Shown: one piece after another, positions 1 through 64,000 of the stretch
Layout of the letters: every line of letters begins with the position of its first letter
Numbering within the stretch: the first letter of the stretch is position 1
Source of the DNA: Candidatus Omnitrophus sp.
GTDB lineage: Bacteria; Omnitrophota; Gorgyraeia; Zapsychrales; Fredricksoniimonadaceae
Assembly (NCBI GenBank): GCA_020719005.1
Contig: DYQZ01000001.1
Span: 5,779 to 69,778, forward strand
Length of the DNA stretch: 64,000 nucleotides
Direction: 5' to 3'
The notes under the pieces: generated by a model
Told to the model about the DNA's origin: nothing
What the model saw: only the letters and a program-made list of their open reading frames with translations
Database searches by the model: none
Made by a program: the position numbers and the translations under genes

Positions 1-248
1 TCACGCTCGGCAACGGAGCTAAACTTGAAGCTCCGGAAACATCGATGAAATCTATTAATGCGTTCGTGCGCCTAAAGCAGGGTGAGACGGTTGTGCTCGG
101 GGGGCTTATCACGCGCAATAACGCTAAGCGGACAAGCAGTGTTCCGGTATTAAGCCGGCTCCCCCTTGTTGGAAAATTGTTCTCGTATGAAAGCGTTGAT
201 CGTAGGCGGACAGAATTGGTGGTGCTCATCACGCCGAGGAAAGGATAG
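1..248 (+). CDS. Secretin (GspD/PilQ family) C-terminal fragment; 5' end lies outside the window
   Basis: The frame is open from the window start (codons from position 3) to the stop at 246-248. The translation ...LKQGETVVLGGLITRNNAKRTSSVPVLSRLPLVGKLFSYESVDRRRTELVVLITPRKG* matches the conserved secretin C-terminal motif (ETVVLGGL ... VP.L..IP..G.LF ... E...LLV.ITP). Confidence 0.7.
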   Translation, partial: TLGNGAKLEAPETSMKSINAFVRLKQGETVVLGGLITRNNAKRTSSVPVLSRLPLVGKLFSYESVDRRRTELVVLITPRKG

Positions 249-250
249 TT

Positions 251-1432
251 GTGGGTAAATATCTGATCGCGAGTGACCGCGTATGGTTTGTTCATGAAAA
301 AGAAGAAGGGTGTGTTTCGTGGGAGGCTTTTGCATCAGCCGATTTTATGAAAGAAGCACCGGCATCAGTATTGTTGACGGAAATAGAATTCAAAAAGAAC
401 GGACCTGTTGTTAATGGTGATGTGCAAAAGAGCATGGGTCCCGCGGTTCTTTTTCCGGCGAACATGACAGTGCAGGAAGAGATTTTAAAGAATGGAATAC
501 GTCAGTGCGCCGGTGTGCGCAGTGAGCGTCTTCATGAAGTGCTCGGTGTATTTCCCAGGGGCAGCGTCAGGACGTGTGTTCCGTATGCATTATCGATACG
601 CGCATTTTTGATCGCGAACGGATTGTTTGAAGAAAAAGCGATCAGGGTTGTGGTCGAAGCGGCGGGAGAGATGGTTTTCTTGACCATCTTTGACGGGATG
701 GAAGTCATTGCCGTGCGCTCCCTGTCAGGGCTTTCTGTAGTTGAGGTTTCCGATGAGGTTTCACGCAGTTTGAAAAGAAGTGATGTTGTTTTGGATGAAC
801 GGACGAACTTCATTGTAAACAACAAAGAGATCGCGGAAATGCTGGTGACAGAAGATGTGTGTACCGGTGCGCAGGCGATCGTTACGGAAACAACACGCAT
901 GGCCTTCGGCGCGCTGGACCGTACAACGTTCAAAATGAATTTCTTACTTCCCGACGAGATTGCACGGCAGAAGCGGAAAGAATGGCGGCGGCGGTCTGTA
1001 GTGGTGTGGGCAGTGGCGGCGTTCGTTGTTGTTCTTGCTTTGTTGTATGTGATCGGGGGAGCTCATATTAAAAAAGAAGCATTAATGAAAGAGCAACGGG
1101 CCTTAGTGGAAATGGGCGAAGCAGAACGTTCGTTGAAAGAAAAAAGCGCCAACGTCTTTCGGGCGGTATTAAGAGAAAGGCCGGTATTGGAATATGAAAA
1201 GATATTCCAGGCGCTTTCAATAAACACACCCCGTGGATGGAGACTTGAGGCGGTTGATATACGCGAACAGGGATCGCTTAAAACGGTCATAGCTGTAACT
1301 TTTTCAGGAACACAGGATGGTGCATTTGTGTGTGAAGGGATGTTCCGTGTTTGTCATGTCCGGTCGTTCTTTGTATCAGGAAAATTGTGGTCTGTTGTTA
1401 ATGCTGAGGTTTATCAATGGGGAGAAAAATAA
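251..1432 (+). CDS. GspL/PilM-PilN-like inner-membrane assembly protein (cytoplasmic domain + single TM + periplasmic domain)
   Basis: 393-aa ORF with a GTG start 3 nt after the secretin stop. It has a ~250-aa N-terminal soluble domain and a basic stretch (RQKRKEWRRR) followed by the TM helix SVVVWAVAAFVVVLALLYVIGG. A coiled-coil and ~110-aa C-terminal domain follow. This topology is typical of GspL (a PilM+PilN fusion). The assignment is by architecture and context only. Confidence 0.4.
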   Translation: MGKYLIASDRVWFVHEKEEGCVSWEAFASADFMKEAPASVLLTEIEFKKNGPVVNGDVQKSMGPAVLFPANMTVQEEILKNGIRQCAGVRSERLHEVLGVFPRGSVRTCVPYALSIRAFLIANGLFEEKAIRVVVEAAGEMVFLTIFDGMEVIAVRSLSGLSVVEVSDEVSRSLKRSDVVLDERTNFIVNNKEIAEMLVTEDVCTGAQAIVTETTRMAFGALDRTTFKMNFLLPDEIARQKRKEWRRRSVVVWAVAAFVVVLALLYVIGGAHIKKEALMKEQRALVEMGEAERSLKEKSANVFRAVLRERPVLEYEKIFQALSINTPRGWRLEAVDIREQGSLKTVIAVTFSGTQDGAFVCEGMFRVCHVRSFFVSGKLWSVVNAEVYQWGEK

Positions 1433-1932
1433 TGCGTATGGTGTTTTTGTTGGGCATTACGGCGGGGATCGTGTTGTGTTTTGTCGGGACAACGGCGTTC
1501 AAAGAAGCACGCGCGATACAAGAAAGAACAGCTGTTTTCAGAGAAAAAATACAGCAGTTAAATAAAGAAAAAGAAGCGTTGTTGTGTTTTGATGAAAGTG
1601 CCCCGGTTCCGCTTGAAACGGTATATGTCCAGTGGATCAAGGATGTGTCGTTGCTGGCAGGCATGAGAAAGGTTTCTTTAGGAGTGGAAATGAAAGAGGC
1701 AAATTCCCTATCGGAAGAAGCACTATTGCTGGGAATAAAAAGATCACGGCTGGGGTTGGTTTTTTCCGGCTTACAGCGTTGGTCGGATCTCACGGGGGTG
1801 TTGGCGGGGATCGATGATCTGGTGCGCATCCCGGAACATTTTCCAGTGGTTGTTGATGCAGTGCGGCAGGAAAAGAATGTTTTATTTGTTGATGTGAGTT
1901 TGTTCGGAACAGCGTCAGGAGAAGAAATATGA
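1417..1932 (+). CDS. GspM/PilO-like bitopic inner-membrane protein
   Basis: 171 aa with an N-terminal TM helix (MVFLLGITAGIVLCFVGTT) followed by a coiled-coil (KEARAIQERTAVFREKIQQLNKEKEALL) and a small C-terminal domain. It overlaps the upstream stop (1430-1432), so an alternative start at ATG 1432 is preceded by GGGGAGA. Assignment by topology and operon context. Confidence 0.35.
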   Translation: MGRKIMRMVFLLGITAGIVLCFVGTTAFKEARAIQERTAVFREKIQQLNKEKEALLCFDESAPVPLETVYVQWIKDVSLLAGMRKVSLGVEMKEANSLSEEALLLGIKRSRLGLVFSGLQRWSDLTGVLAGIDDLVRIPEHFPVVVDAVRQEKNVLFVDVSLFGTASGEEI

Positions 1933-2381
1933 AAAAGAAGATAAAGATCATTAGTGTCGCATTGTTATTTTTAATAGGTATTTCTTCCGGCGTATACGCG
2001 CTCGAAAATGAAATGGAGCGGCTTCGTGAACAGTCACGGATCGAGCGGGTAAAGGAGGAAGAGATCCGGTTGCTGGCGCTTGATCTTGACCGGGTCAAGC
2101 TGGAGGCGGAGAAGAAGAAGGTGTTGGCGGAGGCTGGTGGCATTCTTCAACAGCAAGGCGTCTCTTCCGTAGCGCCTGGGGGCGTTGTGCCGCCGGAGAT
2201 CACGCTTAAGAATATTTTTATCGCAGTGTCACGCAAAGAGGCCGTGTTGGATGTGAATGGTGTGAGGGTGCGTTTGCTGGAAGGAGAGAAAAGAGGGCTC
2301 TTGTTTTTGAAAGAGGTTAACGCAAGAGGGGTGGTGTTGGTGTATGACGGTAAAGAAAATGTGTTGGGTCTGCGGTTATGA
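1929..2381 (+). CDS. Small periplasmic protein with signal/TM anchor, coiled-coil and C-terminal beta domain (PilP/GspC-like?)
   Basis: 150 aa: MKKKIKIISVALLFLIGISSGVYA signal-like N-terminus, a charged coiled-coil (ERLREQSRIERVKEEEIRLLALDLDRVKLEAEKKK), then a beta-rich C-terminus. Start and stop overlap the neighbours by 4 nt, suggesting translational coupling. Function inferred only from position. Confidence 0.3.
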   Translation: MKKKIKIISVALLFLIGISSGVYALENEMERLREQSRIERVKEEEIRLLALDLDRVKLEAEKKKVLAEAGGILQQQGVSSVAPGGVVPPEITLKNIFIAVSRKEAVLDVNGVRVRLLEGEKRGLLFLKEVNARGVVLVYDGKENVLGLRL

Positions 2382-3982
2382 AGAATGAACGGCTCGGCGC
2401 TATCTTATATCAACAGGATGAGACTTGCGGCCGACCCGTGGAAACGGGGTTGTCGTTGCAGCGGGCGTTGTCTTTTCCACAGCGCTTAGGGCGGTTGCTT
2501 GTTGAATATCGCCTGGTCGATGAAGAACGTATCACAAAAGCATTGGCATTACAGGCGGGGTGGCCCGTATTCGACGGAGAATGGATCGTTGATGAAAAGG
2601 GGCTTGATGATACGGGCGCGGCGTTCTTTCTGGAAAAAGAAGTCTTCCCGTTATTGGCCCCTGGCGGGAAAGCTTTTGTCATGGCTGACGGGGATCATCG
2701 GGAGGTGGTCGATCTTTTAAGAGCGCGTTATGGCGCAGATGTAAGATTTTTTATTGCTTCAGAGGCGGCGTTGGTTCAAGCCCTGGCATTGTTAACAAAG
2801 CCGGATCCATCAATATTGTTGGCAGAAAAAGCGTTGTTGAAAGATGTGGCAGAGCGTTTGTTGCAGGAAGCTGTTTCGAGTCAGGCCACAGATATTCATA
2901 TTGAACCATCAGAGAAAGCCGTCGAGGTGCGCTTGCGCGTAGATGGGGTATTGCATTTCTGGTATGCCTTCCCGCGTTCGGAGCTGGGGCGTCTGGTCAA
3001 TGTGTTCTTTCATCGAGCCGAGATCAGCGCAGGGGATTTCTTGAAATTTCACGACGCGCGTTTTGAATACAGGAATGGTTCTTCGGTCGTTGATGTGAGG
3101 CTTTCCCATATTCCTTCTGTCAATGGTCCGTCTTTGGTATTGCGTCTGCTCGATCGCGCAAGATCGCGGGTGGCATTAAAAGATCTTGGATATGCCGCGT
3201 GTCATCAAGAGGCGCTTACGGTTGCACGCGACGTTCCGCACGGACTTATGTTATTGACAGGTCCGACGGGCTGTGGAAAGACAACAACGCTTTACGCCAT
3301 GCTCGAGGAAATGCGTGGGGTCAGCACCAAGGTTGTTACCGTCGAAGATCCCGTTGAAGTGCGCATGCCACTCGTAACTCAGGTGCAGGTCGATATTCAA
3401 AAAGGGCATGATTTCTCGAATGTGACGCGGGCTTTGTTAAGGCATGATCCGGACGTGATCCTGATAGGAGAGGTGCGTGATGAAAAGACCGCGCGCGAGG
3501 CGTTGCGTGCTGCGATGACCGGGCATCGGGTGCTTGCGACCCTGCATACCAATGATGCGCCGGGTGCGATCTTAAGGTTGAAAGATTTGGGGCTCGAGTA
3601 TGGGCAGATCGCGAATGTGCTTGTGTGTGTCGGCGCCCAGCGGCTTGTGCGAAAACTTTGTCCGCATTGCAAAAAAGAGGTGACCGTTTATCGGAATAAA
3701 GTCAGTGCGCCGATGAAGAAATATTTGAAACAGGAAATAGTTCAGGTTTGGACGCCTGTTGGGTGTGAACGCTGCCGGGGAGGTTTTAAAGGGCGAACGG
3801 TTGTTGCCGAGATCTTTGTGATGGATGATGCGTCCCGATTCCTTATTGAACAGGGGCTTATTCATGAGCTTGTTTTGAAATTGAAAGAGAATAAAAATGT
3901 GATGAACATGAAGGGCGATGCCGGACGGTTGATCGAGGAGGGCATTATTTCTTTGTGCGAGGCGGTGAGGGTATGCGGATGA
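2378..3982 (+). CDS. gspE: Type II secretion / type IV pilus assembly ATPase (GspE/PilB family)
   Basis: 534 aa. Walker A LLTGPTGCGKTTTLYAML, Asp box TVEDPVEV, Walker B DPDVILIGEVRD, His box GHRVLATLHTNDAPGAILRL, and the C-terminal tetracysteine CPHCKK...CERCRG all fit the secretion-ATPase family. An N-terminal GspE_N-like domain is present. Confidence 0.9.
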   Translation: MKNERLGAILYQQDETCGRPVETGLSLQRALSFPQRLGRLLVEYRLVDEERITKALALQAGWPVFDGEWIVDEKGLDDTGAAFFLEKEVFPLLAPGGKAFVMADGDHREVVDLLRARYGADVRFFIASEAALVQALALLTKPDPSILLAEKALLKDVAERLLQEAVSSQATDIHIEPSEKAVEVRLRVDGVLHFWYAFPRSELGRLVNVFFHRAEISAGDFLKFHDARFEYRNGSSVVDVRLSHIPSVNGPSLVLRLLDRARSRVALKDLGYAACHQEALTVARDVPHGLMLLTGPTGCGKTTTLYAMLEEMRGVSTKVVTVEDPVEVRMPLVTQVQVDIQKGHDFSNVTRALLRHDPDVILIGEVRDEKTAREALRAAMTGHRVLATLHTNDAPGAILRLKDLGLEYGQIANVLVCVGAQRLVRKLCPHCKKEVTVYRNKVSAPMKKYLKQEIVQVWTPVGCERCRGGFKGRTVVAEIFVMDDASRFLIEQGLIHELVLKLKENKNVMNMKGDAGRLIEEGIISLCEAVRVCG

Positions 3983-5196
3983 TGTGCTGGAAATATGTAG
4001 CTATTGATCGTTCGGGGCGGGAAGAAAGCGGTTCTATCGACGGGAGCCGTGCTTTTGCACGTCAATTGTTGAGTGAAAAAGGCTTGGCGATCGTTATTTT
4101 ATATCCCTCTTTCAAGAGGTTCGGGCATAACGTTGTGTGCGCTAGGATCCGGCCGTTGTCATCAAAACAGCTGGTTTTATTTTTCAGGGATCTGGCGAAT
4201 ATGTTCGAGGCCGGGCTTGCCATTAATCAGGCACTGCTTGTTTTTAAGGAAAGCCTTGCTGACGGGAATACCGCCTTTTTTTGTCGAAGCATTCAAGAGA
4301 AATTGGCGCAGGGAGCGTCGCTGGCGGAGGCGGTCGATACAGGTGGCGTTATTCCAAAGGTCGCTGTCCAAGCGCTTCGTTCGGCTGAGCGTGCGGGTAG
4401 ATTGCCTGAAGTCTTGCGGATGCTGGCAGATTATTATGAAAAGATCCTGCAGGTGCGTCAAAAAACAGCAGGTGCTGTTATTTATCCAGTGATCGTGATG
4501 GGGCTTTTAGCAACAGTGCTGGTGTATATGTCGGTAGTTGTTGTTCCGCAAGTAGAGATGTTTTTGCCATCGTCGACGATGAAAGGGCCGCTCACCATGG
4601 CATTAATAAATATCAGTAAAGCGCTTCGCGTGGGTTGGCCATGGTTTTTGTTGGGAGGGGGCGTTCTTGGTGCGGGAGGGGTTGTGTGTTGGAAAAGGCG
4701 TCCTCTATGGTTTGAAGAGACTCTCGATCAGATGGCTGAACGTTTGCCGTGGATCAAGGGAGTAAAGAAGGATCTTTCGTTGAGCATGGCATTTTTTACG
4801 TTAGCGGTGTTGCAAAAAAGCGGTATTCCGATGGATGCGGCGTTGCGGGAAGTTTCTTTTGGTTCTCGGGGACAGACGGCGCGTGCTTTTGAAGAATGTT
4901 TAGCATGTTTATTGGGGGGCATGACGTTATCAGAAGCCGCCCGACGGGATAAATATTTCCCGCGATTCGTGCATGACACGTTGCATTTGGGCGAACAGAT
5001 GGGCAAATACGGTGAATACACCGAGCGGGTCCAGCAGGTTTTTTATAGATCATTTGTTTCGCGGATGGATTTGCTGGCGGAACTTGTTCAGCCGGTGATG
5101 TTGTGTTGTTGTGCGGGGAGTATTGCGCTGGTTGCCCTGGGGATCCTGGGGCCGATCTATGGGAATTTAGCCAATATCGGCGGGATGGTGAGGTGA
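3955..5196 (+). CDS. gspF: Type II secretion / type IV pilus platform protein (GspF/PilC family)
   Basis: 413 aa immediately after, and overlapping, the ATPase gene. The N-terminus YVAIDRSGREESGSIDGSRAFARQLLSEKGLAIVIL resembles GspF N-termini. It carries two repeated cytoplasmic helical domains separated by TM helices (AVIYPVIVMGLLATVLVYMSVVVVP; WPWFLLGGGVLGAGGVVCW; CCAGSIALVALGILGPIYGNL). Alternative starts at 3973 or 3979. Confidence 0.8.
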   Translation: MRGGEGMRMMCWKYVAIDRSGREESGSIDGSRAFARQLLSEKGLAIVILYPSFKRFGHNVVCARIRPLSSKQLVLFFRDLANMFEAGLAINQALLVFKESLADGNTAFFCRSIQEKLAQGASLAEAVDTGGVIPKVAVQALRSAERAGRLPEVLRMLADYYEKILQVRQKTAGAVIYPVIVMGLLATVLVYMSVVVVPQVEMFLPSSTMKGPLTMALINISKALRVGWPWFLLGGGVLGAGGVVCWKRRPLWFEETLDQMAERLPWIKGVKKDLSLSMAFFTLAVLQKSGIPMDAALREVSFGSRGQTARAFEECLACLLGGMTLSEAARRDKYFPRFVHDTLHLGEQMGKYGEYTERVQQVFYRSFVSRMDLLAELVQPVMLCCCAGSIALVALGILGPIYGNLANIGGMVR

Positions 5197-5199
5197 GAT

Positions 5200-6252
5200 A
5201 TGTCTGAAATAGTTGAACAGGCTTTTAATGAAGTGATCGGCCTTATTCATACGGCCCGCCGAAAAGCATTCCAGGCGGCGAATACGGTGTTGATCGAGTT
5301 GTATTGGCAGGTGGGGGAATATATTAGTCGCAAGATGAAAACGGCTGAATGGGGGGAAGGAGTTATTGAGAATTTGGCTCAATATATTGCAAAAGAGCAT
5401 CCGGATCTGAAAGGGTTTACGCGGCGTAATTTCTTTAGAATGAGGCAGTTGTATGAAGTTTATTGTGATGATCCAATTGTCGCGCCACTGGCGCGACAAT
5501 TACCCTGGGCGCACAATGTAGTTGTTTTAAATAAATGTAAGTTGCCGGAAGAACGAGAATTTTATACACGTTTAGCGATCAAAGAGCGCTTGTCCAAAAG
5601 AGCATTGGAACGGCAGATCGATGGGTGTGTTTTTGAAAGAAAAATGCTTGTTTCAACAAAAGTGCTCCCACTGGGAGCACTTTTATATCCCAATATACAA
5701 GAAGAGTTTAAAGATATTTACCTTTTAGACTTTCTGGATCTCCCCGCACATCATTCCGAACAGGATTTGCGCAGTGGTTTGGTCGCTAATTTGAAGAAAT
5801 TCCTCATGGAATTAGGGCGTGATTTTTGTTTTGTTGGTGAAGAATATCCATTGCAGGTCGGGAGCAAGGATTTTTCGGTGGACCTGGTGTTTTTTCATCG
5901 CGGCCTTTCTTGTTTGATCGCCTTTGAACTAAAGATCGATGATTTTAAACCAGCATACATGGGACAGCTTTCTTTTTATCTGGAGGCGTTGGATCGGGAT
6001 GTGCGTAAGCCCCATGAGAAGCCAAGCATCGGGATCTTGCTTTGTAAATCCAAAGATGCAGAAGTGGTCGAATATGTCCTGAGCCGCACGCTTTCGACCG
6101 CACTGGTCGCAGAATATAAAACACGTCTTCCCGAAAAAACAGTGCTTCAACAGAAGTTGCGGGAGTTCTACGAATTGGAGGCACAAAGAGATAGTGAGTG
6201 GAGACAAAACAAAAAAACAAAAGGAGCAGAAAATGAGAAAGAAAAACAATAA
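5200..6252 (+). CDS. YhcG-like PDDEXK-superfamily nuclease (DUF1016 family)
   Basis: 350 aa, with AGGTGA 7 nt upstream of the ATG. The C-terminal motif block DFSVDLVFFHRGLSCLIAFELKIDDFKPAYMGQLSFYLEALD matches the DUF1016/YhcG restriction-endonuclease-like core (D...ELK with a FYL..LD helix). The N-terminal helical domain (LIELYWQVGEYI) is typical of YhcG_N. Confidence 0.7.
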   Translation: MSEIVEQAFNEVIGLIHTARRKAFQAANTVLIELYWQVGEYISRKMKTAEWGEGVIENLAQYIAKEHPDLKGFTRRNFFRMRQLYEVYCDDPIVAPLARQLPWAHNVVVLNKCKLPEEREFYTRLAIKERLSKRALERQIDGCVFERKMLVSTKVLPLGALLYPNIQEEFKDIYLLDFLDLPAHHSEQDLRSGLVANLKKFLMELGRDFCFVGEEYPLQVGSKDFSVDLVFFHRGLSCLIAFELKIDDFKPAYMGQLSFYLEALDRDVRKPHEKPSIGILLCKSKDAEVVEYVLSRTLSTALVAEYKTRLPEKTVLQQKLREFYELEAQRDSEWRQNKKTKGAENEKEKQ

Positions 6253-6673
6253 AGGTTTTTCATTGGTGGAGCTGGCCATGGCCATGGGGCTTATGGCAGT
6301 GTTGGTTGGCGTCGTCGCGGCGGGTGGCGGGATGATGACGAAGTCGCGTGTTCAGCGGGAAGTTGATTCTATTGAGGGATTAAGACTGGCGGCACAAAAT
6401 TATCTATCGTCGAGCAGTTTGACTTTTACAGGGGTAAGCGTTACCGAACTTAAGAACAAAGGCCTTGTGCCGGCGACATTTGACCCGCTAAAAGCGAACA
6501 GTTTTGGTGGCGATTATAGCGTGAGTGCAAATACGGCGGACAGCACGCGTGTGGATATCGCGCTTGCTTTGATCCCGGAAGATGTTGGGACATCGCTTAG
6601 CGGCGCTTTTAAGGGCCGAGCCGAAGCTCTAACGTATGACAAAACAACCAAGATCTGGAAAGCCACATTTTAA
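6233..6673 (+). CDS. Prepilin-type (type IV pilin/pseudopilin) protein
   Basis: Start chosen at ATG 6233, with AAGGAG at 6221-6226. The ORF-track start 6194 is an upstream in-frame extension inside yhcG. The N-terminus MRKKNNKGFSLVELAMAMGLMAVLVGVVAAGG is a class III signal peptide: a G|FSLVEL cleavage/N-methylation motif with Glu at +5, followed by a hydrophobic helix. Confidence 0.75.
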   Translation: MRKKNNKGFSLVELAMAMGLMAVLVGVVAAGGGMMTKSRVQREVDSIEGLRLAAQNYLSSSSLTFTGVSVTELKNKGLVPATFDPLKANSFGGDYSVSANTADSTRVDIALALIPEDVGTSLSGAFKGRAEALTYDKTTKIWKATF

Positions 6674-6677
6674 TACC

Positions 6678-7094
6678 ATGATATTTTATCGACGGGCATT
6701 CAGTATGATCGAAATAACGCTGGCGTTGTTGGTTATGACACTTTTTATCGGAGGGGTCGTATCAACAGGGCGCGCGGTGATCGAGGATGCGCGCCAGGAA
6801 AAAGTATGGCGGACGCTCAGCGCATTTCTTGAGATCAGCGCGCAGTTTGATGCTGTGAAAGGGAAATATCCTGTCTCGATCGAGGAGGTCGTTTCATTCG
6901 ACACACGCGTACCCTTTTTTAATCCGTGGGGCAATGCGTATGTCGTTGTGCCGTCAGCTGCGTCGTGGTGTATCGAAACACGCGTTCCGTCGGTCCGAGG
7001 GGATATCCACCAAAGCAGTATTTTCGCGAGCGTTCTTTCACAAAAGGACGGGGATGTTCTTCGCGTGTGCAGGCCCGTTGTCACAACACCATAA
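6678..7094 (+). CDS. Prepilin-type pseudopilin (minor pilin-like)
   Basis: Start chosen at ATG 6678. The ORF-track start 6636 overlaps the previous gene. The N-terminus MIFYRRAFSMIEITLALLVMTLFIGGVVS has an A|FSMIEI prepilin-like motif (Glu at +5) and a hydrophobic helix, on a small (~138 aa) beta-rich body. Confidence 0.6.
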   Translation: MIFYRRAFSMIEITLALLVMTLFIGGVVSTGRAVIEDARQEKVWRTLSAFLEISAQFDAVKGKYPVSIEEVVSFDTRVPFFNPWGNAYVVVPSAASWCIETRVPSVRGDIHQSSIFASVLSQKDGDVLRVCRPVVTTP

Positions 7095-7106
7095 AAGAAA
7101 GAGCGT

Positions 7107-8027
7107 ATGGAACAAAAAGTCTTTTTACGTCGTGGTTTTACATTGATCGAACTGGCGATCGTGTTGTGTGTGAGCGCGATGCTCGCCGGGGCGCTGGTGC
7201 CGTCATTCGTTAAGAGTGCGCATATTGAGGCGGCACGTAAGACAGCGGCTGAAATGACGCTCCTTAAAGAAGCGGCACAACATTATTTCTTGAAGAATGC
7301 CGCATGGCCCGAGGATCTTGAAGCGCTGCGCGCATCGGGGGATATTGACGAGCGTTGGCCTGGAAGAAATCCTTTTGGAGATCTTTATGTTGTAACGCCG
7401 GACGTGGGGGGCCTTGTTCTATCAACAAAAGTTCCGTCGGCAATGGGGGATGTGGTGACGGGGGCTCTTGCGATGTCGGTCCAACAAGACGGAGAGGTGT
7501 CTTTACGCGTGACGTCTTCTCTCGATGGAGCGGGTGTGCCGGTGGGCGCGCTTTTGACTTGGCCTTCGGAGGATATTCCCGAGGGATGGGTTTTGTGTGA
7601 CGGCCGGGCGTTAGAACGCGCGGCATATTCGGCACTGTTTGCGCTGCTCGGCGTAAGTTATGGCGTTGGAGACGGAGTCACAACATTCAATGTGCCCGAC
7701 CTGCGCGGGCGTATTCCCGTCGGCTTGGATAATATGGGTGGCAGTGCGGCAAATGTGGTAAGCGGTCCATTGGCACGGACCCTCGGTGGAAAATATGGAG
7801 AAGAATCCCATGCGCTTACAGTGACAGAGATGCCGTCCCATAATCATTATGGATTCGGTGAAAATATTCCCCGCTGGCCGTATGGGACCTCCGGGCCGAA
7901 TAATAATCAAGGCCCTCCTCACGCTGATTATGACAATTATTTGCTCGGCACAACATTCTCCGGCGGAAACGCGTCGCACAATAATCTTCAACCTTCGATC
8001 GCCTTGTATTGGATGATCAAGACATGA
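7107..8027 (+). CDS. Prepilin-type pilin fused to a C-terminal phage tail-collar (Collar/MdpB-like) domain
   Basis: The N-terminus MEQKVFLRRGFTLIELAIVLCVSAMLAGALV is a G|FTLIEL class III signal peptide. The C-terminal half reads LTWPSEDIPEGWVLCDGRALERAAYSALFALLGVSYGVGDGVTTFNVPDLRGRIPVG...GEESHALTVTEMPSHNH. This matches the phage tail collar domain consensus (GW..CDG..L....Y..LF..LG..YG.GDG.TTF.LPDLRGR ... H.LT..E.P.H.H). A purine-rich SD-like stretch (AAAGAAAGAG) precedes the ATG. Confidence 0.7.
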   Translation: MEQKVFLRRGFTLIELAIVLCVSAMLAGALVPSFVKSAHIEAARKTAAEMTLLKEAAQHYFLKNAAWPEDLEALRASGDIDERWPGRNPFGDLYVVTPDVGGLVLSTKVPSAMGDVVTGALAMSVQQDGEVSLRVTSSLDGAGVPVGALLTWPSEDIPEGWVLCDGRALERAAYSALFALLGVSYGVGDGVTTFNVPDLRGRIPVGLDNMGGSAANVVSGPLARTLGGKYGEESHALTVTEMPSHNHYGFGENIPRWPYGTSGPNNNQGPPHADYDNYLLGTTFSGGNASHNNLQPSIALYWMIKT

Positions 8028-8908
8028 AATATATCCGATATCTTAGCTTGGTAGCATTGATCGTTTTTCATTGTTCTGCGTGGGCGATCGCAGCAAGGGC
8101 CGCGTCCATGATGACGCTCGCCGCCAAGGCAGATTGGTCGTGTGTGGAGTTCAAGACGCTTGGGCCGTGTTATCGAAAAACACTTCCCTACGTTGGGGTC
8201 AAGATCCGATATCGTCAGCCCGTATTATTGGTTGAGACGGTAAAGATCCCCGGAGATACGGTGATCAATGAAATGCGCGTGTTTCTGGGCGCACGATTAA
8301 AACAAAACGCGCGGGCGGCTATGAAACAGAGGACTGGGGTTGATGGCGATCCGTCCTCCGGCGGTGTCTTTAATGGCGACGGGACCGCCTTGTCGATGAA
8401 TGAAGCGCACGTATTCTCGTTCCCGTTGACAGATGTTTTCTCCACCGTTGTCGTAGCCCCTTGCGAAGGCGCGCCGGATTTAGCCGGGCCTATTGGTTAT
8501 ATCAGTGAGCTCGACGCAAAAGAGTGGCGCACGGGTGAAACGGAACAGCGGTTTTGCGGGGATCAGAATGGTGTATGGCCTTTGCCCGGGACATGGCTTG
8601 GCACATGGGGCCCGATCTATCCACGCACGGGCTGGTCGGTGGGAACGACGTCTCCTGTTGCCTCGGCCTTAAGCGCGTATCGGGCGGTCGATATTTCGTC
8701 CATCAAGCCGCAATTGCCGCGTGTTGTATTATCGAAAGTTTTATTCGTGCCGGATCTTTTCTGGGACCGGATGCAGATGGTTTATCCGTCGGCAGGAAAG
8801 TGTATCCGTATCGGTGAGGACCCGCGTTTATGGGAAAACGGAAAGAATTCTTTTGACGGGAAATTTGCATGGATATTCTGGCGAAAAAAAGAGTGTTGTC
8901 TTTTCTGA
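8009..8908 (+). CDS. Hypothetical secreted protein (Cys-containing, Trp/Gly-rich)
   Basis: 299 aa overlapping the previous stop. It has a signal-peptide-like segment MKYIRYLSLVALIVFHCSAWAIAARAAS, so an alternative start is ATG 8024. No recognisable catalytic motifs. Codon usage is consistent with its neighbours. Confidence 0.45.
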   Translation: MDDQDMKYIRYLSLVALIVFHCSAWAIAARAASMMTLAAKADWSCVEFKTLGPCYRKTLPYVGVKIRYRQPVLLVETVKIPGDTVINEMRVFLGARLKQNARAAMKQRTGVDGDPSSGGVFNGDGTALSMNEAHVFSFPLTDVFSTVVVAPCEGAPDLAGPIGYISELDAKEWRTGETEQRFCGDQNGVWPLPGTWLGTWGPIYPRTGWSVGTTSPVASALSAYRAVDISSIKPQLPRVVLSKVLFVPDLFWDRMQMVYPSAGKCIRIGEDPRLWENGKNSFDGKFAWIFWRKKECCLF

Positions 8909-9258
8909 TATCGACGGTAATAGCGTGTCACTTTGCATCATTAGCATGGTCGGGTGTATATGAATTAAGCCGTGTGGATTATTTTAATATATACGAAATT
9001 CGACGAGAGAAAAACGACACGGCTTCGCGGCAGGCATTCTCATCCGATGATCTGTGGGCGGTGGAAATGACCGATAGCGCCGGCCGTTCGTTTTTACAGC
9101 GTCCGCCGGAAGTTGTGATGGAACTGTTGAACGATCCCAATACTTTGAATGGATCGAAATATCTCGCATGGAACGAGGCGCGCATCAAACATTTGGAGCA
9201 GGCGGCGGCGTTGTTGGACGAAATATCAAAAGATCCGTCGAGGAGAACACAAAGGTGA
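8869..9258 (+). CDS. Hypothetical small secreted protein
   Basis: 129 aa with an N-terminal signal-like helix MDILAKKRVLSFLISTVIACHFASLAWSG. It overlaps the previous gene by 40 nt. No known motifs recognised. Confidence 0.4.
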   Translation: MDILAKKRVLSFLISTVIACHFASLAWSGVYELSRVDYFNIYEIRREKNDTASRQAFSSDDLWAVEMTDSAGRSFLQRPPEVVMELLNDPNTLNGSKYLAWNEARIKHLEQAAALLDEISKDPSRRTQR

Positions 9259-9262
9259 TGTG

Positions 9263-10480
9263 ATGACGTGGAAAGCAAAAGCATTGTTCATCGGCGCGGT
9301 GTTGTGGATCATCACCACAGGGGATGCGCCCGCTGATATTTTTGAGCGATACAGCGATCCGTCAATGTTGCGACAAGAGGCGTTGCGACTGGATCGCACA
9401 GGTTATGACGCCACACTCGTCGGCGGCTATATCGGCATTCCTGCGGGTGATGTCCTTTCGCCTTCATCCCGCCGGAACTGGTCGGCGAAAAGCGTTTCTG
9501 ATATTGATCCAGAGGAGGTCTTTGACAAAGATCTCCGGCGAATGATCGAACGCGACCGCAAAAGCACGGTGTCGTATTCGTCGGTGTTGTCTAACAACGC
9601 TCTTTTGTTGATGTCTTATGCCAGTCCCGCCATGGCGGATATTTTAAAACATTACAGAGCATCTTTGTTTGCCCGTATGAACATTGAATACGAGCGTTCA
9701 GCACAAAAAGACAATCCTTCGTCGGCGACGCTCGAGCTTTTCTATCGCGCCTCGCTTGATGCGTGCCTTTATCAGGAAAGGACGCGTGGATTTCTCGGCG
9801 GGCTTGAGGTGTGCAGGAAAGAGCCGCCGCTCGGGCACATCAAAGATCCGACCGGGCAATTTGTCACAACACACAGGCCGTGGGCGATCGTGATGGATGC
9901 GCTGACCCGCGTGGGTTTGAACAATCGCGCGGCGCGTCTGGCTGTTGCCATTGCGGGTGATGTGGTCATTGATCCGCAAGGCATCAACGAAACGGCCCAT
10001 ACACGTACATTTTTTACAGAGACCGAAGCCCGCGCTAAAGAGCAGATGACCGATTGGATCAAAATGCTAAGAAATTTTTCCGAAACAAAGCGCGTCAGTG
10101 ATGTTGAACTCGACATGTTAAGTTGGCCTGGTTTTTCTATAACACGAAATGCGCTGAACGATCTTTTGACCCTCAACGAAACAAAACGGGCTTTGTTCAT
10201 TTCCAGGATGGCGCAGTTGTCCGCGAGCGAGGATGTCAAAAACGACCTTCAGGGAGCGTTAAGGGCTTTAGACAGGGGGATGGCTCGTTCTGGAGCGGAT
10301 GATGTCTTTAAGAGCATCCTAAAGGCAAAGAAAGCGGTATTGATAGGGGTATTGGCAGACAAGAAAGACAAGGATGCTGGTTTTAGGGCATCGGAAGAAC
10401 TTTTTGAGGTTTTGTTAGTGGATGCGGATATTGCCAGAAAGCAAATTCTAACAAGCATGGGTGGCGTTAAAACCGAATGA
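9263..10480 (+). CDS. Hypothetical secreted protein
   Basis: Start chosen at ATG 9263 (AAGGTGA at 9251-9257). The ORF-track start 9149 overlaps the previous gene. The N-terminus MTWKAKALFIGAVLWIITTGDAPA is signal-peptide-like. The ~405-aa mostly helical body has no recognised motifs. This is the last gene before the intergenic region. Confidence 0.5.
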   Translation: MTWKAKALFIGAVLWIITTGDAPADIFERYSDPSMLRQEALRLDRTGYDATLVGGYIGIPAGDVLSPSSRRNWSAKSVSDIDPEEVFDKDLRRMIERDRKSTVSYSSVLSNNALLLMSYASPAMADILKHYRASLFARMNIEYERSAQKDNPSSATLELFYRASLDACLYQERTRGFLGGLEVCRKEPPLGHIKDPTGQFVTTHRPWAIVMDALTRVGLNNRAARLAVAIAGDVVIDPQGINETAHTRTFFTETEARAKEQMTDWIKMLRNFSETKRVSDVELDMLSWPGFSITRNALNDLLTLNETKRALFISRMAQLSASEDVKNDLQGALRALDRGMARSGADDVFKSILKAKKAVLIGVLADKKDKDAGFRASEELFEVLLVDADIARKQILTSMGGVKTE

Positions 10481-10974
10481 AACACGAAAGAAGTTTGTTT
10501 TGACGTAACATATTGATGGTATCTAACTTATGGAACATGTAAGAATGTCCAAAGTAACAGAATGGACAATCTTTTCCGACGGGAATGTGGGTTTATTCCA
10601 GGATGCAAGAATGATGAGGGTGTGAGCAATCGAAGGCGCCCCCTCACCCTTCTGGTTCGGGATGACGTGACGGAGGTGTGAGATGACGCGGCACGTCATT
10701 CCGCGGCCGACTTGTGGTGAGCCAGGTCGAACCAAGCCCGAGGAATCGCCGAACGTTGTTACGATCCGTCATATCGAGCCCGCAGGCAAACCGAGACATT
10801 GCTTACGCTATCAATAAATAATTTTTTATACTAATTAATATATAAACAACTAAAATTTATAGTAAAAATAAACAAAAAAGCGGAAATAAAAAATAAATCC
10901 AAAGAAAGTTTTCTCCAAAGCCGTAAGTTGTTATAATTTAAAGGATTACGATAATAAAAAGATTTCTCAAAAAC

Positions 10975-11002
10975 TTGCCACGCCTTGATAATATGCTATA
11001 CT
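10975..11002 (+). promoter_or_regulatory. Sigma70-like promoter for the giant gene: -35 TTGCCA (10975-10980), 16-nt spacer, -10 TATACT (10997-11002)
   Basis: Near-consensus hexamers with 16-bp spacing sit directly downstream of a very AT-rich stretch (10800-10970, UP-element-like). The predicted TSS is about 11009, giving a ~60-nt leader to ATG 11069. Confidence 0.4.
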
Positions 11003-11068
11003 CTTCATGTCGTCCTTGGTGGGACGATAGATATGTTTCATGAATAAACCCGTATCAAATGGGAAAAC

Positions 11069-14000
11069 ATGGACGAAAACCGCAAAGACCTCAACAAGAA
11101 CGACATTAGTCCCCTTTTTGGGGATGAGTCTTTGCGCGCGGTGTCTGAAACAAGTAATATTCCAGCAAAAACCCCCTCCACAACGCCCCTGACCCCGAAA
11201 AATGGGCATGCGGCTTTGGTCAATGAATTCAAAAATATGGTTCCCGACGGTGTTACGTCGAAGGATTCAGCTGAGACCTCAGTGCCTCCGGCAGGCGTTT
11301 TTGATGATGTGGACCCCGCTCTCGTAGGTGTGGGCATGGGTTCAGATGGTTTTGTGTTGGGTGCTGAGGATGCTATTGTCACACCCGAAGGTCCGTATTC
11401 CAGCCGTTTTAGCACGTGGATGCGCGTTGTTGCTTTTGCGATCGTTGCTATTTTTCTACCAGATCAGATCAGCTGGGCGTTTAATTATAATCCTGCCGTT
11501 CTTTACGGGAATCAGGTTTCAACGGTCATGGCCCCCATGCCCGGGATGGATCTTCTAACACCAAAACAACTTTCTTCCATGCAGGTTTCGGCCAGCGTTA
11601 CCGACCTCTTAAAACAAGTTTCTGAAAAGAGCGCGGATAAAGTAAGCATCAAACTTGATGATAATCAAGGACTTATGGGCCTGAATGGAAAAGAGCCCGC
11701 TATCCTTGAGATCAACAACGAAGCCAAAATGACCGCGCCCCAGATCGAACAGGTGCGTGCGTGGTTGAGCGATCCGAAGATCAATGCCCTCAATTGCGGT
11801 GTGTTCGCGCTGAAAGAAATATTGTCTGGTAATGGTATAGATAAAACCGTTACAGAACTTGCTGTTACGACGATCAGCACCGATTTGATGGCTAATATCA
11901 TCAAGCCTGGCGATAAAAAACTTAAAGTTACGCTTTATTCCATGACCGAAGTTGCTAAAGCCCTTGGTCTGAACGTCAAGGCCTTAAAAGTGGCACCGGC
12001 TGAAATGCTCGCCCTTCCCAAGCCGTTCGTGGCGCATCTTTCCGACGAGCACTTTATTACAGTTTTAAAGACAGATGGCAATGATGTTGTAGTGAGCGAT
12101 ATGGGCGAAACGCTCCATATGGCGCGCGACGATCTGGCCGCGAAAGCCAGTGGTTTTGTCCTTTCCCGCGTTGATGCCAACATCCTTCCTTCCTATAAAG
12201 AGGTTTCTTCATCCGCCCAGGCTTTCGTGTGGGGCGACCGTTGGAAGCGTCAAAAGCTTCCGGGGCTTGAATCTGCAGGGTCACAGCTGAGAAAATATGC
12301 GATCGACATGACGATCAAACTCGTCACGGCGATCATCGCTTTCTTTTGTGGTCCGGCGGGTTGGATCTCCTGGATCGTTGCTCAGATCGCCGATGCGCTT
12401 ACTAGGATATGTGTTGTGGCGGGTGCTTGTACGGCAAAACAGGCGTTTATCATTAATACAGCAATAGCTGTGGCGACGATCATCTGTACGCTTGGGGCAA
12501 GTTCTTTAAATACAGCAGGACAACAAACCGCAGCACAAGCTGGCGCACAAGCTTTCAAGGGGGCTCTTACAACCGCGTTAGGAACTGTTGTAGGGACTGT
12601 TGTATATGCGGCAATCGGCCTTGCTATTGGTGTAGGCGCGGCGCATTTATTATGGAAAGTCAATCAAAAGATAGACGCAAAATATGGTTCTAGTTCACCG
12701 ATCGCAATGACGTTGAAGGCGGTTGCGTCCGCGGTTGTGACGGGTGCATGTACAACCGGTCTGTTTAGCTGGGGGAACGCTATTAAAGATGGTCTGAAGA
12801 GCATGGCCAGCGGAGTGGGTACAGAAGCGGCAAAACAAGGCGCACAACAAACGGCTGCGGATTTTGCTGTAGCGATGTTTGTTAAGCTTCCGAAGTCGGT
12901 ATTAGATGGTATTGGTATAACCTCAAGTAGTGATGCCTTTAGGAGATTTTTATATACACAAGGCGGTTCTTTGGCTGTACGCATGGCATTTAAAAATAGC
13001 AAGGATACGGCATTGGTTGATGCGTTGGCCACTCTTGGTGGAGCGGCAGCTGGACTGGCGGGGTCTTATATTGAACATGGAGCTACGACTGGAGACTGGG
13101 CGGGTGTTCCAACGTCTCTTGGAGAAGAAATAGAGCCCGTTGATCCTACAACTGTTAATACGATGGCGGAAGCCACTACATCCGACGCGCCCAGGTCAGC
13201 TGTAGGTCAGTGGATCGACACAAAGATCCATAATACGGGTTGGACAGGGGCGATCGTTAGAACGATGGGCAGAGCAACTCTCGAGGCGAGCGTTTCATTT
13301 ACTATGGGCAGGATGGAAAAGAGCGTTGTTGGCGAAGATGATGGTTCGGCCGCTTATCAACAAAAACTTTTGGGGTATCGTTCGTTGAGTTTTGGTATTG
13401 CTGGAATGATCACAGGGGTTTATATAGGAGTACGTTCGGCGTTGGATTCCAATGGAACCGGCATGGTATCTTCTTTCTTTAAGGGTTTTGGGGGTGGCAT
13501 GGTAACTGGCGCTATGGATAGTCTTACCAAAGCGTATGGTAAGCAGGATTTTGATACGATCATGAGTAATGCTCCTAAGCAGGGCGGGATAGGCGGGGAT
13601 GTCGAATATAACATGGCTTTGGTAAATGCGGCTCAAGGCATGTCTAATAATACAGGTATGACCTATGAATATTTCAGCAGTTGGGATGCGCAATGGAAGA
13701 CGATGAAAGAAGAGAACGCCAAGTCTGACAATCCGGTGAGTCAAAAAGAATTGCGCAAGGAATATCAAAAAGCTTTTGGTCGAGATATTCAAAGCACCCC
13801 CGGCATCACAGGGATGAACGGTATTTTAAAGACAGCTAATATTGATATGCGTGTCAAAGCTGTTGAGAGCGGTGTGAGTTGGGCTATGACCCGCGGGCTT
13901 ACTTCAGGCTCTCTTGAGCATCAGCAAGCCAAACGTGCGGTGGTCAAGCTTGGATTGACCTATCGTGGAAAAGAATTATTTGCTGGATCTGATCGACAGT

Positions 14001-17000
14001 TCGCAGAAAAGAACGGTCGTGCGTTGAGTTATTATGTAGAACAGGCTGAATTATATTCTGAAAAAGCCTCCACGTTATGGGGTGAGGGTGCATATACAGC
14101 TACGGTATTTGCTTCCGGTAAAAGAGAATTCAATAGTAATGTCGACAGTGAATATATGCCCGATCGCGATATCGTGTCAAAGGACGGCACGTATACAGCT
14201 AATTTAAAGACGGGCGAGATCAAATATTCAGATGGGCGCGTAGTGGTCGACGCGGCTACTGTTGGAACAATGCTCAACGAGGGTCAGCTGAAGGATCCTT
14301 TCAAAGTTGATATGAACCAGCCGTGGGCCCAGAACACGACTAAAGTCAACGCACGATATATTGATACAAGCTCGATGGGGATCGCACGCTTTGGAGATCG
14401 GTATGCGCTGAATAATGTGCCGAATGTTATTACTATAATGACGCCAGATGGCCAGAAGAGGGTCGTTAATAATCCTCTGGTTCTTTCCAGCTCTGTTTAT
14501 AATTTTGATGCCAAGCGCGCGGAAATGAGTGGTAATCAAGCGGCTTATATTCAAAATTTTCAGCAGGGTCGTTTAGCACAACAAGCGGCGTTTGAAAAAA
14601 CGTTGCCGCCGGAAATGGTTGCAACAGCGCAAGCGTTAGCAAAGAATGATCTGACCAATCCGCAGGTGCAGGCATTGATGAAGGCCAATGGCGGCGATTT
14701 TAATGGCGCCGTTCAGGCTTTTAAGAAAGAAGTGTTGAGGGTTTCCCCGATGCTTTCTTCTCCGAGCACACCGAAAGCATTCAATCATGATGCCCGTTCC
14801 CAAGAGATCGATAATTATTTGCAGCCCGTCGACTCCACTACACTTTGGAGTGTTTCAAGAAGGAACGAATTCGGAAAAGATAATCAGGCGGGGGTTTCGT
14901 TCGGGGTAATTAAAAATCAGGATGGTTCTTCGACACCATCAATGACACCGTCGATGACTTTATATCAGAAGACGCCTTCCGGAGAGCTTCTTGGTGTGGC
15001 CGCTTTTGTTTCAAGGGCTATGACCGCTGATAACACGAACGGGAAGATCCTTTCTGGTCAGGGTAGTTTAATGGCTTTTAATAGAGAAGGAAGTCTTGCG
15101 TCGCTTCGCCAGATGAACAATGAACAAACACCGTCAGAAGCTGTGCTGTCCGGCGGAATATGGGAAAAGACGGCGTTTGGGAATAATGGCGCCTCGTCGG
15201 CAAATATGCTTGATGCAACGTTCAAACAGATGAAGAGCGAAAACATCGACGCAAATATTGGCACCAAGCATTTGGTTTATGCCGGCATGGGCGATGGGAA
15301 CGAAAAGGCCGCGGCCTCTGTTGCGAACGATTTTATTTCTACTGATATGGGGTCTGGGGAAAGAGCATTAACAACAGTGACGACGCGTGATGTTATAGGC
15401 GCACGAAATATTATTTACTCGACGGATTCACAGGTTATTTCAAATCAAAATATTGAAAAGAACACGGGAAGATTTGTTACTGGGGTCGCGGTTGATAAGA
15501 GGGTTAATTTGCCCATGTTCTTGATGCCTGATAATGGCGTCTCCGGTTTAGGTGTGCGGCAGCTTTTGTTGAATGGTTCTTCGGAAATAGTAGATGAAGG
15601 CACGAGCCGTTTTCTTGGTGATGCTAAATACGCCACAGATGAAAATGGTTTGGCGGAGGCAAAAGGTTTTAGTTTTGATGGAAGATTGAAAGGAATAACA
15701 GTTGATGGCAAGACACAAGGCCGTGTGCTTTATCAATTCTCTGCCGGCGAGTCATCTAAAGATCCGTTTCAAAAGAACGGAAGTCAAGGAGAGATGAGTC
15801 AAGTTCGTGGGGAAAAAGACGCGTATCCTTTCATGCGTGCAGTTAATTTAACTCAGGCTGGGGACAATCTTGTTGTAAAGAATAATGGGAGCAATGGTTT
15901 TCAGATCGAAGGGCCACAGACTTTTCGTTCGACTGCACAGGGCGGCACACATCCGACCATGATGCCTGTTTTGATGAACGACACATACACGTCGACACAT
16001 TTTGCAGCGGCTCTTGTGAATGGAGGAAAGACGGTTACGAAGGATGATAAAGGCAATAATGTATATGAAAACGGAACCATGCTGGATGTTAGCGCGTTTG
16101 AGTCAAAAGATAAGGTTAATGGAAAAGATATTACTAACAAGACGATCGTGAACGGCAGCCTTGTTTATGATGCTCAAAATGGTCAGTGGCTTGCTGAGAA
16201 GGGCAATACAGCGTTGACAGGTAGTGCGGAAAGAACAGTGGACGGAACAAATAAAATAATGGTTTCCAAAGATGCTCCGATCGTGTTGGCAGATCGCAGG
16301 GTTCAATTTACTTTGACTGGTGAGACACAAGAGAATGTTCCAGGGTTCAATAAACAAACACAGCAAGGCTGGGCGCAAGAAGTAAAACAGGGAGAGCTTT
16401 TAAAGCAGGATGAAGCAATTGTGCCGCAAGTCGGCGGCACTGTTGGAATACCTGGTTTTAATGACAATAAAGCACAGATGAAGATGCTGAATGATGTTGA
16501 GAAAGCAAATCAAACAGATGCGAAAATTAGTGGTATTCAAGGGACCAATGGGGAAGCTCTTCCGGCAGTAAATGTTGAAGGTTCTGTTTCTTATCGGTTG
16601 GGCAATGAAAATAGCGCGCTTAATACTGCTTTGTGGGACGGTGGTTCAAAGTTAACACTAAAGGATAGTTCCTTTATTAGAGCTGGAAACAATTTATATT
16701 TTGCAACACCCCAAAAAGGAAAAGAAAAAGAAGTTTCGACTGTTCAGCTCAACTATGACCAAAACGGTAGTATTTATGCTGAACAAAGCGGCGCGCCGAT
16801 CAAACTTGGCCTCTGGTCACACGCATCAAGTTCTGATACACACTTTACAGAATTTACGGTTATGGGTGATCAGTTGGCGCTTACAGGCGCTTTGCCTACG
16901 ACCAAGGGAGATTTGAAATTATTAACTGCAGAGGGTATTAGCGCCCTGGATGCCAATCCAAATTTCTTTAGCGGTAAGACATTAAAAGGTTTGGGTATTG

Positions 17001-20000
17001 ATGGTGAGGCTGTGCATGCCACGGTGGCAACGCATCAAGATGGCACATCTTCTATCTTAGAAGCGCCCCTTGATTATGCGCGTCGTCAAGGAAAAGATAA
17101 TGGAATTGTTCTTGGCACAGATCCCAACATTCAAGTCAGGCAACAAAAACCACAAACTGTTTTTCAAGGCGATAGTTTTGTCAATAAGAATGTCGAGGCA
17201 AAAGTAGAAACCTTGGCTGATTTTGCATTTGCGCGAAACATGGAAGATAAGGATACTTTAGGTGGTTTCATTGAAAATCGTAATCCTTTGACAGTTAAAC
17301 AAAAGGAATTTGTTTTTCAGCCAGCCGGTATTTCAACTAAAGAATCTGAAGTCCCTGTTGAGGTAGTTGCAAAGAAAGAAGATGTTCTTAATAGCAATAT
17401 TATTGTTGTTACGGCTTCTCGTAATCCAGAGGCATCATCTGCAGGCCAACTCACAAGCGCATTAGCTGGAGGAGATTTTATTCTTTCGGCTGAAGGGGAA
17501 GAAGACACCCTTGAGTTTAACGCTTCTCAAAGCGGGCTTTCATTAGGATTGGGTGAAGGAACAAATATCCGCGTTACCAAAAGTGTTCTGAATGCCGGAA
17601 CGTTCCAGTTTGGATCAAGAAATCAAGACGGTACGTTTCAGGATGTTCACACACTCAGCGCTCAAGATAAAGGCGCAACATTATCCACCGATAATCTTAC
17701 TATTAGTGTTGATAAGCAGGGTCTTGCGTTTAAGAATGCTGCTGATGGTGTGTTGTTGGATTCAGTTGTCTCTAAAGCCGGGTCTGTGGAGGCGAATAAA
17801 GGCATTTCGATGGTCTTTAACAATGATGAACAAGGGAAAAAAGTTAAGGGCTGGATCCAGGCTGATATGGCGGGCAACCGAGTATTAAATGATCAGGGCG
17901 CATGGATCATACCGATGGATATGATGGATGGAAGTGTTGATGGAACAGGAAGCGGTCTTATTGTGACCCATGTTAATGGTCAAGGTTTTCGTTATGCTGA
18001 TATTGTTGGCATGAATGCGGTTTATGATAAAGATGTCGAGGCTGATGACCGGACAAATGATGATACCTGGGCCTTTAAATTACAAGGAAAGAATTTTGAG
18101 CCCGCTTCTGCAGAAGGGGCAGCGCAACAAGGGCCGACCGTTGAGCCAAAAGCCAGAAGTCTGCAACAAGCCCAGCTTCATGCGACTGAAGAAGTGGGGC
18201 GTGGGATTGTTGAACAAGATAGTTCTGCCAATGTTGCTAATGATGTGGCAATCGTTAAAGGACATAAAGGGCTTATTAATACGCCCATAGCCCAACGTTT
18301 ATTAAACACAGATAACATTAGTTACAATTTAACGTATGGTGGTGTGAGCAAAGATGGCGAGATCGTCGTTGGCTCTACCGCTGGTTTAGGCAACAGTGCA
18401 TCGATCGAGCATGTGAATACGAAGATCAACAAAAATGACAATAGGACAATCGAAACAAGAGCTGTTTCATTGATTGGGGCTACAAAGTCCGAAGAATCTA
18501 TCGTAGGACAGGCTATGGGGAAAGTTGACGGTATTTGGAAACGGGGCGGAACATATAAAGAAACACCTAGTGATACAACGACTTATTTCTTTGGCGAGAA
18601 TGAGCTTAAAGATGCTAAGGGTAAAGACAAAGCCAAGATCGCAGGTATTCAGCCGTCAGTAAAAGATACAAATCGCTATTTACATCGGGCTGTTGAAATT
18701 AATGGTTTGTTTGTGATGTCAAAAGTGACAGGAGATCAAGGGGCAGATGTTGTTTGGAATGATGAGTTTGAAAAAGTGATCGCAGGCACTTCAAAAGATG
18801 GAAGATTTTATACAACGGTTGATGAAAAAACGAAAGAAAGAAAAGTTTTTGATGTTGAATCAGGGCTTTTGGTAACGCTTCAGATCGGACAAGATGATAA
18901 AAAGACTATAACAAAGAAACAAGAAATAATAAATCCAATAACGAAGAAGCTTGAAAAGGTTGACGTAGTTGAAACGATCGAGTTTGAGAATAAACACGAA
19001 GTATTACGTACAGGGACGTATGGTTTAGTAAATTATGACACATATGAAACAAAAAAGAGCGCGACCCCTGAAGTTAGCAAAGTGATTGTTTGGGACGGTG
19101 TTGAATATAATATGATCACATATCTTGCTGGAGACCGGCAGATTGTGAAGCTTGTGAATACTAAGATGGAATATGATGTTTTTGATTCGTTAGCAAGAAC
19201 AGATGTTGGTGCTTCTATTGCTGGATATTTTGTTCCTAATGCAAATATGCAAGATGTGCAACGCGTTGCAACAAGTAATCAAAAAGCAAAACAGGAGCAA
19301 AATGTTTTTGTTTTTGAAGTAAATAAAGAAGGTACGTGGGCGCCGTTAAAGATAGACCTTGGTGGCGAATATAGCGCCCCATTATCCAAAGATACGCAAC
19401 TTTGGATCGATCAGAAAACGGGCGTGGTTTCGTTTGGCCCAGTAAAGAATGCTGATGGCAATGTAGGTAAAAATGATTATTTGGTGGTATCTCATCATGA
19501 CGTGGTTACAAAGAAGTATTCTGGCTGGTCGAAGTGGATGGCTAGAAGAAATGTGGGTGGGTTTCTTGATGGTTCGGATTTTTCAACCACATTGAGCACA
19601 TCATTGGCCGCAAAAGGTCATACGGCTTGGTCAGAAGTGTTGGCTCCGAGTAATACGAGTGGGCTTAATGGAGTGGCCACGGTTGCGACTATTCCTCTTA
19701 TTGCTGCAGGCACAGCATTAAGAGTGGCTCAGGCTGGCGGTATTGTGTTGAAGACAAGCCAGACTATTGGAGCTGCGAGTAAGATTTTGAATGTTGCGAA
19801 AGCTACAGGGGATGCGTTCTGGATTGGGAATGCTGTTGTAACGAGCACGGGAATTCTTCGCGGACAGTCTTTCAGTGATGCGACAGCGACTGGTTTTTCT
19901 TCTGGTTTGTCTGCTGCGAAATTGAATTTAGGCATTACGGCTCTTGGGTCTGTGGCTAATGGGCTAAATTCGGCATTGTTAGCTAGTAAGACCGTGAAAA

Positions 20001-23000
20001 ATTTTCAGAATTCTTTTAATACGGTGAAGGCCGCTAAGACAGCGAAGGATGTGTTTGCGGCAGTGAAAACGGTAAATGGCGGTAAAATGATGTCAACGGC
20101 CCTTTATACAGCCAGAGCCGCTACTTCGGTTGTTGGCCGTATGGCGATCAATGCTGCTGCTGGCGGCACCGTGAACATGGGAGTTCGGGCATTTGATTAT
20201 GCGATGACCAATCCTGATAAGGGTTTTTCGGGTTATTTTTCAAATGGGACTGTGTTACGTGATATTGGTATAGGCGCCTTGACAGCAGGGGTGCTAAGCG
20301 GCGCGAAGATGGGTGTGGGTAGTCTTTTTACTAAAACAGCAATGCCTTCTTTAGGTATTATCAGTTTCGGAACAGTAGGCGCGACAGGTTATGCCGCAGA
20401 TAGATATTTGAGTGGTAAAGAAATGACCTGGCAGGGAGCTGTGGGAAGTTTTGTTGGCGGTATGGCACTTGGCCGTTTTGCGATGTCAGCAGATAAATAT
20501 ACAAAGCGTGTTTTATTAGGGGAAGAAGGAGCCGCGCAAAACGCAACAAGTGCCATGCGGGTAAAAGTGGCAGAAGGAAAAGGAAATTGGCGCGAACGCA
20601 TGGTTGCTAAGACCAGTGATGCGTATAAGAATACTTTTAATACTGGTCTAAAACAATTTGCTGTTAAGTCTACTGTTGGTGCGGGGTTAGGTCTTGGTGT
20701 CTCTTATATGGATAGTAGCAGGAAATATACAGCCTGGGAGAGAGCTGAATTTGCATTGATGGGTGCTACTGCTTTCGCCATGACGGGCCTTTCGATGAGA
20801 GGGAGTGTTTCTGCTTGGTCGCGTCAGGGGCTTAATGGCCGTGCGGTAGGATTGGTCGATTTTGGAAAGAATCCGTTCTTATTTTCAAGATTAAGTGCTG
20901 CGGGCGCTCTGGATTTTGCAATAACGATGCCCCTTTTTGGTGTTATTGAAACGCCGATCCGTGCGGCTATGTATTATGCATTGAGTGAACGTAGTTGGGA
21001 GAAGTCTAAACAAGATGCTTTTGATCGTTTTAAAGGAGAAGCAAATAATCCGTTGGGTATTTTAACGCAAGGCATGGTAAATGGTGCTGAGATGGGTCTT
21101 AAATTAGGCCCAACGTTGGCGGTCTTTCAGGTTACAACAAAATCATTGGCGCTTTCTCGGGCGAAAGTTGGAAGAGGTTCCATAGCGACAAGTATGTTGA
21201 AATTTGATAGAGCCGTTATTAATGGGCTTTCTCATAAAGTAACACACATGATGCCCTCTACGATCGCATGGCTTACGGGCGTAGAGCTTGGAACAGAGTC
21301 GCTCGTGGCTTCGATGAATAAAGAAGGTTCCATAGTCTATAATGCAGGTTTTAGGAATGGCATTGATATTAAAGCCGCCGAAGCTGTGCGTGTGGCTAAA
21401 GCCAATGGGCAAGATCTTTCTTTGGAAGAGGCTCGCGCCCAACAAATTCAGACGATTGCTGGTGAAGTGGCTTTTGTCAGTTTGATCTTTAAGCCATCAC
21501 CTACACATGCCTCTGACCTTGATATTGCCAAAGAAGCTGTTAATAAAGCGCAAAGAAAACATGGTCCCACTTCTCCACAGTATAAAGACGCGGTCGCAAA
21601 ACGTGATCTTTTATTGGCACAGGTTAATCAAAACAAGAAGTTAACGGCAACAGAGCTGTATGAAGAACAAAGTAAACTTACTGAAGCCGCTGAGGCCGCC
21701 GCTAAGGAAAAAGGTGCTCAGCCGTCTAATGCGCCGTCAACGTCCAAGGGTGGTTTTATTAGCACTTCAAGCGTCACGTTTAGGGAAGCCGGCAAGAATA
21801 TTAGCGAGGCTTTTCGCAATTCTCGCCTTGCTCGTGCGGGTGATAATATTTATATAGTGCGCACGATCAAAGATCGTCTTTCACCTAACAGATTAGACAC
21901 CTCCATTGCCGCACTAGAAGCGCGTGAATATGCGGCGTATAGGGCGATGGGCAAGCAGGTGCTTTCAGCTAAACAGCCCGGTCAGACTTTTTCCGGAGCG
22001 CGTTACATTCTTGAAGGCGCTCGAGCGGCAGTCGAAACGCGTCAAAAGAATCAAAAACCGGGAATAGAGGCAGATCAGGCTCGAGTGAAGGATCTTCAAT
22101 TATTGAGCAAGATTGCGAGTGATCTGGCAGGTAGAATGGCTGAAAGTAAAGGTCTTGTTGATGCGGCAGGCAAAAAAACGTTTGAGGCAGATAAGAAGGC
22201 TATTGAAAGCCAGAGCATAGCTTTTGAAAGAGAGTTAAAAGCAGTTGAGGGTCAGCTTTTTGAAAGAAGATCTCTGGAGGCGAGGTTAGAGGCGCTTACA
22301 CAAAAACAGCAGAAGAATCCCACAGATGCTACGACGCAGATTGAAATCGCCAAGGTTCAAAACAAGATCGATCAACTTAATTTAATAACCATTAAAGATG
22401 TCAATTTACAGGCGCGTAAGGCGCAGATGTATGATGCTCTTGAAGCTAAGATCGTGAAGGCGAAGACTGCGGCTCAGGAAAAGATAGACGGAGGAAAGAC
22501 TGTTAATCCTCAGGATGCAGCTCAGATCGCTAGGTTGGAAAAAAGGCAAGAAAAATATCTTGAGGCAAAGAGCCGCGATCTAATGGGGGATTTGGCATCG
22601 GGAGAGCTCTTCAGAAGCTTGGATGTTTCGGGATTAAAGAATGCCGAACTGTCAAAACTGCTTGCCGCACAACGGCAATATGATCAAGTAGTGACTTTTC
22701 TGAAAGAAAACGCGATCAATTTTGGTTCTAAACAGGCATTGGCTTATGCAAAACAGATGCGTGAAACTGTTGTTGATGTTTATGGCGAAACATCTTCGGC
22801 TAAACAAATTGGTGCGATGGGTCAGAATCTCAATAAATTAACGACTATCTTGAAGGTTGCGGGTGTATCTGACACAGGGGTGAAGAAATTTGCTGTTGAA
22901 AACAGCATTATCCTAAGAAGCGAAGTTGTGAAGCATCAGCTTTCATCGATTGAAGGTTTTCAGCAGGGTGACAAAGCCCTTTCTAGTAGTCAAAAAAGAT

Positions 23001-26000
23001 TAGCAAAGATTAACAATGACCCAGTCGCCAGGACCGCCGAGTTATTATTCCAAGCCCAAGTGAATCAGCGGATGCATGATCTAGCTAAAAGGAAGGGAAA
23101 TAACGATAGTGCTACTGGATATAAGCAGGCGGCTGAGAAGCTGTTGCGGTCTCCTGAGTTAAGGGATCTGTCACAAGCCAAGAAGATAAAGATGGAAATG
23201 TCGAACTTGCACGGTAAGGGCATTCTTCAAATAACATTTGAGGCGTTGCAAAGAAAAACAAACAATGAACTGAAGAATAATCCAGATTATACAGCGAAGC
23301 AAAAGTCAGAGATTCAAGCGAAATTGATAGAGGGCATGGCTAAGGTTCTTTCAGAGTATAAAGGAAAATCTATTAAAGAGGTAAAATCTGATAAAGGTAT
23401 AAAAAATATTGGTAAAGCGCTTGAGGCTCTTGCCAAGCAGGAAAGAGCTACTGATCCTGTAGAGAGAATGAAATACGCACAAGAGGCTGTTAAAGCACTT
23501 GATAAAGTAAAAAATGGTCCTGCAAGCCGTAAGACAGGTATCGATGTTCACCAGATGAGTGAACAGTTGAAAGTAGATATTAAATATGGAGAGATGAGGG
23601 GGAATCAAAATAGCCGGCTTCAATATAGCAGGATGACGTCTAGCAATCCAAAACTCGTACAACTCCTTGTTGAAAAGCTGATTGCAGTGCAAAAGCTCGA
23701 GACAGAAGTTGAGGCGTGGGAGAAGGCAGGCAAAAAAGGTCCTGAACCAGCGCTTGATTATAAAGGTCGATTAACTGAAAAAATAGAATTAATGATTTTT
23801 GATGCTTTGGTGAAAAAAAATCGTGTTGTTGCTAAAGGGGTTCCGCTTGTGTCGGATCTTTTCAAGATGAATGTTAGCAATTATCAGCAAGAAATGTCAT
23901 TTTTAAAAGAAGTTGATACGCAGAAGAAAGAGGCAAAGAAAATTACGGAGTACCAATTCTCGAAGGATGAAAGAACAATTTTAAACAATGAACAAACAAG
24001 AATAGAAGGTGAATTAAGAAAAGTATTTGAAAAGGCTTATAACGATAAGATGCAATCTCGGCCCGTAAATCAAACAGAGGCAGAGTTTAAAGCAAAAAAT
24101 CCTGAACCAACGCTAACAGACGGAAACAAGAAATTTATTGAGTTTGTTCTTAAAGCAGGTTTTGTGGCGGCAAAGGAAATCCGTATCGCAGGACGTGTTA
24201 AGAATCTTCCTGTTATTGCATTAGGCCTTGGTGGTGGAAAAACCACCATGGAGACGGCGCTATTAGGCGCGGTAAATGGATTCTTTAAAGGTGCATCTGG
24301 TCAAAAAGGGATTCTTCTTATTCTTGCCAAGCCTGATGTGGCGCAGGCAAACAAGACATTGGATAAAAAAGGTATCTTTAAGGGGTCGAGCAATCGTGAG
24401 AAGATCACCGTAGAAGAATTTCAACAGATGAAGAAGGAGGCGCTTGCTAAAGGAGAAGTGCTTGTTTTAACTAATACACAGATCAGCCAATTAGCCCTTG
24501 ATTTTAAGAATAGCCGTGGCCATGCTAAAGGTGATCCGATGTTGGATGCAAGAAATCCGTTCAAGGATTCTATGATCGTTGCGGATGAGGTCCACAGTCT
24601 TTTGCTGGCGCCCGCCATGATACAAAGCACAGGGCGCTCTGGCATGAGCTTTTTGTTATCTCAAGGCGTTGCATATCAACAGCGCCGTCAATTGGAAGCG
24701 CAATATGTTCAGGATCTTGTTAAGACAGCTAAAGGTATCGTTGGAAATAAGAATGTGAAAGATGTTCTTGGAGATCATACATTTGAAAGATCAGTCAAGG
24801 GCGACATCATCAAGCAGTTTGAAAGGAACTCTCCAGACGCTTACAATGCCATGAAAAAAGCAGGTGTTCTTGATATTTTTGTTGATGCTATTGGGCGAGG
24901 ATTGAATGAGTATTCAAAGAATGGTTATCTGATGGTTGAGCGTAATGGCAGGATGGAGATGGTGATCCTTGATAATATGCATGGCAATGGCGTTGCACAG
25001 TATGGCCGTAGCCTGACTTCGCGCACAGGTCTTAATGAAGATATGTTAGCGAGGATCTTCATAGCAACAGAGTTTCATGGCATGAAGAAACCTACTTTGG
25101 CGCGTCTTGTTGAAATGGCTACATCGCATCAGACGGTTCAGGTCACTTCGGGCGATCTTTTTGGTTTGGTTCCAGGCATCATGGGTTATACCGGAACGCT
25201 GCCCGCGATCGAAATGCCAGCAGGGTTTTTGGGAGCGCAAGCGTTGGAAGCAGGAAAATCTGCAAGTGCCCATATGCATACGAGAATGCAAGTGCGTATT
25301 CGTAGTGATGGCCGCTCTACTATAGAGGGAATGGTCGCTGACGGTATGGCCGTCTTAAACGGCAAATTGCACTCGGGTAGGGATATTGTTGTTTTAAACA
25401 GCAAGTATGCTCATGAAAGATCTGGCTCTTATGATGGTTTGCGTCATTTGCATGGTAAGACCGTCAATGGTAAGAAGGTTCTGGTTTTTGAAGTTCATCC
25501 CAATGAATTGGCGGCAGTTGAGGCGAGTTTGAATAGAAATAAAATAATAAACGGCATATCTGTTGAAGGTAAGAGGGTTGTTCTTATTACAGGAGTTGAG
25601 AGCGGCGCTTCATTTGAAACAGTGACCGGTGCAATGCGGGATTATTCTGCGCGCCCTAATTATGGTATAGATCAGGCATCACAGAGATTTAATACGATCA
25701 AATTTAAGAATCGTGCGAAGACTGGAAGTGAAGCAAGTGATACGCTGTTCTTATCAACGCGCGCAAATGGTAATTATGTTGCGATCTATAATGTAAGTAA
25801 AGAGCATGCTGATCCTTCTTTTAACCGCGCTGAAGCACAGATATTGCGTCATTTGAACGAGAAATTGCAAAGTGCTACAACCTTAAAAGAGAAAGCCATT
25901 ATTTATAAAGAAATCCGTAGTGCCGTTATTCAGTTTTCACAACGCATGGAGTTTGATGCCGCGCGTCAAGCTGCGACAACGGTGACGTCTAATGTTAATA

Positions 26001-29000
26001 CACAAAAGGGCCCTGTTAATCAAAAGGCTGTAAATGAAAAGATTGATACTGTACGTCATCAATATGCGCTTAAGATGGCGACAGCTGATCTGAGCATACG
26101 AGGCATGTTTGATCAAAAGGAGTTTGCAGAAGCAAAAGATGAATCTGCAAGGGTCCAGCTTTTGAATAATTTACAGGCCCATGTTTACGCCAATGTGAAT
26201 GGTCTTGGTTATTATACGATGCAGATCGCGTCAGCTGCCAAGCATCAATATATGCAATTGAATTTAGTTGCCATGTCATCAAATGCTTCGGATGCCGGAG
26301 TTAGGCTTGATGAGGATGGTCCTGTTTTGATCAAGGCTGGCCAGGTGATGGATCTAAGCCAGACCACAGCGGATAGCAATCGAAATATTTATGGCAGTTT
26401 AGATGACTGGAATACCATTAAAACAGGCACCGTCGCAACTCCCGTGAGTTTTGTGGCACATACGGATGTTCAAAACACCTCTTTTTGGCAAACCAATCCG
26501 ACCGAGAAGAAATGGGTTGCGGGGGATATTCTAAAACAGGGCGATAAATTAGTTTATTCGCAACAGGTTGCCATGCCTGTGATCTCTGGCGGCAGGACCC
26601 TTACGACGATCAATACCACAAGATCTTATGAATATGATCAGGGCAAAGGTATAAGCGATCCGGATGCGTTTATTGATATAAAGGGTATTGCGGATGCGGT
26701 GGGTGCGAATGCTCAAGATATAAAGATATCAAAACCAAGAGAAATGGATCTTGGCAAGTTTCAAATGATAACTGATAGCAACGGGATCTTGCGCGGGGTG
26801 ATCTTTGCGGGTGCTTTATATAAGGATTTCTTAAGTATAAAGAATAACGGAGATCAGGTTGAATTTGATGTGTATACCAAGAGCGACTTGGCGCATAGTG
26901 ATGGCCGTCGGGATGAAATGCTCGTGCGTTCGCGTGTGGTGTTGGAGCGTAGCGCTGAACAGTTGAAAGTTCTTGAAAGCATCATTGATAATGAAGCCAC
27001 GATCTCGATCCCCCGTAGAGATATCCATCGTGGCGATCTGGTGGACTTCTCTTATAGTGCCGGTGCTGAGCGTCAGACTGTTATCAAGGATCAATTTGGC
27101 GAAAAAGCCAAAGTTGTGATGTTTGGTGAGGATTTTGTCACTCCTGATAAGAAAAACATTGTGATACGTCCTAATGATGATGTGAAGTTTGGTTTGCCGG
27201 ATGGAAAGATCGTTCGTATTCAGACCCTAGATAGTTTTAAATTAGCCAAAGATGGATCGTTAAAACATTTACGCACCGAGCTTGCCGATGATGTTGAATC
27301 GTTCAAGAAAGGCGATGTTCTTGATCGGAGAAATGGCCGGATCATGCGCAATGGAGAAAAGACCGGCGTGATGTTCCACGATCGCGCGCTGATGAAGAAA
27401 GACGGTCAATATCAGATCAGCGCTAAGGATGATGAATTAGTTGAGTTCCTGACTCGTGAAGATATCGGTCAGCTTATTGGTGAGAATTATGTTGTAAACG
27501 CCCAGGATCTTGAGAAAGCTCTTGCAGGACACACAAAAGCGAATGTGTTTGTTCGTTCCATGCTTCAAGATGCGGCCAAAAATAATTCTGATAAAGAAAA
27601 AATAAAGCAAGTCCTTAAGTATGCTCAGGATAACCTTGATCGGCAAAAGGCGGGAATTACTTTAGGACTTCAGGCATTTTCTGCGGATAAGCTTGAAGTG
27701 ATTGATGAGAAGAAATATCAGGGGCCGATGGTATATAGCATCGTTGTTGGGAAAGTATCCGATAAGGCCGCGGAATATTATGCTGATATATTGAGTTTCC
27801 TTGCAGAGTTGTCAGGAGGCAAGACGTTGACGATCACACCTGCGATGGATATCCGCAATTCTGCGGCGCAGTCAACAACAGATCATTTTCATATGGGTAC
27901 AACATTATCCCTCTGGTTTTTGACCGGTGAATTAAACTTCAATGAAGCTGGTGTTTTTGTTCATGAATTATTGCACGAGTGGAACAAGAAACAGGTTAGA
28001 GACGGGAAGCCGGATAGCTTCACACAGGCTCGTATTGAGAATAATACCGCTTTACAGCAGATCGCCCGGGCCATATCAGGTATTTATGACAAGGAATTCT
28101 CAGCGGAAGAGATCTTGACCCTTTTCATTGAGGTTTTTGGTGTGAACAGGTTGATGACCGGCGCACTTCCTGATGCTGTTTTGGAAGCGCTTAAGCCGAT
28201 CCAGCCGTTCATTAAGATGCTTCAGAATAAGGGGAAGAACTTGCCCAAGTCTATCTTAAAGGGTAAGCAGGAAATGATGATCGAAGCCTATAAGGCTGGC
28301 GATATAAAGGAAGCTAAGAATCATGCGACATCGTTGAACACGATGTTCCTAAGAGGCCGCGGGCTTTCACTCAAGGCGCTGTTCACATTCCGTGGGGCAA
28401 AAACCGTGCTCAATGCCATGACCAATGAGCAGTTGGCCGCGAGCGTTTATCAAGACAAGAATACGAAGAATGATGTGGCCGCGATCAGGATCAAAAGCGG
28501 CGGCCAGGACGTGACGCTGACTCAGCCGGTGCAGAATGGTTTAACGGCTGTAGAGTTGCGGGAAACGTTGAGCAAAATGTTTGAAGAATCGGCCAAGGTT
28601 GCTGAAGGCATGGTTCAGATGTATCAGGTGTTTCTGAAGACTAATGGTGATGAAAAACTTGCTTTTGATGAGAAGGCTTGGGACGCGGCGATGCTGGCGG
28701 CGACAACACTGGAAAATGCTAAAGGATATATTAAATCTTCGGTAGATGTTAACGGGCTTGACATGATGCTGGCTGGTGTTAATGAAATGGTTCAAAAGGC
28801 TATTCTTGATGCTAAGGCGAACGAGGAAATGTTAAAGGCTAAACAGGCAGGGGTTGCAACTCCGCAGTCTACGGCCCCGCCAGAGGGATCAAGTGGTCTT
28901 CTTAATCCTTCTGCCCCCAAGATCGACATCGCTTCCGATGTCAACCCCAATGAAATTGTTAACAAGATCGAATCACTTCTTAAGGATAATCTACAAGTTA

Positions 29001-32000
29001 TCCTTACAGGAGATGTGTTCAGATTAGCTCAGAATGAGAAGATCCGCGGATGGGTTGTGGATGAATATGTAGTCATTCAGGGAAATGAAGTAGGATCATT
29101 GGAAGAAAGTCAGGCTAAGGCGCTTGAGACGGAAGTGAAAGAAATTTCAGGGTTGACTGTTGGAGATGCGAGCAGGGCTCTTCAGGGCAAGACCAAGGAA
29201 GATATATATAATCTTCGCTATCTCATGTTAATGAATAACGATGAGATCGATCGCTTAATGAATGCAGCACCGGCTCTGTTCCAGGACGAAGTCGGTTCCT
29301 GTGTCCGCACCTCCGCTTCTTCTCAGCAGAAACTTGAGAAGGTTTGGATCGATTATGCTCAGGGTAAATATAAGGAACCTGCCGCGTTCTGGGCATGGGT
29401 CTTCAAGACAGCGAATGGTGCTGAGCTTGATGAAGAGGTTAAGACGATCTTGAAGAAGATCGCGCTTGATGCTCCGATCGCGATCGCGGCTATTGCTCTC
29501 GTGCCTGACTTTAAGGATGCCATGAACGCTGCGGCTCGTGCTGAAGGTATCAAGGCGATCCTCGAGCTCAAGTTCGGCAAGAAGATCCCGAACGATGTTC
29601 TGATCGCCTTCCAGGGCATGACCGGAAATGTTGATACCTCGATCGTTGCTAATGGCGGCACGGGCAGCCTGAAGCCAGCGAAGATGAATGCTTCTTTGAC
29701 CACGGCTGTTAATCGTTATAACAAGGGTGTCTGGAGCAAGACTCAGATGGATGAGTTCCTTGCGGCGTGGACTGGTCGTGGTTATGTGGCTGAATATTAT
29801 GTGAGTGAAAAGACCCAGAAGCAGAGCGTGCGCGTGATGACGGTTGTTCCGCAGTATGCCAAAGGCTATAAGCCGAAGGGCAGAACGGCTGATGTTGAAG
29901 AAGAAAATCCTGCGCTCGCTAAATACAAGAAAAATTTGACCCGTATGCAGGATCGTCTTGCCAGGGGTGAGATCACCAAGGTGCAATTCAATAATTGGAT
30001 GGCGCTCCAGGGCAAGCTCACGGGTCAGGATGAAGTGAATGCCGCTGATATGGCGCGTGAAGCCAAGAATTATCCGTGGAACACGCCGGGTTATGACGCG
30101 CTTCAGAAGGCCGCGGTTACCAAGACCGAGGTTGTGGCAAGCGCGCCGGCTGTCGCGGCTCCTGCTAAAGCAAAGCCTGCGAAGTTTGAAGATACTGGTT
30201 TGACGATGACGGATGATGGTTATCAGAAGCCGGTGACAGAAGTTCCGGCACCGGTAATCGTGCCGGCTGTTATGCCTGCGCCGGTATCGAGTGCGATCCC
30301 TCACTTCGTTCGGGATGACGGCAAGATAGACGCTTCGATGTCTACCGAGCAATATAAGGCGTATCAGGAACTTTGGAACAAGCATGGTCACTGGCAAGCG
30401 GGTTCGCTTGATGAAAAGATCTTTGCGCGTAGCATTTTGGCATTTATTAATAAGTATGAGCTTTCTGCTGATCTGAAAGATGATGTTGGAAGATTGAACA
30501 GGGTGTTGGCTGGCGATGCGCTTATGTCGAGATATCCTGCTGGTCTTTTGATGAGCATTAAGACCGCGGCAAAGAATCACCCATCCCGTCCGGCGGCTGT
30601 TGCTCCCGCTGTTGCTAGAAAGACAACACCTCAACAAGAAGCTGAATCCTATGAGGCCTACCTTGTTGTGAAGGGCAGAACATTGTCTGCGAATGTTATT
30701 GCGGGGATCAGGGGTTTGATCAAGTCGTTGAATAGCATGCCCGGTGAAGCCCTTAAAGCCATGGCGCCAAAAGAAAAATGGGCGCATGTTGAAGCGATCG
30801 GTCAAGAGGCTGGTGTTCCGGCGAATGAATTCAAGCCTGCGGTCCAGACTGCCAGGGATTGGGTTCAGACGCACATGCCATATTCGACCCTGTCTCTTGA
30901 GACCAAGAGTAAGAAAGACGAAGCGCAGATCACTCCTGAACAGCCTCAGACATTGGATGAGATCATCGCAGGCGCGATGATCAAGGTTGATGCCATTGCC
31001 AAGAATGTTCCGGCATGGGATAAGAATAAGGAAGAGATCAAGGCTGCTGTCACCAAGGTCTTTACAACCACTATTAGTGAAGCCAAGAAGCCGTTCACGC
31101 CTAATGTGTATCAGATCACGCACACTATTTTAAGAGTGTTGAATAATATGGATACATCTTCCACGCGTACGCCGTGGGCGATCGTTGAGAAACTTGGTTC
31201 TGGTAAAACACTCGCAGAGGTGTTGGCTGTTGAAGCGACCTTCTCGTTGTGGGAGGCTCAGAACAGAGAAGCCGGAGATTATGAAGTGTGGGTCTTGCGT
31301 GATGCGCTGGTCGACGGCATCAAAGCCGATGATCCTTTTGCCTGGTCCGCCCTTGAACGCATTGCCGGGGTTTCGAATGTTACGCGTTTGATGGCTGATC
31401 CTAACGATCATCGCAAGACCATGGACGTTCCGCTTATCCCGACCACAGCCGCGAATCCGAAATACACACTGCGTTATGCGGTCAAAGACGCCATTTTAAA
31501 TCGCGCGAATGAATTTAAGTATCATGACGGTATTCTGCCGAACATTGTTCTGGCCGTGATGGATGAAAAGCAGGGCTTTGATGAGACGGGTGAACAGATC
31601 GTTTCAAGCGGCATGCCGTATTTTGAAGCTCAAGAAAAGGGCGGCAATGCACTTCAAGAGGGTTTGGCGCATGCCCGTTTTGTGCGCGACGTTATTGGGG
31701 AAGTTGATGCGCTCGAAGCAAAATATAAAGAAGGCGTTTGGGATAATCCCGTCGTTGCCTTAGGTGATGAGAAGAAAACACAGGGCATTGGCGTGAAAGA
31801 CCGTTTCAGCGCGGTGCTTAAAGCTGAATATAGACCAGAGGTCGAGGAGTTGTTTGCGAAACTTCAAGCCGATAAGAAATTACCACGCGATGTAAAGGAT
31901 ATTGAGACCTTCCTGCTTTATGTGAACGCTGTCGGTGAATATCAGCGCATGGCTGAACTTAAGAATTATGATACTGTGCCGCTTGCCATGCTTAAGCCGC

Positions 32001-35000
32001 TCTTGGATTTCTTAAAAGAACAGGGCAAGGTATCTGCCGCAACAACGCCCGAAGAACAGGCCAAGGCGATCAGCCGGTTGCAGGAATTACAGGGAGCGAT
32101 CAAACAGACACAGTTATATCATCTTCGCGGTGAAGACAATGTCGTCCGCGAGAATACGATCTTCGGGAATAATATCCTTGCGGCTGTTGTGACAGCGCGT
32201 GTGGCCCGTCAGCATATGGGCAAGGATGGTTTTGATGAGAAGACTGCCGACTTCTTTATTATGAATGCGGTCATGGCAGAACGTAAAGAACACATCACGA
32301 TCGCTGAAGCTGTCCATCAGATCGGGAATAAGAATAAAAAGGAAGAAGTTTCCAAAAAGAAGTCGAATGGCAATTTGAAGATGGGTTACACGACGGGAAC
32401 CCTGGCCAAAGAAGAGCCATTAAGAGCGCTCGGCGCTGATGTTGTTATTGTGAGCAAAGAAGATCCTATTGAAGCGGAGCGTATCCGTCTTTTTGATACG
32501 CGTAAGGAGCAGTTGACGTCGGTGATCGAGAGTGTGAAGGCGGATTTGAGCAAGGCTAAAGATGTTGGCGTGGCTATTTATGGTTCCGAAGATGTGCTTT
32601 CTGAAGCACGGGCTGCACTTGAAGCAAAGGGCATTAGGCCGCTTTTTGTCAGTGGTAAAGATCGCCCTGAAAATGAAACAGAAACAGCTAAGATCCATAA
32701 AGCGATACAGAATGGCGGCAAGGTTGTTGCCCTTATTGTTGGTGATCCGACGGGTGGAAATCCGTTCGCGACGACCAGGGGGCCTGCCGGACGTTTGGGT
32801 TCGACCTACCTTCTTTCTCTTAAAGGCTTGATGCCAGCTACCCAGGCGCTGAAACGCGCGGGCAGTGAGAACCGTGTGAATATCGGGACCGATAAGGATT
32901 CATGGCATTATTATCTTAGCCGTGAAGACAACATGTTCACTTTTGAAGAACGTGAAGTTATTCCAGCGATCACTCAGGAAGAAACACGTCAGCGTCTGGT
33001 GCGCCGCGCTTCTGATGAGATCGATGAATTGGTCGCACATCGCAATATGCTTCATGTGGCGCGTGTTGTTAATAATAAGGAAGCGATCTCAGAGAATCTC
33101 ATGGGTGTTATTGCGCGTCTGCAGAAACAGTCACGGTTCTTGCGGCAAGAGGATGGCAAGTCCTCACTCCTTGTGGCTTCTCGTGGTGAAATGGACCTTA
33201 AACAGGGCGAGATCCTGGATGAACAAACAGGACTGATCTTCAATAAGAGTAAGAACGCGCGCGTTGATGAAAAAGGCGTGGTTGTTCCTGTTGAGCTGAC
33301 CACACCGATCGCCTATGGTGCTATCCGTGATGGTAAGGTTGAACGGGTTGATATTGATACTAATACAGGCATCGGCAGGAAAGAAGTTGCTCCGCTGACG
33401 ATCAATGGAGTAAAGATCCCCGTTGCTCTTGAAGTTGAGGTTAAGAATGGCGAATTCAAGAGAGCTCCTGAACTTCGCGTGACAGAAGATGTAGAGAAGA
33501 ATGGTATTAAGGTCAGGAAGGATCAAACGATCTTTGAAACAACAACCGTTCTTGGTTCTATCGCAGCTTTCTTTGAGAGCGACAAAGACCTTGTTCTGAG
33601 CCAGGCATTGGTAAAAGATCAAGAAAATGGCACGTATAAGGCTCTGACGATCACGGATAACAAGATCGAAATGCCTGTAACAGATATTGAGGATGCAAAA
33701 TTGGTAGTGCTTGTATCCATTGAACGTGAAAATGGCAGGCTTACTCTTGTTCAAGGGCTGCGTCTTAATGGACTCACAACCGCATTAACAAATGAAGAAC
33801 TGGTCAAGCTGGCCGCCACGTTCTTAAGCAAATATAACGAAGAATCCTTGTTCTTCTATGGTCGGAACGATCCGTATCTCAGGCTTATTGCAGAACTGTC
33901 TTTAAAAGAAGGGGCCTTGGTCGAGAATCGTGTGGCTATATTGGCGGCGATCAAGTTCATCCGTCAACAGGCTGGCCTAACAACACAGGTCACCGGCCAA
34001 TCCTTGGTTGATCAGGTTATAGCAAAGAATGTCCAGACTGGACAAGTTGCTGATACCCAAGTCGCCACAACGCAAAAGACACAGAAAACACAGAAGAAAC
34101 GCGGGTTCTTTGGTCGCTTCTTTAATAAGGGTGCGGCTACCGCGATCGCGTTGACTGGCGCCAGCCTCCTGAGCCCCTCTGCCAAGGCCGATGTTATGCC
34201 AATGGGGAATGCTGATCAGACTCCGGTCACTATGTCTAGCACAACACCGGGCTCTCTCTTTAGCCCCATGGTCATGAGCGAGAGAGACGAAGGGACGCTT
34301 GGGACTACTCTTTATCGTCCGACCACCCAGGCCGCTGATGAGACCAAGGCTTTGCCGATCACAGGCAACACCATGGCGCCGTTTTATCCTGTGGGCCCCG
34401 TTGTGCCGCCTACTCCAACAACACCTGATCTACCGACAGCACCGAGTACGCCAGGTCTTCCGGTCATACCTTTAGTGCCCTCGGTCACACCTCCTATCTT
34501 TACAGGTGGCGGTGGTATGGGCACCGGCCCGGGCCTAAGCCCGATGGTCAATATATCGATGATGCCCAAGCTATCTATGCTTGAAGGATCACGCTTCTTT
34601 GATGGACGGTTGAATGGGCCGTCTGATTCGGAACTCGCTTCACGTTCCGGCGACGGCGGTCGTATTGAGTATGGCCGCTTCTCCTCTGAAGCGCGTCCAT
34701 ATGGCATTACCAGTGAGGAAAATGGGAGCATTATTGTTGATCGTATCACGAGAGAAAGGGCGAAGTTAGCAACTGTTGACGCTAATAACGGCCTCCAAGC
34801 GCAAGCTCTGTCCGCGCGTGGAGTGAACGAAGACCAAAGGCAGGCACAGAAGAAGTACGAAGCTGAAGAAGATCAAAACACATCCGCGGTTCGTCCGACA
34901 CTCGCGGGGGTTGTTAAAGACGGTTGGGCACAGGTAGTGAAGAGTAAGAAGCATGATCAAGGCATCAAGTTGGCTAATGTCCAAGCTGCCGGCTCGAATG

Positions 35001-38000
35001 CTAACAAACTCGCTCAGGACAATGAGAGCATCGCAGTTAATGAAGTACCGTATCAAGTAGCAAAGAACACCGTAGTACAGAGTAATGTGGTTGTGAATAA
35101 TGCCAGAACATTAGCGCTTGGCAATACTGTCGATCGTATCAACTGTTCTGTGTTCCGTGGGGACCTTTCTACGGATCTGAAGGTGAATGAAGCTCCGATG
35201 ACGACTGGTCGCAAGGCTGGCCATCATCAAACAGCCGAAGCTGTGGTTCTGGACGTGTGCCCGATCAACGGCACAATGAACGGTAGCCGCAACCTGAGCG
35301 CTGGCGATCTGAAGACAGGGTTCGTGTGGACTGTGTCTGACGAGGAGAAAGCGCGGAAGGAACAGGTCAAGCTCGCCCTCAGTGTGAATACGGGGGTGCG
35401 TAAGATCAGCTCTGACAGGGGTGTGCACGGGAGAAGTGTGCAGACTGCCGCAGGTAGTAATGCTGTAAATGCGTCCACGGGCGAAGAGCCTGCGGGTGAC
35501 ATCTGGGGTGTGGAAGGTGTGTCTGGCCAAACTGAAGTAACACAAGCCAGCACAGGATCTAACATCGTCGCGTTGGAAGGTGTAAGTGAGAGAGCTCTGA
35601 CCCTGGGAACTGGATCTGCCAATGCCGCCGCGAACGGCAAAACTGAAGGTGCTAGGACTGTGACCTCGAATAAAGAGGAAAGCAGGATTGGTGCTGGAAG
35701 TGACGTTCGTGAAGCTTCTAGTAGTGTGGCTGCGGGAACACAAGAGATACCGACTGCCTCGACTTCTGATGTCAAGAAAGAAGAGGGAACAGCCGGGATG
35801 GGTGTTTTCCCGAGCACACAATATAATCCCAATATAGATAAAAAAGATTTTGGTTCGTCACGGTGGAATGGCTTCGTCAGTGGAGTGATACTGATGCTTG
35901 CCGCAATTGGCACCCTGTGTGTCAAATTCCCCAGAGGCCAAGCGAATGGAGCCCACTCCGCTTCGCGTGCAGATGTTCTGCATCGTCTGGCCTCTTCTTT
36001 CTTTAAAGCTACAAGCCTGCTGGTTGCGGGGCTTGCTTCCTTCTTTATGGGTACGGCTGAAGCGCAGATGGTGCCGATGACGGGTGTATCGAATGTGCCG
36101 GTGATGGTGAAACAGGTGGTTGCGCCGCTTCAGATCGTTACAACGAATGTGGGCGGGTATAAGGCGCGTATCGTGAATTTTGAGCCGTCGCAGTATACGA
36201 TCCATGTTGAGACGAATGCTGATCCTAAGGCGTCGGCGGTCATTAATGGCGGGTATTTTGATAAGGACCGCAAGTCGGTTGGTTTGGTGAAGTGTGATGG
36301 CACGATCATTTCTGATTTTAATAAGAATGGTGAAGAATTCAATGCATCGGCTGGTGCGATATTATTTGCCGGGAAACAGGATGCCAGGATCGTGCCGGCT
36401 TCTGGTGCCGTGGCGCAGATGATCCTTACGAAGACAAATATTTTGAATGTATTGCAGGCTGGGCCGCTTGTGATGAGCAATGGTCAGCTTAAGATCACGC
36501 CTGAGAAACATCAAATTGATAATGGTGCGCGGAATTTCCTGGCGCGTCATCAGAACGGGTCGTGGAGCCTGGTTTATGTTAAGGGCGCTTTTTATGGTCA
36601 GAAGGGGCCGACGCTCGCAGAGATGGCCAAGTTCTTTAAGGATGGCGGGTATCAGGATGTGATGACGCTTGATGGCGGGATGCGCGGGTTCTTGGCGGTG
36701 AAGGATAGTGGAAATGAGAAGACGCGTCGCTGGACAGGGTTATCGAAGCCGGTGACGGTGTTGAGCGTTGTGCCTGTGGAAGGGGCCAGCGGCAATGATC
36801 CGATCTCAGTGGAGGTTAATGGGAAGACGAAGGTCGCGGGTTGGCTGGCTCTGATGGGCGCTGGTTTGGTGATGGGCTTCTTTGCGATGAGGAAGTTCTT
36901 CGGGATGATGTTCTTCGGTACGTTGGCTGGTTCGCGGAAGATCTTTAAGGGAACAAAGCGGTATGCCGGGAAGTTGGGGATGGGGATCGCGTTGGCGGCG
37001 GTGCTTTTTGGTGGAGTGAAGACGGCGAGGGCGGATGAGGATACGGGGCATGTGAATTCGATCAGCTATGTGCAGGCTGTTAATGCACAGCATTTGGATC
37101 TGCAGGATGAGGACACAAAGACGCCCGACTTAGTTGGGCCGGATCCTGAAGATCAGGCGGATGAAGAGACCCCTGCGGTTCAGCCTGTGAAAAAGACCCT
37201 TGAAGAAAAGAACAAGCATCTTGTTTCTGAGATCAAGAGGACCAATTTGGCAGAGACACGGTCGCAATATTATGGCCCGTGGGGCGTGGGTGTTGGGGTT
37301 GCATTGGATTATCAATATCCTTTCTTCTCAAAGGCAATGGGGGATCTGACCGAGGGAGTTTCCGGGGTTGCGATGATCAATTATCCCGGCAAGACCTGGC
37401 ATGAGATCTATCTTGGAGCGCAGGGCGTGGCTCAATGGGGTTCTCAAACCGTGGTTGGTAAAACGGTCGGGACAGGCTTCTTTGTTGATAATGTTTTGCA
37501 GAAGGGGAATACGGTTGAGCTTTATAACAATCGCGGGTTGGGTAAGGTATTTCGTTGCGACAAGTCTTGGTTCAAGAAGATCTTTAATACATTTGTATAT
37601 AACTGGACCAAGGTGGAGACATACGATCAGAATAATCAAAAAGATATAGATACGGTCCGTGATATTGGTTTGGTCAAGGTGGCGCGTTCTGTGCCGACGT
37701 ACGGTAATAAGGCGACATTTAATACTATTCCGTGGTTCTTTAAATTCTTCGGTCCGATCAATGTGCTTATTCCTCTTGATGAAGATGGGCAGCAGGTTGA
37801 ATACGGGATCTATCAGCAGGCGATGGAGTATCGCGCGAACATCAACACAAATAATAATGATATCTATTATGAGACATTCAAGGTTGAGGATCCGAATGCG
37901 TTTTATGTGCAGTTGAAGAATAAAGGTTTTGAACAGGTCAAGAACCCGGCGGAGTATCGCGCTAAGGGCAAGATGATCTTTTATAAGGGTGAGCAAAAAG

Positions 38001-41000
38001 GTTATCAGGTCAAGAATCAGGGCGCTGATGCGAAGGGGAATTTGAGTGCATTATCGATCGAATGGTTCGCGGGCACTGGATTTATTCCGGAAGAGGCGCT
38101 CAATACAGATAAGAACGGGAACCCTGACCCAACGACGACGGTTGTTAAGACGCTCCTTTCGAAGAAGGCGCTTGTTGATGAAGTGTCGCTTGCTAATGGT
38201 GCGCTGGTCAAGGTGGATAAAAATGGTTGGCCGGTGATCGGTAAGGATGGCAAACCTGAATTGACCGAAATGGTTGTTTATGTGGCACGCCGTCATCAGT
38301 TCTCGGGGGTGATCACCAAGCTTGTGACCAATCCTGCGGAATTGCTCGAGCATGAAAAGATCAAGATCAATGGCCGTGAAGTATTGGTCCGTCAATTATC
38401 TCCTGAAGAAGTTGTCCAGCCGGTGGTGACGTTCAATCCTGAGGGCATGACCGAGGCGAAGAGCGATACGAATCTAATTCTTGAGATGTTAAAAGATGAG
38501 TTGAAGCCTATGACCGAAAGTGTCAGGGCGCTGGTGGGCAAGCCTACGACGATCGCGAGCGAAAGCCGCCGTGTGAATGAAATGAACCGTCCGCACAGGG
38601 TATCGGATGAGGTTAAGGGTAAGTTTGGTGCGGCAACGTATGAGATCGTTGAGGCGTCGAGCGCGCTTGAAGCGATCACGAAAGCGGCCAATAAAGACAA
38701 GGGTATTGGTGTTGTGTATAGCCGGCAGGCGCCGAGGGTTCTTGAGGATATTGATGAAACTTATGCCGTTCAGTATTTGGGCGCGAATAATGGCGTGACG
38801 AAAAATGAGGAGAAGGCCGAGGGTATTGTTGTTAAGACAACATATACGATCAATGGATTTGGAAAAGGATTTGATCCGCGGGCGCTGGTTGTTCTTGATG
38901 AGAAGGGTGTCGTGAGTGGAGTCGTCGAGCTTAGCGAGAACGGGAAAGCTATTGCCCGCCAATTTGATAACAAGTTCTCGGTGAGAGAAGGCAAGATCGT
39001 TACGCGTTATACGGCGGATGAGATCAAGGCGATGTTCAGGACAGGAGAGGCGAAGTTTGTTGATGTTGTTGGAGATCATAAAAAACATCTTCAGATCCGT
39101 GGGCAGGAAGCCGGCCTTCCGAATAATGATACAGAGGCTAAGCAGATGTTCGCTGAGCTTAAAACCAAGCTCATTGTGCCGAACGAGTTGGGCGGGGTGG
39201 AGTTTAAGACAGAAGCTGAGATCGTGGCGGATTTTAAGGCGGGTAAGTTGATCTATGTGCATTTGGCCCATGGCAATAATGGTTTTCCGTATGGCGATCC
39301 GTTGAAGCCGACGTATGATCTCAAGCAGGTTTCTCTTTTAGAGCGGGGCGGACAGCGGTTGGATCCGGTGAGGGCGATGGTGGTGGCGCAACAGCAGGCG
39401 TATGACACGCAATATATAGAGATGAATGTTACCAGTCTTTCTGAGATTATTAATCAGCATGTTACTGTTATTTATTGTGATGGCACAACATTTCCGATGA
39501 GTATTAATGCGTTTGTAGCTCGAGGGTCTGAAATGATCAATGAAATCGATCAGGTCTTTAGAGTAAATGACCAAGGCAAAGCGGTTGAATGGTTTTTGCC
39601 ATCGAAGATCCCCGGTTGGGGTTATGTTGGTTCGGTTGGTATAGAGAATCTTTATCATTATGATTTTACAAAACAGCATATAACGCGTATTCCATGGACG
39701 GTTGGAAACGAAATTAGCGGGTTTGATAAAGAGCGTGGCATTCGTGCAGTAGTTAAGATTAATAGTCTTTTGACGGGGCAGACATGGATTGAAACACGCG
39801 GTTTGAAGGATGAAGTGTTGAATAAGAAAGAAATGTCGGGTGCGAGGGTGTTGACGGAAAGCATTAGCACATTTGGTAATTTTGGCCCCAGGGTTGCGTT
39901 AGAATCAGATATTAAAGCAGATACAAAGTTTGGCACGGTTCAGATACGCGTGGGTAGGACCATCGCGGCGTATGCGAGTATGAAGAACGTCTTTGATTTG
40001 ATGGCGAATGATAAAGATAAAGCGGTGATGATCCGCCTTGCGCTTGATTCGCGGGTGCGTGGTCATCTTGAGAAGATGATGGCATATGATACGCGTAATG
40101 GTTTGATCATTGCTGAGCCGAAGGATGTTCGTTTAGGGGCGCTGAGTCAGGAAATCCAAGATTATACGGGCCGCGTGTTGGCGAAGCTTGAGGGGGTGAC
40201 CGTCAACGGTGTGTTCACACCGGATACGATCACGCTCAATGAGTTCGATGGCGTGCCCGGGTTGATCAAGGTGGCAAGCGGTGCTAAAGCATATGCGGTG
40301 AACGACGAGGTGATCGGGGACCTTAAGGACCACAGCTGGCTCGTGAATGAGGACGGGGTCAAGCTGGATATTAATCATATCACGCCTGAGCAGGTGTATG
40401 CCCGCGGCGGACGTGCTGTTATTTATGCAGGTATCCGTTATTACGAGAATAATAAGACGGTGCCTTATATGCAGGTGCGTGATGTGCGCGGCAATGGTAT
40501 TGAAGAGACGGTGTTCAATGCGGACGCTCCGGTGCGTAAGACCTATTCATTTTATATCGGCGGGGATACGGTGGCAGATAAGACGGTGGCTGTGTCGCTC
40601 GAGAATGGCGTTGAGGAGATCGGCGCGTTCTCTAATAACACTCACATTGATGTGAAGACGGGCCGTGTTATTTTCAAGACCAAGGAAGGCATTGTCTCCA
40701 AGGAGATGAATAGCGCGCTGAACGCCGTGGCGAAGAAGGATCGTTATGACCATTTCGTCCGGTTCCTGTATGGTCCTAATAATCACGCGGATGTTTCGAT
40801 GGTCTGGATGATGAATTCGATAGAACAGCAGAGGGATGCGCGGGGACGGATCGTGGGTAATCTGACGGGTGCAGTCGCTTATGATGATCGCGGGTTTCCG
40901 GCTAAGGATGCGTCCAAGGAAATCACATTCCCGCGCTATGATAATGCTGATCCACGTATTCCGGTGATGGCAAAAACATTTGAGCGCCTGTCGGGCAAAG

Positions 41001-44000
41001 AATTGATCAGTGATTATCAGACGCAGTCGGTATTGATGCACACGATGAATCGCCGTTTGTTGACTGCGGTGGATGTAAATGGCCGTAATGTTGATGTGTT
41101 GGTGTTCGATATCAATGATGTGCGTGAATCTAAAAAGAGCATTGCGGGGCGTGCATTTCGTTTGTCGGATGGGATGCTGTTCGCGGAATTCCATCAGGAA
41201 AGAAAATGGCTCAAAGCGCGTTCTACGGTCGTTTTCTTCAATGACTTTGGTCTGCCGAGAAGTGAATATCGTACGAAGGTTGCTTTTGATCAGACGCTGA
41301 CACAGCCGTCTTCTCGTTATGAAGATAAGAAGATCTATACTGCGCTTGTTGATCCGGCAACATCAAAGAATAATGCTATTCTCGCTGAGATCACCCCTGC
41401 TCAAGGGTTTGGCGGGGCATCGGTTTCCTGGACTCGTTTAGTGGGCTCTGTGAAGTTGAATGATTTTATTCTCGGAAAGTCGGTCGATGCTGAAGAGTTC
41501 AAGGGTGCTGGTACGGTTGTAACTAGCCAAGTTAGTCTGATGAGTGACCATGAGGCGTTGAGCCTCGCGCAGCGTAACGGAGTGTTCTATTATCATGATC
41601 GCGCTATCTTCAAGGTGGACAGTCGTTCCATTCCTATGGGGTGGATGGATTTCCGCAGTACAAGTTTCTTGGGTAGTGCTGAAGAATATTTTGCCGTTCA
41701 GTTCAAGCATAGCGTTGAGCAGAACAGTCTTTGGGCGAATATCAAGGATTTTGCGGTCCGTGGTAATGTGGCCCCGACTTTTGCGATCCTGCTTTTGGGG
41801 ATAGGCGCGCTGACACTTTTATTGCCGATCTTCCTCTTGACCGTGACGAAACTGATCGCGATCGTATTAAATACGTTGATCGGTCTTGGCCGTACTTATA
41901 AAACGGTCGGCGGTTTGAACGAAGCATTGAAAGTCCTTCCTGATGAGATGGAGCTCCGGGTTCGTCTGGCGTTCATTAATCGTCATTTGTATATTGTTGA
42001 TTCATACAACAGATACCTGCTCGGTCTTTATAGAAAAGATCCGCAGGTGCTGGTAGATACGTATTACCCGGCAGGTCATGAACAGCGCGCACAAGTTCTT
42101 AACGATATGGCGAAGACAGACCTGAACGACCGTAAACAGCGCATGATGTTCATTGAACGTAATGTGATCCGTCCGATCGTGAATTTGATCCTGATCATGA
42201 TGATCGATCAGGCGGAGAAATGGGATGCGGACATGAAGGGCAAGCGTCCGGGATATTTGGTGCCGTTCTTCAAGTCTGAAAAACAGTCTTGTGGTTACTT
42301 CGTGTTCACGGACCGTGAATTACGCCGTGCATTCGAATATTATTTCAAGGATCTGCAGTCTCCTCGTGGTAATGAGATCGCTGACCCGATCATCCGTCAC
42401 GGGTTGAATAAATATCTGACACCGGAAGCGTTTAAGTCATTTTTGACAGATATGAAAGCTGACAAGAAAGTAAAGGAAGTGGTCAGTAAGAAGATCGAAA
42501 AAGATCTGTTCATGTCGCAGGGAGAACAAAAGGGCCTCAAGCAGTGGATATCCGATCGTTACAAGACGGAAGGGTATAAGCTTCCTGTTTTCCCGATCAC
42601 CTCACCGCTGGTAAAGACGATCCGTGCGTTGGGTTGGATGATCGGTGTTGGTGGTGTGATATTGGCGGTTGGTTTAGCTATTGTCGGGACGATCATCCCG
42701 GCCCAGGGGCTTGTGTTCTTGGCCCTCTTGGGGATCATCTTTGGATATCAGATACATGCGATGGCACAGCATTTGAAGTTCCATATGAATGATTGGGCCA
42801 TGGCGATCTTGAGGATCATTCGGACAGCGAAGAATTATAAATATAAGAACGATCCTGCGATGCAGGAGCGGTTGAAGACTAAGAAACGGTTCTTCTATAT
42901 TTATGGCGCGACCTGGTTTAGTTTCAATGCAGTGTTGATCGGGGCTGCGACCTATTTCACGGTCGGCCTGCCTGCGATCGGATGGGTCTTTGCTGGATTT
43001 ATTATGGCCTTTACGCTGCGCGAGTCGATCCGAAGTTTCTGGTATCTTTTCGTTGAAGGTGCGGCGACGGCGGCAGAATCAAGGATGCAGGTTCGTACGA
43101 TCAAGTCGGTACAGGATATCAAGAAAGCGCATATGGTCATGCTGAAGGCACCGGAGACGGGGCGTTTCTGGCAGATCTCTTTCCGTAAGGTGCTTGTTGA
43201 GGATACGCTGGTGAAGTTCGATCTGGCCGACGAACAGACGGCTGCGGCGCTTCTGACGATCATTCGTGAGAATGTTACGGTTGAGGAAGCTGTTGAGATC
43301 CTGCGCGGCGTTCAGTTGACCCGTCAGGCAGAAGATGAGATCAAGAGCTTCTTTAATAAGATGGTCTTGGAGATCTCGCTTCAGAACGGGTCAAAGGGTT
43401 TTGATGAGTATGTAAGGAATATTGATATCGATCAGCTTCTACCGGTCATTTTCAAGGGTACAGGTAAGAAGCGCGTTCTTCCGACCATTGAGTTCCTGGA
43501 TGGAGAAGATATTGAAGATGAAACAGGCCTGACACGTCAGACGCTGTGCTCTGGATTTGAGATGTTCAAGGGTGAGTTCGCCGGACCTTGGGCGATCTAT
43601 TTGAGCGGGCGTTTGCGCAAGGAATGGCTGAAGGATGTAAGCAAGGGAACGGCGGATGAGCTCGTGGAGATGTTGAAAGATCCTTCGTTAACGCTCAGGC
43701 AGACCATTGTGATGATCATGGCGCGCAATATGACCAAGGACAAGCGTGAGGAGCTCGTGAAAGCCATGATGACGCCGACAATGAAGTTTCGCGCGGATTT
43801 TGCACAGATCAGCAAGGATCCGGCACTTCTTAAGATGCATCGTGACGGCGCGATCCAAAAGGACATTGATGGTGAAGCCAAGAAGATCTTTGGTGCTGTC
43901 AAGAAAGACCGGGCAACGGCAGAAGCGAAGATCATCATGACTGCCCTTGGTATTGAGGATAAAAAGGCGTTTGATAAGCAATGGAAGGCTGTTTCAGGCG

Positions 44001-47000
44001 CACTTATCAAGGGTTGGATCATGTTTCGCGCGGATGGGTATTTGAAGACGCTTGAAGAAGCGGAGATCGCCGGTGAGTCAACGATGAGCGCGTTCCTTGA
44101 GTTTCGCGGAAAGACCAAGGAAGAGATCAAGGCGTTGTTGCCGAAACTTGTGATGTTCGTCCATGTGCATGAAGATATTGATCCTGATCTGGCAGAAAAG
44201 AAATTGAAAGCTGATATCGAGAAAGCAGAAGCGGCTTTAGCGGAAGCGACGGAAGCGGATAAGCCGAAGAAGCAGGCAGAGATTGATGCATTAAAGGCCA
44301 AAAAGGCGTGGGGCGGGACTGAAGCTAAAGAGATCATCGACATGCTCTGTAGCGACGAGCGCGGGTATGTTCTTAATACGTATGGCGATAAGATCATTGT
44401 TTCGACCAAAGATCTTAAAAAAGGAAATAAGATCGAGAATGATGGCCTGGAATTTGATTTCCCGAAAGATCAGGGGGCGCGCTGGACGGTGAAGACAGAC
44501 AAGTGGAGTATTTGCGGCCGGTTCATTGAAGAATATCTCAAGCGCAATGGCAAGTCTGACGCCATGATCTTTAATCTGGACCGAGATCATTTTTATTTTC
44601 CGACGGATTTTCTGGCTGTTCCGCTGGTGGCCGACAAGTTCACACATGATCCGCGCCTGGGGCTTATGACTATTGCGATGGAGATGAAGACGGGTTATGT
44701 CAGCCCGGCGGCAGAAGATCATCGTGTGGCGGAAGATGTCTGGAACTTGCGTACACTTTTTGCTGAGTCTGAGATCGGGACACACGCATTTTATGGTCCT
44801 GGTATTGTGCGTTGGAATGCGATGCGCCGCATGGGGGCGTTCATGTCGAACATTGAGGATACCGGGGGAGCACAGGAGGCGATCATGGTCGGGTATCGTG
44901 CGGAAAATTCACCGCGCATGAGCATTGGCCGCCCGCGTGAGATGATCCCCGGGTCGCTGTTGGCATTCCAGAATCGTTTCGGTGGGCTTGTTATCGACGA
45001 GTTCCTTTCGGTCCACTTCCAGATGACGATGAGCACGGATGAACTTCACTGGACGGAAAAAGCAACGCTTCTGCAGAATTTTGATTTCTATATCAATAAG
45101 CCGCTGGTGCCGCGTTATAACCTGATGATCTTCATCTTTGCGTTCTTCCTGAACTTCACTCCGTTCAGTTCATTGGCGTGGCCGCTGTTGTTCATCGGGA
45201 TCCAGTATATCCTTGCTGAGGCGATCACGGCGGGCGGCGTCAGGATTTATACGTCCAAGTATGGTTTCTGGAGGGGGTATGCGATGTATATGAAGCGGAT
45301 GTGGAGCTTGGTGTTCACATTCGGTTCGCTGGTCCCGCTTCATGATGAGAAGGTGCGCAATGCCCATAAGGGAACTGCGGGTATTTTCTCAAGCGGTGTT
45401 AAGGATATCGTTTATCCGCGCCTGTCTTTCAGTGAACTTTATGATCAGTATCGTACGTCGATCTATTGGGGTCTTCTTCTGGGTGCGATCGCCTTGATGG
45501 CGCCGTTCCATCCGGTGGCGGTGTTGAGCCAGATCTTCTTCTATGTATTCCCGGTCGTGTTCATTTTCGCGCCGTTCATGAAAAATGGTAGATCGAAGCC
45601 GATGGTCTCTGGGTCGATTTTTGGAGCGATCGCGGTAGCGGTGGTTGTTTATTCGCTGGGATATATCACAGCGCCGGTGTTCCTGGCGGCTATGACGGCG
45701 GGGCTGGCGGCCATTATTGTTGCCGGTGTCAAGGCGCAGGAGAAATATACCACCGGCATCACGATGGGGCTTTTGGCCATACCGTATGCCGTATTGGATT
45801 TTATGACGCTGTTCATCCTTAGCAATAGCGACATGCATAAGGATAAGATCAAAGTAGATATCTTTAAGAATGGTTTGGCATTTGTATGGAAGAAGCACGC
45901 TAAGGATTCAAAGCCGATGGCGTGGTATCAGAAGATCGTTAAGAGCAAGAAGCAGACACAGCCTCAAGCGGCTGCCGTGAAGGTGGAGCAGGCCACGGGT
46001 GCTGTGGGCGCTGGTAATGCTCCGGCATTGGATCATGGCAAGGATGGCGTGAAGAAGCAGGAATCTTCCAAAGATAGCAATCCTCCCCGTGCAGGCCCTG
46101 ACGTAAAGTCTTCTAATAAAGTATCAGAAGATCCGAAGAAGTCTCAAGCCCCACCGTCGTTGGCCGCTATTATTGGTCTTGAGATCGCCCGTCGTATTCA
46201 TGCGCGTGAAGTTAAAGAAGCGGAAAAAGTCGCGAAGCAGTCGCAGGCGGTTCAGGCGAGCGGTAAAAAGATCGAAAAGTTCTATCTTCCGACACCTCAA
46301 AAAGAATTTATCAAGCGCATTGAAGAAGCGGCCTTACAAGTGAGCCGTCGGCATGAATATAAGGCGGCATTGGTTAATACGTGGGCGAATAGCGAAGAAG
46401 AATACAAGGCTACGATCGAGAAACTCACCGAAGAATTTTCACTGACTATTTTCCAGAGCATTGCGACAGCTGTTGGTATCGTTTATAGCGACAAGACAAC
46501 CGCCAAAGAATTAGCTGATCAGATCCGAAAGATAGATCTCTCCAAATACAATACTATCGGCAAGCTTGCGATCTACAGCGGCCCGCCTGGCGGAGGCAAG
46601 GGCGCGGTGTGGGAGCGTTTTGAAGCGCTGTATGGCGATATGATACAGAAGTTCACCCTTTTTCATACGCGTAATATCCGTGACGGCGAGACGATGGGGA
46701 AAGAATATCATTACCGCAATCCTGAAGCGTTGAAGAAACTGGAAGCTGAAGGAAAGATCATTACAGCATCTGTCAACGGGCAGTTACAAGGATTGGCGAC
46801 GATTTCTTTCAAGGATGATTATGATTATACGGACCCTCAAAGCGGCAAGAGACATGAAGGATCTTCTGAGGTGGTTGGCCTGGATGCTGTTTTTAATGGC
46901 GTAAAGATCGTTGTTCTTGAATGCGGGTTGGCATGGTTTGAGGCGTTGCATGATAAGTATGGGGACGCGTTGACGAGTATCTTTATATCACCGTTTAGCG

Positions 47001-50000
47001 ATGCAAGCATTGATACGGCTGTAAGTGATATGAAGGTTGTGTTTAAGGCCGCTGTTGGTCTTGAGATCGCCAAGCGTATTCATGCGCGTGAAGGCAAGGA
47101 AGCCAAGGTGGTGTTTGATGAGTCTGATGCGAAGCAGAAAAAAGGCGAGCCGGTAACAAAGTTTTATATTCCAACTCCGCAGAAAGAATTTAATAACCGC
47201 ATTAATGAAGCGGCCCTTCAGGTGAGCCGTCGTCATGAATATCAAAAAGCTCTGGTTAATACGTGGGCCAGCAGTGAAGCTGAATATAAAGCAATGATCG
47301 ATCAGTTGACCGAAGGGTTTGCGCTGACGATCTTCAGGAACATTGCTGATGCTGTAGGTATTGTGTATCAAGAGACAACGACAGCAAAAGAACTGGCTGA
47401 TCAGTTGGGTAATATTGATCTTTCTCAATATGATACGATCGCGAAGTTTGCGATCTTTAGCGGTCCACCCGGCGGCGGTAAAGGTGCTGTGTGGGATCGT
47501 TTTGAAGAGTTGTATGGGAAGATGACAACAAAGTTCGTTTTTTTTCATACACGTAATATCCGCAAGGGCGAGGTGATGGGAAAGAATTATCATTATCGCA
47601 ATCCTGATGCATTAAAGAAGCTGGAAAGTGAAGGCAAGATCATCACCGCTTCTATTAATGGTCAAGCGCAGGGATTGGCGGTAACGAGTTTTGAAGATGA
47701 TTATTCCTATGTTGATCCGCAGTCGAATGAAAAACATGAGGGAAGGGCAAGTGTTGCTTGTTTGGATCAGGTATTTAAGGGCAATAAGATCGTTATCCTT
47801 GAATGTGGTTTAGCCTGGTTCGAGGCGCTCCACAAGAAATATGGAGATGAGCTAACAAGTATTTTCATATCACCCTTCAGTGATCAGGAATTGGCGTGGA
47901 CAGAGATGTCGGTTGAAGATCGCAGGAAGTATGAAGCTTATGATCATAGAATTCTTGAGCGTGCGGCAGCGTTAAATAATAGAAGCGCTGCAATATTAGA
48001 TAGAATTGCGCACCACAAGAAATTTTCACACGATGGTAACGCGTTGCCTTTCTTTGGAACGACGGTGGTTTCTTTTGTTTCAAAGAATTCGGAAGCTTTC
48101 TTACGTTTGGTCGCTTTTCGTGATCGTCTTAAACAGGCTTTAGAGCGGGCTGGTTTGTCTAAATTTATGGCTTGGACGGAAATTGATTCTTTGCATATGA
48201 CGGTATGTGATATTGATAAAGAGCTTTCTGCTGAAGGGTTTGATGAGCATGTGATAAGGCGTAAAGAAGAAGCGCGCGAAGTGTTCAGTAAGATAAAGAA
48301 TATCACACCTGTTTCTGCGCAGATGAAGGGGCTTGGTTATAAGCTGGCCTTAACGGCACATGTTTTATTTAATGACCCCAAAGAGTTGGATAAGATATTT
48401 GAGGTCGAGGATTCTATAAAAAAGGGCACGAGTGAGCCTAAACAACAACGTGATTTCACAGGTCATATTACATTGGGTTATCCTGTTGGTGTGATGACGA
48501 TGGATGAACTGAATAAATTATTTGATATCTTCAAGCAGTTCTCGAACGATGATCTTAGAGATATTGTGTTTGATAATGTCACCTTTACACGATTCAGTAA
48601 TATGAATACATATGGAAGAGAGTTGTCCCTTGACCTTAATTCTGGTGAGATCCTTTCTTATGGTAAAGATCATGAAGTGTTGCTTGATATTTTTAATGGA
48701 GATCACGGCAAGCTTATTCATGCTCTCGGAGTTTGGAAAAAAGAGTTTAAAGATGTTTTAGGTGTCGAGAAGTCTTTTGAACAGTTGACGACTTTTAAAG
48801 ATGATGATCATCCACAAGGAACAGAATATTTACGTATCATTGATGGGCAAGATCAATATACCGGTGAAGTTCGTCCCAGAGATCTTTGTCATGCGCAGGG
48901 CACAGAGCATCGTGCCGTTGCGGTTATTCTTTATGATCGTGAGGGGCGTATTCTGGTGCAGGTGCGCTCGAGAAAGAAGAAGTTCTTTCCTGGCATGAGA
49001 GATGTGTCTGCGGCGGGTCATCTTGCTTTGGAGAAAGAATATTTGGATGGGGCCATTAATGAAACAGAGGAAGATGTCTTTGATAGCCGACATAAGCTTG
49101 ATCCTGATCGTTTTCAATACGTGGGAACATTTCCTGCGCATCATCGAAATGAGAAGATGGGCTTAAACGATAAAGAGATGGTTGTTTTGTATATGTATCA
49201 GGTGAGGGATGAAGAGAAGGCTCGCGTTGCAATTCAGGCATCTGAAGTAGAGGCTGTCGAATGGGTTTCTTTTGAGAAAGAGCTTTCGGATTGGCAGATG
49301 TGGTATACAGCGGTTGGTAATGGACATGAGCAAGGGAAGTTTGCCAATATTCAAGGGATGGCGGTTGGGTATGCCATTCTTGGAATTGATATTCTTGCCA
49401 ATGAACGTATCGTTGAAAAGATGGTGGATGTTGTAAAAAGGGGTCTTTCTATTAATTCCATGGCGTTTGCTGGAGAAAATAAGTTGGTGTCAACGGATAA
49501 ACAGGGTGCTGTTGAGACGCGGGCAGGTCCTGAAGAGATAAAAACACCTGCCAAGACTGCGGCTGAGTCAAGCCGTACGGCGCCACCCGTGGAGAAGGAA
49601 TTGCCTATTGTTCCTGCCTCATGCGTTAATTATTCCGCACGTTATGTTGATCTGCAAAAGATGTTTGAGACGCTTCGTGAATTGTTATCCTTCAAGAGTC
49701 CGACCGGCCAGGAAGGCCAGGTGCGTTCTTATATTGAAGCCTGGTTCCAGGCACAGCATATTCCGGTTACGGTTTTATATAAAGGGGACGCTCCCAAGAA
49801 CCTTGTCGTTGAGCTTGCGGCGACGTCGGGTCAGGAAAGCGTTGGGGTCATTGCGTTCGATGCGCATATGGATATTTCCGATAATAATGCTGCCGACCTG
49901 GTGTTGGATCGGAATGCTCAGAGAGTGATCGCCACAGGTAGGGATAACGGGGCCAATGGTCTTGATGACAAGATCGGTATTGCGGTGATCCTTGAGATGA

Positions 50001-53000
50001 TGCGGGCACTGCAGGAGAAGAATATTCCGCATGGCCGTATCCGATTGTTCTTTACCGCAGAAGAAGAAACTTTTGAACATCGGGGTGCACTTGATATTAA
50101 GACCCAGCACCCAGATCTTTTAAGAGATATTGCTTTGATGATACCTGTCGACGGGCATCGTTTGCAGAAGAATGGCCGATATGAAGATATTTTAAGCGGG
50201 GATGCTGGTTCTTTGGCGGTCATGTTCATTAATCTTGTAGATGGGGCTTTGGAGCGGTTGGTCGTGCTTGACGCCGGGCGCGCGCTTGGTATTGAGCCGG
50301 CAGTCTTTAAACTTAAGGCGAATGCCAGCGGTAATGAAACTATTTGGGGAGCGGCTGGAATGGCTGTGGCACATGTTCGTGCTAATTATGCGACGACAAA
50401 TGACAGGGCTAGTGTTGATCATGCGGATTATGCGGATATTTTGAGTTTAGGTGATTGGCTGGTTGAGATCGCTCGTCGAGGAGTAGAAATGTCAGAAGCC
50501 CAGTTTCTTAACGTCCCCGTCGTTACCCTCAAAGAAGAAACCCGCGTTGCGTTAGATGAGATGCGTGCGGATCATTTGAATAAGACCAAGAACACAACGC
50601 CTGCCCGGTATCGTGCGCTTTCTTCCATTGTTACGACGAGCATTGCCCGTGAACTTAGGAAGCACGCAGATCCTGCCAAGACCGTGATCGTTTTCCCGTG
50701 GCGTTCGGCCATGGCCATGAGCGAAGCGTTTGAGCGTGAAGGGTATCGTTACTTTTGGCACATCGGTGTCAAGCGCGATGAGAAGACGCTTGAGCCGTCG
50801 ATGTATTATAAGGGCAACTGGCGTATGCCGGAGGGTGTTGATGTGGCGGACCTTGAGGTTGTGATCGCGGACCCGATGTTTGCCATCGGCGGAAGTGTTG
50901 CCCTCACGATCGATATCTTGATGAAAGAAGAAGGCATCAAGCCTTCGCAGATCACGGGCGTGCATGTCGTCTCTGTCCCGGAAGGTATCAAGAACATCAC
51001 CGCGAAATATGCGATCAAGCGGATCATCACCGGGTCGCTGGATGAGAAGTTAAATGAGATCGGTTATATCGTTCCTGGCCTCGGTGATTATGGCGACCGT
51101 TATTTTGAAGGCATCAGCTGTGAAGAGGTCCGTCATTGGAGGAATCTGGACATTCTTGACGGGAATGATCTGAAGGCGCTTGAAGGGAAGATATTTGGGG
51201 CTGAGGCAGGGGACGATGTTGTGAAGGCATATAACGGCATTCTCACCCCTGATGAGATCGCGGCTCTTGCGGCGTATAAATCTAATACTGTAAAAGTAGA
51301 ACAGAAGGTGCTCGCCCCGGCGCTGGCCATGATCGACGGTCTGGTTTTTGAATTACCAGAGGCGCGGTGCCTGGATCTTGGTGTGCTCACGCGCAATCTT
51401 GAGGTTTGTTTAATTTCAATGCAGGGAAGGGCTCCTCCGAGTGCCACTATTGAGGACGGCATTCTTTATCTATTTTCATATGAGGATAATAAAATAACGC
51501 CAACGCTTCTGGCGCGCATGATGGTTCATGAAGTTGTTGAGGATCAAGCCCATCGCAGTATTTCAGGAATTTCTAACGAGAGCGCCCATTCTTTGGCCAT
51601 CGATGCCGAGAGATCCTTTTCCGATCTTTTTAATTCCCACGAGGTCTTTGTTGCGGATTATGACGGGACATTGCATAACTTTCAGCAAGGGGTCCCGGGG
51701 AAGGTGCGTCAGGCGCTCATCCATAATGTGCTGAGTTCTGGCCGTCGGCTGGTTATCGCGACTGGGCAGGCCCCGGACACGTTTTATACAAATATTTTTC
51801 CTCAGCTTGATCTTGCCGGGGCTATGCGTTATGACGGTCAGGTCTATATTCTAGGTGAGGTCGGCGGTTGTGCTCGGCTTTTACGTTCTGATAGAACGCT
51901 TGTTGATGATCCGGATCTTTCTTATGCGCCGATGAGTGAGGATTTTCGCTCCGAGGTCGCTCGTCAACTTGCGGGTATTCGCGCTGATCCGGCGATCGGT
52001 CTTTCTGATTGGGAGGTGGGGGTTGTTCAGCGCCATTCCATGATCTCGTTGCAGATACATTCTGAAGCGGCACACCGTAAAGCGCAGATGATCACGGAGC
52101 GTCTGCAGGCGGCTCTTGCAAGCTCGGGTTTTTATGTGACTAATGTGGTGGGTTGGTTCATCGATATTTCTTCAGCCAGCAAGGGCATTGGTGTTAAGCG
52201 ATACCTTACGAAATTCGGGCTTTCCCTTGAGGATACGCTCGTGGCTGGCGATAGCGGTAATGATATTTCCATGCTTGCCTTGGCAAAGGAAGGGGCCCAG
52301 GCGGTTTTTGTCGGATACGACGGGGCGATCTTGCCGTTGGATATCCGTGATAAGCTTGCGTATGTTCCGACGCCTGAAGCATTGGCTGATGTTATTTCTT
52401 CCAGATTTGTTCAAAAAGAGAGTGCCCCCGCTTTGTCGTTGTCTGGTTTTTGTGGCAACTGTACCGAGGCGATCAAGAAGGCATTGCCAGGGCTGGTCAT
52501 GGCCGGTAAGGTTGAGGTTCGGCGCTGTGCAGCGCTCGGCCTGCTTGATCTTGATGGGGACAAGGTTGATTTTCTTGAATTTGATTACAATGAGATCCCT
52601 GAAGCCATCCGTTTCAATGAACTCAGCAATATGCAGGAAGTTGCGATCTTTGCGGCTGAATATTCCAAGCCAGGGCATTTTTCGATCCATGTTTCTTCTG
52701 AAGCCCGCCGTCGATTTGATGCGCTTTTTCCCGTGGAAGATCCTGAGGCACGTAAGACCGCTCTTAAAGTGATCGCGCTTCATGAAAAAGTTGAGCTCGA
52801 CGGGATGAGCCATGCCAATGCCGTAGAATTCCAGAAGACGGTTGAGGGCTATAAGGTAGTTGCCGAACGCCTGGAGCGTTTGCAGTCGCTGGAGCGTGTG
52901 ATCATCCCGCTTGCGCATAACAGTGTTGATGTCTCTAATATCAAAGCCAGGATCGTGTTCGCGGAACGTCACAGTTTGACAGAAGAACAGCGTCAGATCC

Positions 53001-56000
53001 TTTTTGGTCTGCGTAATCTTGAGCTTATTGCCGCTGCGGTCCGTAAGATCGACAGTCATGTCAAGCGCGGGCGTTTTTCCTGGTTTTTTTCGGCAAAGCC
53101 TGTGTGTGCGGCTGAGGTGATCGAGGCTGTTGTGGAACGCCTCATCGCCGAGCGTTCCCGTTTGTCTGCTACCGTAGGGATCCTTGAATTGTTCGATGCG
53201 GTCATTACGGATGAGGAAAAGGCTATTCTTCAGGAGTGGGGCATTAATCCCGCCGGAGAAGTTGTCAAGGTTCCTCAAGGGCAGGGCACGATTTATGATC
53301 TCATCAATAAACATTTGGATGATAATGACCTGCTCTCGTATGCACCGATGATCGGTGATATGTCCGATATGATCGAGAAGAAGAAAGAACGTTTTAAAGG
53401 TGTTCCAGGACGCGCCGGCGCTTTTTATAGGGTTTTGACACCATTCTTGCGCAATATGGCCAAGCATGACCCAAGCCGTGTCGATCAGTACAAAATGTTG
53501 AGCGAGGGATTTTTGGAGAAGGTTATTAGTGAAGATGCCTTGCCGATGGTCAAGTGGTGTGAGGCGGGTGTCTTGGATGTCATTGCCACGTTCCGTACCA
53601 AGATCCAGACGGGAGAGGCGCGGATCGCTGATATGCGCACCAAGCTTTTGGAGCCTGATGCGGACCGTATACAATTGGAAAGAAGTATTTTGATGGTCCA
53701 GCAGAATACCGTCGGTCTTTTCATGGAACTTACGCAGATCTATGAGGATATCCTTTGGGAACTTGTTCTGGATTATCCCTATCAATTGGATTCTACACGC
53801 CGGATGTTGCGCGAGAATATCGTTCTGGCGCAAGTTTCCAGGATGGCGGATACACTTGCCGCTTTAAGCGCGCGCCAGGTTGAGGCGGATGAAGAGCCGC
53901 TGATCGCTCTTGAAGTAGAGCAGGCCCGTATTTTTACGTGCATTGCCATAGAGGCTATTGAACAGTTGAAAAAAGACGGCAGTCAGGATCTAAGCTACCG
54001 CAGAATGTTGGAACAGTCGGTGGATGCGGCGATGGAAGAGTTCAGGGCGCGTCTTCTGACACGTTTTGTTCCTTTGTATCGCGCACAAGATGCAGGGATG
54101 ACCATTGAACAGGCTGAAGAGAAAGTGTTGCGCGAGGCCCGTAATTATTACGATCATTTGACTGATTATATCATCGAAGAATCTGAAAAAGGGCTGGGGA
54201 CCACGGACCCTCACGGACTTCAGGCGGCACTTTTATATCATGATGTTCCTACTCCCATCAAATTCATGCGGACTGTAAGCGGTGCGCTTAAGGGGCGTCT
54301 TAAAGTGGTGCTGAATACACGCGGCTCGACGAACAATCATTATGCGCTGGCGGCCAAGGCTAACAAGATCCCTGTTCTGATCCTGGACCCTTCACGCCCC
54401 GATGACTTGAAAGATCTTCGGCGGTATCAGGAAGTGTTGATCCAGGACCACAGGGTTTATATTAATCCAAGCGCAAAGACACGCGATCGGGCAGATGGTG
54501 AGGAGCGTCGTCGTGCGGTTTATCAGGAATATTGCCGGTTTTGGGCAGCGCGTTCTTCGGTCGGCGCTGCGGCTAACGCGGATGATGCACAAGCGATCAC
54601 GGATGCTTTCAAGGAATTCATGGCGCGCAATATCGGCCTGGTGCGCAGTGAGAATTTGTTCCATGGTATTTTACCGGTCTCGATCACTGAGGCGATGATC
54701 GCGGAAGGAATACCGCAAGGCACGAAGATCTTTGATATCGGGGCGATGATCGAGACGCCGGGTGCCGTGGTAGATCTGGATAATATTCTTTCGCTGGCCG
54801 CATTCGTTAGTATTGGTTCGAATGATCTTACGGCAAAGACCTACCGTATCGATCGTGCGAGCGTTGAGCAGGGGGCGCGTGTTTATGGGCGTGTGATGCC
54901 TTTGGTGTTAAGGAAGATCCGGACGGTCATTGAAAAAGCGAATGCCGCTGGCGTTGACGTTTCGATCTGCGGCGACCTTGCGGCCATGAGGCGTTTTTGG
55001 ATCGTGTGGGCGTATTTGCGTCATCAAGGCGTGCGTGTGCATTTAAGCATGCCGGCGCACGAGATCCCCGAGTTCAAGGCGAGGATCAAGGCGTTGGAAA
55101 TATACCAGGGTTCTCATGCTGTCGTTGGGGCATGGGATATGATCGATAAGATATTTGCTCTTCCCGAGGATGAAGTTGCCGCGGATGACGAAGCGTTAGC
55201 CGTTCTTTTGGATAAAAAGCTTTTGCGGCTCGATCAGATCATCAGGAAGCGTCTTCGGATCGGGTCACTTCAGGATACAAAAGGTCCTTGCACCGCGGCC
55301 GATAGTCATAATGGAAAACTTTATTCCTCATTTCTTCCTTTGATCGTCCTGACGATAACGCTTCAGGCCGGTATTATGTGGCTTGCTGTTGGTTTAGGTG
55401 CATTTGTGTTCTGGAAGGTCTATAAGAATTTTCTGCGTTCCCGGGCCGGGCTTGGACAGCCTGCGGCTCTTCGGCCTTGGCTTATGGGCATGCTCAAGGT
55501 GGCGGCGCGTTTATCGGAAAGGATCTTTTGGCCTTATAGTTCAGCTTTCAAGCGGGCAACTTCTTTTGATCTTTGGACAGTTGCAGGAACGATCAGGCGC
55601 AAAGAGGTGCGAACACTGTTGTTCCAGGTCGCGGGCATGATACGCCGTGATCGTGAAGTTTATCTGGCTTCAAAAGCTGCGGCTGTTCATTTGCCGTCTT
55701 GTTTTGGCGTTTATTTGGCACGTATTTTTGCAGGTGTTATCCCTATTGCGGTTTATCGTAAGGTTGATTCTTCCAGTCCCTCTAATGGTGCTGATATAAC
55801 CTGGCTTAGCAAAAAAGGGTTATTGGATAAGAATGGTTTTATGGAGGAGTTTGTTGATCCGCGCGGAAAGTTATCCTGGGGTATGGCCGGCTTTTATGCG
55901 GATATCATCGAGATCTATTTGTTGAATACGCATGATCATACCCGGATGGTGGCAGAGATGGTGCGTTCTTATCTGGATCATCAAAAGTCTGTTTCTCATA

Positions 56001-59000
56001 AAGAATTCTGGCAGTTGATCGGCCGCTCCTCGTCACAGCAGATGGCACAATACCGCCAGGATGTTGAAGCCATGATCCACAACAGTCGCTTGAATAAGGT
56101 TGGGCCTGTTGCTTTTCACCAGAAGATAAAGCAGTTTCTTCTTATCCGCTTTGAAACAAAGGGTTTTGTCATTGAGAATGAGCTTATCGGATGGCTCTAC
56201 CGGACGTCGCAGGATAAAGGCTTCGAGTCTTTGGCTGATGAACTGGTGCGTTTGCTCGACGTTGCGCGCAATGTGGGTTATGCGATGGAACATCATGTTC
56301 GCGCGGGGTTGAAAATGTCAGGATTGAACGAATTGATGCCGCGTCATATTGTGTTTGCTTATGAGCCTCGTCAGGGAAAGGGTGCGGCTGTTTTAAACAG
56401 CACCTACAGGCTTAATTATTTCAGGTATTCCCTTCACGGGTTGGAGCAGGCAGAGCTTTTGGAAATGCTTTTGTATGATATTTATTTTCATATCATTTAC
56501 GCGGATCAGATGTTGGTCGGATCCTGTGCTTATCAGGCGTCCCGCCCTGGTGCCAGTAACATGCTCGAGGATGAACATTTTTGCACGGCGGCGTATCCGG
56601 TGGAAACTCTTGAGGGAGTGGATCTGGTCCGTCTTCAGGACCGTTTGGCCAAAGTGATGGCTGAACATATAGCGGCCCGGCTGGCGTTTGGCAAGGATGT
56701 TCAGATCGCGGGTGCACGTAGCAGGATATTCATGACGATCAGTAAGCTCAAGAACGGCGCTTTGCTTAAGGATCTGGCACTTGAAATGGCATCTCGTTAC
56801 GCTGTGGTGCAGACGGAAGGATATAACACTATTTTGGCGTCGGAGATCGCACAACTTAACGTATTTCTGACAACAAAGGCTGTGTATAGTGATGACGCCT
56901 TGGATGTTGAGGCTTATATTGCATTGCATGTGCAGAAGATGGCGGAATTCTTTCAGAAGGTGGAGTTCAAGAAAGATGTTCGTGTGAAGCTCGTGCATAA
57001 AAAGTTCTTTCTGGCCAGAGGCGGGCATGATGAGCGGTCGCTGGGAGAAATGAACATGGAAGGCCAGATCACGATCCCGGTGAAGTATTTCATGACCACG
57101 CGCGGCTATAAAGAGGTTCTGGCCCGTACTGCGGCCATGCTCAGCATGTATCGTTTCCGTCATAAAGTGAATGATCAGCAGACCGTTATTCATGATATGG
57201 CCAGGCAGATGATGCTGTCTTCCGATATCAGGGAACTTTTAACATTGATGTTCACGCTTAATGGCAGCCGCATGCCAGAGGCTCGTGCTCAGGCTCTTTT
57301 GGATGGATTTGATGAGGTAGAGGCGCGGGGGGCTTATGATATTGTGACGTTGGAGGATGAGCTGTCCCGTCATCTTAACGAGCTTGGGTATCAATATATT
57401 GCGATAGGTAAGGATGAAAAAGGTTTCCGGATGTCTTTTCTTTCTCCAGCGGCTATCGGAAAGATGATCCAGCAAGCGTGGGAAGCGTCCCGGAAAAATC
57501 CTCATGCGGAAGTTTTTCCTTCCACGGGTTTTGCCATTCGTCCTACTGTTGGCGGGCGGGCGATATTCCGAACATTCGATCCCGTATCTCCCGAGAACTT
57601 TGTGCACTATCATTTGCGCGGATTTATTCAGGCTGGAGAAGGCGCGGATCAGCATACGATCGTGATGCAGGGGTATGAACCGCGCAATCCCGATCTTTTC
57701 ATGAAATATCACGGATGGTTCGGGATCTACACGACGTCGGATCTGATGGGATTTCTGCGCAATGATATGATCCTGACAGCCCGTCGCTTTATGCTGTGCG
57801 GTGTGTTTTCCGGGCACACCAGGGTTGTGATCCAATATATTGATCAGCACGGCAACAAACAGCAGGAGATCGTCAGCCTCGTCACGCTCGCGCGCGAGGT
57901 TATTTACCGCCGGCATGATGTGCCCAGGCGCAATCATCCTGATTATGTGCCACAGTCGCACATCCTCGCTACCGGCGAAACACTTTCCTGGTATAACTAT
58001 TTTCTGATGAAGAAAAGATTGGGGCGGCGTCTTTCAAAGAAGGAACAAAGGTATGTTCAGCTTTTTGAACGCATGACCCCTGATGATAAAAGGGATTCTT
58101 TGCTCACGAAGATCTGCCATGATTTTCAGGTCATTGACGAAAAGACCTTGCTGGCTATACCGGTCATGGGGAGAAAAGATCTTCGGCTAGGGGATATTAA
58201 TATCCGTTGGAGAGTTATTTTCCGCCAGTTCATTAAGAAATGGGCACACCGTCATGTTTTTGTTTTATTTACGGTTGAACGCCCTTCTTCTTTGTTAAGC
58301 AGTATACAGGCATTCTCCGGCCTGCCAGGATCAGATGCAACAATGCCCGAACTGCCTCCGTCGATCCGGCCTCGTGATGAAAAAGAACATTCCAGATTTA
58401 ACGAGTCTTTCAAGTCTTTGGCACGCATCCTTTCTCCTACAAAGGTCATGTGGATCATGCCCATGTATAACGAGACATGCCGTCTTTTACCAAGAACAAA
58501 GACCAATCATCCTGGTGAAGATGCTTTGCGTGTTAAGGTGCAGGAGATGTTGGTGGCGCAGAAGATCAATCCTTTATTACAACAGCGCCTCTTGGCCGTT
58601 GATGACGGCACACCGGAATTGACATCGGCAGCGACGGTAAAAGATCTTTGGGAGAAGATCCGCGAGGAATATTGCAAGGAAGGTATAGAGCTTGACCCTG
58701 ACATGGTCCAGGTCATCGATGTTTCCCCCGAAGAAAAGAAAGAGATGGGAAGTAAGAAAGGCTGGGCAGTCCTTAAAGCCATGGCTTTTGCCGCGAAGGA
58801 CGGCTGGGCGGATATGATCGGTTTTACGGATACGGATATTTCAACGAATTTGATCCAGGCTCCGCTTCTTGTCGAGAAGCTCCAGCAGGGCGCGGGCGCC
58901 GCGATCGGGTCGCGTTGGATGCGCGGGGGAGAAGTTCGGGATATTTCGATCAAGCGGATGCTTTCGAGCAAAGGCTTCCTTTATTTGGTCACCTTGATCC

Positions 59001-62000
59001 TGCTTCCGCTCTTTGGCATTCATGATACGCAGCGCGGCTTTAAATTGTGGCGCAAAGAGATGATCCCGCTTTTTATCAAGTATGCCACCGAACACGGACT
59101 TGCGTTTGATACGGAACTCTTGTTACTTACACGGATGACGGGGAAGAAGATCATAGAAGTGCCGATCGCTTGGTTTGATTCTGCGGAAGCTAGCACGGTC
59201 GCGCTCGGCGTGGAATGGAAGGTCATGTTGCTTGCGGTCATCAAACAGGCGCGTCATTGGCTTAATCCTTTGATGTGGATGAAAGTTCGCTCTGCGATGA
59301 AGGACTCGGCGCGGTCGGTGCCGGATGAGAAGAAGGCATCAGCTTGGGCAGTGGGTCTTGAGATATTGCGTGTGGTCGGGATCTTCGGCTGGAAAATAAA
59401 GAGATTGAGGGTTGAGCACAATGTTACGCTCGCCGTGAATTTCCTGCGGTCGATCGGAGAAGAGGCGCGTGCGAAGGTGATCGAAGAAATGGCGCGTACC
59501 GGGCGTGTGCGGGCAGGTCCGTTCAAAGGGTTTTTGGCAACAACGTATCGCTGTTTGAATGGTAGTGAATATATCCTTCTTTCTGATCTTCCTTTATATG
59601 CCAAGCGTGGCTGGTTAAGTGCATGTGAAATGAATGCGAGTGTTGTGCACGAGAGCGGTGCGCTTTCAGCGTTCAGGCTTTCCCATGAAGATAATGTTAT
59701 TTTTGAGTCATGGTTCCGTCGGGCTTTTAATGTTGCCGCGTTGAAGCCTGTTGAGATCATAGATAATTTTACCGAGACACTGATCGAGCATCAGAGCGCT
59801 TTTGGGACAGGCGTTGTTGATCTGCGTCAGGTGCCGGAGAAAGTGGATGTTATTGTTGTCGGCGATCTGCATGGCCGCATTGATACGCTCGAGTCTATTT
59901 TAGGTCATCGGATCAAACGCGTGGTTGCTTTTCAGAAAGAATTGGAAGAGTCTGTTCTTGAGAGGGTCAGCTATGGACAGGCAGTTCTGCTCTTTTTAGG
60001 GGACGCGGTCCATGCAAGCCCACAGCGTGAGCAGGTGAGCAGGGCCGTTGAACAGGCCGCTTTTCAAAAAGGCAGAACGCTTACGGCATCTGAAAAAGAA
60101 GCCATCATCGCACCGTATTTCATCAATGCCGAAGCTTCTTTCAAGACGATGCAAAGGATCATGACACTTAAGATCATGTATCCGCGGCATGTGTATTATC
60201 TCTTGGGGAATCACGATCTCCTGGATTATCCCTGGGAAAAATTCACCGATGGTGTTGAAATTGATCAGACGAAGAATTATGTAGAGTATTTGCGAAGCGT
60301 TATCGGGGACGCGGGGGTTGAGAAATATAAAGAAGCCATGCGTTTGAGCCCGGTCCTTTTCTTGGGCAGGAATATCGTGGCGGCTCATGCCGGTCCAGTG
60401 AAAGGCCCTTGTTCGCTCGATGAGATCGGTCGGATCAATACGGCCTCGCTCGTCGATACCCGCATGCGGGACCTGTTGTTCAGCCGTTATTACAGGTTGT
60501 CATTAGTTGAGAGCAAAGATTACATGTATGACGAGTCTGATGTTGACGGCTTCTTGCGTGCTATTGGTTATGATCCGAAGATGACATCGTTCATTGTTGG
60601 CGATGCCCCGTTCGCAGGGAGCGCGTTCTATCATCAGGTTTTCTTGAATCATTATGTTGTTGCCGCAGCCAAGCGTGAGGCCGGGTATGCACTTTCCCGT
60701 GGGGGGCGTCTGGAGTTTGTGGTAGTTGAAGAATCTTCTTCTTTCAGGGTGTCCTCCTTTTTGCCCGTGTCTGTTGCAGCAGTGGCGGCATTCTCTCCTC
60801 GGGATATTCATGTACATGATCTGGTGGGTTGGGGTGGGATGCTTGTTGGTACCATGCTCGCGCTATTCTTATTGCGTAGAACAGATCGCCGGGAAGCTGC
60901 GAAAGAGGATCTGCCGAGAGATGGTTTTCGTACTGTTGATGAAGCGGCGTGGTATGCCATGGAGAGCATTAGCGGATCAACCCTTCCAGGATCCAAGGAC
61001 AGCGTTGAATGGGCGGGATGGATATACAAGAACGATGAGGGGACATATGCTTATACGTCCGCCCAGAAAGCAGGTAGAACGGGAGGCATTCTTGAGGGCA
61101 AGCCTAAGAACACAATGGCAGTGTATCATTCGCATTGTGCTTCCGGTCTTTACAGCGAATTCTTTTCTGATATGCAGACAGACCCTGTTACAGGAGAGCG
61201 CTTAGGGGATAAAGATAGCGCGCGTGCGCATCGCATTGATTGTTATGTTGTTACTCCGTCGGGAACAAAAAGGAAATACGAACATTTAGGGGAAGATGTT
61301 TTCGTTCTTTCCAATAAAGGCAAGAGCCAAACAAAAGACATGTTCGCCCGTCTGGATGAGTGGGGTATTGCTGATCCATGGATCGGTTTCTTGATGTCAC
61401 CTCAGGTGTGGATGAGGATGTTCGTCCGCCGGTGGTTGATCATACAGCCGGTCACAGGGGATCAGCATGGCGCTGCGACATCCATACCCCGGCAGATGCT
61501 GTTGGACAAGACAATACAATATAACGAGCGTGACCTGGAGATCTCTTGGAAGGCCAGAGAAGCGTTGATAGGGAAGACCGATCTGCATTGGAAAGATCCG
61601 GTCGTCTTAAGCAAGTCTGCCGCGACGGACGCGCTGATCGATCAGCTTGTTGAGAAGATAAGAGGGCATGAATTTGATGAAGGGGTCCCGTTGGCAGAGA
61701 TCGTTAAGACAAAGGGCAGGATCTTGTGTGAGTCGTTTGAATTCGTGCTGAGGGAGATATTAAAGAACGCTTTTGATGCGTATGCCATGACTGATCTGAA
61801 GTCTGAGACCGTGAAGGGGCCGGTGAGGGTGCGGATCTTTAGGCAGGGAGCTGACCTTGTCGTTGAAGTATCAGATAACGGCGTCGGGTTCGTTGAGGGC
61901 GTGGTCAAGGCAAAGATCTCAGGCAAGATCATTTTTGGCGGTAGAGGCATAGGCCTTTTGCGTTCGAGGATCCTTTGCCAGGTGCGCGGCGGGGATGTAA

Positions 62001-64000: not shown

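Follow-up and report, generated by a model that had tools for sequence, protein, structure and literature searches.

The main published clue to how proteins with tens of thousands of residues enter or cross a membrane, and how they are processed, is the presence of SecA-like domains within them. These domains have already been reported in giant proteins of Omnitrophota and Actinobacteria (10.1101/2023.11.21.568195; 2026 preprint 10.64898/2026.06.07.730766), and SecA_DEAD domains without the scaffold and wing are common in giant-protein loci (West-Roberts et al. 2023, bioRxiv 10.1101/2023.11.21.568195). SF2/SecA-type motors unconnected with the Sec pathway also occur inside very large proteins of other bacteria, namely two encoded by the Ca. 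Megaera polyxenophila plasmid CP113870.1 (5,226 and 1,589 aa) and that of Embleya sp. (NZ_CP108785.1), and the module described here resembles them in this respect. We analysed a 64,000-nt stretch of Candidatus Omnitrophus DNA, referred to as the window, and the analysis shows what reads at the sequence level as a second, much more divergent SF2 motor family in giant proteins, undetected by Pfam and NCBIfam.

The giant reading frame and its predicted ATPase module

The module lies ~4,400 aa into the product of a giant ORF in frame 2, which is unclosed at nt 64000, the end of the window.

11069..64000, + strand: giant ORF with its first ATG at 11069 and the frame unbroken from 11048; 17,651 codons or more

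As in the published giant-protein loci (10.1101/2023.11.21.568195), type II secretion genes adjoin the ORF (E and F, upstream) and the protein carries a C39 peptidase domain (Peptidase_C39) at its N-terminus. Candidate membrane helices also cluster in the N-terminal region, and strong ones next appear at ~aa 8276. No second copy of the ATPase module (internal paralogue) was found in the window; the other GGKT strings, at aa 1659, 3815 and 5590, are unmatched by the module profile, and the one at aa 5590 is not conserved in the related locus L002. Rfam and tRNA scans found nothing in the window, and the structure of the GC-rich stretch at 10560-10800 is not unusual (z=0.15).

Numbered from nt 11048, the module corresponds to aa ~4370-4920 of the giant protein. 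Its parts are as follows, the outer limits of the whole module being approximate.

24155..25810, + strand: divergent SF2 ATPase module (lobe 1, insert, motif III, lobe 2), from family alignments and hhalign
24212..24265, + strand: motif I / Walker A, VIALGLGGGKTTMETALL; G, K and T invariant in the family
24302..24358, + strand: motif Ia-like strand, QKGILLILAKPDVAQANKT; aligned to the SNF2 'LIlxPasL' and SecA 'KGVHVVTVNDYLA' columns
24452..24511, + strand: motif Ib-like, GEVLVLTNTQISQLALDFKN; family form KIxVMSYKEMFEAGL
24551..24628, + strand: motif II / Walker B (DExH type) and the following strand, RNPFKDSMIVADEVHSLLLAPAMIQS; N-P-F, D-E-x-H and M-I-x-S invariant
24629..25126, + strand: insert separating motifs II and III; ~165 aa in the window, reaching ~330 aa in relatives
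25127..25207, + strand: motif III block, HQTVQVTSGDLFGLVPGIMGYTGTLPA; resembles SecA 'QTLAxITxQNYFRxYxKLxGMTGTA'
25376..25702, + strand: putative lobe 2; beta-alpha-beta pattern in both AF2 models
25382-25399, + strand: lobe 2 strand DIVVLN
25478-25495, + strand: lobe 2 strand VLVFEV
25568-25618, + strand: lobe 2 strand RVVLIT with motif V-like GVESGAS
within 25631-25702, + strand: motif VI-like DQASQR; QAxxR conserved in 5/5 members covering lobe 2
25811..26260, + strand: C-terminal extension of the module, family-conserved, through VNGLGYY

The initial annotation had placed SecA-like motifs at 24150-25800 inside a giant protein with coiled-coil flanks. The span fits the module as delimited here, and the motifs are indeed embedded in one continuous giant frame. 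Both peptides that were quoted occur in its translation, GLGGGKTTMETALLGAVNGFFKGASGQKGILLILAKPDVAQANKT from ~nt 24224 and IVADEVHSLLLAPAMIQSTGRSG at nt 24575-24643, with one correction: the reported 'GKGAS' is 'FKGAS' in the sequence. As for the flanks, the upstream one (aa 3450-4350) consists of 50-59% E/K/Q/R/A/L with few P/G, a composition compatible with a long helical or coiled region, and the other proposed flank, at 28.5-33 kb, is less extreme in composition.

The motifs are arranged in a collinear order: I (GGGKT), Ia, Ib, II (DEVH), III (GYTGT), V (ESGAS) and VI (QAxxR). The spacing of ~115 aa between motifs I and II lies in the SF2 range of about 100-120 residues. GYTGT follows DEVH by ~200 residues in the window, the displacement being 165-330 residues across the family, and the insert responsible occupies the position of SecA's PPXD. 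Motif V is GVESGAS in the window copy, its counterpart in the relatives is SGESGAS or AGEAGAN, and no member has an arginine there. Motif VI, which is assigned by spacing only, keeps one conserved arginine. We preferred QAxxR, directly after the 'WHYDF' strand, as motif VI because it has the canonical SF2 spacing and is conserved in the window. A C-terminal motif common to the other members, HDSRLSxxQ, reads HADPSFNRAEAQ in the window; its assignment as SecA motif VI 'HESRRIDNQ' was dropped, with top position in only 6 of 19 SecA-like sequences.

Rarity and conservation of the family

Public collections of 15 billion proteins yielded only about 8 relatives. Three came from phmmer run exhaustively over 1.84e9 representatives; further relatives came from a GTDB MAG (n=1), a JGI metagenome (n=1) and a segment profile of 83 columns (two fragments). 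A word-indexed homologue search, run with a 700-aa query and with a family alignment, gave zero matches and missed even the three relatives already known. Scanning metagenomes with the window sequence as the reference yielded no locus and with a relative as the reference one locus, and a scan of viral contigs found no relative. The window copy is the most divergent member of the family.

In a six-member alignment, the relatives share 23-28% identity with the window, and GLGGGKT (aa 4392-4399) and DEVH (aa 4513-4516) are invariant. The invariant columns cluster on Walker A G-K-T, N-P-F, D-E-x-H and M-I-x-S, which puts the motifs beyond chance. Invariance of Walker A G-K-T and Walker B D-E-x-H at this level of identity points to selection on nucleotide binding and probably on catalysis. 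P0001 and P0002 occur in runs of + strand ORFs that abut one another, and the frame stays open from end to end of loci L002 and L023. Relatives with readable context likewise lie in very long or frameshift-broken ORFs, and these ORFs are rich in enzyme domains.

SF2 membership and the relation to SecA

Profile comparisons support assignment of the module to the SF2-type P-loop ATPases. With hhalign, the entire lobe 1 aligns contiguously to an SNF2/RapA-type alignment of 8 sequences (P=3.4e-4, 109 contiguous columns), compared with P=0.015 against SecA, and the whole module gives P=0.0077 against SNF2 and 0.016 against SecA. In the calibration of these values, true cross-SF2 pairs ranged from 6e-16 to 7e-3 and an ABC ATPase control from 0.09 to 0.36. 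Lobe 2 has no significant profile match (P=0.019-0.16) and, judged from its sequence, appears to have diverged beyond recognition. The insert gives P=0.42 against SecA and 0.18 against SNF2.

AlphaFold (AF2) models showed beta-alpha-beta patterns in both halves, with a mean pLDDT of 39.7 for the full module (4 sequences) and 44.0 for an insert-deleted construct (5 rows). Foldseek searches with the insert-deleted model returned two-lobed SF2 proteins: eIF4AIII (5.4e-4), Lhr, Brr2, CshA and Cas3 at E ~5e-4 to 2e-3; SecA 2fsh_A was at rank 9 (E 1.6e-3, prob 0.91) with the top query TM-score, the TM-scores being only 0.2-0.3 for this low-confidence model. The first, full-module model matched mostly SF2 helicases, with Mot1, Rad54 and INO80 among the weak matches. 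Since both models are of low confidence, we treat these fold matches as weak evidence.

We propose, with moderate confidence, that the module is an orphan, very divergent SF2 ATPase of the DExH type built into the giant protein. It shares the DExH Walker B, the motif I to II spacing, a motif V without the DEAD-box arginine and a 'QAxxR' motif VI-like element with SNF2/RapA and other DExH SF2 ATPases (ResIII/HsdR, RIG-I-like, Ski2-like). The initial annotation of a SecA/SF2-like motor is supported for SF2, by the collinear motifs and lobe 1, and is not supported for the SecA family. The HMM comparison it suggested, with SecA_DEAD, Helicase_C, ResIII and SNF2 models, gave no Pfam match, and the search it proposed for a motif VI arginine finger turned up one conserved arginine, in the putative motif QAxxR.

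A rather less probable explanation is that the module is a true SecA descendant whose NBD1, PPXD and NBD2 have diverged past the reach of HMMs, and which would push polypeptide through a membrane channel like the known giant Omnitrophota SecA-like domains. Several features fit this explanation. The layout partly recalls that of SecA (NBD1-PPXD-NBD2; SecA_DEAD PF07517, SecA_PP_bind): after a P-loop lobe 1 come a large insert, placed between motifs II and III, and a putative second alpha/beta lobe with the same strand order. The Walker A block maps to the SecA Walker A in 15/19 SecA and SecA-like sequences. Directly after Walker B, both have 'xPxIxS': the family's 'xPMIxS' resembles SecA 'TPLIIS', and the top position of the seven-residue block SVPMITS is SecA 'RTPLIIS' in the canonical SecA sequences listed. 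The motif III block has the SecA form IT....F/M......G-x-TGTA and takes the top position in 17/19 SecA and SecA-like sequences, with scores of 22-33. Among 7 E. coli proteins tested, it scored 30.2 on SecA (exact per-position P=3.9e-7) and no more than 11.4 on RapA, HsdR, UvrB, RhlE and DinG, and motif III through the linker gives P=0.0017 against SecA in hhalign and 0.19 against SNF2. An hhalign MAC alignment to 17 SecA sequences is collinear from Walker A to lobe 2 and beats 150 of 150 column shuffles, both in the sum of probabilities (175.5 vs 66 +/- 26, maximum 119) and in score (29.7 vs 17.8 +/- 2.8, maximum 25.7). The SecA alignment covers the protein up to E. coli residue 627, ahead of the helical scaffold and wing domains that follow NBD2. 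The published precedent and the matching locus context also agree with SecA descent, as does the Foldseek rank of SecA by query TM-score.

The direct searches point away from SecA. In 5 members, the models of Pfam and NCBIfam, among them SecA_DEAD, SecA_PP_bind and every helicase model, matched nothing with E values as high as 10 allowed, and searches of the PDB by sequence and by profile recovered neither SecA nor any other match. Our own HMM built from the 17 SecA sequences reached only E 0.03 or worse on the family, yet it detected the divergent SecA-like proteins of Ca. Megaera (1e-73) and Embleya (2e-32). Bridging through the latter proteins failed, as they match SecA and have no detectable similarity to the module family (E above 0.2). 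The insert shows no PPXD similarity, blocks from the PPXD core and lobe 2 do not map onto SecA, lobe 1 is nearer to SNF2-type sequences, and an ungapped block-chain test against SecA gave z=3.0 only, with 3/500 shuffles equal. Walker B is DExH in the module and DEVD in SecA. The E. coli SecA NBD2 arginines needed for ATPase activity are R509 (in TNMAGRGTD) and R566, R574 and R577 (motif VI); equivalents of R509, R566, R572 and R577 are absent from the family, which conserves a single motif VI arginine. Pfam gave no SecA_SW (scaffold/wing) match, which departs from SecA but is shared with the published giant-protein versions, themselves without scaffold and wing. The module also differs in lying ~4,400 aa into its protein and not near a C-terminal membrane anchor. 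The remaining SecA-specific hints are the position of the insert, 'xPMIxS' and the motif III block (P ~0.002), and the specific evidence comes mainly from this one 27-column block, picked after the alignment was seen. Membership of the SecA family is not supported by these sequence comparisons.

It is improbable that the module is instead a DExH translocase or helicase of SNF2/ResIII type that depends on nucleic acid, became part of the giant protein by fusion and has no role in protein transport. Such an origin would account for the DExH Walker B and for lobe 1 being most similar to the SNF2/RapA-type alignment; RapA and HsdR outscore SecA on the Walker A and B blocks, 'AGESGA...YD...QAxxRA' looks by eye like the motif V/VI 'AGGxGxN...DxxWNP...QAxDRA' of SNF2, and Mot1, Rad54 and INO80 are among the weak Foldseek matches. 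However, neither SNF2_N nor ResIII nor Helicase_C matches in Pfam, lobe 2 is unrecognisable (P=0.16 against SNF2), and motif III with the linker gives P=0.19 against SNF2. In the SNF2 family, motif III (LTGTPxQN) follows motif II within ~25-30 residues (~27 in RapA), whereas the motif III strand of the module is displaced by the insert. No nucleic-acid-binding domain was detected near the module, and the family occurs solely in ORFs that are very long or broken by frameshifts and that carry many enzyme domains.

A decayed pseudo-ATPase, which may still bind nucleotide through lobe 1 but would be merely a structural or regulatory spacer, is very unlikely: the unmatched lobe 2, the motif V without arginine, the single motif VI arginine and the divergence of the window copy, with HDSRLSxxQ altered, would fit it, but the Walker A and B residues are invariant despite the low identity to the window.

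Putative mechanism and the downstream HExxH module

As an orphan SF2 ATPase, the module would comprise a RecA-like lobe 1 with intact nucleotide-binding motifs, the insert of 165-330 aa, a SecA-like motif III and a second alpha/beta lobe. Its topology, ATP hydrolysis and substrate are inferred. Its need for ATP, together with a position after the N-terminal candidate membrane helices and before those at ~aa 8276, would put the module on the cytoplasmic side. Lobe 1 would bind ATP, and the nucleotide state may be used to clamp or move a polymer, nucleic acid being the less likely candidate. With most of the lobe-2 arginines missing, turnover is probably slow or partner-dependent. If the module is active, K4398, E4514 and the histidines of the HExxH motif described below are targets for asking whether giant proteins carry an export or processing engine of their own; if it is inactive, it represents a case of motor decay within a giant scaffold.

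Conservation with the relatives extends to ~nt 28,700 and includes a second module downstream of the ATPase.

27812..28690, + strand: co-conserved module with invariant HExxH, a candidate zincin peptidase; EAGVFVHELLHEWNKK at nt 27944-27991

In Pfam, only Peptidase_M61 was found for this module, sub-threshold at E 0.09. One may speculate, at a low level of confidence, that the ATPase and HExxH modules form a conserved cassette in which ATP drives self-processing or self-threading, so that an unfoldase and a peptidase would be paired within the very substrate on which they act. The ATPase module would then represent an SF2 lineage not recognised before, and the cassette would be restricted to giant bacterial proteins and common to the window's organism and one MAG or more with the label Candidatus Elulimicrobium (Patescibacteria group). 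By tblastn, the HExxH module matches the loci L002 and L004 at 27-29% identity (E ~1e-32), and it is present in both of the two related loci with enough downstream sequence. The distance from the ATPase module to the HExxH module is ~1,100 aa in the window and ~900-1,260 aa in these two related loci.

Membership of the ATPase module in SF2

The region at nt ~24155-25810, which the initial annotation had read as a SecA/SF2-like DEAD-motor ATPase within a giant protein, appears from its sequence to be an SF2-type ATPase module whose large insert is placed as in SecA and whose motif III is SecA-like. That part of the reading stood, while in the membership tests the module fell outside the SecA family and also outside the SNF2 family, and its best classification is as an orphan SF2 lineage. 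Both peptides quoted for it are found in the translation of the giant ORF, the sole slip being 'GKGAS' for the actual 'FKGAS': GLGGGKTT lies at aa 4392-4400 (GGGKTT at nt 24230-24247, + strand), and IVADEVHSLLLAPAMIQSTGRSG includes DEVH (nt 24584-24595, + strand).

The HMM matches that might have assigned the module to a known family were not found. Pfam placed no family on nt 23648-26650 at E up to 1, the SecA, helicase, ResIII and SNF2 models of Pfam and NCBIfam were absent at E up to 10 for all five family members tested, and no relevant PDB sequence was returned by phmmer or hmmsearch.

hhalign comparisons of the module with alignments of 17 SecA/SecA2 and 8 SNF2/RapA-type sequences, and calibration pairs run by the identical procedure
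Whole module: vs SecA, P=0.016, 113 columns; vs SNF2, P=0.0077, 106 columns
Lobe 1: vs SNF2, P=3.4e-4, 109 contiguous columns from motif I to motif II; vs SecA, P=0.015, 47 columns
Insert between motifs II and III: vs SecA, P=0.42; vs SNF2, P=0.18; no similarity
Motif III and linker: vs SecA, P=0.0017, 46 columns; vs SNF2, P=0.19, 44 columns
Lobe 2: vs SecA, P=0.019-0.044; vs SNF2, P=0.16; not significant
Calibration: SecA vs SNF2, P=2e-4 to 9e-4; UvrB vs SecA, P=7e-3; DinG vs SNF2, P=9e-4; HsdR vs SecA, P=8e-4; RhlE vs SecA, P=2.4e-6
Control ABC ATPase: vs SNF2, P=0.09; vs SecA, P=0.36

Set against the calibration pairs, these P-values indicate that the family behaves like an SF2 lineage whose distance to SecA and to SNF2 is about that between SecA and SNF2 themselves.

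When 1.84 billion cluster representatives were searched exhaustively with phmmer, only three relatives appeared (E 6e-11 to 4e-5). Pattern scans found a related locus, open over all 7,650 nt, in a MAG that carries the label Candidatus Elulimicrobium, and another on a 91.8-kb JGI contig, open over all 5,007 nt, and a short segment profile run against 5.8 billion sequences gave two additional fragments. The known instances of the family thus number about eight, and all those with readable context lie in ORFs that are very long or broken by frameshifts. The relatives are 23-28% identical to the window; nonetheless, the columns of Walker A G-K-T, N-P-F, D-E-x-H and M-I-x-S are invariant, and GYTGT(A/L), SGE(S/A)GA(S/N) and Q(A/V)xxR are also common to the family. 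On ENA metagenome contigs, the related proteins P0001 and P0002 are located among ORFs that abut one another on one strand, apparently giant genes interrupted by frameshifts. On the ENA contigs L003 (1-9863) and L004 (1-18500), which contain relatives, the same-strand ORFs abut or overlap and have no Pfam hits, the likely cause being frameshifts that the assembly introduced into giant genes, or a different genetic code.

Resemblance to SecA and the second lobe

In a permissive MAC alignment, the module is collinear with SecA from Walker A through 'DEVDSILIDEARTPLIIS' and 'GMTGTA' to the lobe-2 strands. The sum of posterior probabilities was 175.5 (66 +/- 26, maximum 119, in 150 column shuffles) and the alignment score was 29.7 (17.8 +/- 2.8, maximum 25.7, in 150 column shuffles), and both values also exceeded those of the reversed alignment. 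A 27-column block around GYTGT found its top position at SecA 'QTLAxITxQNYFRxYxKLxGMTGTA' in 17 of the 19 SecA or SecA-like sequences (scores 22-33), while it scored on average -24.5 (maximum 25.1) at 16,875 other giant-protein positions and <=11.4 on RapA, HsdR, UvrB, RhlE, DinG and YjiA. The exact tail probability of the E. coli SecA score is 3.9e-7 per position, or ~3e-4 when corrected for protein length. In addition, 'SVPMITS' of the module maps onto 'RTPLIIS' in the printed canonical SecA sequences. We consider these resemblances to be genuine, but they were picked after inspection of the alignment. The blocks of the core of the PPXD, the SecA preprotein-binding domain, did not map to SecA.

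AlphaFold gave poor models because the alignments were too shallow, the mean pLDDT being 39.7 when the whole module was modelled and 44.0 when the insert was deleted. Both low-confidence models contain beta-alpha-beta secondary structure in each half. In Foldseek searches against the PDB, the whole-module model matched mainly the SF2 helicases RIG-I, Dicer, Mot1 and Hef, none at E <=1e-3, and the insert-deleted model matched eIF4AIII (5.4e-4), KaiC, Lhr, Brr2, CshA and Cas3, with SecA (2fsh_A) at rank 9 (E 1.6e-3, probability 0.91) having the highest query TM-score, 0.31. These models lend weak support to two tandem RecA-like lobes.

The lobe-2 strands DIVVLN, VLVFEV and RVVLIT occur in SF2 order. 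The motif VI arginine that the initial annotation had proposed to look for in this lobe has a candidate counterpart: QAxxR follows a 'WHYDF'-type strand in every member covering lobe 2 (DQASQR in the window) and matches by spacing the Q/H...R core of motif VI (Q570...R574 in E. coli SecA), but the module has no equivalents of E. coli SecA R566, R572 and R577. Motif V reads GVESGAS in the window, in contrast to NMAGRGTD in SecA, and an arginine is absent from this position throughout the family. Nucleotide binding by lobe 1 thus looks to be under selection, and efficient hydrolysis via lobe 2 is doubtful.

Divergent SecA-like proteins of Ca. Megaera and Embleya match our own SecA HMM (1e-73 and 2e-32, respectively) but not the module's family. 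The Ca. Megaera protein is 1,589 aa long and adjoins one of 5,226 aa, both 'SecA-like domain proteins', on a plasmid of the Rickettsiales symbiont Ca. Megaera polyxenophila (CP113870.1, 1-6900), which adds to the examples of SecA-type motors residing in very large proteins outside the Sec system.

The giant protein and its linked HExxH module

The giant ORF occupies a + strand frame from nt 11048 (first ATG 11069) and is stop-free to the window end; its at least 17,651 codons are a lower bound, as the frame is still open at nt 64000.

Features of the giant protein
11069-12700, +: N-terminal part, with a Peptidase_C39 match at aa 287-365 counted from the ATG (Pfam, E 1e-7)
aa 417-532, +: predicted cluster of 4-5 candidate membrane helices, after the Peptidase_C39 match
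27812-28690: HExxH module, conserved in the related loci L002 (about 6640-7530) and L004 (16078-16950)
36200-62700: many enzyme domains, among them guanylate kinase, NUDIX, UPRTase, HAD, PEP-utilizers_C, HATPase_c and Bac_transf
Downstream of the candidate membrane helices: also NAGPA, 2H phosphodiesterase, M28 and Metallophos domains

The N-terminus recalls the N-terminal half of bacteriocin-type ABC exporters. Upstream of the module, aa 3450-4350 have an E/K/Q/R/A/L content of 50-59%, a composition compatible with a long helical region. Many of the enzyme domains (guanylate kinase, UPRTase, NUDIX, HAD, PEP-utilizers_C, HATPase_c and Bac_transf) normally use cytoplasmic substrates, which suggests that a large share of the giant protein resides in the cytoplasm and not in the envelope.

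Similarity to the related loci extends to about aa 5,880. In the window, the HExxH module follows the ATPase module after an interval of ~1,100 aa; it is also present in both related loci that reach far enough, with HExxH invariant in EAGVFVHELLHEWNKK of the window (nt 27944-27991; HELLH), EAGVFLHELLHEYNK of L002 and EGGVFLHEMVHEYFKK of L004. Pfam assigned no family to it, giving a sub-threshold Peptidase_M61 match alone, and we regard it as a candidate zincin peptidase. From this context, we favor a mechanism in which the ATPase module would be cytoplasmic and would act as an ATP-gated polypeptide clamp or translocation aid, with the giant protein itself as the substrate, and may possibly feed the HExxH module. 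Since SecA-like motors in giant proteins are an already published idea (10.1101/2023.11.21.568195), what is new is how extremely divergent and how rare the module is, together with its linkage to HExxH.

Genomic neighborhood

Most giant Omnitrophota proteins have been reported to carry divergent SecA_DEAD and SecA preprotein-binding domains, without scaffold and wing, near type II secretion genes (10.1101/2023.11.21.568195), and a 20-protein SecA DEAD-like architecture cluster is listed among such proteins (2026 preprint, 10.64898/2026.06.07.730766). The enzyme-rich giant protein of the window, with its N-terminal Peptidase_C39 match and the type II secretion genes upstream, has the architecture published for giant Omnitrophota proteins.

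Genes upstream of the giant ORF
2378-3982, +: T2SSE
3955-5196, +: T2SSF
5200-6252, +: YhcG/DUF1016 PD-(D/E)XK nuclease
6194-6673 and 6636-7094, +: further ORFs of the run, no family assigned
7107-8027, +: pilin-like protein with N-terminal methylation motif and phage tail-collar domain
8009-8908, +: TraU-like protein

These genes belong to an operon-like same-strand run (251-10480, +), in which four other scanned ORFs were assigned no family. Identical copies of the T2SSE protein occur in NCBI assembly GCA_974335155.1 and the Logan assembly of SRR1559353. Immediately 5' of the giant ORF, a strongly AT-rich stretch (10810-11000), probably the promoter region, is preceded by a GC-rich 240-nt segment (10560-10800) with no unusual structure (z=0.15). 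Two long antisense ORFs within the giant gene, 29255-31123 (622 aa) and 52172-53833 (553 aa), are probably spurious. Every large gene of the window is on the + strand, and the + strand GC skew is >0 in all 2-kb windows of 1-64000 (0.08-0.30).

Follow-up and report, generated by a model that had tools for sequence, protein, structure and literature searches.

We consider it reasonably probable that the giant protein partly encoded in the analysed DNA of Candidatus Omnitrophus sp. (the window, 64,000 nucleotides) is of the Archaeovorin type and carries, in a probably cytoplasmic multi-enzyme stretch, an old and conserved pair of divergent P-loop domains with the guanylate kinase (GK) fold, which would catalyse an ATP-dependent transfer to an acceptor other than GMP. 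The two domains are encoded by a tandem duplication whose boundaries, as judged by profile comparison, cut through the kinase fold rather than flank it.

The giant gene and its neighbourhood

The duplicated GK-like module is internal to a stop-free open reading frame on the plus strand (11048-64000, first ATG at 11069), which comprises at least 17,651 aa and continues past the 3' end of the window. The Pfam domains detected in this frame include a Peptidase_C39 near the N-terminus (aa 294-372), NAGPA, a 2H phosphodiesterase, NUDIX, Peptidase_M28, UPRTase, HAD, PEP-utilizers_C, Metallophos, HATPase_c and Bac_transf. Upstream, a type II secretion-like gene set with T2SSE, T2SSF, a pilin-like gene and TraU was found within 2378-8908, the GspE- and GspF-like genes occupying 2378-5196. 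Archaeovorin-type giant proteins have been described to combine an N-terminal C39 peptidase and type II secretion-like genes upstream with numerous transmembrane segments and with divergent, scattered enzyme domains, NUDIX among them (West-Roberts et al. 2023, 10.1101/2023.11.21.568195). The host gene of the GK-like module resembles them in the position of its C39 domain, its upstream gene set, its many transmembrane segments and its scattered divergent NUDIX, HAD, PEP/pyruvate dikinase part and HATPase_c domains.

A Kyte-Doolittle scan of the giant frame revealed 19 hydrophobic segments, with about ten transmembrane-like segments clustered just 5' of the GK-like module (41783-45820, plus strand) and the next segment on its 3' side at nt 55340. 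Since no hydrophobic segment occurs between 45820 and 55340, the module and its enzyme neighbours would be located on one side of the membrane. A Lys-rich stretch follows the last helix of the upstream cluster and, as far as the positive-inside rule and this crude hydrophobicity scan indicate, the module is probably cytoplasmic.

Directly 3' of the module the frame encodes a 2H phosphoesterase domain (48020-48475, plus strand; PF08975, E 5.8e-8) with both H-x-T motifs (HMTV, 48194-48205; HITL, 48464-48475), and further downstream a NUDIX hydrolase domain (48905-49282, plus strand; PF00293, E 5.8e-9). A NUDIX domain is also located 3' of the module in many homologues (P0007, P0017, P0027, L004, L005). 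An Rfam search of 44000-50000 detected no RNA family. A 201-aa antisense ORF (46988-47593) was rejected as a gene, the matching frame of copy 1 containing four stops.

Tandem duplication and partition of the kinase fold

Self-BLASTP of the giant frame, run on overlapping 400-aa chunks, aligned aa 11707-11997 with aa 12001-12289 (70.4% identity over 291 aa, E 1.6e-151), which correspond to nt 46166-47038 and 47048-47914 and are offset by 294 aa or 882 nt. The same 882-nt spacing was recovered by a nucleotide repeat search (73% identity over 300 nt). The self-alignment thus bears out the intragenic tandem duplication proposed in an earlier note on this DNA, and all shared peptide stretches listed there were found in both copies. 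The chunked search detected just one further internal repeat in the whole 17.6-kaa frame, for which a Pfam search returned no family; the GK-like pair is therefore not part of a background repetitiveness.

The assignment to the guanylate kinase fold by the P-loop and the TR..R.GE..G..Y motif was likewise confirmed by Pfam and profile comparison. Copy 2 scored 33.6 bits and copy 1 20.9 bits against PF00625 (cut-off 25.2), while TIGR03263 (37.5 and 46.3 bits, cut-off 160) and PRK14738 (27-31 bits, cut-off 263) remained below threshold. If the repeat unit is read as a C-terminal part (A) followed by an N-terminal part (B), the PF00625 match of both copies is restricted to profile positions 3-74 of 182. 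Read in the B-then-A register the match spans the whole fold, with P-loop core, NMP-binding subdomain, lid, last strand and C-terminal helix all present. The unit of about 295 aa is therefore not one canonical domain but consists of the C-terminal third of one GK fold and the N-terminal two-thirds of the next.

The B part comprises a short helix, strand 1, the P-loop, the NMP-binding subdomain with an extra beta-hairpin and the strands up to SIFISPFSD, and the A part the long lid helix with R-I-H-x-R-E, a helical insertion peculiar to the family, and the last core strand (LVN) with the C-terminal helix. In the giant gene the parts follow each other in the order A1-B1-A2-B2, all on the plus strand, and the sequence on both sides is unrelated to GK. 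A1 (46160-46456; split-profile HMM match of 124 bits) contains the lid helix GLEIARRIHARE (46175-46210) and the last core strand and C-terminal helix RIEEAALQVSRRHEYKAALVNTW (46316-46384); it is preceded by low-complexity sequence without a P-loop part. B1 (46544-47002), the N-terminal two-thirds of a GK fold, contains the P-loop GPPGGGKG (46580-46603), the phosphate-binding motif FHTRNIRDGETMGKEYHYR (46661-46717), KIITASVNGQLQGLA (46754-46798), LECGLAWF (46916-46939) and SIFISPFSD (46976-47002). It is followed by A2 (47027-47341) with the lid helix GLEIAKRIHARE (47057-47092) and the last strand and helix RINEAALQVSRRHEYQKALVNTW (47198-47266), and by profile alignment B1 and A2 together are one complete GK fold in canonical order. 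B2 (47426-47884), the second N-terminal GK part, repeats the P-loop (47462-47485), FHTRNIRKGEVMGKNYHYR (47543-47599), KIITASINGQAQGLA (47636-47680), LECGLAWF (47798-47821) and SIFISPFSD (47858-47884).

The tail after B2 (47885-48019, plus strand), which was delimited by profile alignment and comparison of ABAB flanks, runs into the next domain. Its interpretation as a degenerate A part was rejected, the profile alignment being not meaningful and the sole likeness being an R-I-x-x-R (YDHRILER, 47939-47962).

Based on this arrangement B1 and A2 could form the sole complete active domain, with B2 serving as a regulatory or nucleotide-sensing pseudokinase and A1 persisting as a structural leftover, a scenario that we regard as unlikely. 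It would agree with a tail that lacks both A homology and the lid Arg pair (no lid arginines were present 3' of B2 by profile alignment) and with the lower confidence of B2 in the tandem AF2 model, which was computed from input alignments of just 15-17 sequences (pLDDT 43 at residues 480-491 of its NMP-binding loop; 62-69 in the tail). However, B2 retains every family-invariant residue and shows the strongest constraint among the four halves, with a dN of 0.18 to its counterpart in the related locus L004 (A1 0.221, A2 0.218, B1 0.243) and a dN/dS of 0.075 at 74.8% identity in comparison to B1. Constraint on A1 equals that on A2, the ABAB order is kept across many genomes, which is unexpected for a leftover, and the core strand of A1 is modelled within a sheet (pLDDT 86-96; strand at residues 83-86 paired). 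According to these substitution rates A1 and B2 are not decaying and are under the same purifying selection as B1 and A2. The earlier suggestion of an active kinase plus a pseudokinase survives in modified form only, for a B2 without lid or C-terminal part after it, while both N-terminal parts keep the family-invariant residues under equal or stronger constraint.

Active-site residues and predicted acceptor

The P-loop Lys is conserved in both copies, as are R38, R41, E44 and Y50 (yeast numbering) and, in the form of Glu, D98; in yeast the phosphate of GMP is bound by R38, R41 and Y50, with E44. The corresponding R44, R47, E50 and Y56 of the phosphate-binding motifs FHTRNIRDGETMGKEYHYR and FHTRNIRKGEVMGKNYHYR are invariant in the family alignment. 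The yeast lid arginines R131, R135 and R146 are kept in A1 and A2, where they correspond in the alignment to R-I-H-A-R-E and to the R of NRINEA. The family as a whole conserves the lid arginines as well as E127, an acidic residue located after strand 3.

In the yeast GK-GMP structure of Stehle and Schulz guanine recognition is reportedly accomplished by S34, E69, S80 and D100 as well as Y78. All of these positions are replaced in both copies (S34 by L/F, E69 by T, Y78 by Q/G, S80 by L/A and D100 by G), and the GK-like family has invariant residues of its own instead, namely N79, Q83 and G84. With family-specific invariant residues at every position that would recognise guanine, GMP is an improbable acceptor.

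The P-loop reads G-P-P-G-G-G-K in both copies and is followed by G-A. Canonical GKs possess S/T at K+1 or K+2 and adenylate kinases G-K-G-T. Position K+2 is T/S in the five GKs compared and varies across the GK-like family; the missing hydroxyl after the P-loop Lys could impair the handling of Mg-ATP in both copies.

In the GK-like domains of the MAGUKs (DLG1, PSD-95, CASK, MPP5), which are eukaryotic protein-binding modules, the functional P-loop has been lost. A similar role in the giant protein, in which the domains would have lost kinase activity and would organise the polypeptide by binding a protein segment or a phosphorylated ligand, seems rather improbable since the GK-like family retains the P-loop with its Lys in almost all members (G-P-P-G-G-G-K; A-P-G-T-G-K in one subfamily) and conserves the lid arginines and E127. 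Furthermore, true GKs outscore MAGUKs both by sequence and by structure.

Compared with the guanylate kinases Gmk/GUK1 (PF00625, TIGR03263), on the other hand, the window module reaches an identity of only about 20%. In contrast to these enzymes, the family has its NMP-binding part enlarged by a beta-hairpin of about 20 aa and its lid by about 45 residues, is embedded in a giant protein and occurs in conserved pairs and in both B-then-A and A-then-B orders, and the window copies lack the guanine-contact residues and the hydroxyl after the P-loop Lys.

Distribution and segment orders of the family

An exhaustive HMMER search identified 31 cluster representatives below an E-value of 1e-30, mostly within proteins of 1,000-7,600 aa. 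A word-indexed homologue search returned 3 matches with the alignment as query versus 7 with a single sequence, the candidates probably having been swamped by P-loop words. Paired units were detected in 18 genome loci, mostly labelled Omnitrophota, in the order ABAB (L001, L004, L005, L006, L008, L009, L015) or BABA (L010-L014 and L016). Single units occur as BA (P0009, P0010, P0012, P0013, P0016, P0026) and, in six representatives, as AB (P0020, P0025, P0028, P0029, P0032, P0035). No A part was found after B in these six with the HMMER filters switched off, and no GK similarity in the flanks of the ABAB pairs of other genomes. A rotated segment order without a canonical partner on either flank is thus present in the ABAB pairs and in the six single-AB representatives.

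The nearest relatives of the module belong mostly to Omnitrophota-labelled MAGs, and a few to MAGs labelled Planctomycetales, Planctomycetia or Nitrospirae. The GK-like subfamily, which is confined to giant multi-enzyme proteins mostly from Omnitrophota-labelled MAGs, is distinct and apparently undescribed. The word "guanylate" does not occur in either of two publications on such giant proteins (10.1101/2023.11.21.568195; 10.64898/2026.06.07.730766), and a GK-like domain, its pairing and its permutation are mentioned in neither.

Age of the duplication

Over 294 aligned codons the two copies share 67.7% nucleotide identity and 47.6% identity at third positions, with a pS of 0.70, a saturated dS of about 2, a dN of 0.26 and a dN/dS of about 0.13. 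Units 1 and 2 of the window are 71.7% identical and unit 2 is 71.6% identical to unit 2 of L004. The impression of a recent event given in the earlier note could therefore not be maintained: saturation has been reached at synonymous sites, and either copy is no closer to the other than to its counterpart in another genome. Based on these divergences the duplication is old; the pair has been retained as a building block by the giant genes of Omnitrophota-type bacteria.

The A halves differ from the same-position copy of L004 by a dN of 0.22, across positions by 0.27 and within the window by 0.265, a weak signal of positional orthology that is small against the sampling error on 100-150 codons. 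The window copies sometimes cluster together in neighbour-joining trees, which may point to gene conversion or an independent duplication in the lineage of the window. A recent, lineage-specific duplication of a domain undergoing expansion might be read from those trees that group the two window copies apart from the copies of the relative L001, and truly recent copies do exist elsewhere in the family (L006; P0008 with near-identical units). For the window this explanation is nonetheless very improbable in view of its synonymous divergence, of a divergence within the pair that equals that from a different genome, and of a pair architecture common to many genomes. An assembly artefact in the form of a wrongly expanded repeat can be excluded with near certainty because the copies differ at 32% of their nucleotides, with an intact frame and a pattern of purifying selection, and the same ABAB pair occurs in many independent assemblies from other samples.

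The idea that duplication contributes to the growth of giant genes gained support from the relatives, in which near-identical repeats include the module: one carries an 8.5-kb near-identical repeat containing it, and the two units of L006 are 99.9% identical at the nucleotide level. It is also in line with a 2026 preprint, according to which a Pfam domain is repeated in 65% of the long proteins of Omnitrophota and internal domain repeats in Omnitrophota giant proteins are the rule and mostly old (10.64898/2026.06.07.730766).

Possible circular permutation and proposed mechanism

Since A1 and B2 are constrained like B1 and A2, a circularly permuted order of assembly is probable for at least one domain, the permuted packing being a prediction. 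B1 and A2 would form one canonical domain, and the remaining A1 and B2 would make up a second one in which the order is non-canonical. This could happen in two ways: A1 may fold back on B2, or every A part may pack against the B part that follows, giving a pair of circularly permuted domains. Both domains would bind ATP via the P-loop lysine and hold the phosphorylated acceptor by the conserved Arg, Arg and Tyr, and the lid arginines would then close over the site for phosphoryl transfer. Judging from the 2H phosphoesterase, NUDIX and UPRTase domains nearby, the acceptor is probably another nucleotide-like phosphate compound.

More tentatively, and with considerable doubt, the ABAB arrangement may represent a natural circular permutation of which all stages of a "permutation by duplication" have been kept in the family. 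The permuted domains would then be active kinases with a non-GMP substrate, for instance a compound produced by the adjacent 2H phosphoesterase or NUDIX domain, and would belong to a nucleotide-processing assembly line contained in one giant polypeptide. A search of the literature on circularly permuted guanylate kinases revealed nothing relevant.

The GTPases RsgA/YjeQ and YlqF/RbgA are natural P-loop proteins with a rotated segment order that presumably arose via a tandem duplicate. The GK-like family is similar in that it exhibits the series BA, BABA, ABAB and AB predicted by permutation by duplication. It differs in belonging to the NMP kinases instead of the GTPase P-loop class, and permuted packing of its segments is a prediction from their sequence order. 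Four guanylate kinase domains per polypeptide occur in FAP42 of the eukaryotic ciliary central apparatus, for which we know of no report of a permuted order or a lid insertion. Because its identity is only about 15%, FAP42 looks like an independent multiplication.

Significance

As first framed, a recent duplication enlarging a giant gene would be ordinary, since domain repeats are usual in such genes, and the GK-like pair is old. The giant proteins of the Omnitrophota are functionally opaque, and the GK-like subfamily, which keeps the catalytic and phosphate-binding machinery with all guanine contacts replaced, offers a clue pointing to a novel nucleotide-related reaction there. Canonical, doubled and rotated orders are found in one family, all under purifying selection, and the family would be an unusually complete natural example of circular permutation from tandem duplication.

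The guanylate kinase-like tandem repeat

On the plus strand, one unbroken reading frame of at least 17,651 aa opens at nt 11048 and is still open where the window ends. Comparison of this giant frame with itself in overlapping chunks aligned aa 11707-11997 (nt 46166-47038) with aa 12001-12289 (nt 47048-47914) at 70.4% identity over 291 aa (E 1.6e-151), with a repeat period of 294 aa. The same 882-nt spacing was returned by a nucleotide repeat finder, so that the intragenic tandem duplication proposed in the earlier note is borne out; the peptide motifs on which it had drawn were all found in both copies. An assembly artefact as source of the duplication is excluded, since the copies share only 67.7% of their nucleotides. 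The open frame across the repeat lies on the plus strand only. An antisense ORF of 201 aa inside copy 2 (46988-47593, minus strand) is almost certainly no gene, the matching frame of copy 1 being interrupted by four stops, and an Rfam scan of 44000-50000 matched no RNA family.

Together with one further internal repeat, the guanylate kinase (GK)-like repeat accounts for all repeats detected by the chunked self-comparison of the whole giant frame. The second repeat (59303-59698 and 62897-63268; 41% identity over 134 aa, E 2.8e-19) gave no Pfam match; its second copy contains the motif 'LSLVHEIGA', which is also present in a domain directly 5' of GK-like pairs of the order ABAB in other genomes.

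Redefinition of the repeat unit

The GK fold suggested earlier was confirmed, but not the boundaries of the approximately 295-aa unit, because in that register Pfam and NCBIfam cover just the first 70-78 positions of the GK profiles. The unit was therefore redefined as two parts: B, reaching from the short helix preceding the P-loop to SIFISPFSD, and A, reaching from 'GLEIA.RIHARE' to the helix following 'ALVNTW'. A profile of the BA unit, built from the window and its homologues, is collinear with solved GKs over three blocks, namely the P-loop and NMP-binding block (profile 9-94, GK 29-115), the 'sIFI.P.S' strand block (132-157, GK 132-156) and the 'RINEA..QV....EY..VLVN' block (216-246, GK 170-200).

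According to split A and B profile matches and motif coordinates, the window carries A1 (46160-46456), B1 (46544-47002), A2 (47027-47341) and B2 (47426-47884), all on the plus strand. The sequence 5' of A1 is of low complexity and itself follows a cluster of transmembrane-like segments. Downstream of B2 no meaningful A-profile alignment was obtained, a short R-I-x-x-R stretch aside, before a 2H phosphoesterase domain begins. As both flanks are unrelated, A1 has no preceding B and B2 no following A.

Age of the duplication

The description of the duplication as recent-looking was not supported. Over 294 aligned codons the copies are 67.7% identical in nucleotides and 47.6% at third positions. 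Synonymous sites, with a proportion of differences of 0.70 and a dS of about 2, are saturated; dN amounts to 0.26, giving a dN/dS of about 0.13 (0.195 for the A halves and 0.075 for the B halves within the window). Moreover, the divergence within the pair (71.7% aa identity between units 1 and 2) equals that between unit 2 and the second unit of L004 (71.6%), the closest genome locus found. The A halves show a dN of 0.22 to the L004 copy in the same position, 0.27 to the other position and 0.265 within the window, a weak positional signal that would fit a duplication predating the split of the window and L004 lineages. Since the window copies cluster together in some NJ trees, occasional gene conversion between them may have occurred. 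Judged by these sequence comparisons, the duplication is real, old and conserved and, viewed as a "recent expansion", ordinary.

Distribution and architecture of related pairs

A word-indexed search yielded seven homologues, one of them named 'Candidatus Omnitrophota bacterium' by its source. Searched exhaustively with HMMER, 1.84 billion cluster representatives gave 1,653 matches below 1e-3, chiefly ordinary GKs matched in their N-terminal part alone, and 31 below 1e-30, most of which lie within proteins of 1,000-7,600 aa. Scanning one genome per species revealed 18 loci, most of them from MAGs with an Omnitrophota label, and mapping of the split profiles showed that pairs are the rule among them. 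The order ABAB was found in the window, L001 (twice), L004, L005 (twice), L006, L008, L009 and L015 (twice), and BABA in L010, L011 (twice), L012, L013, L014 and L016. In other genomes, the sequences flanking ABAB pairs showed no relationship to GK. Single units occur in canonical BA order in six homologous proteins (P0009, P0010, P0012, P0013, P0016, P0026) and in AB order in six others (P0020, P0025, P0028, P0029, P0032, P0035); in these, turning off the HMMER filters still revealed no A behind the B. Within the L009/L015 and L011/L013 groups, first units from different pairs group with one another, as do second units; on this clustering, pairs are duplicated as blocks.

Younger events were also detected. 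The two units of L006 (JADFXH010000005.1, 2998-3831 and 3862-4713) share 99.9% of their nucleotides (831/832), which indicates that, within an otherwise old pair architecture, they were duplicated or converted very recently. The protein P0008 likewise holds near-identical GK-like units, and the L006 contig carries four separate GK-like loci. L001 (ENA ERZ1286166 contig_3842) contains an 8.5-kb direct repeat of about 100% identity (about 690-3700 and 9190-12200) that encloses a whole ABAB pair and whose spacing varies from 8498 to 8501 nt. Its giant gene is split into many adjoining gene calls, and P0001, for instance, has 'GPPREEKAR' at its end instead of the expected 'GPPGGGKG'. These breaks look like homopolymer indel errors of a long-read assembly; the 8.5-kb repeat itself could be a genuine, recent segmental duplication or an artefact of the assembly.

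A second, more divergent GK-like subfamily (P0014, P0015, P0024, P0025, P0027) has the P-loop 'SAAPGTGKGE', a large NMP-binding insertion and a much longer lid insertion, and occurs likewise in tandem and in both A/B orders. P0025 carries a cytidylyltransferase-like domain near both ends (Pfam match about aa 2242-2329), which suggests a repeat of very long period.

Orphan halves and candidate circular permutation

The two terminal halves of the window pair do not appear degenerate. The dN to the L004 counterpart is nearly the same for A1 (0.221) and A2 (0.218), and B2 (0.18) is more constrained than B1 (0.243). The proposal of an active kinase combined with a regulatory pseudokinase was not supported as stated, since B2 retains every family-invariant residue and is under stronger constraint than B1. 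In a 650-aa model of the tandem (pLDDT 83, pTM 0.78) the core strands of A1 (residues 83-86) and A2 (377-380) were both assigned as paired, a hint from the model that the orphan halves are folded in. Provided that each of the four halves folds and is under selection, an ABAB pair must contain at least one GK domain whose segments are in non-canonical order. The ABAB pair is thus a candidate for natural circular permutation via tandem duplication; a literature search for circularly permuted guanylate kinases gave nothing relevant.

Catalytic residues and putative substrate

Residues were compared using yeast GK numbering and residue roles. Both copies possess the P-loop G-x-x-G-x-G-K, whose Lys codons lie at 46598-46600 and 47480-47482. 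They lack the hydroxyl after its Lys, having G-A where ordinary GKs in the alignment carry S/T at K+2; the resulting G-K-G form resembles the G-K-G-T of adenylate kinases. R38, R41, E44 and Y50 are conserved in both copies and invariant across the GK-like family, D98 is conserved in the form of Glu, and the lid residues R131, R135 and R146 are present in A1 and A2 and not present after B2. The remaining positions differ: S34 is L or F, E69 is T, Y78 is Q or G, S80 is L or A and D100 is G, and the family's own invariant N79, Q83 and G84 stand where the guanine contacts were. Since the phosphate-gripping residues are kept and the guanine contacts replaced, the domain looks like a phosphotransferase that has lost guanine recognition, and its substrate is probably not GMP.

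Neighbouring domains and the giant protein

The window pair is followed, in order, by a 2H phosphoesterase domain (48020-48475, plus strand) with both catalytic H-x-T motifs (HMTV and HITL), a NUDIX domain (48905-49282, plus strand), an M28 peptidase, a UPRTase and a HAD domain. The NUDIX box apparently has Asn at the usual Arg position (…AINETEED…). Among the homologues the module is often followed by a NUDIX domain, and P0009 and P0025 contain a cytidylyltransferase-like domain within the same protein. As the span between the transmembrane clusters (nt 45820 to 55340) is Lys-rich at its start and comprises nucleotide- and phosphate-handling enzymes only, it is presumably cytoplasmic. Directly 5' of the pair, about ten hydrophobic segments (41783-45820; no Pfam family matched) have motifs in common with transmembrane parts of P0008, P0024 and P0027, e.g. 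'…FDFYFNKP.IP..NL.IF.F.FF…', and may represent a conserved membrane module ahead of the GK-like pair.

The giant protein has a C39 peptidase as its N-terminal domain, and its other domains include NAGPA, 2H phosphoesterase, NUDIX, M28 peptidase, UPRTase, HAD, PEP-utilising, metallophosphatase, HATPase_c and sugar transferase domains. The genes 5' of it are type II secretion-like, predicted to encode a GspE-like ATPase, a GspF-like protein, a pilin-like protein and TraU. One protein encoded 5' of the giant gene has an identical counterpart in NCBI assembly GCA_974335155.1. This arrangement agrees with the Archaeovorin class of giant Omnitrophota proteins, whose genes have a conserved secretion locus upstream (bioRxiv 10.1101/2023.11.21.568195). 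Internal repeats are common in Omnitrophota giant proteins and mostly old (10.64898/2026.06.07.730766), a pattern with which the window pair is in line. Neither of these two studies mentions guanylate kinase. A YhcG-type PDDEXK nuclease gene (5200-6252) lies among the secretion genes, and the pilin-like gene (7107-8027) encodes, besides an N-terminal methylation motif, a phage tail collar domain and a Gp10 C-terminal-like domain. All long genes of the window are on the plus strand; GC skew, calculated in 2-kb intervals, is positive throughout (0.08 to 0.30), and its cumulative curve climbs steadily over 1-64000.

Comparison with known guanylate kinase domains

The window domain shares its fold with the functional Gmk family, but falls short of it on curated thresholds and guanine-contact residues. 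Guanine recognition is lost in MAGUK GK domains as well, but unlike them the window family keeps the P-loop. The closest known multi-GK polypeptide is the ciliary FAP42 with four GK domains. This eukaryotic protein is among the top structural matches to the GK-like domain, at an identity of only about 15%. The interest of the pair thus lies in a divergent GK-fold subfamily, probably with a non-GMP substrate, that is conserved as pairs in canonical and rotated order and may exemplify how circular permutation arises naturally from tandem duplication.

Follow-up and report, generated by a model that had tools for sequence, protein, structure and literature searches.

A DUF1868-type 2H phosphoesterase and a YfcD/IPP-isomerase-like Nudix domain adjoin in a recurrent cassette of an Omnitrophota-type giant protein

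The giant proteins of the Omnitrophota are poorly understood, and there is open debate on whether their enzymes work within the cell or beyond it. West-Roberts et al. (2023, 10.1101/2023.11.21.568195) described a C39 domain near the N-terminus and an upstream type II secretion/pilin-like locus for these giants, and already listed NUDIX domains for those of the 'Archaeovorin' type. Published DeepTMHMM and TMHMM topologies for such proteins conflict, DeepTMHMM having placed the enzymes of one multi-enzyme 147-kaa giant outside the cell. The DUF1868 2H phosphoesterase reported here is a domain type added beyond the main texts of both giant-protein surveys (10.1101/2023.11.21.568195; Nielsen & Lui 2026, 10.64898/2026.06.07.730766), in which 2H phosphoesterases and guanylate-kinase-like repeats have 0 occurrences. 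A literature search on DUF1868 returned no mention of the family, and Atu0111/2FSQ/mlr3352/PF08975 appeared only in a structural comparison table, where Atu0111 is entered as "unknown function."

The window, by which we mean the whole stretch of 64,000 nucleotides that was analyzed, carries on its plus strand a stop-free frame encoding at least 17,651 aa (11048..64000 and beyond; first ATG at nt 11069), which is open at the window's 3' end. Pfam domains on the predicted protein comprise Peptidase_C39 (aa 294-372, near the N-terminus), NAGPA, Guanylate_kin, 2H-phosphodiest, NUDIX, Peptidase_M28, UPRTase, Hydrolase_3, PEP-utilizers_C, Metallophos, HATPase_c, and Bac_transf, and a Kyte-Doolittle scan found ~20 hydrophobic segments along its length. 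The 5' side of the frame holds a GspE-like ORF (2378-3982), a GspF-like ORF (3955-5196), and pseudopilin-like ORFs (6194-8027), all recognized from translations read by eye, without an HMM. The protein matches the 'Archaeovorin' type because of the C39 domain near its N-terminus and the GspE/GspF/pilin genes upstream. Giants of this type are recognized by a length above ~10 kaa, by a C39 or alternatively S8 peptidase domain close to the N-terminus, by many transmembrane helices, and by mixed enzymes including NUDIX; the window protein shows all of these, with the ~20 hydrophobic segments standing for the helices, and is of the membrane-anchored, multi-enzyme type described for Omnitrophota.

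One part of this protein had drawn attention in an earlier note on the same DNA, which placed a 2H phosphoesterase and a Nudix hydrolase domain next to each other, immediately after a pair of guanylate-kinase-like (GK-like) repeats. This arrangement is as described: the repeats, the 2H motifs, and the Nudix box are all encoded by the one giant frame, between 46166 and 49318. No minus-strand ORF across the cassette region gave a family match, nor did an Rfam search of the region. Directly 3' of the cassette lies an M20/M28-type metallopeptidase or deacylase-like domain (49664..50170, plus strand), which we treat as context only.

The two GK-like P-loop repeats (plus strand, 46166..47017, aa 11707-11990, and 47045..47908, aa 12000-12287) are ~285 aa each and 71% identical to one another. 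The first has the Walker A motif GPPGGGKG and keeps an HTRNIR..GE..G..YHY motif; the second, just 5' of the 2H domain, was assigned from its likeness to the first, from Pfam Guanylate_kin (29.9 bits, cut-off 25.2), and from TIGR03263 (E 2.9e-10, profile positions 3-75 only). The GK-like pair proposed in the earlier note is therefore borne out by the mutual identity of the repeats and a Guanylate_kin match above cut-off. In both repeats the Ser/Thr position of Walker A is Gly (GKG vs. GK[ST]). Relatives of the repeats occur at 14 loci with identities of 45-70%, most titled Candidatus Omnitrophota or Ca. Gygaella and a few Planctomycetes or Nitrospirae; copy number reaches ~8 per locus, and at eight loci the repeats are followed by the same kind of Nudix module as in the window.

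Judged by its sequence, the next domain (plus strand, 47978..48682, aa 12311-12545) is a genuine DUF1868-type (PF08975) 2H phosphoesterase with an intact two-histidine site. Pfam reports 2H-phosphodiest PF08975 at 33.9 bits (cut-off 21, E 3.4e-8) in an HMM alignment that spans only profile positions 1-60 of 116; full-length kinship to the family comes from the alignment with 2FSQ and from 45 stand-alone homologues (identity 28-38%), 40 of which are annotated as PF08975. A profile built from seven sequences matched 2FSQ from end to end (E 3.9e-6), the two H-x-T/S motifs falling into register. The first motif, HMTV (within SLHMTVCD; aa 12383-12386, nt 48194-48205), contributes His12383 and Thr12385 and is directly followed by invariant Cys12387 and Asp12388. 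The second, HITL (within GHITLGY; aa 12473-12476, nt 48464-48475), contributes His12473 and is preceded by an invariant Arg-x-Phe-x-Gly; its counterparts in the alignment are HITLSY in 2FSQ and HITLG in 1VDX. Residues H72, T74, C76, D77, R157, F159, G161, H162, and Y167 are invariant in an alignment of 41 sequences at 26-34% identity, and the catalytic residues are also kept in four giant-embedded copies.

Structure prediction agrees with this assignment. The 2H fold is a pseudo-symmetric alpha+beta fold of two lobes, in which either motif occupies a central strand. In keeping with it, the AF2 model of the domain (pLDDT 87, pTM 0.84) places the motifs on strands 72-82 and 162-168, so that the second H-x-T lies within the 2H fold, and all 50 of the 50 best Foldseek matches in the PDB are 2H enzymes, LigT, Usb1, ASCC1, and AKAP18 among them. 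The double H-x-T reading of HMTV and HITL as a 2H superfamily signature, in which hydrophobic residues flank each H-x-T/S, is thus upheld by the PF08975 match and by the invariance of both histidines; of the family names offered with it, the superfamily stands and LigT does not, TIGR02258 scoring 12.2 bits against a cut-off of 65.7 (E 0.12) and PF13563 (2_5_RNA_ligase2) being unreported for the window. Searched by word index for homologues, the 2H+Nudix segment of the window returned no match, and a scan of genome contigs with it gave 44 pattern matches with 0 confirmed. The query profile for orthologues left out one paralogue, with which a divergent paralogue family dominated the search; the motifs of that family read YHVTVWDG...PHISLGYF.

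Between the 2H and Nudix domains lies a helical extension of ~45-55 aa (LLDIFNGDHGKLIHALGVWKKEFKDVLG...TTFKDDDHPQG; plus strand, 48683..48808), which we regard as part of the Nudix module on the strength of co-occurrence: it joins a Nudix domain without a 2H domain in eight relatives. AF2 confidence is low over the extension because the alignment leaves it uncovered. The Nudix-fold domain itself (an alpha/beta/alpha sandwich; plus strand, 48809..49318, aa 12588-12757) belongs to a YfcD/IPP-isomerase-like clade according to Pfam, profiles, AF2, and Foldseek. NUDIX PF00293 scores 37.2 bits (cut-off 21.1, E 3.6e-9); profile comparison matched YfcD (2FKB) with E 2.6e-10, and the family profile matched YfcD at 1e-26 and type 1 IPP isomerase (IDI) at ~1e-23. 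The model core has pLDDT >90, and its best Foldseek match is 2fkb (E 3.8e-13, target-normalized TM-score 0.83), followed by IDI structures. With PF08975 and PF00293 both above cut-off in HMM searches, which the earlier note had proposed as a check, the identities of the 2H and Nudix domains are close to certain.

The canonical Nudix box is GX5EX7REUXEEXGU, with metal-binding glutamates. An alignment of 103 Nudix modules places the box of the window at aa 12656-12677 (plus strand, 49013-49078; AGHLALEKEYLDGAINETEEDV), beginning 538 nt after the second H-x-T, where about 600 nt had been claimed. It reads G-HLALE-K-EYLDGAI-N-E-T-E-E-D-V-F and keeps Gly12657, Glu12672 of the RE pair, and Glu12675, the first of the EE pair. 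It departs from the consensus in having Lys12663 for the GX5E Glu, Asn12671 for Arg, Asp12676 for the last Glu, and Phe12678 for Gly. The Nudix domain of the earlier note is present, with a degenerate box, and of the expected glutamate triad Glu12672 and Glu12675 are kept, the GX5E position being Lys and the last position Asp. Close giant Nudix homologues have the K/N-type changes in common, but keep EE (E..EE). The window copy retains the four invariant residues of the family (H, R, D, E), an Asp12708-x-Glu12710 strand, three acidic positions out of four in the box, and, as read from the alignment, an IDI-type His/His/His/Asp/Glu metal site.

Type 1 IPP isomerases use a catalytic Cys (E. coli Cys67, in NSVCGH) together with Glu116. 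The window has SAAGH where wild-type Salmonella IDI (3HYQ) has SVCGH, that is, Ala at the catalytic Cys position. IPP isomerase identity was rejected on this replacement and on NF002995 (49.2 bits vs. a cut-off of 127). The YfcD equivalog was likewise rejected (NF011922, 45.3 bits vs. 152): YfcD comes nearest among solved structures but is of another family. Because the metal site and three of four acidic box positions are kept and the isomerase cysteine is absent, hydrolysis of a diphosphate, not isomerization, is the most likely activity of the domain, and this activity may be weakened.

The 2H domain, helical extension, and Nudix domain recur as a block in other giant ORFs at 38-44% identity. 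P0134 (= L012) shares a stretch of 525 aa across all three parts at 43% identity; L001 and P0138 have the order 2H-Nudix-Nudix, and in P0155 a part colinear with window aa 9701-11590 precedes GK, Nudix, and 2H. What flanks the cassette varies: the window has the GK-like pair, and L001 and P0134 have copies of an RSLPG(D/Q)P 'linker' module, on which Pfam found no significant match. Eight further relatives have a 2H domain without an adjoining Nudix domain. The 2H-Nudix adjacency is recurrent, not obligatory, and the 2H domain, extension, and Nudix domain very probably constitute a conserved inherited cassette. The cassette shows enzyme domains of these proteins to move as small conserved blocks with the repeated spacer module at their borders. 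In large-protein relatives the 2H domain occurs together with GDPD, cytidylate kinase, NTP_transf_3, and GT2. Stand-alone 2H orthologues lie in operons with LacI-type or ABC sugar-uptake genes and with GH63/GH32 genes.

The side of the membrane on which the cassette lies was assessed from a crude hydropathy scan and from charge and cysteine bias. About five hydrophobic, transmembrane-like segments (aa 11359-11591; plus strand, 45122..45820), assigned from the Kyte-Doolittle scan and flanking charges, form the last strong membrane anchor 5' of the cassette, and a Lys-rich stretch directly follows the last of these helices. Under the positive-inside rule a Lys-rich flank marks the cytoplasmic side. 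The protein has 1 Cys in aa 569-8032 (~7,460 residues) vs. ~3 per 500 aa after aa 11000, so that Cys is nearly absent from the former and normal in the cassette region, where the 2H motif has its invariant Cys. ATP, PRPP, PEP, and UDP-sugars are cytoplasmic substrates, and the GK-like, UPRTase, PEP-utilizers_C, HATPase_c, and Bac_transf domains need one or another of them. Between the cassette and the GK, UPRTase, HAD, and PEP-utilizers_C domains the scan shows no strong hydrophobic segment. Because of the Cys distribution, the Lys-rich stretch, and the ATP-, PRPP-, and PEP-dependent neighbors, the cassette probably lies on the cytoplasmic side, in the enzyme-rich C-terminal part of the protein. 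The earlier note had set it in a surface or envelope protein and saw in it a hint of extracellular action on nucleotides, signaling nucleotides, or RNA ends. A membrane-anchored protein with many hydrophobic segments behind a secretion/pilus locus is the kind for which the literature proposes extracellular prey-directed roles, and the enzymes of the 147-kaa giant lie outside by DeepTMHMM, but the Lys-rich flank, the cysteines, and the substrates of neighbors on an apparently unbroken soluble stretch all point inward, and we consider surface display, with action on extracellular nucleotides or on RNA ends of prey, very unlikely.

By analogy with all characterized 2H enzymes, the substrate of the 2H domain would be a cyclic phosphate or a phosphodiester on a ribose- or sugar-like diol, the former to be opened and the latter to be cleaved or transesterified. 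Cleavage of a diphosphate (or re-phosphorylation) could then follow, with GK-like repeats, UPRTase, a Cof-type HAD phosphatase, and a PEP-utilizing domain as the cassette's neighbors. The likeliest role of the cassette would be to process or salvage small esters, of nucleotides or of sugar phosphates, inside the cell, a proposal we make tentatively and rate below an even chance; we give less credit to RNA ligation and to the processing of extracellular nucleotides. A small-molecule or sugar theme is suggested by the sugar-uptake and glycoside hydrolase operons of the stand-alone orthologues and by the partners of the 2H domain in large-protein relatives. We think it improbable that GK-like repeats, DUF1868 2H domain, and IDI-like Nudix domain form a dedicated, evolutionarily mobile cassette of Omnitrophota giant proteins turning cyclic-phosphate or phosphodiester nucleotides of prey or host into reusable ones. 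Such scavenging might draw, for instance, on 2',3'-cNMPs released when RNA is degraded or on cyclic ADP-ribose signals of the TIR type; if real, it would provide a first substrate for the DUF1868 family and tie giant proteins to nucleotide scavenging or counter-defense.

In the kinase-CPDase half of the fungal and plant tRNA ligase Trl1, a single chain carries first a P-loop kinase and then a 2H cyclic phosphodiesterase, an order that the kinase-like-then-2H arrangement of the window recalls. An RNA end-healing or repair device could be imagined on this model, with the P-loop kinase phosphorylating RNA at 5'-OH ends, the 2H domain opening ends that bear a 2',3'-cyclic phosphate, and the Nudix domain removing 5' pyrophosphates or caps. 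LigT, Usb1, and ASCC1 are among the fold matches, and 2H enzymes are the most widespread cleanup of 2',3'-cyclic phosphate RNA ends (PMC9503650). We nevertheless judge RNA repair unlikely: the repeats match guanylate kinase including its GMP-binding HTR..R.GE..G..Y, which points away from a polynucleotide kinase and toward an NMP kinase; the 2H domain falls in DUF1868 and outside LigT (12 bits vs. 65.7 for TIGR02258); the Nudix domain is YfcD/IDI-like, with RppH only far down its Foldseek list; Pfam finds no ligase, Tpt1/KptA, or macro domain on the giant protein; and the stand-alone orthologues sit in sugar-uptake operons. The participation of 2H and Nudix enzymes in NAD/ADP-ribose networks (PMC9503650) invites another use, in predator-prey or anti-defense conflict, with the Nudix domain cleaving the diphosphate of ADP-ribose. 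The stand-alone orthologue P0121 directly follows a TIR-domain gene in two contigs, and others lie near BREX genes and a transposase, a restriction-modification system, or CHAT/UvrD/methylase genes. These neighbors are inconsistent, only the TIR gene being directly adjacent, and the tight same-strand partners are instead LacI-type regulators, ABC transporters, and glycoside hydrolases. PADLOC matched no defense model to the window cassette or the stand-alone orthologues, the nearest structures of the Nudix domain are not of the ADP-ribose pyrophosphatase type, and Pfam gave no match to TIR, macro, sirtuin, or ART domains along the giant protein, so that a conflict role seems doubtful to us.

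Catalysis itself may be reduced, since the GKG Walker A and the degenerate Nudix box could mean that parts of the cassette are weak or dead. Taken further, the domains would be relics or binding and scaffold modules, as in MAGUK GK and AKAP18 2H, or the Nudix domain alone would be inactive. Box departures at four fixed positions, Gly in both Walker A motifs, the up to ~8 GK-like copies per locus that fit a structural role, and the appearance among the fold matches of AKAP18, whose 2H domain binds nucleotides and was solved in complex with 5'-AMP, all agree with such an interpretation. We rate it a long shot given that the 2H catalytic residues are all invariant across the 41 sequences and all giant-embedded copies, that the Nudix domain keeps its H, R, D, and E family residues and three of four acidic box positions, and that close giant homologues keep E..EE. 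The best overall explanation, which we hold at roughly even confidence, is that of two genuine enzyme domains in an inherited, intracellular cassette. The distribution of cysteines and charges suggests a cytoplasmic place for the part of the giant protein that handles nucleotides. The main value of the locus is a well-defined, expressible fragment of ~450 aa with which the chemistry of two uncharacterized subfamilies can be approached.

Among known systems, Atu0111 of Agrobacterium tumefaciens (2FSQ, PF08975) is closest to the 2H domain, being its best Foldseek match (E 4.5e-9, TM 0.63) with motifs in register, but has only ~20% identity to it; Atu0111 and the 45 orthologues are stand-alone proteins of ~250 aa, whereas the window copy is one domain of a >17,651 aa protein. 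LigT and the CPDases (PH0099, 1VDX; E. coli LigT, 5LDI; A. thaliana CPDase, 1FSI) have the 2H fold and two-histidine site in common with it, but the window domain exceeds them by ~60 residues and carries a further conserved Cys-Asp behind motif 1. YfcD (2FKB) and type 1 IDI (1HX3, 2I6K) are the nearest sequences and structures to the Nudix domain, aligning in the N-terminal beta-hairpin, the His..His motif, Gly-His, and the Asp/Glu-x-Glu strand, while the window domain has a box more degenerate than that of YfcD, the additional ~45-55 aa N-terminal helical extension, and a giant-embedded setting. Trl1 differs in that the window kinase is guanylate-kinase-like, no ligase domain is present, and the 2H domain is of another family. 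The 'Archaeovorin'-type or 'multi-enzyme metabolic cluster' giants of the Omnitrophota resemble the window protein in the C39 domain near the N-terminus, the many transmembrane helices, the GspE/GspF/pilin genes upstream, and an enzyme mix with NUDIX, HATPase_c, and HAD, with the PilZ genes that follow the relative L012 as a further likeness. The cassette is thus made up of two known domain families in an already described protein class.

The two domains lie within one stop-free + strand frame of at least 17,651 codons, which begins at nt 11048 and is still open where the window (48% G+C) ends. This giant frame carries a Peptidase_C39 domain at aa 294-372 and NAGPA (phosphodiester glycosidase) at ~aa 8394-8551 by Pfam, followed in order by a pair of guanylate-kinase-like (GK-like) repeats, 2H and NUDIX, and then, on the same strand, by M28/M20, UPRTase, Cof-type HAD, PEP-utilizers_C, Metallophos, HATPase_c and Bac_transf. 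The NAGPA domain is bracketed by strong hydrophobic helices (aa 8276-8294 and 8596-8614; nt 35873-36889), an arrangement that resembles a loop exposed at one membrane face. The 2H motif pair and the Nudix box quoted in an earlier note were located as described, in the giant frame, where the finding spans aa 12325-12751. Pfam matches above curated cut-offs were obtained in the order Guanylate_kin (29.9 bits), 2H-phosphodiest (PF08975, 33.9 bits against a cut-off of 21), NUDIX (37.2 bits against 21.1) and Peptidase_M28. Two short minus-strand ORFs in the cassette region had no match and an Rfam search of this region found no family; the observation is therefore confirmed, far beyond chance.

The first 2H motif, SLHMTVCD, places His12383 to Val12386 at nt 48194-48205, and the second, GHITLGY, places His12473 to Leu12476 at nt 48464-48475. 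Five relatives were recovered by a metagenome scan, two of them embedded in very large ORFs (L001 and L002), one N-terminal in a protein of 1,395 aa (L005) and two standing alone as genes of ~256 aa (L003 and L004). A profile of these five retrieved 45 further stand-alone proteins (~245-300 aa, 28-38% identity to the window domain), 40 of which are annotated as PF08975. The invariant columns of a 41-sequence alignment (His72, Thr74, Cys76, Asp77, Arg157, Phe159, Gly161, His162 and Tyr167) coincide exactly with both H-x-T/S motifs and their immediate surroundings. The profile matched Atu0111 (PDB 2FSQ) over its whole length with both motifs in register (E 3.9e-6), and HITLG of 1VDX, a LigT-like protein from Pyrococcus, lines up with the second motif as well. 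An AlphaFold2 model built from the 41-sequence alignment (mean pLDDT 87, pTM 0.84) carries the motifs on strands 72-82 and 162-168. The best 50 PDB matches of this model were all 2H proteins, among them Atu0111, PH0099, AKAP18, plant CPDase, E. coli LigT, ASCC1, Usb1, drCPDase and YjcG, so the second motif lies inside the 2H fold. The alignment and predicted structure thus show a 2H fold with an intact catalytic constellation. The superfamily assignment of the earlier note stands, but not its suggestion of LigT, which was rejected (12 bits for TIGR02258, where the cut-off is 65.7); the family is DUF1868. A literature search found no mention of DUF1868, and Atu0111 is given as of "unknown function" (PMC3290555).

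Stand-alone DUF1868 genes occur in several gene neighborhoods. P0121 has a TIR-domain gene on one side and a large fusion (1,308 aa, PPDK_N/PEP-utilizers/Radical_SAM) on the other, an unknown gene of 223 aa also lying within this stretch, in an identical arrangement on two contigs (L007 6652-13664 and L008 338-7383). In three other loci (L003 7580-10438, L030 5756-8596 and L031 390-3230) a LacI-type (Peripla_BP_3) regulator, the DUF1868 gene and a second, very divergent 2H paralogue (YHVTVWDG...PHISLGYF) make up a conserved set of three genes, the paralogue forming its own family of at least 88 members. Elsewhere the orthologues lie within or end sugar-uptake/glycoside-hydrolase operons, in the order MalK-like ATPase, GH63, GH32, 2H, GxGYxYP, Ham1p-like in L009-L011 (record named Candidatus Marinimicrobia) and LacI, ABC transporter, 2H in L032.

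The Nudix box, AGHLALEKEYLDGAINETEEDV, occupies aa 12656-12677 (nt 49013-49078). By sequence, E. coli YfcD (2FKB, E 2.6e-10) is the closest solved protein; IPP isomerases of types 1 and 2 and NUDT17 come next. The NCBIfam models for IPP isomerase (49 bits against 127) and YfcD (45 bits against 152) both scored far under cut-off. Exhaustive HMMER comparison with 1.84 billion representatives gave 1,985 matches at E <=0.001; among the matches listed, most are free-standing Nudix proteins about 180 aa long that share the consensus PGxWDxSxAGHxxAGE-x7-RExxEEL. When 60 of these were combined with the window sequence, the resulting profile matched YfcD (1e-26) and IDI (~1e-23) over the whole domain, including two N-terminal histidines, the Gly-His and the Asp/Glu-x-Glu strand. 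The predicted core (aa 12588-12757) has pLDDT above 90 and superposes best on YfcD (target-normalised TM 0.83), then IDI. We conclude that this is a genuine Nudix domain belonging to the IDI/YfcD-like clade; it is not an isomerase, because the IDI catalytic cysteine position is Ala (SAAGH against SVCGH). The Nudix call of the earlier note is upheld, but the box itself departs from the family consensus, with Lys12663 replacing the GX5E glutamate, Asn12671 an Arg, Asp12676 the last Glu and Phe12678 a Gly. The Lys, Asn and Phe changes are common to the closest giant-protein copies; the Glu-to-Asp change is found in the window alone. All four invariant family residues are kept (His12621, Arg12640, Asp12652 and Glu12733). 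The box is partly degenerate with a second metal site retained, and the domain probably still binds metal; its activity is uncertain.

The 1,345-aa protein P0134 (contig L012) matches window aa 12291-12796 along 525 residues with 43% identity, and this stretch covers 2H, a helical extension of ~45-55 aa and Nudix. L001 (38% identity) and P0138 have the order 2H-Nudix-Nudix. Window aa 9701-11590 have a colinear counterpart in P0155, which then continues with GK-like, Nudix and 2H, the last two swapped relative to the window. Both domains occur far apart in P0137, P0146 and L002, eight other large proteins have 2H without this Nudix type nearby, and the extension accompanies Nudix even in proteins lacking 2H. 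The cassette is flanked by the GK-like pair in the window and by a repeated ~140-aa module in L001 and P0134; as the flanks differ, the 2H-extension-Nudix block behaves like a unit inherited as a whole. Scanning genomes with the GK-like repeat found 14 loci (45-70% identity, mostly titled Candidatus Omnitrophota), with this Nudix module following the repeats in eight and 2H present in two (L019 and L022), so the adjacency is recurrent, not obligatory.

In L001 (10883-12181) the Nudix module and extension are tandemly duplicated after 2H, and the second copy has a fuller box (KRELEEEIF) than that of the window. The cassette-bearing L012 locus (ERZ25039480 contig_46700) is broken up into many ORFs on one strand, probably through frameshifts of a long-read assembly. 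Its giant gene goes on to Glyco_transf_5 and GH57/DUF3536, and two PilZ genes come after it, as reported for Omnitrophota giant genes. GK-like repeats are amplified up to ~8 per locus in related Omnitrophota ORFs. In both window repeats the Walker A motif reads GPPGGGKG (nt 46580-46603 and 47462-47485), with Gly at the Ser/Thr position that normally coordinates Mg2+; one of three aligned L001 copies has GKS. The ~140-aa module, which had no Pfam match, occurs twice in the window (nt 59303-59707 and 62858-63337; aa 16086-16220 and 17271-17430) and in L001, L012, L019 and L022. It starts with RSLPG(D/Q)P, contains RVRAGPxxGFLAT and VHExGA...HE.N, and in several giant ORFs stands right at the edge of enzyme cassettes (2H alone, 2H-Nudix, GK repeats), perhaps as a spacer, docking element or proteolytic processing site.

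The earlier note placed the cassette at the cell surface or envelope; topology predictions published for giants of this type disagree with one another. About five hydrophobic helices (aa 11359-11591) precede the cassette, and a strongly positive stretch, NSDMHKDKIKVDIFKNGLAFVWKKHAKDSK...KSKK, directly follows the last of them. From aa 11592 to ~14757 there is no strong hydrophobic segment, one marginal match lying inside the M20 domain, and the cassette therefore lies in one compartment with the GK-like, UPRTase, HAD and PEP-utilising domains, which depend on ATP, PRPP and PEP. A single Cys (aa 6085) occurs in ~7,460 consecutive residues at aa 569-8032 (nt 12752-35141), against ~3 per 500 residues in the enzyme-rich C-terminal part from aa 11000 onward (range compared, aa 11000-17500); this sharp boundary points to export of the N-terminal part and a cytoplasmic position of the C-terminal one. 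The invariant 2H cysteine adjoins the first histidine motif. Together these four indirect indications oppose extracellular action, which we consider unlikely; the cassette-bearing part is probably cytoplasmic.

By analogy with chemistry common to 2H enzymes, the 2H domain would open a cyclic phosphate or cleave a phosphodiester on a vicinal-diol substrate, and, going by Nudix chemistry, the Nudix domain would cleave a diphosphate linkage. The domain company argues for small-molecule nucleotides or sugar phosphates as substrates: the GMP-kinase-like repeats retain the nucleotide-binding motif HTR..R.GE..G..Y, UPRTase and a sugar-phosphatase-type HAD occur in the same protein, related large proteins carry GDPD, cytidylate kinase, NTP_transf_3 and GT2, and stand-alone orthologues sit in LacI-type, ABC-uptake and GH63/GH32 operons. 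The same company disfavors healing of RNA ends, to which we give little credence. Degradation of NAD-derived or immune signalling nucleotides would fit the TIR neighbor in L007/L008 and the defence-island neighbors in L013, L030 and L034, but there were no PADLOC matches and the idea seems improbable. Loss of catalysis is doubtful to much the same degree. Action on small-molecule nucleotides or sugar phosphates is the reading we prefer.

Directly 5' of the giant gene, reading of the translations indicates a secretion/pilus-like locus (nt 251-10480) with a GspE-like ATPase (nt 2378-3982), a GspF-like membrane protein (nt 3955-5196), a DUF1016/YhcG-like ORF (nt 5200-6252) and several pseudopilin-like ORFs with N-terminal hydrophobic helices (nt 6194-8027). 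Giant Omnitrophota genes have been described that encode C39 near the N-terminus, count NUDIX among their frequent domains and lie downstream of a conserved type II secretion-like locus (West-Roberts et al., bioRxiv 10.1101/2023.11.21.568195). The main texts of that study and of Nielsen and Lui (bioRxiv 10.64898/2026.06.07.730766) do not mention phosphoesterase or guanylate kinase. The giant frame agrees with the West-Roberts et al. giants in domains and upstream locus and also fits the "multi-enzyme metabolic cluster" class of Nielsen and Lui; the 2H-Nudix finding adds a member to known domain families within an already described class of giant proteins.

Follow-up and report, generated by a model that had tools for sequence, protein, structure and literature searches.

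Two independent modules were encoded at 51641-55156 of the window, the 64,000-nucleotide stretch of Candidatus Omnitrophus sp. DNA that was analyzed. They are best read as a HAD-IIB phosphatase, probably active, and, downstream, an Enzyme-I-like unit that has most likely lost PEP-driven autophosphorylation (probability roughly 0.6). The Enzyme-I-like unit carried an in-frame deletion found in no other sampled copy and retained its remaining catalytic residues.

Both modules lay within one giant open reading frame, and the features of its setting were as follows:

2378-3982: T2SSE, upstream of the giant frame
3955-5196: T2SSF, upstream of the giant frame
7107-8027: N_methyl pseudopilin, upstream of the giant frame
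11069-64000, plus strand: giant open reading frame from its first ATG (11069), holding the HAD and PEP modules and continuing past the 3' end of the window
55340-55396, plus strand: TM-like hydrophobic helix (LIVLTITLQAGIMWLAVGL), about 60 aa past the PEP module, from a Kyte-Doolittle scan
about 55697, plus strand: second TM-like helix, from the same type of scan

The preliminary description had placed the modules in a very large protein, and a single stop-free frame was indeed found from 11048 to beyond 64000 (17,651 codons). The open reading frame itself is incomplete in the window, and its length, at least 17,644 codons, is a lower bound. A TM helix and a Peptidase_C39 domain (aa 294-372 of the frame) were located near the N-terminus, and about 20 hydrophobic segments were found in the giant frame. 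Beside HAD and PEP-utilizers_C, the frame contained ten further domains: NAGPA, Guanylate_kin, 2H-phosphodiesterase, NUDIX, Peptidase_M28, UPRTase, Metallophos, DUF4329, HATPase_c, and Bac_transf. The giant frame had the features of an Archaeovorin: at least 7,000 aa, TM helices, a C39 peptidase near the N-terminus, and, directly upstream, a type II secretion/pilus-like cluster, which is an Archaeovorin trait (West-Roberts et al., 2023, bioRxiv 10.1101/2023.11.21.568195). It probably belongs to a known kind, the "Archaeovorin" giants of Omnitrophota, which are membrane proteins of mosaic build. All named relatives were Candidatus Omnitrophota MAG proteins. A TM-like segment followed the PEP module in 8 of the 16 relatives examined, and in seven of these eight it was 82-410 aa downstream.

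The upstream module contained the following features:

51641-52294, plus strand: Cof-type HAD-IIB phosphatase domain, predicted to be complete from Pfam, NCBIfam and PDB alignment
51656-51670, plus strand: HAD motif I, DYDGT, aligned with DIDGT and DVDGT of 2pq0 and 3r4c
51758-51769, plus strand: HAD motif II, ATGQ, aligned with ATGR
plus strand: HAD motif III, the Lys of SASKG, aligned with GTSKA and GGSKA
52247-52264, plus strand: HAD motif IV, GDSGND, aligned with GDGGND

The HAD-IIB identity proposed earlier was borne out by a Pfam match to Hydrolase_3 (E = 2.2e-11; 44.4 bits against a cutoff of 20.9) and by the four catalytic motifs. S6PP was also matched (8.6e-07; Pfam), as were the NCBIfam Cof-subfamily (3.6e-14; 53 bits against a cutoff of 137) and HAD-SF-IIB models (1.7e-09; 38.0 bits against a cutoff of 41.8). 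Residues 13-232 of the 268 in PDB 3r4c aligned end to end with the domain, with motifs I, III and IV matched. Identity to the HAD domain of P0001, an Omnitrophota giant-protein fragment, was 35%. Judged by these alignments, the domain is complete and has all four catalytic motifs; the enzyme is probably active, and a sugar phosphate or comparable small metabolite is its likely substrate.

The HAD and PEP parts had been described as one phosphotransfer unit that could energize or phosphorylate sugars or nucleotides in the envelope. Both parts shared one TM-free stretch with domains of the Guanylate_kin, NUDIX, UPRTase and 2H phosphodiesterase families, and glycolytic and PPDK-type domains are known in such giants (West-Roberts et al., 2023), yet a joint function is very unlikely. 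Five relatives extended far enough upstream to be informative, and none of them had a HAD domain beside the PEP unit; the HAD domain of P0001, for its part, had different neighbors from the window HAD. Their adjacency is not conserved in relatives, and the two are independent of each other as modules. Between the HAD domain and the core of the PEP unit lay a conserved, unrelated α/β domain of about 150 aa and 400 aa of helices, and the barrel of the PEP unit was incomplete. The PEP-, PRPP- and ATP-dependent domains, moreover, would favor a cytoplasmic over an envelope location.

The downstream module contained the following features:

52445-54200, plus strand: conserved N-terminal extension of the Enzyme-I-like unit, starting at GFCGN and collinear in relatives
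about 52466-52960, plus strand: α/β domain of the extension, carrying HEKVELDGMSH (52781-52813)
54227-54553, plus strand: phosphohistidine (swivel) domain, from alignment to Enzyme I (EI) residues 178-243
54317-54346, plus strand: TRGSTNNHYA motif
54338-54340, plus strand: candidate phospho-acceptor His codon, with GSTNNH aligned with GGRTSH (His189 of E. coli Enzyme I)
54560-54682, plus strand: first two barrel strands (AAANAD ... IGLVRSENLF ... ILPVS), from alignment with relatives and canonical EI
54635-54661, plus strand: GLVRSENLF motif
54682/54683, plus strand: in-frame deletion junction ILPVS/ITEA, from MAFFT, tblastn, HMM, Pfam and AF2
54683-55156, plus strand: C-terminal half of the PEP-binding barrel (β5-β8), from Pfam, phmmer, HMM, AF2 and Foldseek
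54746-54763, plus strand: MIETPG motif, in which MIETP carries the Glu431 equivalent
54812-54832, plus strand: IGSNDLT motif, in which GSNDL carries the Asn454/Asp455 equivalents
54968-54985, plus strand: CGDLAA motif, in which ICGD carries the Cys502 equivalent

All motifs quoted in the preliminary description, DYDGT through CGDLAA, were present in one plus-strand frame, with matches far above chance. The downstream module was a clear homologue of PEP-utilizing enzymes (PEP-utilizers_C: E = 4.4e-25; 88.9 bits against a cutoff of 22.8), but its TIM barrel was not intact. The PEP-utilizers_C match covered profile positions 171-291 of 293, compared with 3-285 in P0007, P0008, P0009 and P0011, and a full-length match to the complete PEP-binding (βα)8 barrel (PF02896) was not found for the window copy. 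In the MAFFT alignment a gap of about 99 aa occurred in the window row only; the segment was present in canonical EI and in the relatives compared, more than 15 in number and all from giant proteins of Omnitrophota. The deletion corresponded to 91 family-HMM positions (166-256 of 416): an HMM built from relatives only matched the window at positions 14-165 on the phosphohistidine side (2e-40) and then at 257-413 (1.6e-53), with 166-256 absent. Searches of relatives against the window by tblastn broke at 54683-54700, and neither tblastn nor a segment HMM over six frames located the missing β3-β4 piece at any other place in the window. The lost units were β3-α3-β4 with the FRxxDxxxDK (EI Arg332/Lys340 region) and FPM motifs. 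The AF2 model had six barrel strands instead of eight, with pLDDT 52-70 at the junction. In all, about a quarter of the catalytic barrel structure is lost.

The first barrel part (AF2 strands at residues 124-126 and 144-147) retained the invariant residues A125, N126, G146, L147, R149, and E151; the Arg of LVRSE is the EI Arg296 equivalent. The C-terminal half matched EI C-domains in the PDB by phmmer (up to 3e-12, with residue-level alignment), had AF2 pLDDT above 90, and kept the Arg465 equivalent in IDR. The best Foldseek match reported for the barrel model was EI 2hwg (TM 0.74). All 20 family-invariant residues outside the deletion were kept. These included the equivalents of His189, Arg296, Glu431, Asn454, Asp455, Arg465 and Cys502. 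Hydrolase_3 and PEP-utilizers_C, two of the profiles that the preliminary description had suggested searching, were both significant; neither an absent PEP-utilizers_C match nor a loss of all catalytic residues was found.

The phosphohistidine-like stretch was upheld by the family profile and by the His189 alignment, but not by Pfam. The family profile matched PDB Enzyme I at 4.7e-10 (EI residues 95-302), and the candidate His was invariant in 12 of 12 family members. PF00391 was attained in 3 of 12 relatives and not by the window stretch alone; for the window copy the call is based only on the family profile against PDB EI and the alignment to His189.

The PEP module had been compared with PEP synthase, PPDK and Enzyme I, and of these only Enzyme I held. 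The module is Enzyme-I-like, not PPDK- or PEP-synthase-like, because the region upstream of it is a conserved extension of about 550 aa whose last part is a helical domain of EIN-like type. The extension was collinear with P0027, P0007, P0008, P0014 and P0010 (BLAST E = 1e-97 to 1e-14). Its α/β domain was followed by long helices, and the last part resembled the helical HPr-binding subdomain of EIN. By Foldseek, the AF2 model of the extension (pLDDT 80.5) matched both full EI, 2l5h (9.5e-5), and the N-terminal domain of EI, 2eza (E = 1.2e-3 across 255 columns). No Pfam match, including PF05524, was found in the extension region of the 12 family members searched, and the first ~545 family-profile positions had no PDB sequence match. 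On the PEP module, the EI model TIGR01417 (PtsI) scored 77.5 bits against an equivalog cutoff of 341.7, and EI models outscored PEP synthase models (77.5 vs 59.8 bits).

There is next to no likelihood that the module is a dikinase of the PPDK or PEP-synthase type whose ATP-grasp domain, at 52.4-54.2 kb, has diverged. PEP synthase and PPDK did appear among the weaker sequence and structure matches, and PPDK_N is a frequent Archaeovorin domain (West-Roberts et al., 2023). However, PPDK_N (PF01326) had no match in the window or in the 12 family members, the region upstream consisted mostly of long helices, and significant structural matches were only to EI and EIN, with PPDK at E = 0.4 or worse. 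The ATP-grasp or pyruvate-binding partner sought upstream was therefore not found there.

The proposed mechanism follows that of Enzyme I. Positions 52445-55156 encode one copy of a ~1,100-aa unit recurring in Omnitrophota giants, an extended paralogue of PTS Enzyme I made up of the extension, EIN-like domain, phosphohistidine domain and TIM barrel. At the barrel of intact relatives, PEP and His would be converted to pyruvate and His~P, and the phosphoryl group of His~P would then be passed to an acceptor docked on the helical domain. In EI and PPDK enzymology, catalysis requires Arg332 (PPDK Arg617) and the basic residues near it, which bind the phosphate of PEP. In the window copy, the in-frame deletion has taken β3-β4 and this second phosphate-binding Arg/Lys cluster; a barrel so reduced could neither close nor bind PEP in the normal way, and most likely autophosphorylation from PEP no longer occurs. 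The module would stay in frame because a frameshift would truncate thousands of downstream residues. The PEP module of the window is probably a dead or repurposed remnant rather than a working energy-coupling unit. The catalytically dead scaffold offered earlier as a fallback is favored for the PEP barrel.

Against a dead barrel stand the 20 invariant residues and the low divergence of the copy. Over the retained columns the window copy averaged 33.3% identity with the family and 29.2% with canonical EI, in each case the highest of any member, and by this sequence measure it has diverged least. Had the domain been dead for long, drift would be expected; either the deletion is recent, then, or the remnant is still selected. 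The shortened module may still function, with its six-stranded barrel and phosphohistidine domain working together as a regulatory pseudoenzyme or a phospho-carrier; an intact Enzyme-I-like unit at another site might, for example, phosphorylate it in trans, or the module might bind PEP or pyruvate as a sensor. The high AF2 confidence of the C-terminal half makes a stable partial fold possible; the His domain was docked as in phosphorylated EI 2hwg, and exactly two βα units were removed, with β-α-β alternation kept. Such a function is nonetheless unlikely. No other sampled relative shared the architecture, so it does not represent a conserved design; FRxxDxxxDK, the conserved motif for phosphate binding, is gone; and the junction was modelled at low confidence. 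Searches of the frame (17,651 aa) detected no second EI-like unit, and no HPr-type partner (PTS-HPr) was detected in the frame or the upstream genes.

The lack of visible relaxed constraint in the retained sequence, and the absence of the deletion from more than 15 relatives, would also fit an error in the assembly or consensus, or else a minor strain variant, with the real gene encoding a full, active barrel. The window is most likely a metagenome-type assembly of an uncultured Omnitrophota-like organism, because its named relatives are all MAG proteins. This explanation is less probable still: the deletion was exactly in frame, its junction lay within otherwise well-aligned sequence, and no collapse point or repeat was seen by eye at 54560-54800. 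Given the retained residues and low divergence of the copy, the deletion must be recent, be tolerated or stem from the assembly, and loss of autophosphorylation remains the preferred reading.

Among known systems, Cof-type HAD-IIB phosphatases (3r4c, 2pq0, BT4131 1ymq) share the four motifs, C2B-cap spacing and end-to-end alignment with the upstream module; the window HAD differs in sitting inside a giant protein and in scoring under the NCBIfam subfamily cutoffs. PTS Enzyme I (2hwg, 2kx9, EIN 2eza) provided the best sequence and structure matches of the PEP module, with the same order of EIN-like helical domain, phosphohistidine swivel and PEP-binding barrel and with aligned equivalents of the catalytic residues listed above. 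Unlike this 575-aa soluble dimer, the window module is inside a protein of more than 17,000 aa, has the ~550-aa N-terminal extension, lacks β3-β4 and the Arg332/Lys340 region, and has no PF05524 or PF00391 match and no detected HPr. Archaeovorins resemble the giant frame in their TM helices, N-terminal C39 peptidase, NUDIX, HAD and HATPase_c domains, and type II secretion or pilus locus upstream; PPDK_N occurs in those of West-Roberts et al. (2023), whereas here it is absent, and what is present of PEP-utilizing type is a truncated, EI-like module. The closest systems are the Enzyme-I-like units of Omnitrophota giant proteins, named "putative PEP-binding protein" by NCBI (MDE2027257.1, P0008; MBU1726475.1, P0010; MFA5345829.1, P0021). 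All sampled relatives have a full barrel, and about 99 aa are gone in the window copy alone; the units otherwise share a giant-protein context and a homology that is collinear, with 31-51% identity, from GFCGN through the barrel.

The DNA at 51620-55140 belongs to one stop-free + strand frame of 17,651 codons, which extends from 11048, with its first ATG at 11069, past the end of the window. The preliminary description had placed here a HAD-IIB phosphatase followed by a PEP-utilizing phosphotransfer module. Every motif that it quoted was present in the translation of 51200-55600, all in a single + strand frame:

51656-51670, + strand, DYDGT
52247-52264, + strand, GDSGND
54317-54346, + strand, TRGSTNNHYA
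54635-54661, + strand, GLVRSENLF
54812-54832, + strand, IGSNDLT
54968-54985, + strand, CGDLAA

Pfam matches to Hydrolase_3 (2.2e-11) and PEP-utilizers_C (4.4e-25) both exceeded the curated cutoffs, excluding a chance match. By NCBIfam, the first domain ranked with Cof-type HAD-IIB models; for the PEP module, Enzyme I (EI) models outranked those of PEP synthase and PPDK. The domain calls were upheld. The functional picture drawn from them was not: the barrel is incomplete and a HAD-PEP couple is unsupported.

Several other ORFs overlap the giant frame:

52172-53833, - strand, antisense ORF of 553 aa, no Pfam match
54392-54664, - strand, antisense ORF, no Pfam match
52143-52772, + strand, overlapping ORF, no Pfam match
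29255-31123, - strand, antisense ORF of 622 aa, no family match

The first three were treated as shadow ORFs of the giant frame; 52172-53833 and 29255-31123 are probably shadow ORFs favoured by strand composition.

An exhaustive phmmer search with 54200-55200 as query returned 5,410 relatives. The top ~25 were long fragments (<=6,953 aa) carrying the same module at 31-52% identity, and the others were ordinary Enzyme I proteins. When 50000-58000 was compared with the fragments by BLAST, homology began at 52445 (GFCGN), just past the HAD domain, and ran collinearly to the barrel end, so that the unit comprises ~1,100 aa in intact relatives. Its N-terminal extension (~550 aa) had no Pfam match in any of 12 members and no match in a PDB sequence search. 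An AF2 model of 52412-54700 (pLDDT 80.5) showed an α/β domain, then long helices, then an α/β phosphohistidine domain. Significant structure matches of this upstream part were limited to Enzyme I (2l5h, 9.5e-5) and its N-terminal domain, EIN (2eza, 1.2e-3, 255 columns), with PPDK structures below significance. The family profile matched residues 95-302 of E. coli EI (4.7e-10), and the candidate phospho-acceptor His (54338-54340), invariant across the family, aligned to EI His189.

An ATP-grasp or PPDK_N domain, for which the preliminary description had pointed to 52.4-54.2 kb, was absent from that interval in the window and 12 relatives, as was any other Pfam domain. Because PPDK_N or ATP-grasp was found nowhere and significant structural similarity was confined to EI and EIN, the module is read as an extended Enzyme-I-like unit, of a kind characteristic of giant proteins in Omnitrophota, and not as a dikinase of the PPDK or PEP-synthase type. 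The α/β domain that opens the N-terminal extension (52445-54200) contains HEKVELDGMSH (52781-52813), and the conserved HExxExxGxxH...Q....GY motif in this domain looks like a possible metal site.

The PEP-utilizing motifs invite the reading of a working enzyme; they are real, yet a quarter of this copy's barrel is absent. Pfam matched only profile positions 171-291 of 293 of PEP-utilizers_C in the window copy, against positions 3-285 in four giant-protein relatives (P0007, P0008, P0009 and P0011). When the window was aligned with two canonical EI sequences and ten relatives from giant proteins, a single gap appeared, in the window row only, spanning ~99 aa of P0007 between ILPVS and ITEAMIAEG. 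The tblastn alignments broke at 54683-54700 for all relatives, and an HMM built from the relatives only matched at 14-165 (2e-40) and 257-413 (1.6e-53), skipping the 91 positions 166-256. In an AF2 model of 54200-55198 (pLDDT 82) the barrel had six strands vs eight, with a low confidence (52-70) at the junction, and its best superposition was on Enzyme I (2hwg, TM 0.74). Three fragments that had looked contiguous (P0013, P0024 and P0030) were rejected as sharers of the deletion, since they contained β3-β4 in the alignment.

The lost segment comprises the near-invariant family motifs FRxxDxxxDK and FPM, strands β3 and β4, and the equivalents of EI Arg332 and Lys340. In EI and PPDK, residues of the Arg332/Lys340 region bind the PEP phosphate. 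Retained are the equivalents of Arg296 (LVRSE), Glu431 (MIETP), Asn454/Asp455 (SNDL), Arg465 (IDR) and Cys502 (ICGD). A relocated or permuted copy of the segment was not found within the window, either by tblastn with the segments of seven relatives or by a segment HMM in six frames. The best segment-HMM match (29435-29620, in frame, 1.8 bits, iE 0.088) overlapped a hydrophobic stretch and was judged noise.

Partial Pfam matches also occurred at 47400-50200: Guanylate_kin (3-71 of 182), 2H-phosphodiesterase (1-60 of 116) and Peptidase_M28 (2-99 of 193). General domain erosion across the giant ORF was considered and dropped. Aligned to PDB, Guanylate_kin stayed collinear, though weakly matched, in its second half as well; its partial match thus reflects divergence and not truncation.

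Over the retained columns the window copy was the least diverged family member, having the highest mean identity both to the family (33.3%) and to canonical EI (29.2%), and it kept 20 of the 20 invariant residues. A long-dead domain should have drifted. The deletion therefore arose recently, is tolerated in a module that keeps some function, or was introduced in assembly. Judged from its sequence, the window copy with a quarter of its barrel gone most likely cannot use PEP (probability about 0.6). The full set of invariant residues and the low divergence speak for a trimmed module that still functions, a reading we consider unlikely for a barrel that lacks β3, β4 and the Arg332/Lys340 equivalents. 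An assembly artefact is improbable. Scans of genome and metagenome contigs yielded no close relative or source contig with which to verify the deletion, the best protein match being 44% identical. A broader proposal, taken as a whole, is a long shot: the extended Enzyme-I paralogue (~1,100 aa, with its HExxExxGxxH domain) would drive a PEP-dependent phosphorelay whose target is the giant protein itself or substrates derived from prey, and the window copy would be no fossil but a trimmed six-strand barrel held under selection as a phospho-His carrier or sensor.

The HAD-IIB domain is an ordinary, intact phosphatase module. The interval 51641-52294 matched Cof-type HAD-IIB structures end to end (3r4c residues 13-232 of 268) and carries all four catalytic motifs (I, DYDGT; II, ATGQ; III, the Lys of SASKG; IV, GDSGND), and the predicted phosphatase is probably active. 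It shared 35% identity with the HAD domain of P0001, an Omnitrophota giant-protein fragment whose neighbours differ: adenosine deaminase and DUF218 domains precede the P0001 HAD, with UPRTase instead in the window. The unit's α/β domain (~150 aa) and ~400 aa of helices lie between the two modules. Five relatives extended far enough upstream for comparison, and in none did a HAD domain adjoin the unit. Given this absence and the differing neighbours in P0001, a functional HAD-PEP couple is unsupported. Both modules fall, alongside guanylate kinase, NUDIX and UPRTase, within a ~3,100-aa stretch that has no strong hydrophobic segments. The domain substrates ATP, PRPP and PEP suggest that this stretch lies on the cytoplasmic face, the hydropathy scan behind the membrane topology being too crude for sidedness.

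The window copy lacks a quarter of its barrel, so metabolic or functional models of these giants should not treat it as a functioning PEP-dependent step in energy coupling. All named relatives of the HAD and PEP-module domains came from Candidatus Omnitrophota MAGs, and two were already called 'putative PEP-binding protein' by NCBI. Pfam-level catalogues with such labels (also PPDK-family) hide the likeness to Enzyme I, the large conserved extension and the absence of ATP-grasp, as well as internal deletion, whereby individual copies of the unit may lose segments yet stay in frame. The novelty is modest, since annotations of Omnitrophota giants already include this module and the window copy is a truncated form of it. 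Of greater interest, as by-products, are the uncharacterised but conserved extension (~550 aa) and the phospho-acceptor of the intact relatives; if their unit is active, identifying that acceptor is a concrete question on giant-protein function.

The giant frame and its upstream locus (251-10480) contained the following:

2378-3982, T2SSE, upstream of the giant frame
3955-5196, T2SSF, upstream of the giant frame
5200-6252, YhcG/DUF1016 PDDEXK nuclease gene amid the secretion genes
7107-8027, pseudopilin-like protein, N-terminal methylation motif fused to phage tail-collar and Gp10_C domains
11069-12650, + strand, giant protein N-terminus: TM helix, Peptidase_C39 (frame aa 294-372) and 3-4 clustered TM helices

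The upstream ORFs 251-1432 and 9149-10480 had no Pfam match. The giant frame also encodes NAGPA, Guanylate_kin, 2H phosphodiesterase, NUDIX, Peptidase_M28 and UPRTase; its other domains are HAD, PEP-utilizers_C, Metallophos, DUF4329, HATPase_c and Bac_transf, with ~20 hydrophobic segments interspersed. At 61700-63650, HATPase_c is followed directly by a Bac_transf (phosphoglycosyl transferase) domain that has a strongly hydrophobic helix near 62171, an unusual neighbourhood within the same giant ORF. The + strand, on which every substantial gene in the window is encoded, had a strong positive GC skew (0.08-0.30 per 2 kb) that was uniform along the 64 kb.

Omnitrophota 'Archaeovorin' giant proteins have C39 near the N-terminus and a type II secretion/pilus locus upstream, with NUDIX and HAD domains frequent and PPDK-family domains also noted as frequent (West-Roberts et al., 2023, bioRxiv 10.1101/2023.11.21.568195). 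The giant frame and its upstream genes have this same layout, and the N-terminus at 11069-12650 agrees with the published Archaeovorin N-termini.

What the first reader, a model, noticed from the sequence alone, without database searches (positions are those of the whole stretch)
58440..62520. Glycan-assembly block: GT2 glycosyltransferase, PPP phosphatase, GHKL ATPase and PglC-like phosphoglycosyl transferase near the end of the window
GT2 motifs (IP.YNE, VDDG, DxD, GFK.W) sit at 58.45-59.05 kb. A calcineurin-like GDxHG/GNHD/HGG set sits at 59.86-60.4 kb. HATPase_c N/G1/G2 boxes sit at 61.75-61.96 kb. A very clear PglC-type initiating phosphoglycosyl transferase (re-entrant helix + KxYKxRSM + DE dyad + GPRP) sits at 62.16-62.44 kb. 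An initiating PGT and a Dpm1-like GT2 are the first two steps of lipid-linked glycan assembly. Fusing them with a phosphatase and an ATPase sensor-like domain suggests an integrated, possibly regulated, glycoconjugate pathway inside the giant protein.
Basis: partly seen in the sequence, partly recalled or inferred. Interest (0 to 1): 0.7.

Follow-up and report, generated by a model that had tools for sequence, protein, structure and literature searches.

The report
Glycan-enzyme modules in Omnitrophota giant gene

Summary
The window holds one stop-free frame, nt 11048-64000 (at least 17,651 aa, cut by the window end). Its relatives, its N-terminal C39-like peptidase and its type II secretion neighbours mark it as an Omnitrophota giant multi-enzyme gene, a published kind.

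All four domain calls hold:
- a Dpm1/ArnC/GtrB-like GT2 (below Pfam's cut-off, but confirmed by PDB sequence match and fold);
- a PPP-like metallophosphoesterase;
- a GHKL ATPase;
- a monotopic phosphoglycosyl transferase (PGT) core with all catalytic motifs.

- The GT2 is closest to polyprenyl-monophosphate glycosyltransferases, so it and the PGT are parallel users of the lipid carrier, not steps one and two.
- Each module recurs in other Omnitrophota giants with different neighbours. PGT is never seen beside GT2 or the phosphatase (0 of 7 PGT-centred and 0 of 29 GT2-centred fragments). GT2-phosphatase (2 cases) and GT2-GHKL (1 case) pairs do recur.
- The GHKL domain lacks a His-box.
- This phosphatase copy alone has lost a metal-binding His.

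It is a new member of a known kind, of moderate interest.

The parts
11048..64000 (+). Giant stop-free reading frame of at least 17,651 aa. The likely start is ATG 11069. It runs off the 3' end of the window. Everything below is a module of this one frame.
   Evidence: Six-frame stop scan and translation. Pfam inventory along the frame: Peptidase_C39, NAGPA, guanylate kinase, 2H phosphodiesterase, NUDIX, M28, UPRTase, HAD, PEP-utilizers_C.
58388..59302 (+). GT2 module (aa 15781-16085). It is a Dpm1/ALG5/ArnC/GtrB-like polyprenyl-phosphate glycosyltransferase catalytic domain. It ends in two helices and has no transmembrane domain.
   Evidence: 5mlz matches at E=2.2e-8 and 9.5e-10 with a profile. 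AF2 pLDDT 88. Foldseek top 17 hits are DPMS, ArnC and GtrB. VDDG, TDxD, IGSR, DTQRGFK and FDTELLLL are invariant in 9 modules. Pfam PF00535 is only E=0.029.
59348..59755 (+). Copy 1 of an unannotated repeated module (aa 16101-16236). It has a HEAT-like helix pair, then RAGP, GFLAT, HExGA and HxxN motifs. The predicted fold is zincin-like.
   Evidence: 43% identical to copy 2. Family of 20 domains in 12 proteins. No Pfam or NCBIfam hit at E up to 10. The fold evidence comes from copy 2.
59813..60751 (+). PPP-like metallophosphoesterase module (aa 16256-16568). Motifs are GDLHG, GDAVH, GNHD and HAGP. The last metal-ligand His is replaced by Asp (VGDAP, nt 60596-60610).
   Evidence: Pfam Metallophos E=1.2e-7. 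Profile A2 hits only PPP phosphatases in the PDB, best 2.7e-9. Motif census of 37 relatives.
60818..60877 (+). Hydrophobic helix (aa 16591-16610, LVGWGGMLVGTMLALFLL) followed by RRTDRRE. It is a candidate transmembrane segment between the phosphatase and the JAB domain.
   Evidence: Kyte-Doolittle 19-residue mean of 1.73. Flank charges.
60944..61282 (+). DUF4329 / Tox-JAB-2 domain (aa 16633-16745) with the H-S-H motif at nt 61127-61135.
   Evidence: Pfam PF14220 E=1.5e-9, above cut-off. DUF4329 is equated with Tox-JAB-2 (conserved E, H[ST]H, S, D) in PMC3482391. Motif position.
61742..62059 (+). GHKL ATPase module with N, G1 and G2 boxes and a shortened ATP lid. No upstream His-box.
   Evidence: Pfam HATPase_c E=7.8e-9. 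Alignment of 8 family members. No HisKA hit.
62159..62647 (+). Monotopic phosphoglycosyl transferase core (Bac_transf). The candidate re-entrant helix is at nt 62159-62254, with a Pro break at 62228-62230. The Asp-Glu dyad is at 62378-62383 and GPRP at 62429-62440. The C-terminal half is divergent.
   Evidence: Pfam E=2.9e-31. NCBIfam polyprenyl glycosylphosphotransferase models, about 1e-30. WbaP and PglC PDB hits. Fifteen invariant columns in a 20-sequence alignment.
62942..63334 (+). Copy 2 of the repeated zincin-like module (aa 17299-17429). The weak Pfam HEAT_2 hit lies in its N-terminal part.

Best explanation
The interval is a stretch of about 1,650 aa in an Omnitrophota giant multi-enzyme membrane protein. 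It is built from independently shuffled modules.

Two of the modules are membrane-interface glycosyltransferases that most likely both act on polyprenyl phosphate at the cytoplasmic face:
- The GT2 would make a polyprenyl-monophosphate hexose, as DPMS, ALG5, GtrB and ArnC do.
- The PGT core would make a polyprenyl-diphosphate sugar, as PglC and WbaP do.

They are parallel initiators that could feed envelope or surface glycosylation. They are not consecutive steps.

Between them lie:
- a PPP-like phosphoesterase, here with a substituted metal ligand;
- a transmembrane helix;
- a Tox-JAB-2 domain;
- a GHKL ATPase without a His-box.

Two copies of a zincin-like module punctuate the stretch.

Shown here: domain identities, motif conservation, folds of two modules, and recurrence of each module in other giants with other neighbours.

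Inferred only: substrates, cytoplasmic orientation, and functional independence of the neighbours.
For: Giant frame and context:
- The frame is continuous and at least 17,651 aa.
- Upstream genes are T2SS E and F, a pseudopilin and TraU. There is an N-terminal C39-like domain.
- All close relatives come from Omnitrophota MAGs, mostly inside frames open across whole loci.
- This matches the published giant-gene descriptions.

Domain identities.

Catalytic motifs retained:
- PGT: R, K, M, DE, PQ and GPRP are invariant across 20 sequences.
- GT2: VDDG, TDxD and DTQRGFK are invariant across 9 sequences.

Shuffling:
- GT2 modules that are 41-51% identical over the module sit next to NDK, methyltransferase, LOG, Pkinase, HAD, DUF218 and FkbM domains.
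- PGT modules of the same subtype sit next to GH130, PTS_EIIA_2, methyltransferases, UPF0489, DUF218, GGDEF, Pkinase, sigma-70 regions and RamC_N.
- No PGT occurs in 29 GT2-centred loci. No GT2 or Metallophos occurs in 7 PGT-centred fragments.

Orientation:
- All recognisable enzymes in the C-terminal third use cytoplasmic nucleotide substrates.
- A monotopic PGT needs both of its flanks on the cytoplasmic side (family knowledge, summarised in PMC10312794).
Against: Some pairings are not random-looking:
- GT2 is followed by Metallophos within 130-580 aa in L029 and P0017.
- GT2 is followed by HATPase_c within about 70 aa (local HMM coordinates) in L021.
- GHKL sits next to the zincin-like module in P0021, and that module sits directly before a PGT in P0027.

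Free-standing relatives of the GT2 have a Bac_transf match nearby in 12 of 51 loci. The two families are therefore linked in ordinary genomes.

Topology is unresolved:
- There is a single strong transmembrane helix between the phosphatase and the JAB domain.
- If it spans the membrane without a partner, the GT2 and phosphatase would lie on the opposite side from the GHKL and PGT.

Most comparison sequences are contig-truncated fragments. More distant co-occurrence inside the same giant cannot be excluded.

No activity or expression data exist.
Confidence: 0.6

Rival explanations
1. The block is an integrated, regulated lipid-linked glycan pathway. The PGT initiates, the GT2 acts next, and the phosphatase and GHKL ATPase regulate the flux.
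For: - All four domains are adjacent in one polypeptide.
- GT2-Metallophos and GT2-HATPase_c pairs recur.
- The GT2 and Bac_transf families are neighbours in 12 of 51 non-Omnitrophota loci.
- Small PGTs are known to be controlled by phosphorylation and by response regulators (PMC10312794; PMC12802240 abstract).
- The TM / loop domain / weak TM / GHKL layout is sensor-like.
Against: - The GT2 is of the polyprenyl-monophosphate type. It is a parallel reaction, not a second step.
- PGT is never found with the other modules in 7 PGT-bearing and 29 GT2-bearing giant fragments.
- The GHKL has no His-box.
- The phosphatase here has lost a conserved metal ligand.
- No flippase or GT-C domain was detected in the multi-TM regions.
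Confidence: 0.15
2. Polyprotein cassette. The two zincin-like modules (nt 59348-59755 and 62942-63334) are processing proteases or recognition sites. The segment of about 1,060 aa between them (PPP, TM, JAB, GHKL, PGT) would be released as a separate membrane protein, and the GT2 would belong to the preceding cassette.
For: - The module recurs 2-3 times per long protein at spacings of about 450-1,300 aa.
- Each copy is preceded by a conserved P-L-P-G-Q-P motif.
- H114, E115, N129 and E133 are invariant and H126 nearly invariant.
- West-Roberts et al. already raised cleavage of giant proteins by embedded peptidases, naming C39 and S8.
- A JAB-type metalloenzyme domain also lies in the segment.
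Against: - The second His of HExxH is Ala in nearly all members, so the module may be a pseudo-protease or a docking domain.
- Only two copies occur in 17,651 aa, so it is not a general punctuation of this protein.
- No cleavage data exist.
Confidence: 0.15
3. Decaying or non-catalytic modules. The domains are relics kept as scaffold in a rapidly evolving surface or membrane protein, and do no enzymology.
For: - The phosphatase has a unique His-to-Asp change at a metal ligand.
- The GHKL ATP lid is shortened relative to its relatives.
- The PGT lacks the loop after RxM and the canonical PGITGLxQV and DxxY motifs.
- The GT2 falls below Pfam's cut-off.
- Published work stresses long branches and divergence of giant-protein domains.
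Against: - The frame has no stop in 53 kb.
- Core catalytic residues of the PGT and GT2 are invariant across relatives that are only 23-56% identical on average. That indicates purifying selection on the active sites.
- The unusual PGT features are shared by a whole subfamily, including small free-standing members such as P0067. They are a subtype, not decay.
Confidence: 0.1

Closest known systems
Omnitrophota giant ORFs, 'multi-enzyme metabolic cluster' class (West-Roberts et al. 2023, bioRxiv 10.1101/2023.11.21.568195; Nielsen and Lui 2026, bioRxiv 10.64898/2026.06.07.730766; Seymour et al. 2023, PMC10066038)
   Same: - A frame longer than 10,000 aa.
- An N-terminal C39-like peptidase beside transmembrane helices.
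- Long stretches with no annotation.
- A C-terminal string of unrelated enzyme domains (NUDIX, HAD, HATPase_c, PEP-utilising, HEAT-like).
- Type II secretion genes next door.
- Relatives only in Omnitrophota MAGs.
   Different: - Term searches of the main texts of the two giant-gene preprints found no mention of Bac_transf, GT2 or Metallophos. They stress GT5, GT1 and starch-synthase domains instead.
- No SecA_DEAD domain was seen in the part of the frame inside the window.
Small monotopic phosphoglycosyl transferases (PglC of Campylobacter; the catalytic core of WbaP)
   Same: A hydrophobic N-terminal helix with a Pro break, the K-x-R-[ST]-M motif, the Asp-Glu dyad, GPRP, and about the right core length. 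Bac_transf E=2.9e-31.
   Different: - It is embedded about 17,000 residues into a polypeptide rather than standing alone. It is an extreme case of the 'bifunctional' fusion class.
- The loop after RxM is about 10-15 residues shorter.
- The C-terminal PGITGLxQV and DxxY motifs are replaced by PGF..L....G..KG.QPVEL. A subfamily found in other giants and in a few small proteins shares this.
Polyprenyl-phosphate glycosyltransferases of family GT2 (Pyrococcus DPMS, GtrB, ArnC; Dpm1/ALG5 type)
   Same: - GT-A fold, with the best structural and sequence matches in the PDB.
- VDDG and DxD motifs.
- From my own recollection, not tested here: the DTQRGFK motif resembles that of ALG5-type enzymes.
   Different: - No C-terminal transmembrane helices, only two helices after the catalytic domain.
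- It has an insertion after the VDDG strand and scores below Pfam's GT2 cut-off.
- It is part of a giant protein. Its nearest free-standing relatives, at about 28% identity, are proteins of about 250 aa in Patescibacteria.
PPP-family Ser/Thr phosphatases (PP1, PP5, BSU1, calcineurin)
   Same: GDxHG, GNHD, H[AG]G and a conserved Arg. The family profile hits only PPP enzymes in the PDB.
   Different: - GDxVDRG is replaced by GDAVH family-wide.
- The window's copy has Asp instead of the final metal-ligand His.
- There is an insertion of about 27-29 residues after GDAVH.
Minimal zincin metallopeptidases (M35 aspzincins, selecase-type minigluzincins, Acel_2062-like) as the nearest fold for the repeated module
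   Different: - The motif is HExGA, not HExxH.
- The module carries an N-terminal HEAT-like helix pair and an invariant RAGP strand.
- No sequence family covers it.

Membership tests
Monotopic PGT (Bac_transf, PglC/WbaP core) | Family HMM hit above the curated cut-off | tested here: met
   PF02397 scores 108.8 bits against a cut-off of 27, E=2.9e-31, covering profile positions 2-175 of 179.
Monotopic PGT (Bac_transf, PglC/WbaP core) | Catalytic Asp-Glu dyad plus the K..R[ST]M and GPRP motifs | tested here: met
   LDEWPQ, KVYKIRSM and FGPRP are present. They align to the WbaP motifs. D96, E97, K74, M78 and G113-P116 are invariant in 20 sequences.
Monotopic PGT (Bac_transf, PglC/WbaP core) | N-terminal re-entrant (not spanning) membrane helix with a helix break | tested here: inconclusive
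   There is a 32-residue hydrophobic stretch (KD 2.66) with Ala-Pro at aa 17060-17061. Whether it is re-entrant or spanning was not modelled and cannot be decided from sequence.
Monotopic PGT (Bac_transf, PglC/WbaP core) | Canonical C-terminal nucleotide-sugar-side motifs (PGITGLxQV, DxxY) | tested here: not met
   They are replaced by TPGFLSLLDV and ESVE. The replacement is shared by a giant-protein subfamily.
Monotopic PGT (Bac_transf, PglC/WbaP core) | Transfers a sugar-1-phosphate from a UDP-sugar to polyprenyl phosphate | not testable with these tools
   Needs an enzyme assay.
Polyprenyl-phosphate GT2 (DPMS/GtrB/ArnC, Dpm1-like) | GT2 family HMM hit above the curated cut-off | tested here: not met
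   PF00535 scores 14.8 bits against 23.3, E=0.029. The homologous modules in L029 (43.2 bits) and L021 (27.5 bits) do pass.
Polyprenyl-phosphate GT2 (DPMS/GtrB/ArnC, Dpm1-like) | GT-A fold closest to known Pren-P glycosyltransferases | tested here: met
   AF2 pLDDT 88, pTM 0.88. Foldseek ranks 1-17 are DPMS, ArnC and GtrB, with TM-scores of 0.49-0.58. The only PDB sequence hit is DPMS.
Polyprenyl-phosphate GT2 (DPMS/GtrB/ArnC, Dpm1-like) | DxD metal/nucleotide motif and the VDDG strand | tested here: met
   TDTD and VDDG are invariant in 9 modules.
Polyprenyl-phosphate GT2 (DPMS/GtrB/ArnC, Dpm1-like) | C-terminal transmembrane helices that anchor the enzyme | tested here: not met
   Only two helices follow the catalytic domain. 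Hydropathy there is 1.35-1.38, below the 1.6 threshold.
PPP-family phosphatase | Metallophos HMM above cut-off, and PPP enzymes as nearest solved relatives | tested here: met
   32.8 bits against 21.5. All of the 60 listed PDB hits (of 98) to profile A2 are PPP Ser/Thr phosphatases, apart from one entry named FAP15; best 2.7e-9.
PPP-family phosphatase | Full signature GDxHG, GDxVDRG, GNH[DE], plus all metal-ligand His residues | tested here: not met
   GDLHG and GNHD are present. GDxVDRG is GDAVHAS. The last ligand His is Asp in the window but His in 36 of 37 relatives.
Sensor histidine kinase | HATPase_c with N, G1 and G2 boxes | tested here: met
   36.4 bits against 26.4. Motif positions.
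Sensor histidine kinase | DHp/HisKA domain with a conserved phospho-acceptor His | tested here: not met
   No HisKA hit. No conserved His upstream of the N box in an alignment of 8 family members.
Tox-JAB-2 (DUF4329) | Family HMM above cut-off and the H[ST]H motif | tested here: met
   38.3 bits against 28.6. YHSH at aa 16693-16696. Family definition from PMC3482391.
Omnitrophota giant ORF | Frame longer than 10,000 aa, N-terminal C39-like peptidase with TM helices, T2SS-like neighbours, relatives in Omnitrophota | tested here: met
   compared.
Omnitrophota giant ORF | Divergent SecA DEAD helicase domain (present in most, per West-Roberts et al.) | tested here: inconclusive
   Not found in the 17,651 aa inside the window. 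The frame continues beyond the window.
Zincin metallopeptidase (for the repeated module) | Zincin fold | tested here: inconclusive
   [not shown]
Zincin metallopeptidase (for the repeated module) | HExxH metal-binding motif | tested here: not met
   The motif is HE[SI]GA. Ala at the second-His position is nearly invariant. H126 is nearly invariant and E133 invariant on the next helix, so they might substitute.

The most novel reading that the evidence does not exclude
The unannotated module of about 115 aa ('RAGP...HExGA') brackets the phosphatase-to-PGT segment and recurs 2-3 times in other Omnitrophota long proteins. It may be a variant zincin that cuts giant polypeptides, or marks them for cutting, into membrane-anchored cassettes. 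Giant genes would then be bacterial polyproteins. The PPP-TM-JAB-GHKL-PGT segment would be one released unit, whose PGT helix fixes its orientation at the cytoplasmic face.
Probability: 0.12. Interest if true: 0.8.

Novelty: new member of a known kind. Interest (0 to 1): 0.35.

Why it matters
If these modules are active, at least some Omnitrophota giant proteins carry lipid-carrier glycosylation initiators. [quoted passage not shown]

That argues against reading the enzyme-rich parts of these proteins as mostly extracellular. It also gives an internal topology marker for proteins that topology predictors handle poorly.

The work defines a distinct PGT subtype and a distinct Pren-P GT2 subtype, both recurrent in giant proteins. 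These are small, expressible targets for first biochemical tests on proteins that have had no assayable function.

The repeated zincin-like module gives a concrete, testable candidate for how such polypeptides might be processed.

Tried and rejected
- Looking up the upstream 443-aa gene to find the source contig: not on record.
- Whole-protein self-BLAST returned only the self hit. Chopping the frame into 300-aa pieces was needed.
- Scans of genome contigs and metagenome contigs with the phosphatase-to-PGT segment found no relatives. No orthologous giant could be compared, and the frame could not be extended past the window.
- Single-sequence PDB searches for the phosphatase, GHKL and DUF4329 segments gave nothing significant. 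A profile was needed for the phosphatase.
- A word-indexed homologue search with the repeated module found nothing. Its relatives came only from the exhaustive HMMER scan.
- The AFDB Foldseek library was unavailable.
- The idea that the GHKL module is a classical histidine kinase was rejected: there is no His-box.
- The idea that the multi-TM regions hide a GT-C or flippase was not supported. There was no Pfam hit at E of 0.01 or better.
- Reading the hydrophobic stretch at aa 15971-15991 as a transmembrane helix was rejected. It aligns to a catalytic-domain segment of DPMS.
- Opposite-strand ORFs overlapping the interval were treated as by-products of the long frame.


Full report
**What is in the window**

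A six-frame stop scan shows one stop-free stretch on the + strand from nt 11048 to the window end at 64000. It is at least 17,651 aa, with a likely start at ATG 11069. The finding (58,440-62,520) is aa ~15,797-17,157 of this frame. ORFs listed on the other strand across the interval are short and overlap it.

Genes upstream encode T2SS E and F proteins, a PDDEXK nuclease, a pseudopilin with a tail-collar domain, and TraU.

Pfam tiling of the giant frame gives the following inventory:
- an N-terminal Peptidase_C39-like domain next to a cluster of hydrophobic helices;
- about 8,000 aa with no hits;
- then NAGPA, a P-loop domain, guanylate kinase, 2H phosphodiesterase, NUDIX, M28, UPRTase, HAD and PEP-utilizers_C;
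- then the block in question.

Yes.

- Bac_transf scores E=2.9e-31, HATPase_c 7.8e-9 and Metallophos 1.2e-7. All three are above Pfam's curated cut-offs.
- NCBIfam polyprenyl glycosylphosphotransferase models score about 1e-30.
- WbaP and PglC structures match the PGT at 6.8e-18 to 4.6e-12, with the DE dyad and GPRP aligned.
- The GT2 is the weak one. PF00535 gives only E=0.029, below cut-off, and an NCBIfam dolichyl-phosphate hexose transferase model gives 4.4e-4.
- I therefore tested the GT2 independently. Its only PDB sequence match is Pyrococcus dolichyl-phosphate mannose synthase, at 2.2e-8 alone and 9.5e-10 with a profile of nine modules.
- An AF2 model of the GT2 (pLDDT 88) has DPMS, ArnC and GtrB as its 17 best Foldseek matches.

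Three things in or beside the interval were missed:
- a DUF4329 domain (E=1.5e-9), which Zhang et al. define as Tox-JAB-2, a JAB-fold domain with an H[ST]H motif. HSH is present.
- a strong hydrophobic helix at aa 16,591-16,610.
- a repeated module between the GT2 and the phosphatase, and again after the PGT.

**What kind of gene is this?**

All close relatives of the GT2 module are partial proteins from Candidatus Omnitrophota MAGs.

A scan of GTDB genomes gave 29 Omnitrophota loci with the module at 32-54% identity. Nearly all are inside frames that stay open across the whole 15-21 kb retrieved.

The literature describes exactly this:
- giant ORFs in Omnitrophota with N-terminal C39 domains, many transmembrane helices, T2SS neighbours, and abundant HEAT, HATPase_c, NUDIX, HAD and glycosyltransferase domains;
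- a 'multi-enzyme metabolic cluster' class, predicted to be membrane-anchored;
- prevalence across several classes of the phylum.

Term searches of the main texts of the two giant-gene preprints found no mention of Bac_transf, GT2 family 2 or Metallophos.

**Module by module**

*PGT.*
- In a 20-sequence alignment the window keeps all 15 invariant positions: R, K, M, G, LR, DE, PQ, GPRP and PG.
- It belongs to a subtype with a shortened loop after RxM and a PGF..L....G..KG.QPVEL tail in place of PGITGLxQV and DxxY.
- That subtype occurs in five other long representatives, in two further giant frames from metagenomes, and in a few small proteins.

*GT2.*
- VDDG, TDxD, IGSR, DTQRGFK and FDTELLLL are invariant.
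- No transmembrane helices follow the catalytic domain.

*Phosphatase.*
- A profile of the module and its free-standing relatives hits only PPP Ser/Thr phosphatases in the PDB.
- The family has GDAVH in place of GDxVDRG.
- In 37 aligned modules, the window's copy alone has Asp where the others have the last metal-ligand His.

*GHKL.*
- The N, G1 and G2 boxes are conserved.
- There is no HisKA hit and no conserved upstream His. The ATP lid is shorter than in relatives.

**Is it a functional unit?**

I tested this from both ends.

GT2-centred test:
- In the 29 Omnitrophota loci there is no PGT within 10 kb either side, by tblastn or by HMM.
- Pfam on the 1,240 aa downstream of the GT2 in eight loci gives DUF218, FkbM methyltransferase, HAD (twice), TPR, or nothing.
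- HMM and Pfam do find a Metallophos just after the GT2 in L029, and a HATPase_c just after it in L021.
- P0017 has GT2 and then Metallophos 577 aa later.

PGT-centred test:
- An exhaustive HMMER scan of 1.84 billion representatives with the phosphatase-to-PGT segment returned 34 long proteins.
- Each carries one kind of block enzyme module. The exceptions are P0017, P0021 (three GHKL copies plus the repeated module) and P0027 (PGT plus the repeated module).
- PGT neighbours elsewhere are GH130, PTS_EIIA_2, methyltransferases, UPF0489, DUF218, GGDEF, Pkinase, sigma-70 regions and RamC_N.
- The five-domain order is therefore not conserved. Only the GT2-phosphatase and GT2-GHKL pairs recur, and rarely.

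In favour of some link: among 51 non-Omnitrophota loci with a free-standing relative of this GT2, 12 have a Bac_transf match (tblastn) within 0.2-8 kb.

**Mechanistic reading**

DPMS, GtrB and ArnC-type GT2 enzymes load a sugar onto polyprenyl monophosphate. PGTs load a sugar phosphate onto the same lipid. This is established family knowledge; the PGT classes are summarised. The two modules are thus parallel initiators, not steps one and two.

A monotopic PGT needs both flanks in the cytoplasm. The neighbouring enzymes all use cytoplasmic nucleotides. The simplest picture is a membrane-tethered, cytoplasm-facing enzyme string.

One problem remains:
- The single strong helix at aa 16,591-16,610 would flip the topology unless it has a partner.
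- A weakly hydrophobic stretch (KD 0.79) lies 122 aa before the GHKL N box.
- Two of seven homologous GHKL modules have a clear transmembrane helix at about that distance.
- This would put only the JAB domain outside, in a sensor-kinase-like layout. The evidence for it is weak.

**The repeated module**

- The two copies are 43% identical.
- Iterated HMM searches find 20 copies in 12 proteins, often 2-3 per protein at spacings of about 450-1,300 aa. Each is preceded by a P-L-P-G-Q-P motif.
- No Pfam or NCBIfam family covers it. Only a weak HEAT_2 hit falls on its first helices.
- AF2 gives pLDDT 92.5.
- The motif is HExGA, with H114, E115, N129 and E133 invariant and H126 nearly invariant.
- It could be a variant metalloprotease, a pseudo-protease or a docking unit.

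**Verdict**

The object is a new member of a described class, Omnitrophota giant multi-enzyme proteins. It has some content not reported in those papers' main texts: a PGT subtype, a Pren-P GT2 subtype, a PPP-like module family, Tox-JAB-2 and a zincin-like repeat. Interest is moderate.

Noticed in passing
[not shown]
   Followed up: yes
window 60944-61282: A DUF4329 / Tox-JAB-2 domain, a family otherwise known from RHS and T6SS polymorphic toxins. Its H-S-H motif is intact. It sits between a strong transmembrane helix and the GHKL module.
   Followed up: partly
window 60596-60610: The phosphatase module has VGDAP where 36 of 37 related modules have V[GA]H[ST]P. A conserved metal-ligand His is Asp only in this copy.
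   Followed up: yes
window 46166-47038 and 47048-47914: A tandem duplication of about 290 aa inside the giant frame (aa 11707-11997 and 12001-12289), about 70% identical. It is far more similar than any other internal repeat. The second copy contains the guanylate-kinase-like hit.
   Followed up: no
window 251-10480: Upstream genes encode a T2SS/T4P ATPase (T2SSE), a platform protein (T2SSF), a YhcG PDDEXK nuclease, a pseudopilin fused to a phage tail-collar domain, and TraU. This matches the reported linkage of giant genes to type II secretion-like genes. Two further ORFs (251-1432 and 9149-10480) have no Pfam hit.
   Followed up: partly
window 11927-12163: A Peptidase_C39-like domain (E=1.4e-8) lies about 290 aa into the giant frame, between an N-terminal hydrophobic helix and a cluster of 4-5 helices. 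The same is described for other giant Omnitrophota proteins.
   Followed up: no
window 12700-35800 (aa ~550-8250): About 7,700 aa with no Pfam hit at E of 0.001 or better and almost no hydrophobic helices. A NAGPA phosphodiester glycosidase domain follows, flanked by single helices.
   Followed up: no
whole window: GC skew is positive in every 2-kb bin (0.08-0.30) on the coding strand. It includes the upstream genes, so it is not peculiar to the giant frame.
   Followed up: no
L065 4582-5869, L053 2322-3729 and ten other non-Omnitrophota loci: Free-standing relatives of the GT2 module (about 250 aa) in Patescibacteria and Actinomycetota have a Bac_transf match (tblastn) within 0.2-8 kb in 12 of 51 loci. 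In two of them the match lies within 400 bp, on the opposite strand.
   Followed up: partly
L081 (metagenome contig Ga0247841_10003950), frame around 10001-10552: Another giant frame carrying the same PGT subtype also contains sigma-70 region 2 and region 4 domains and a RamC_N domain. This is an odd mix for a membrane enzyme string.
   Followed up: no
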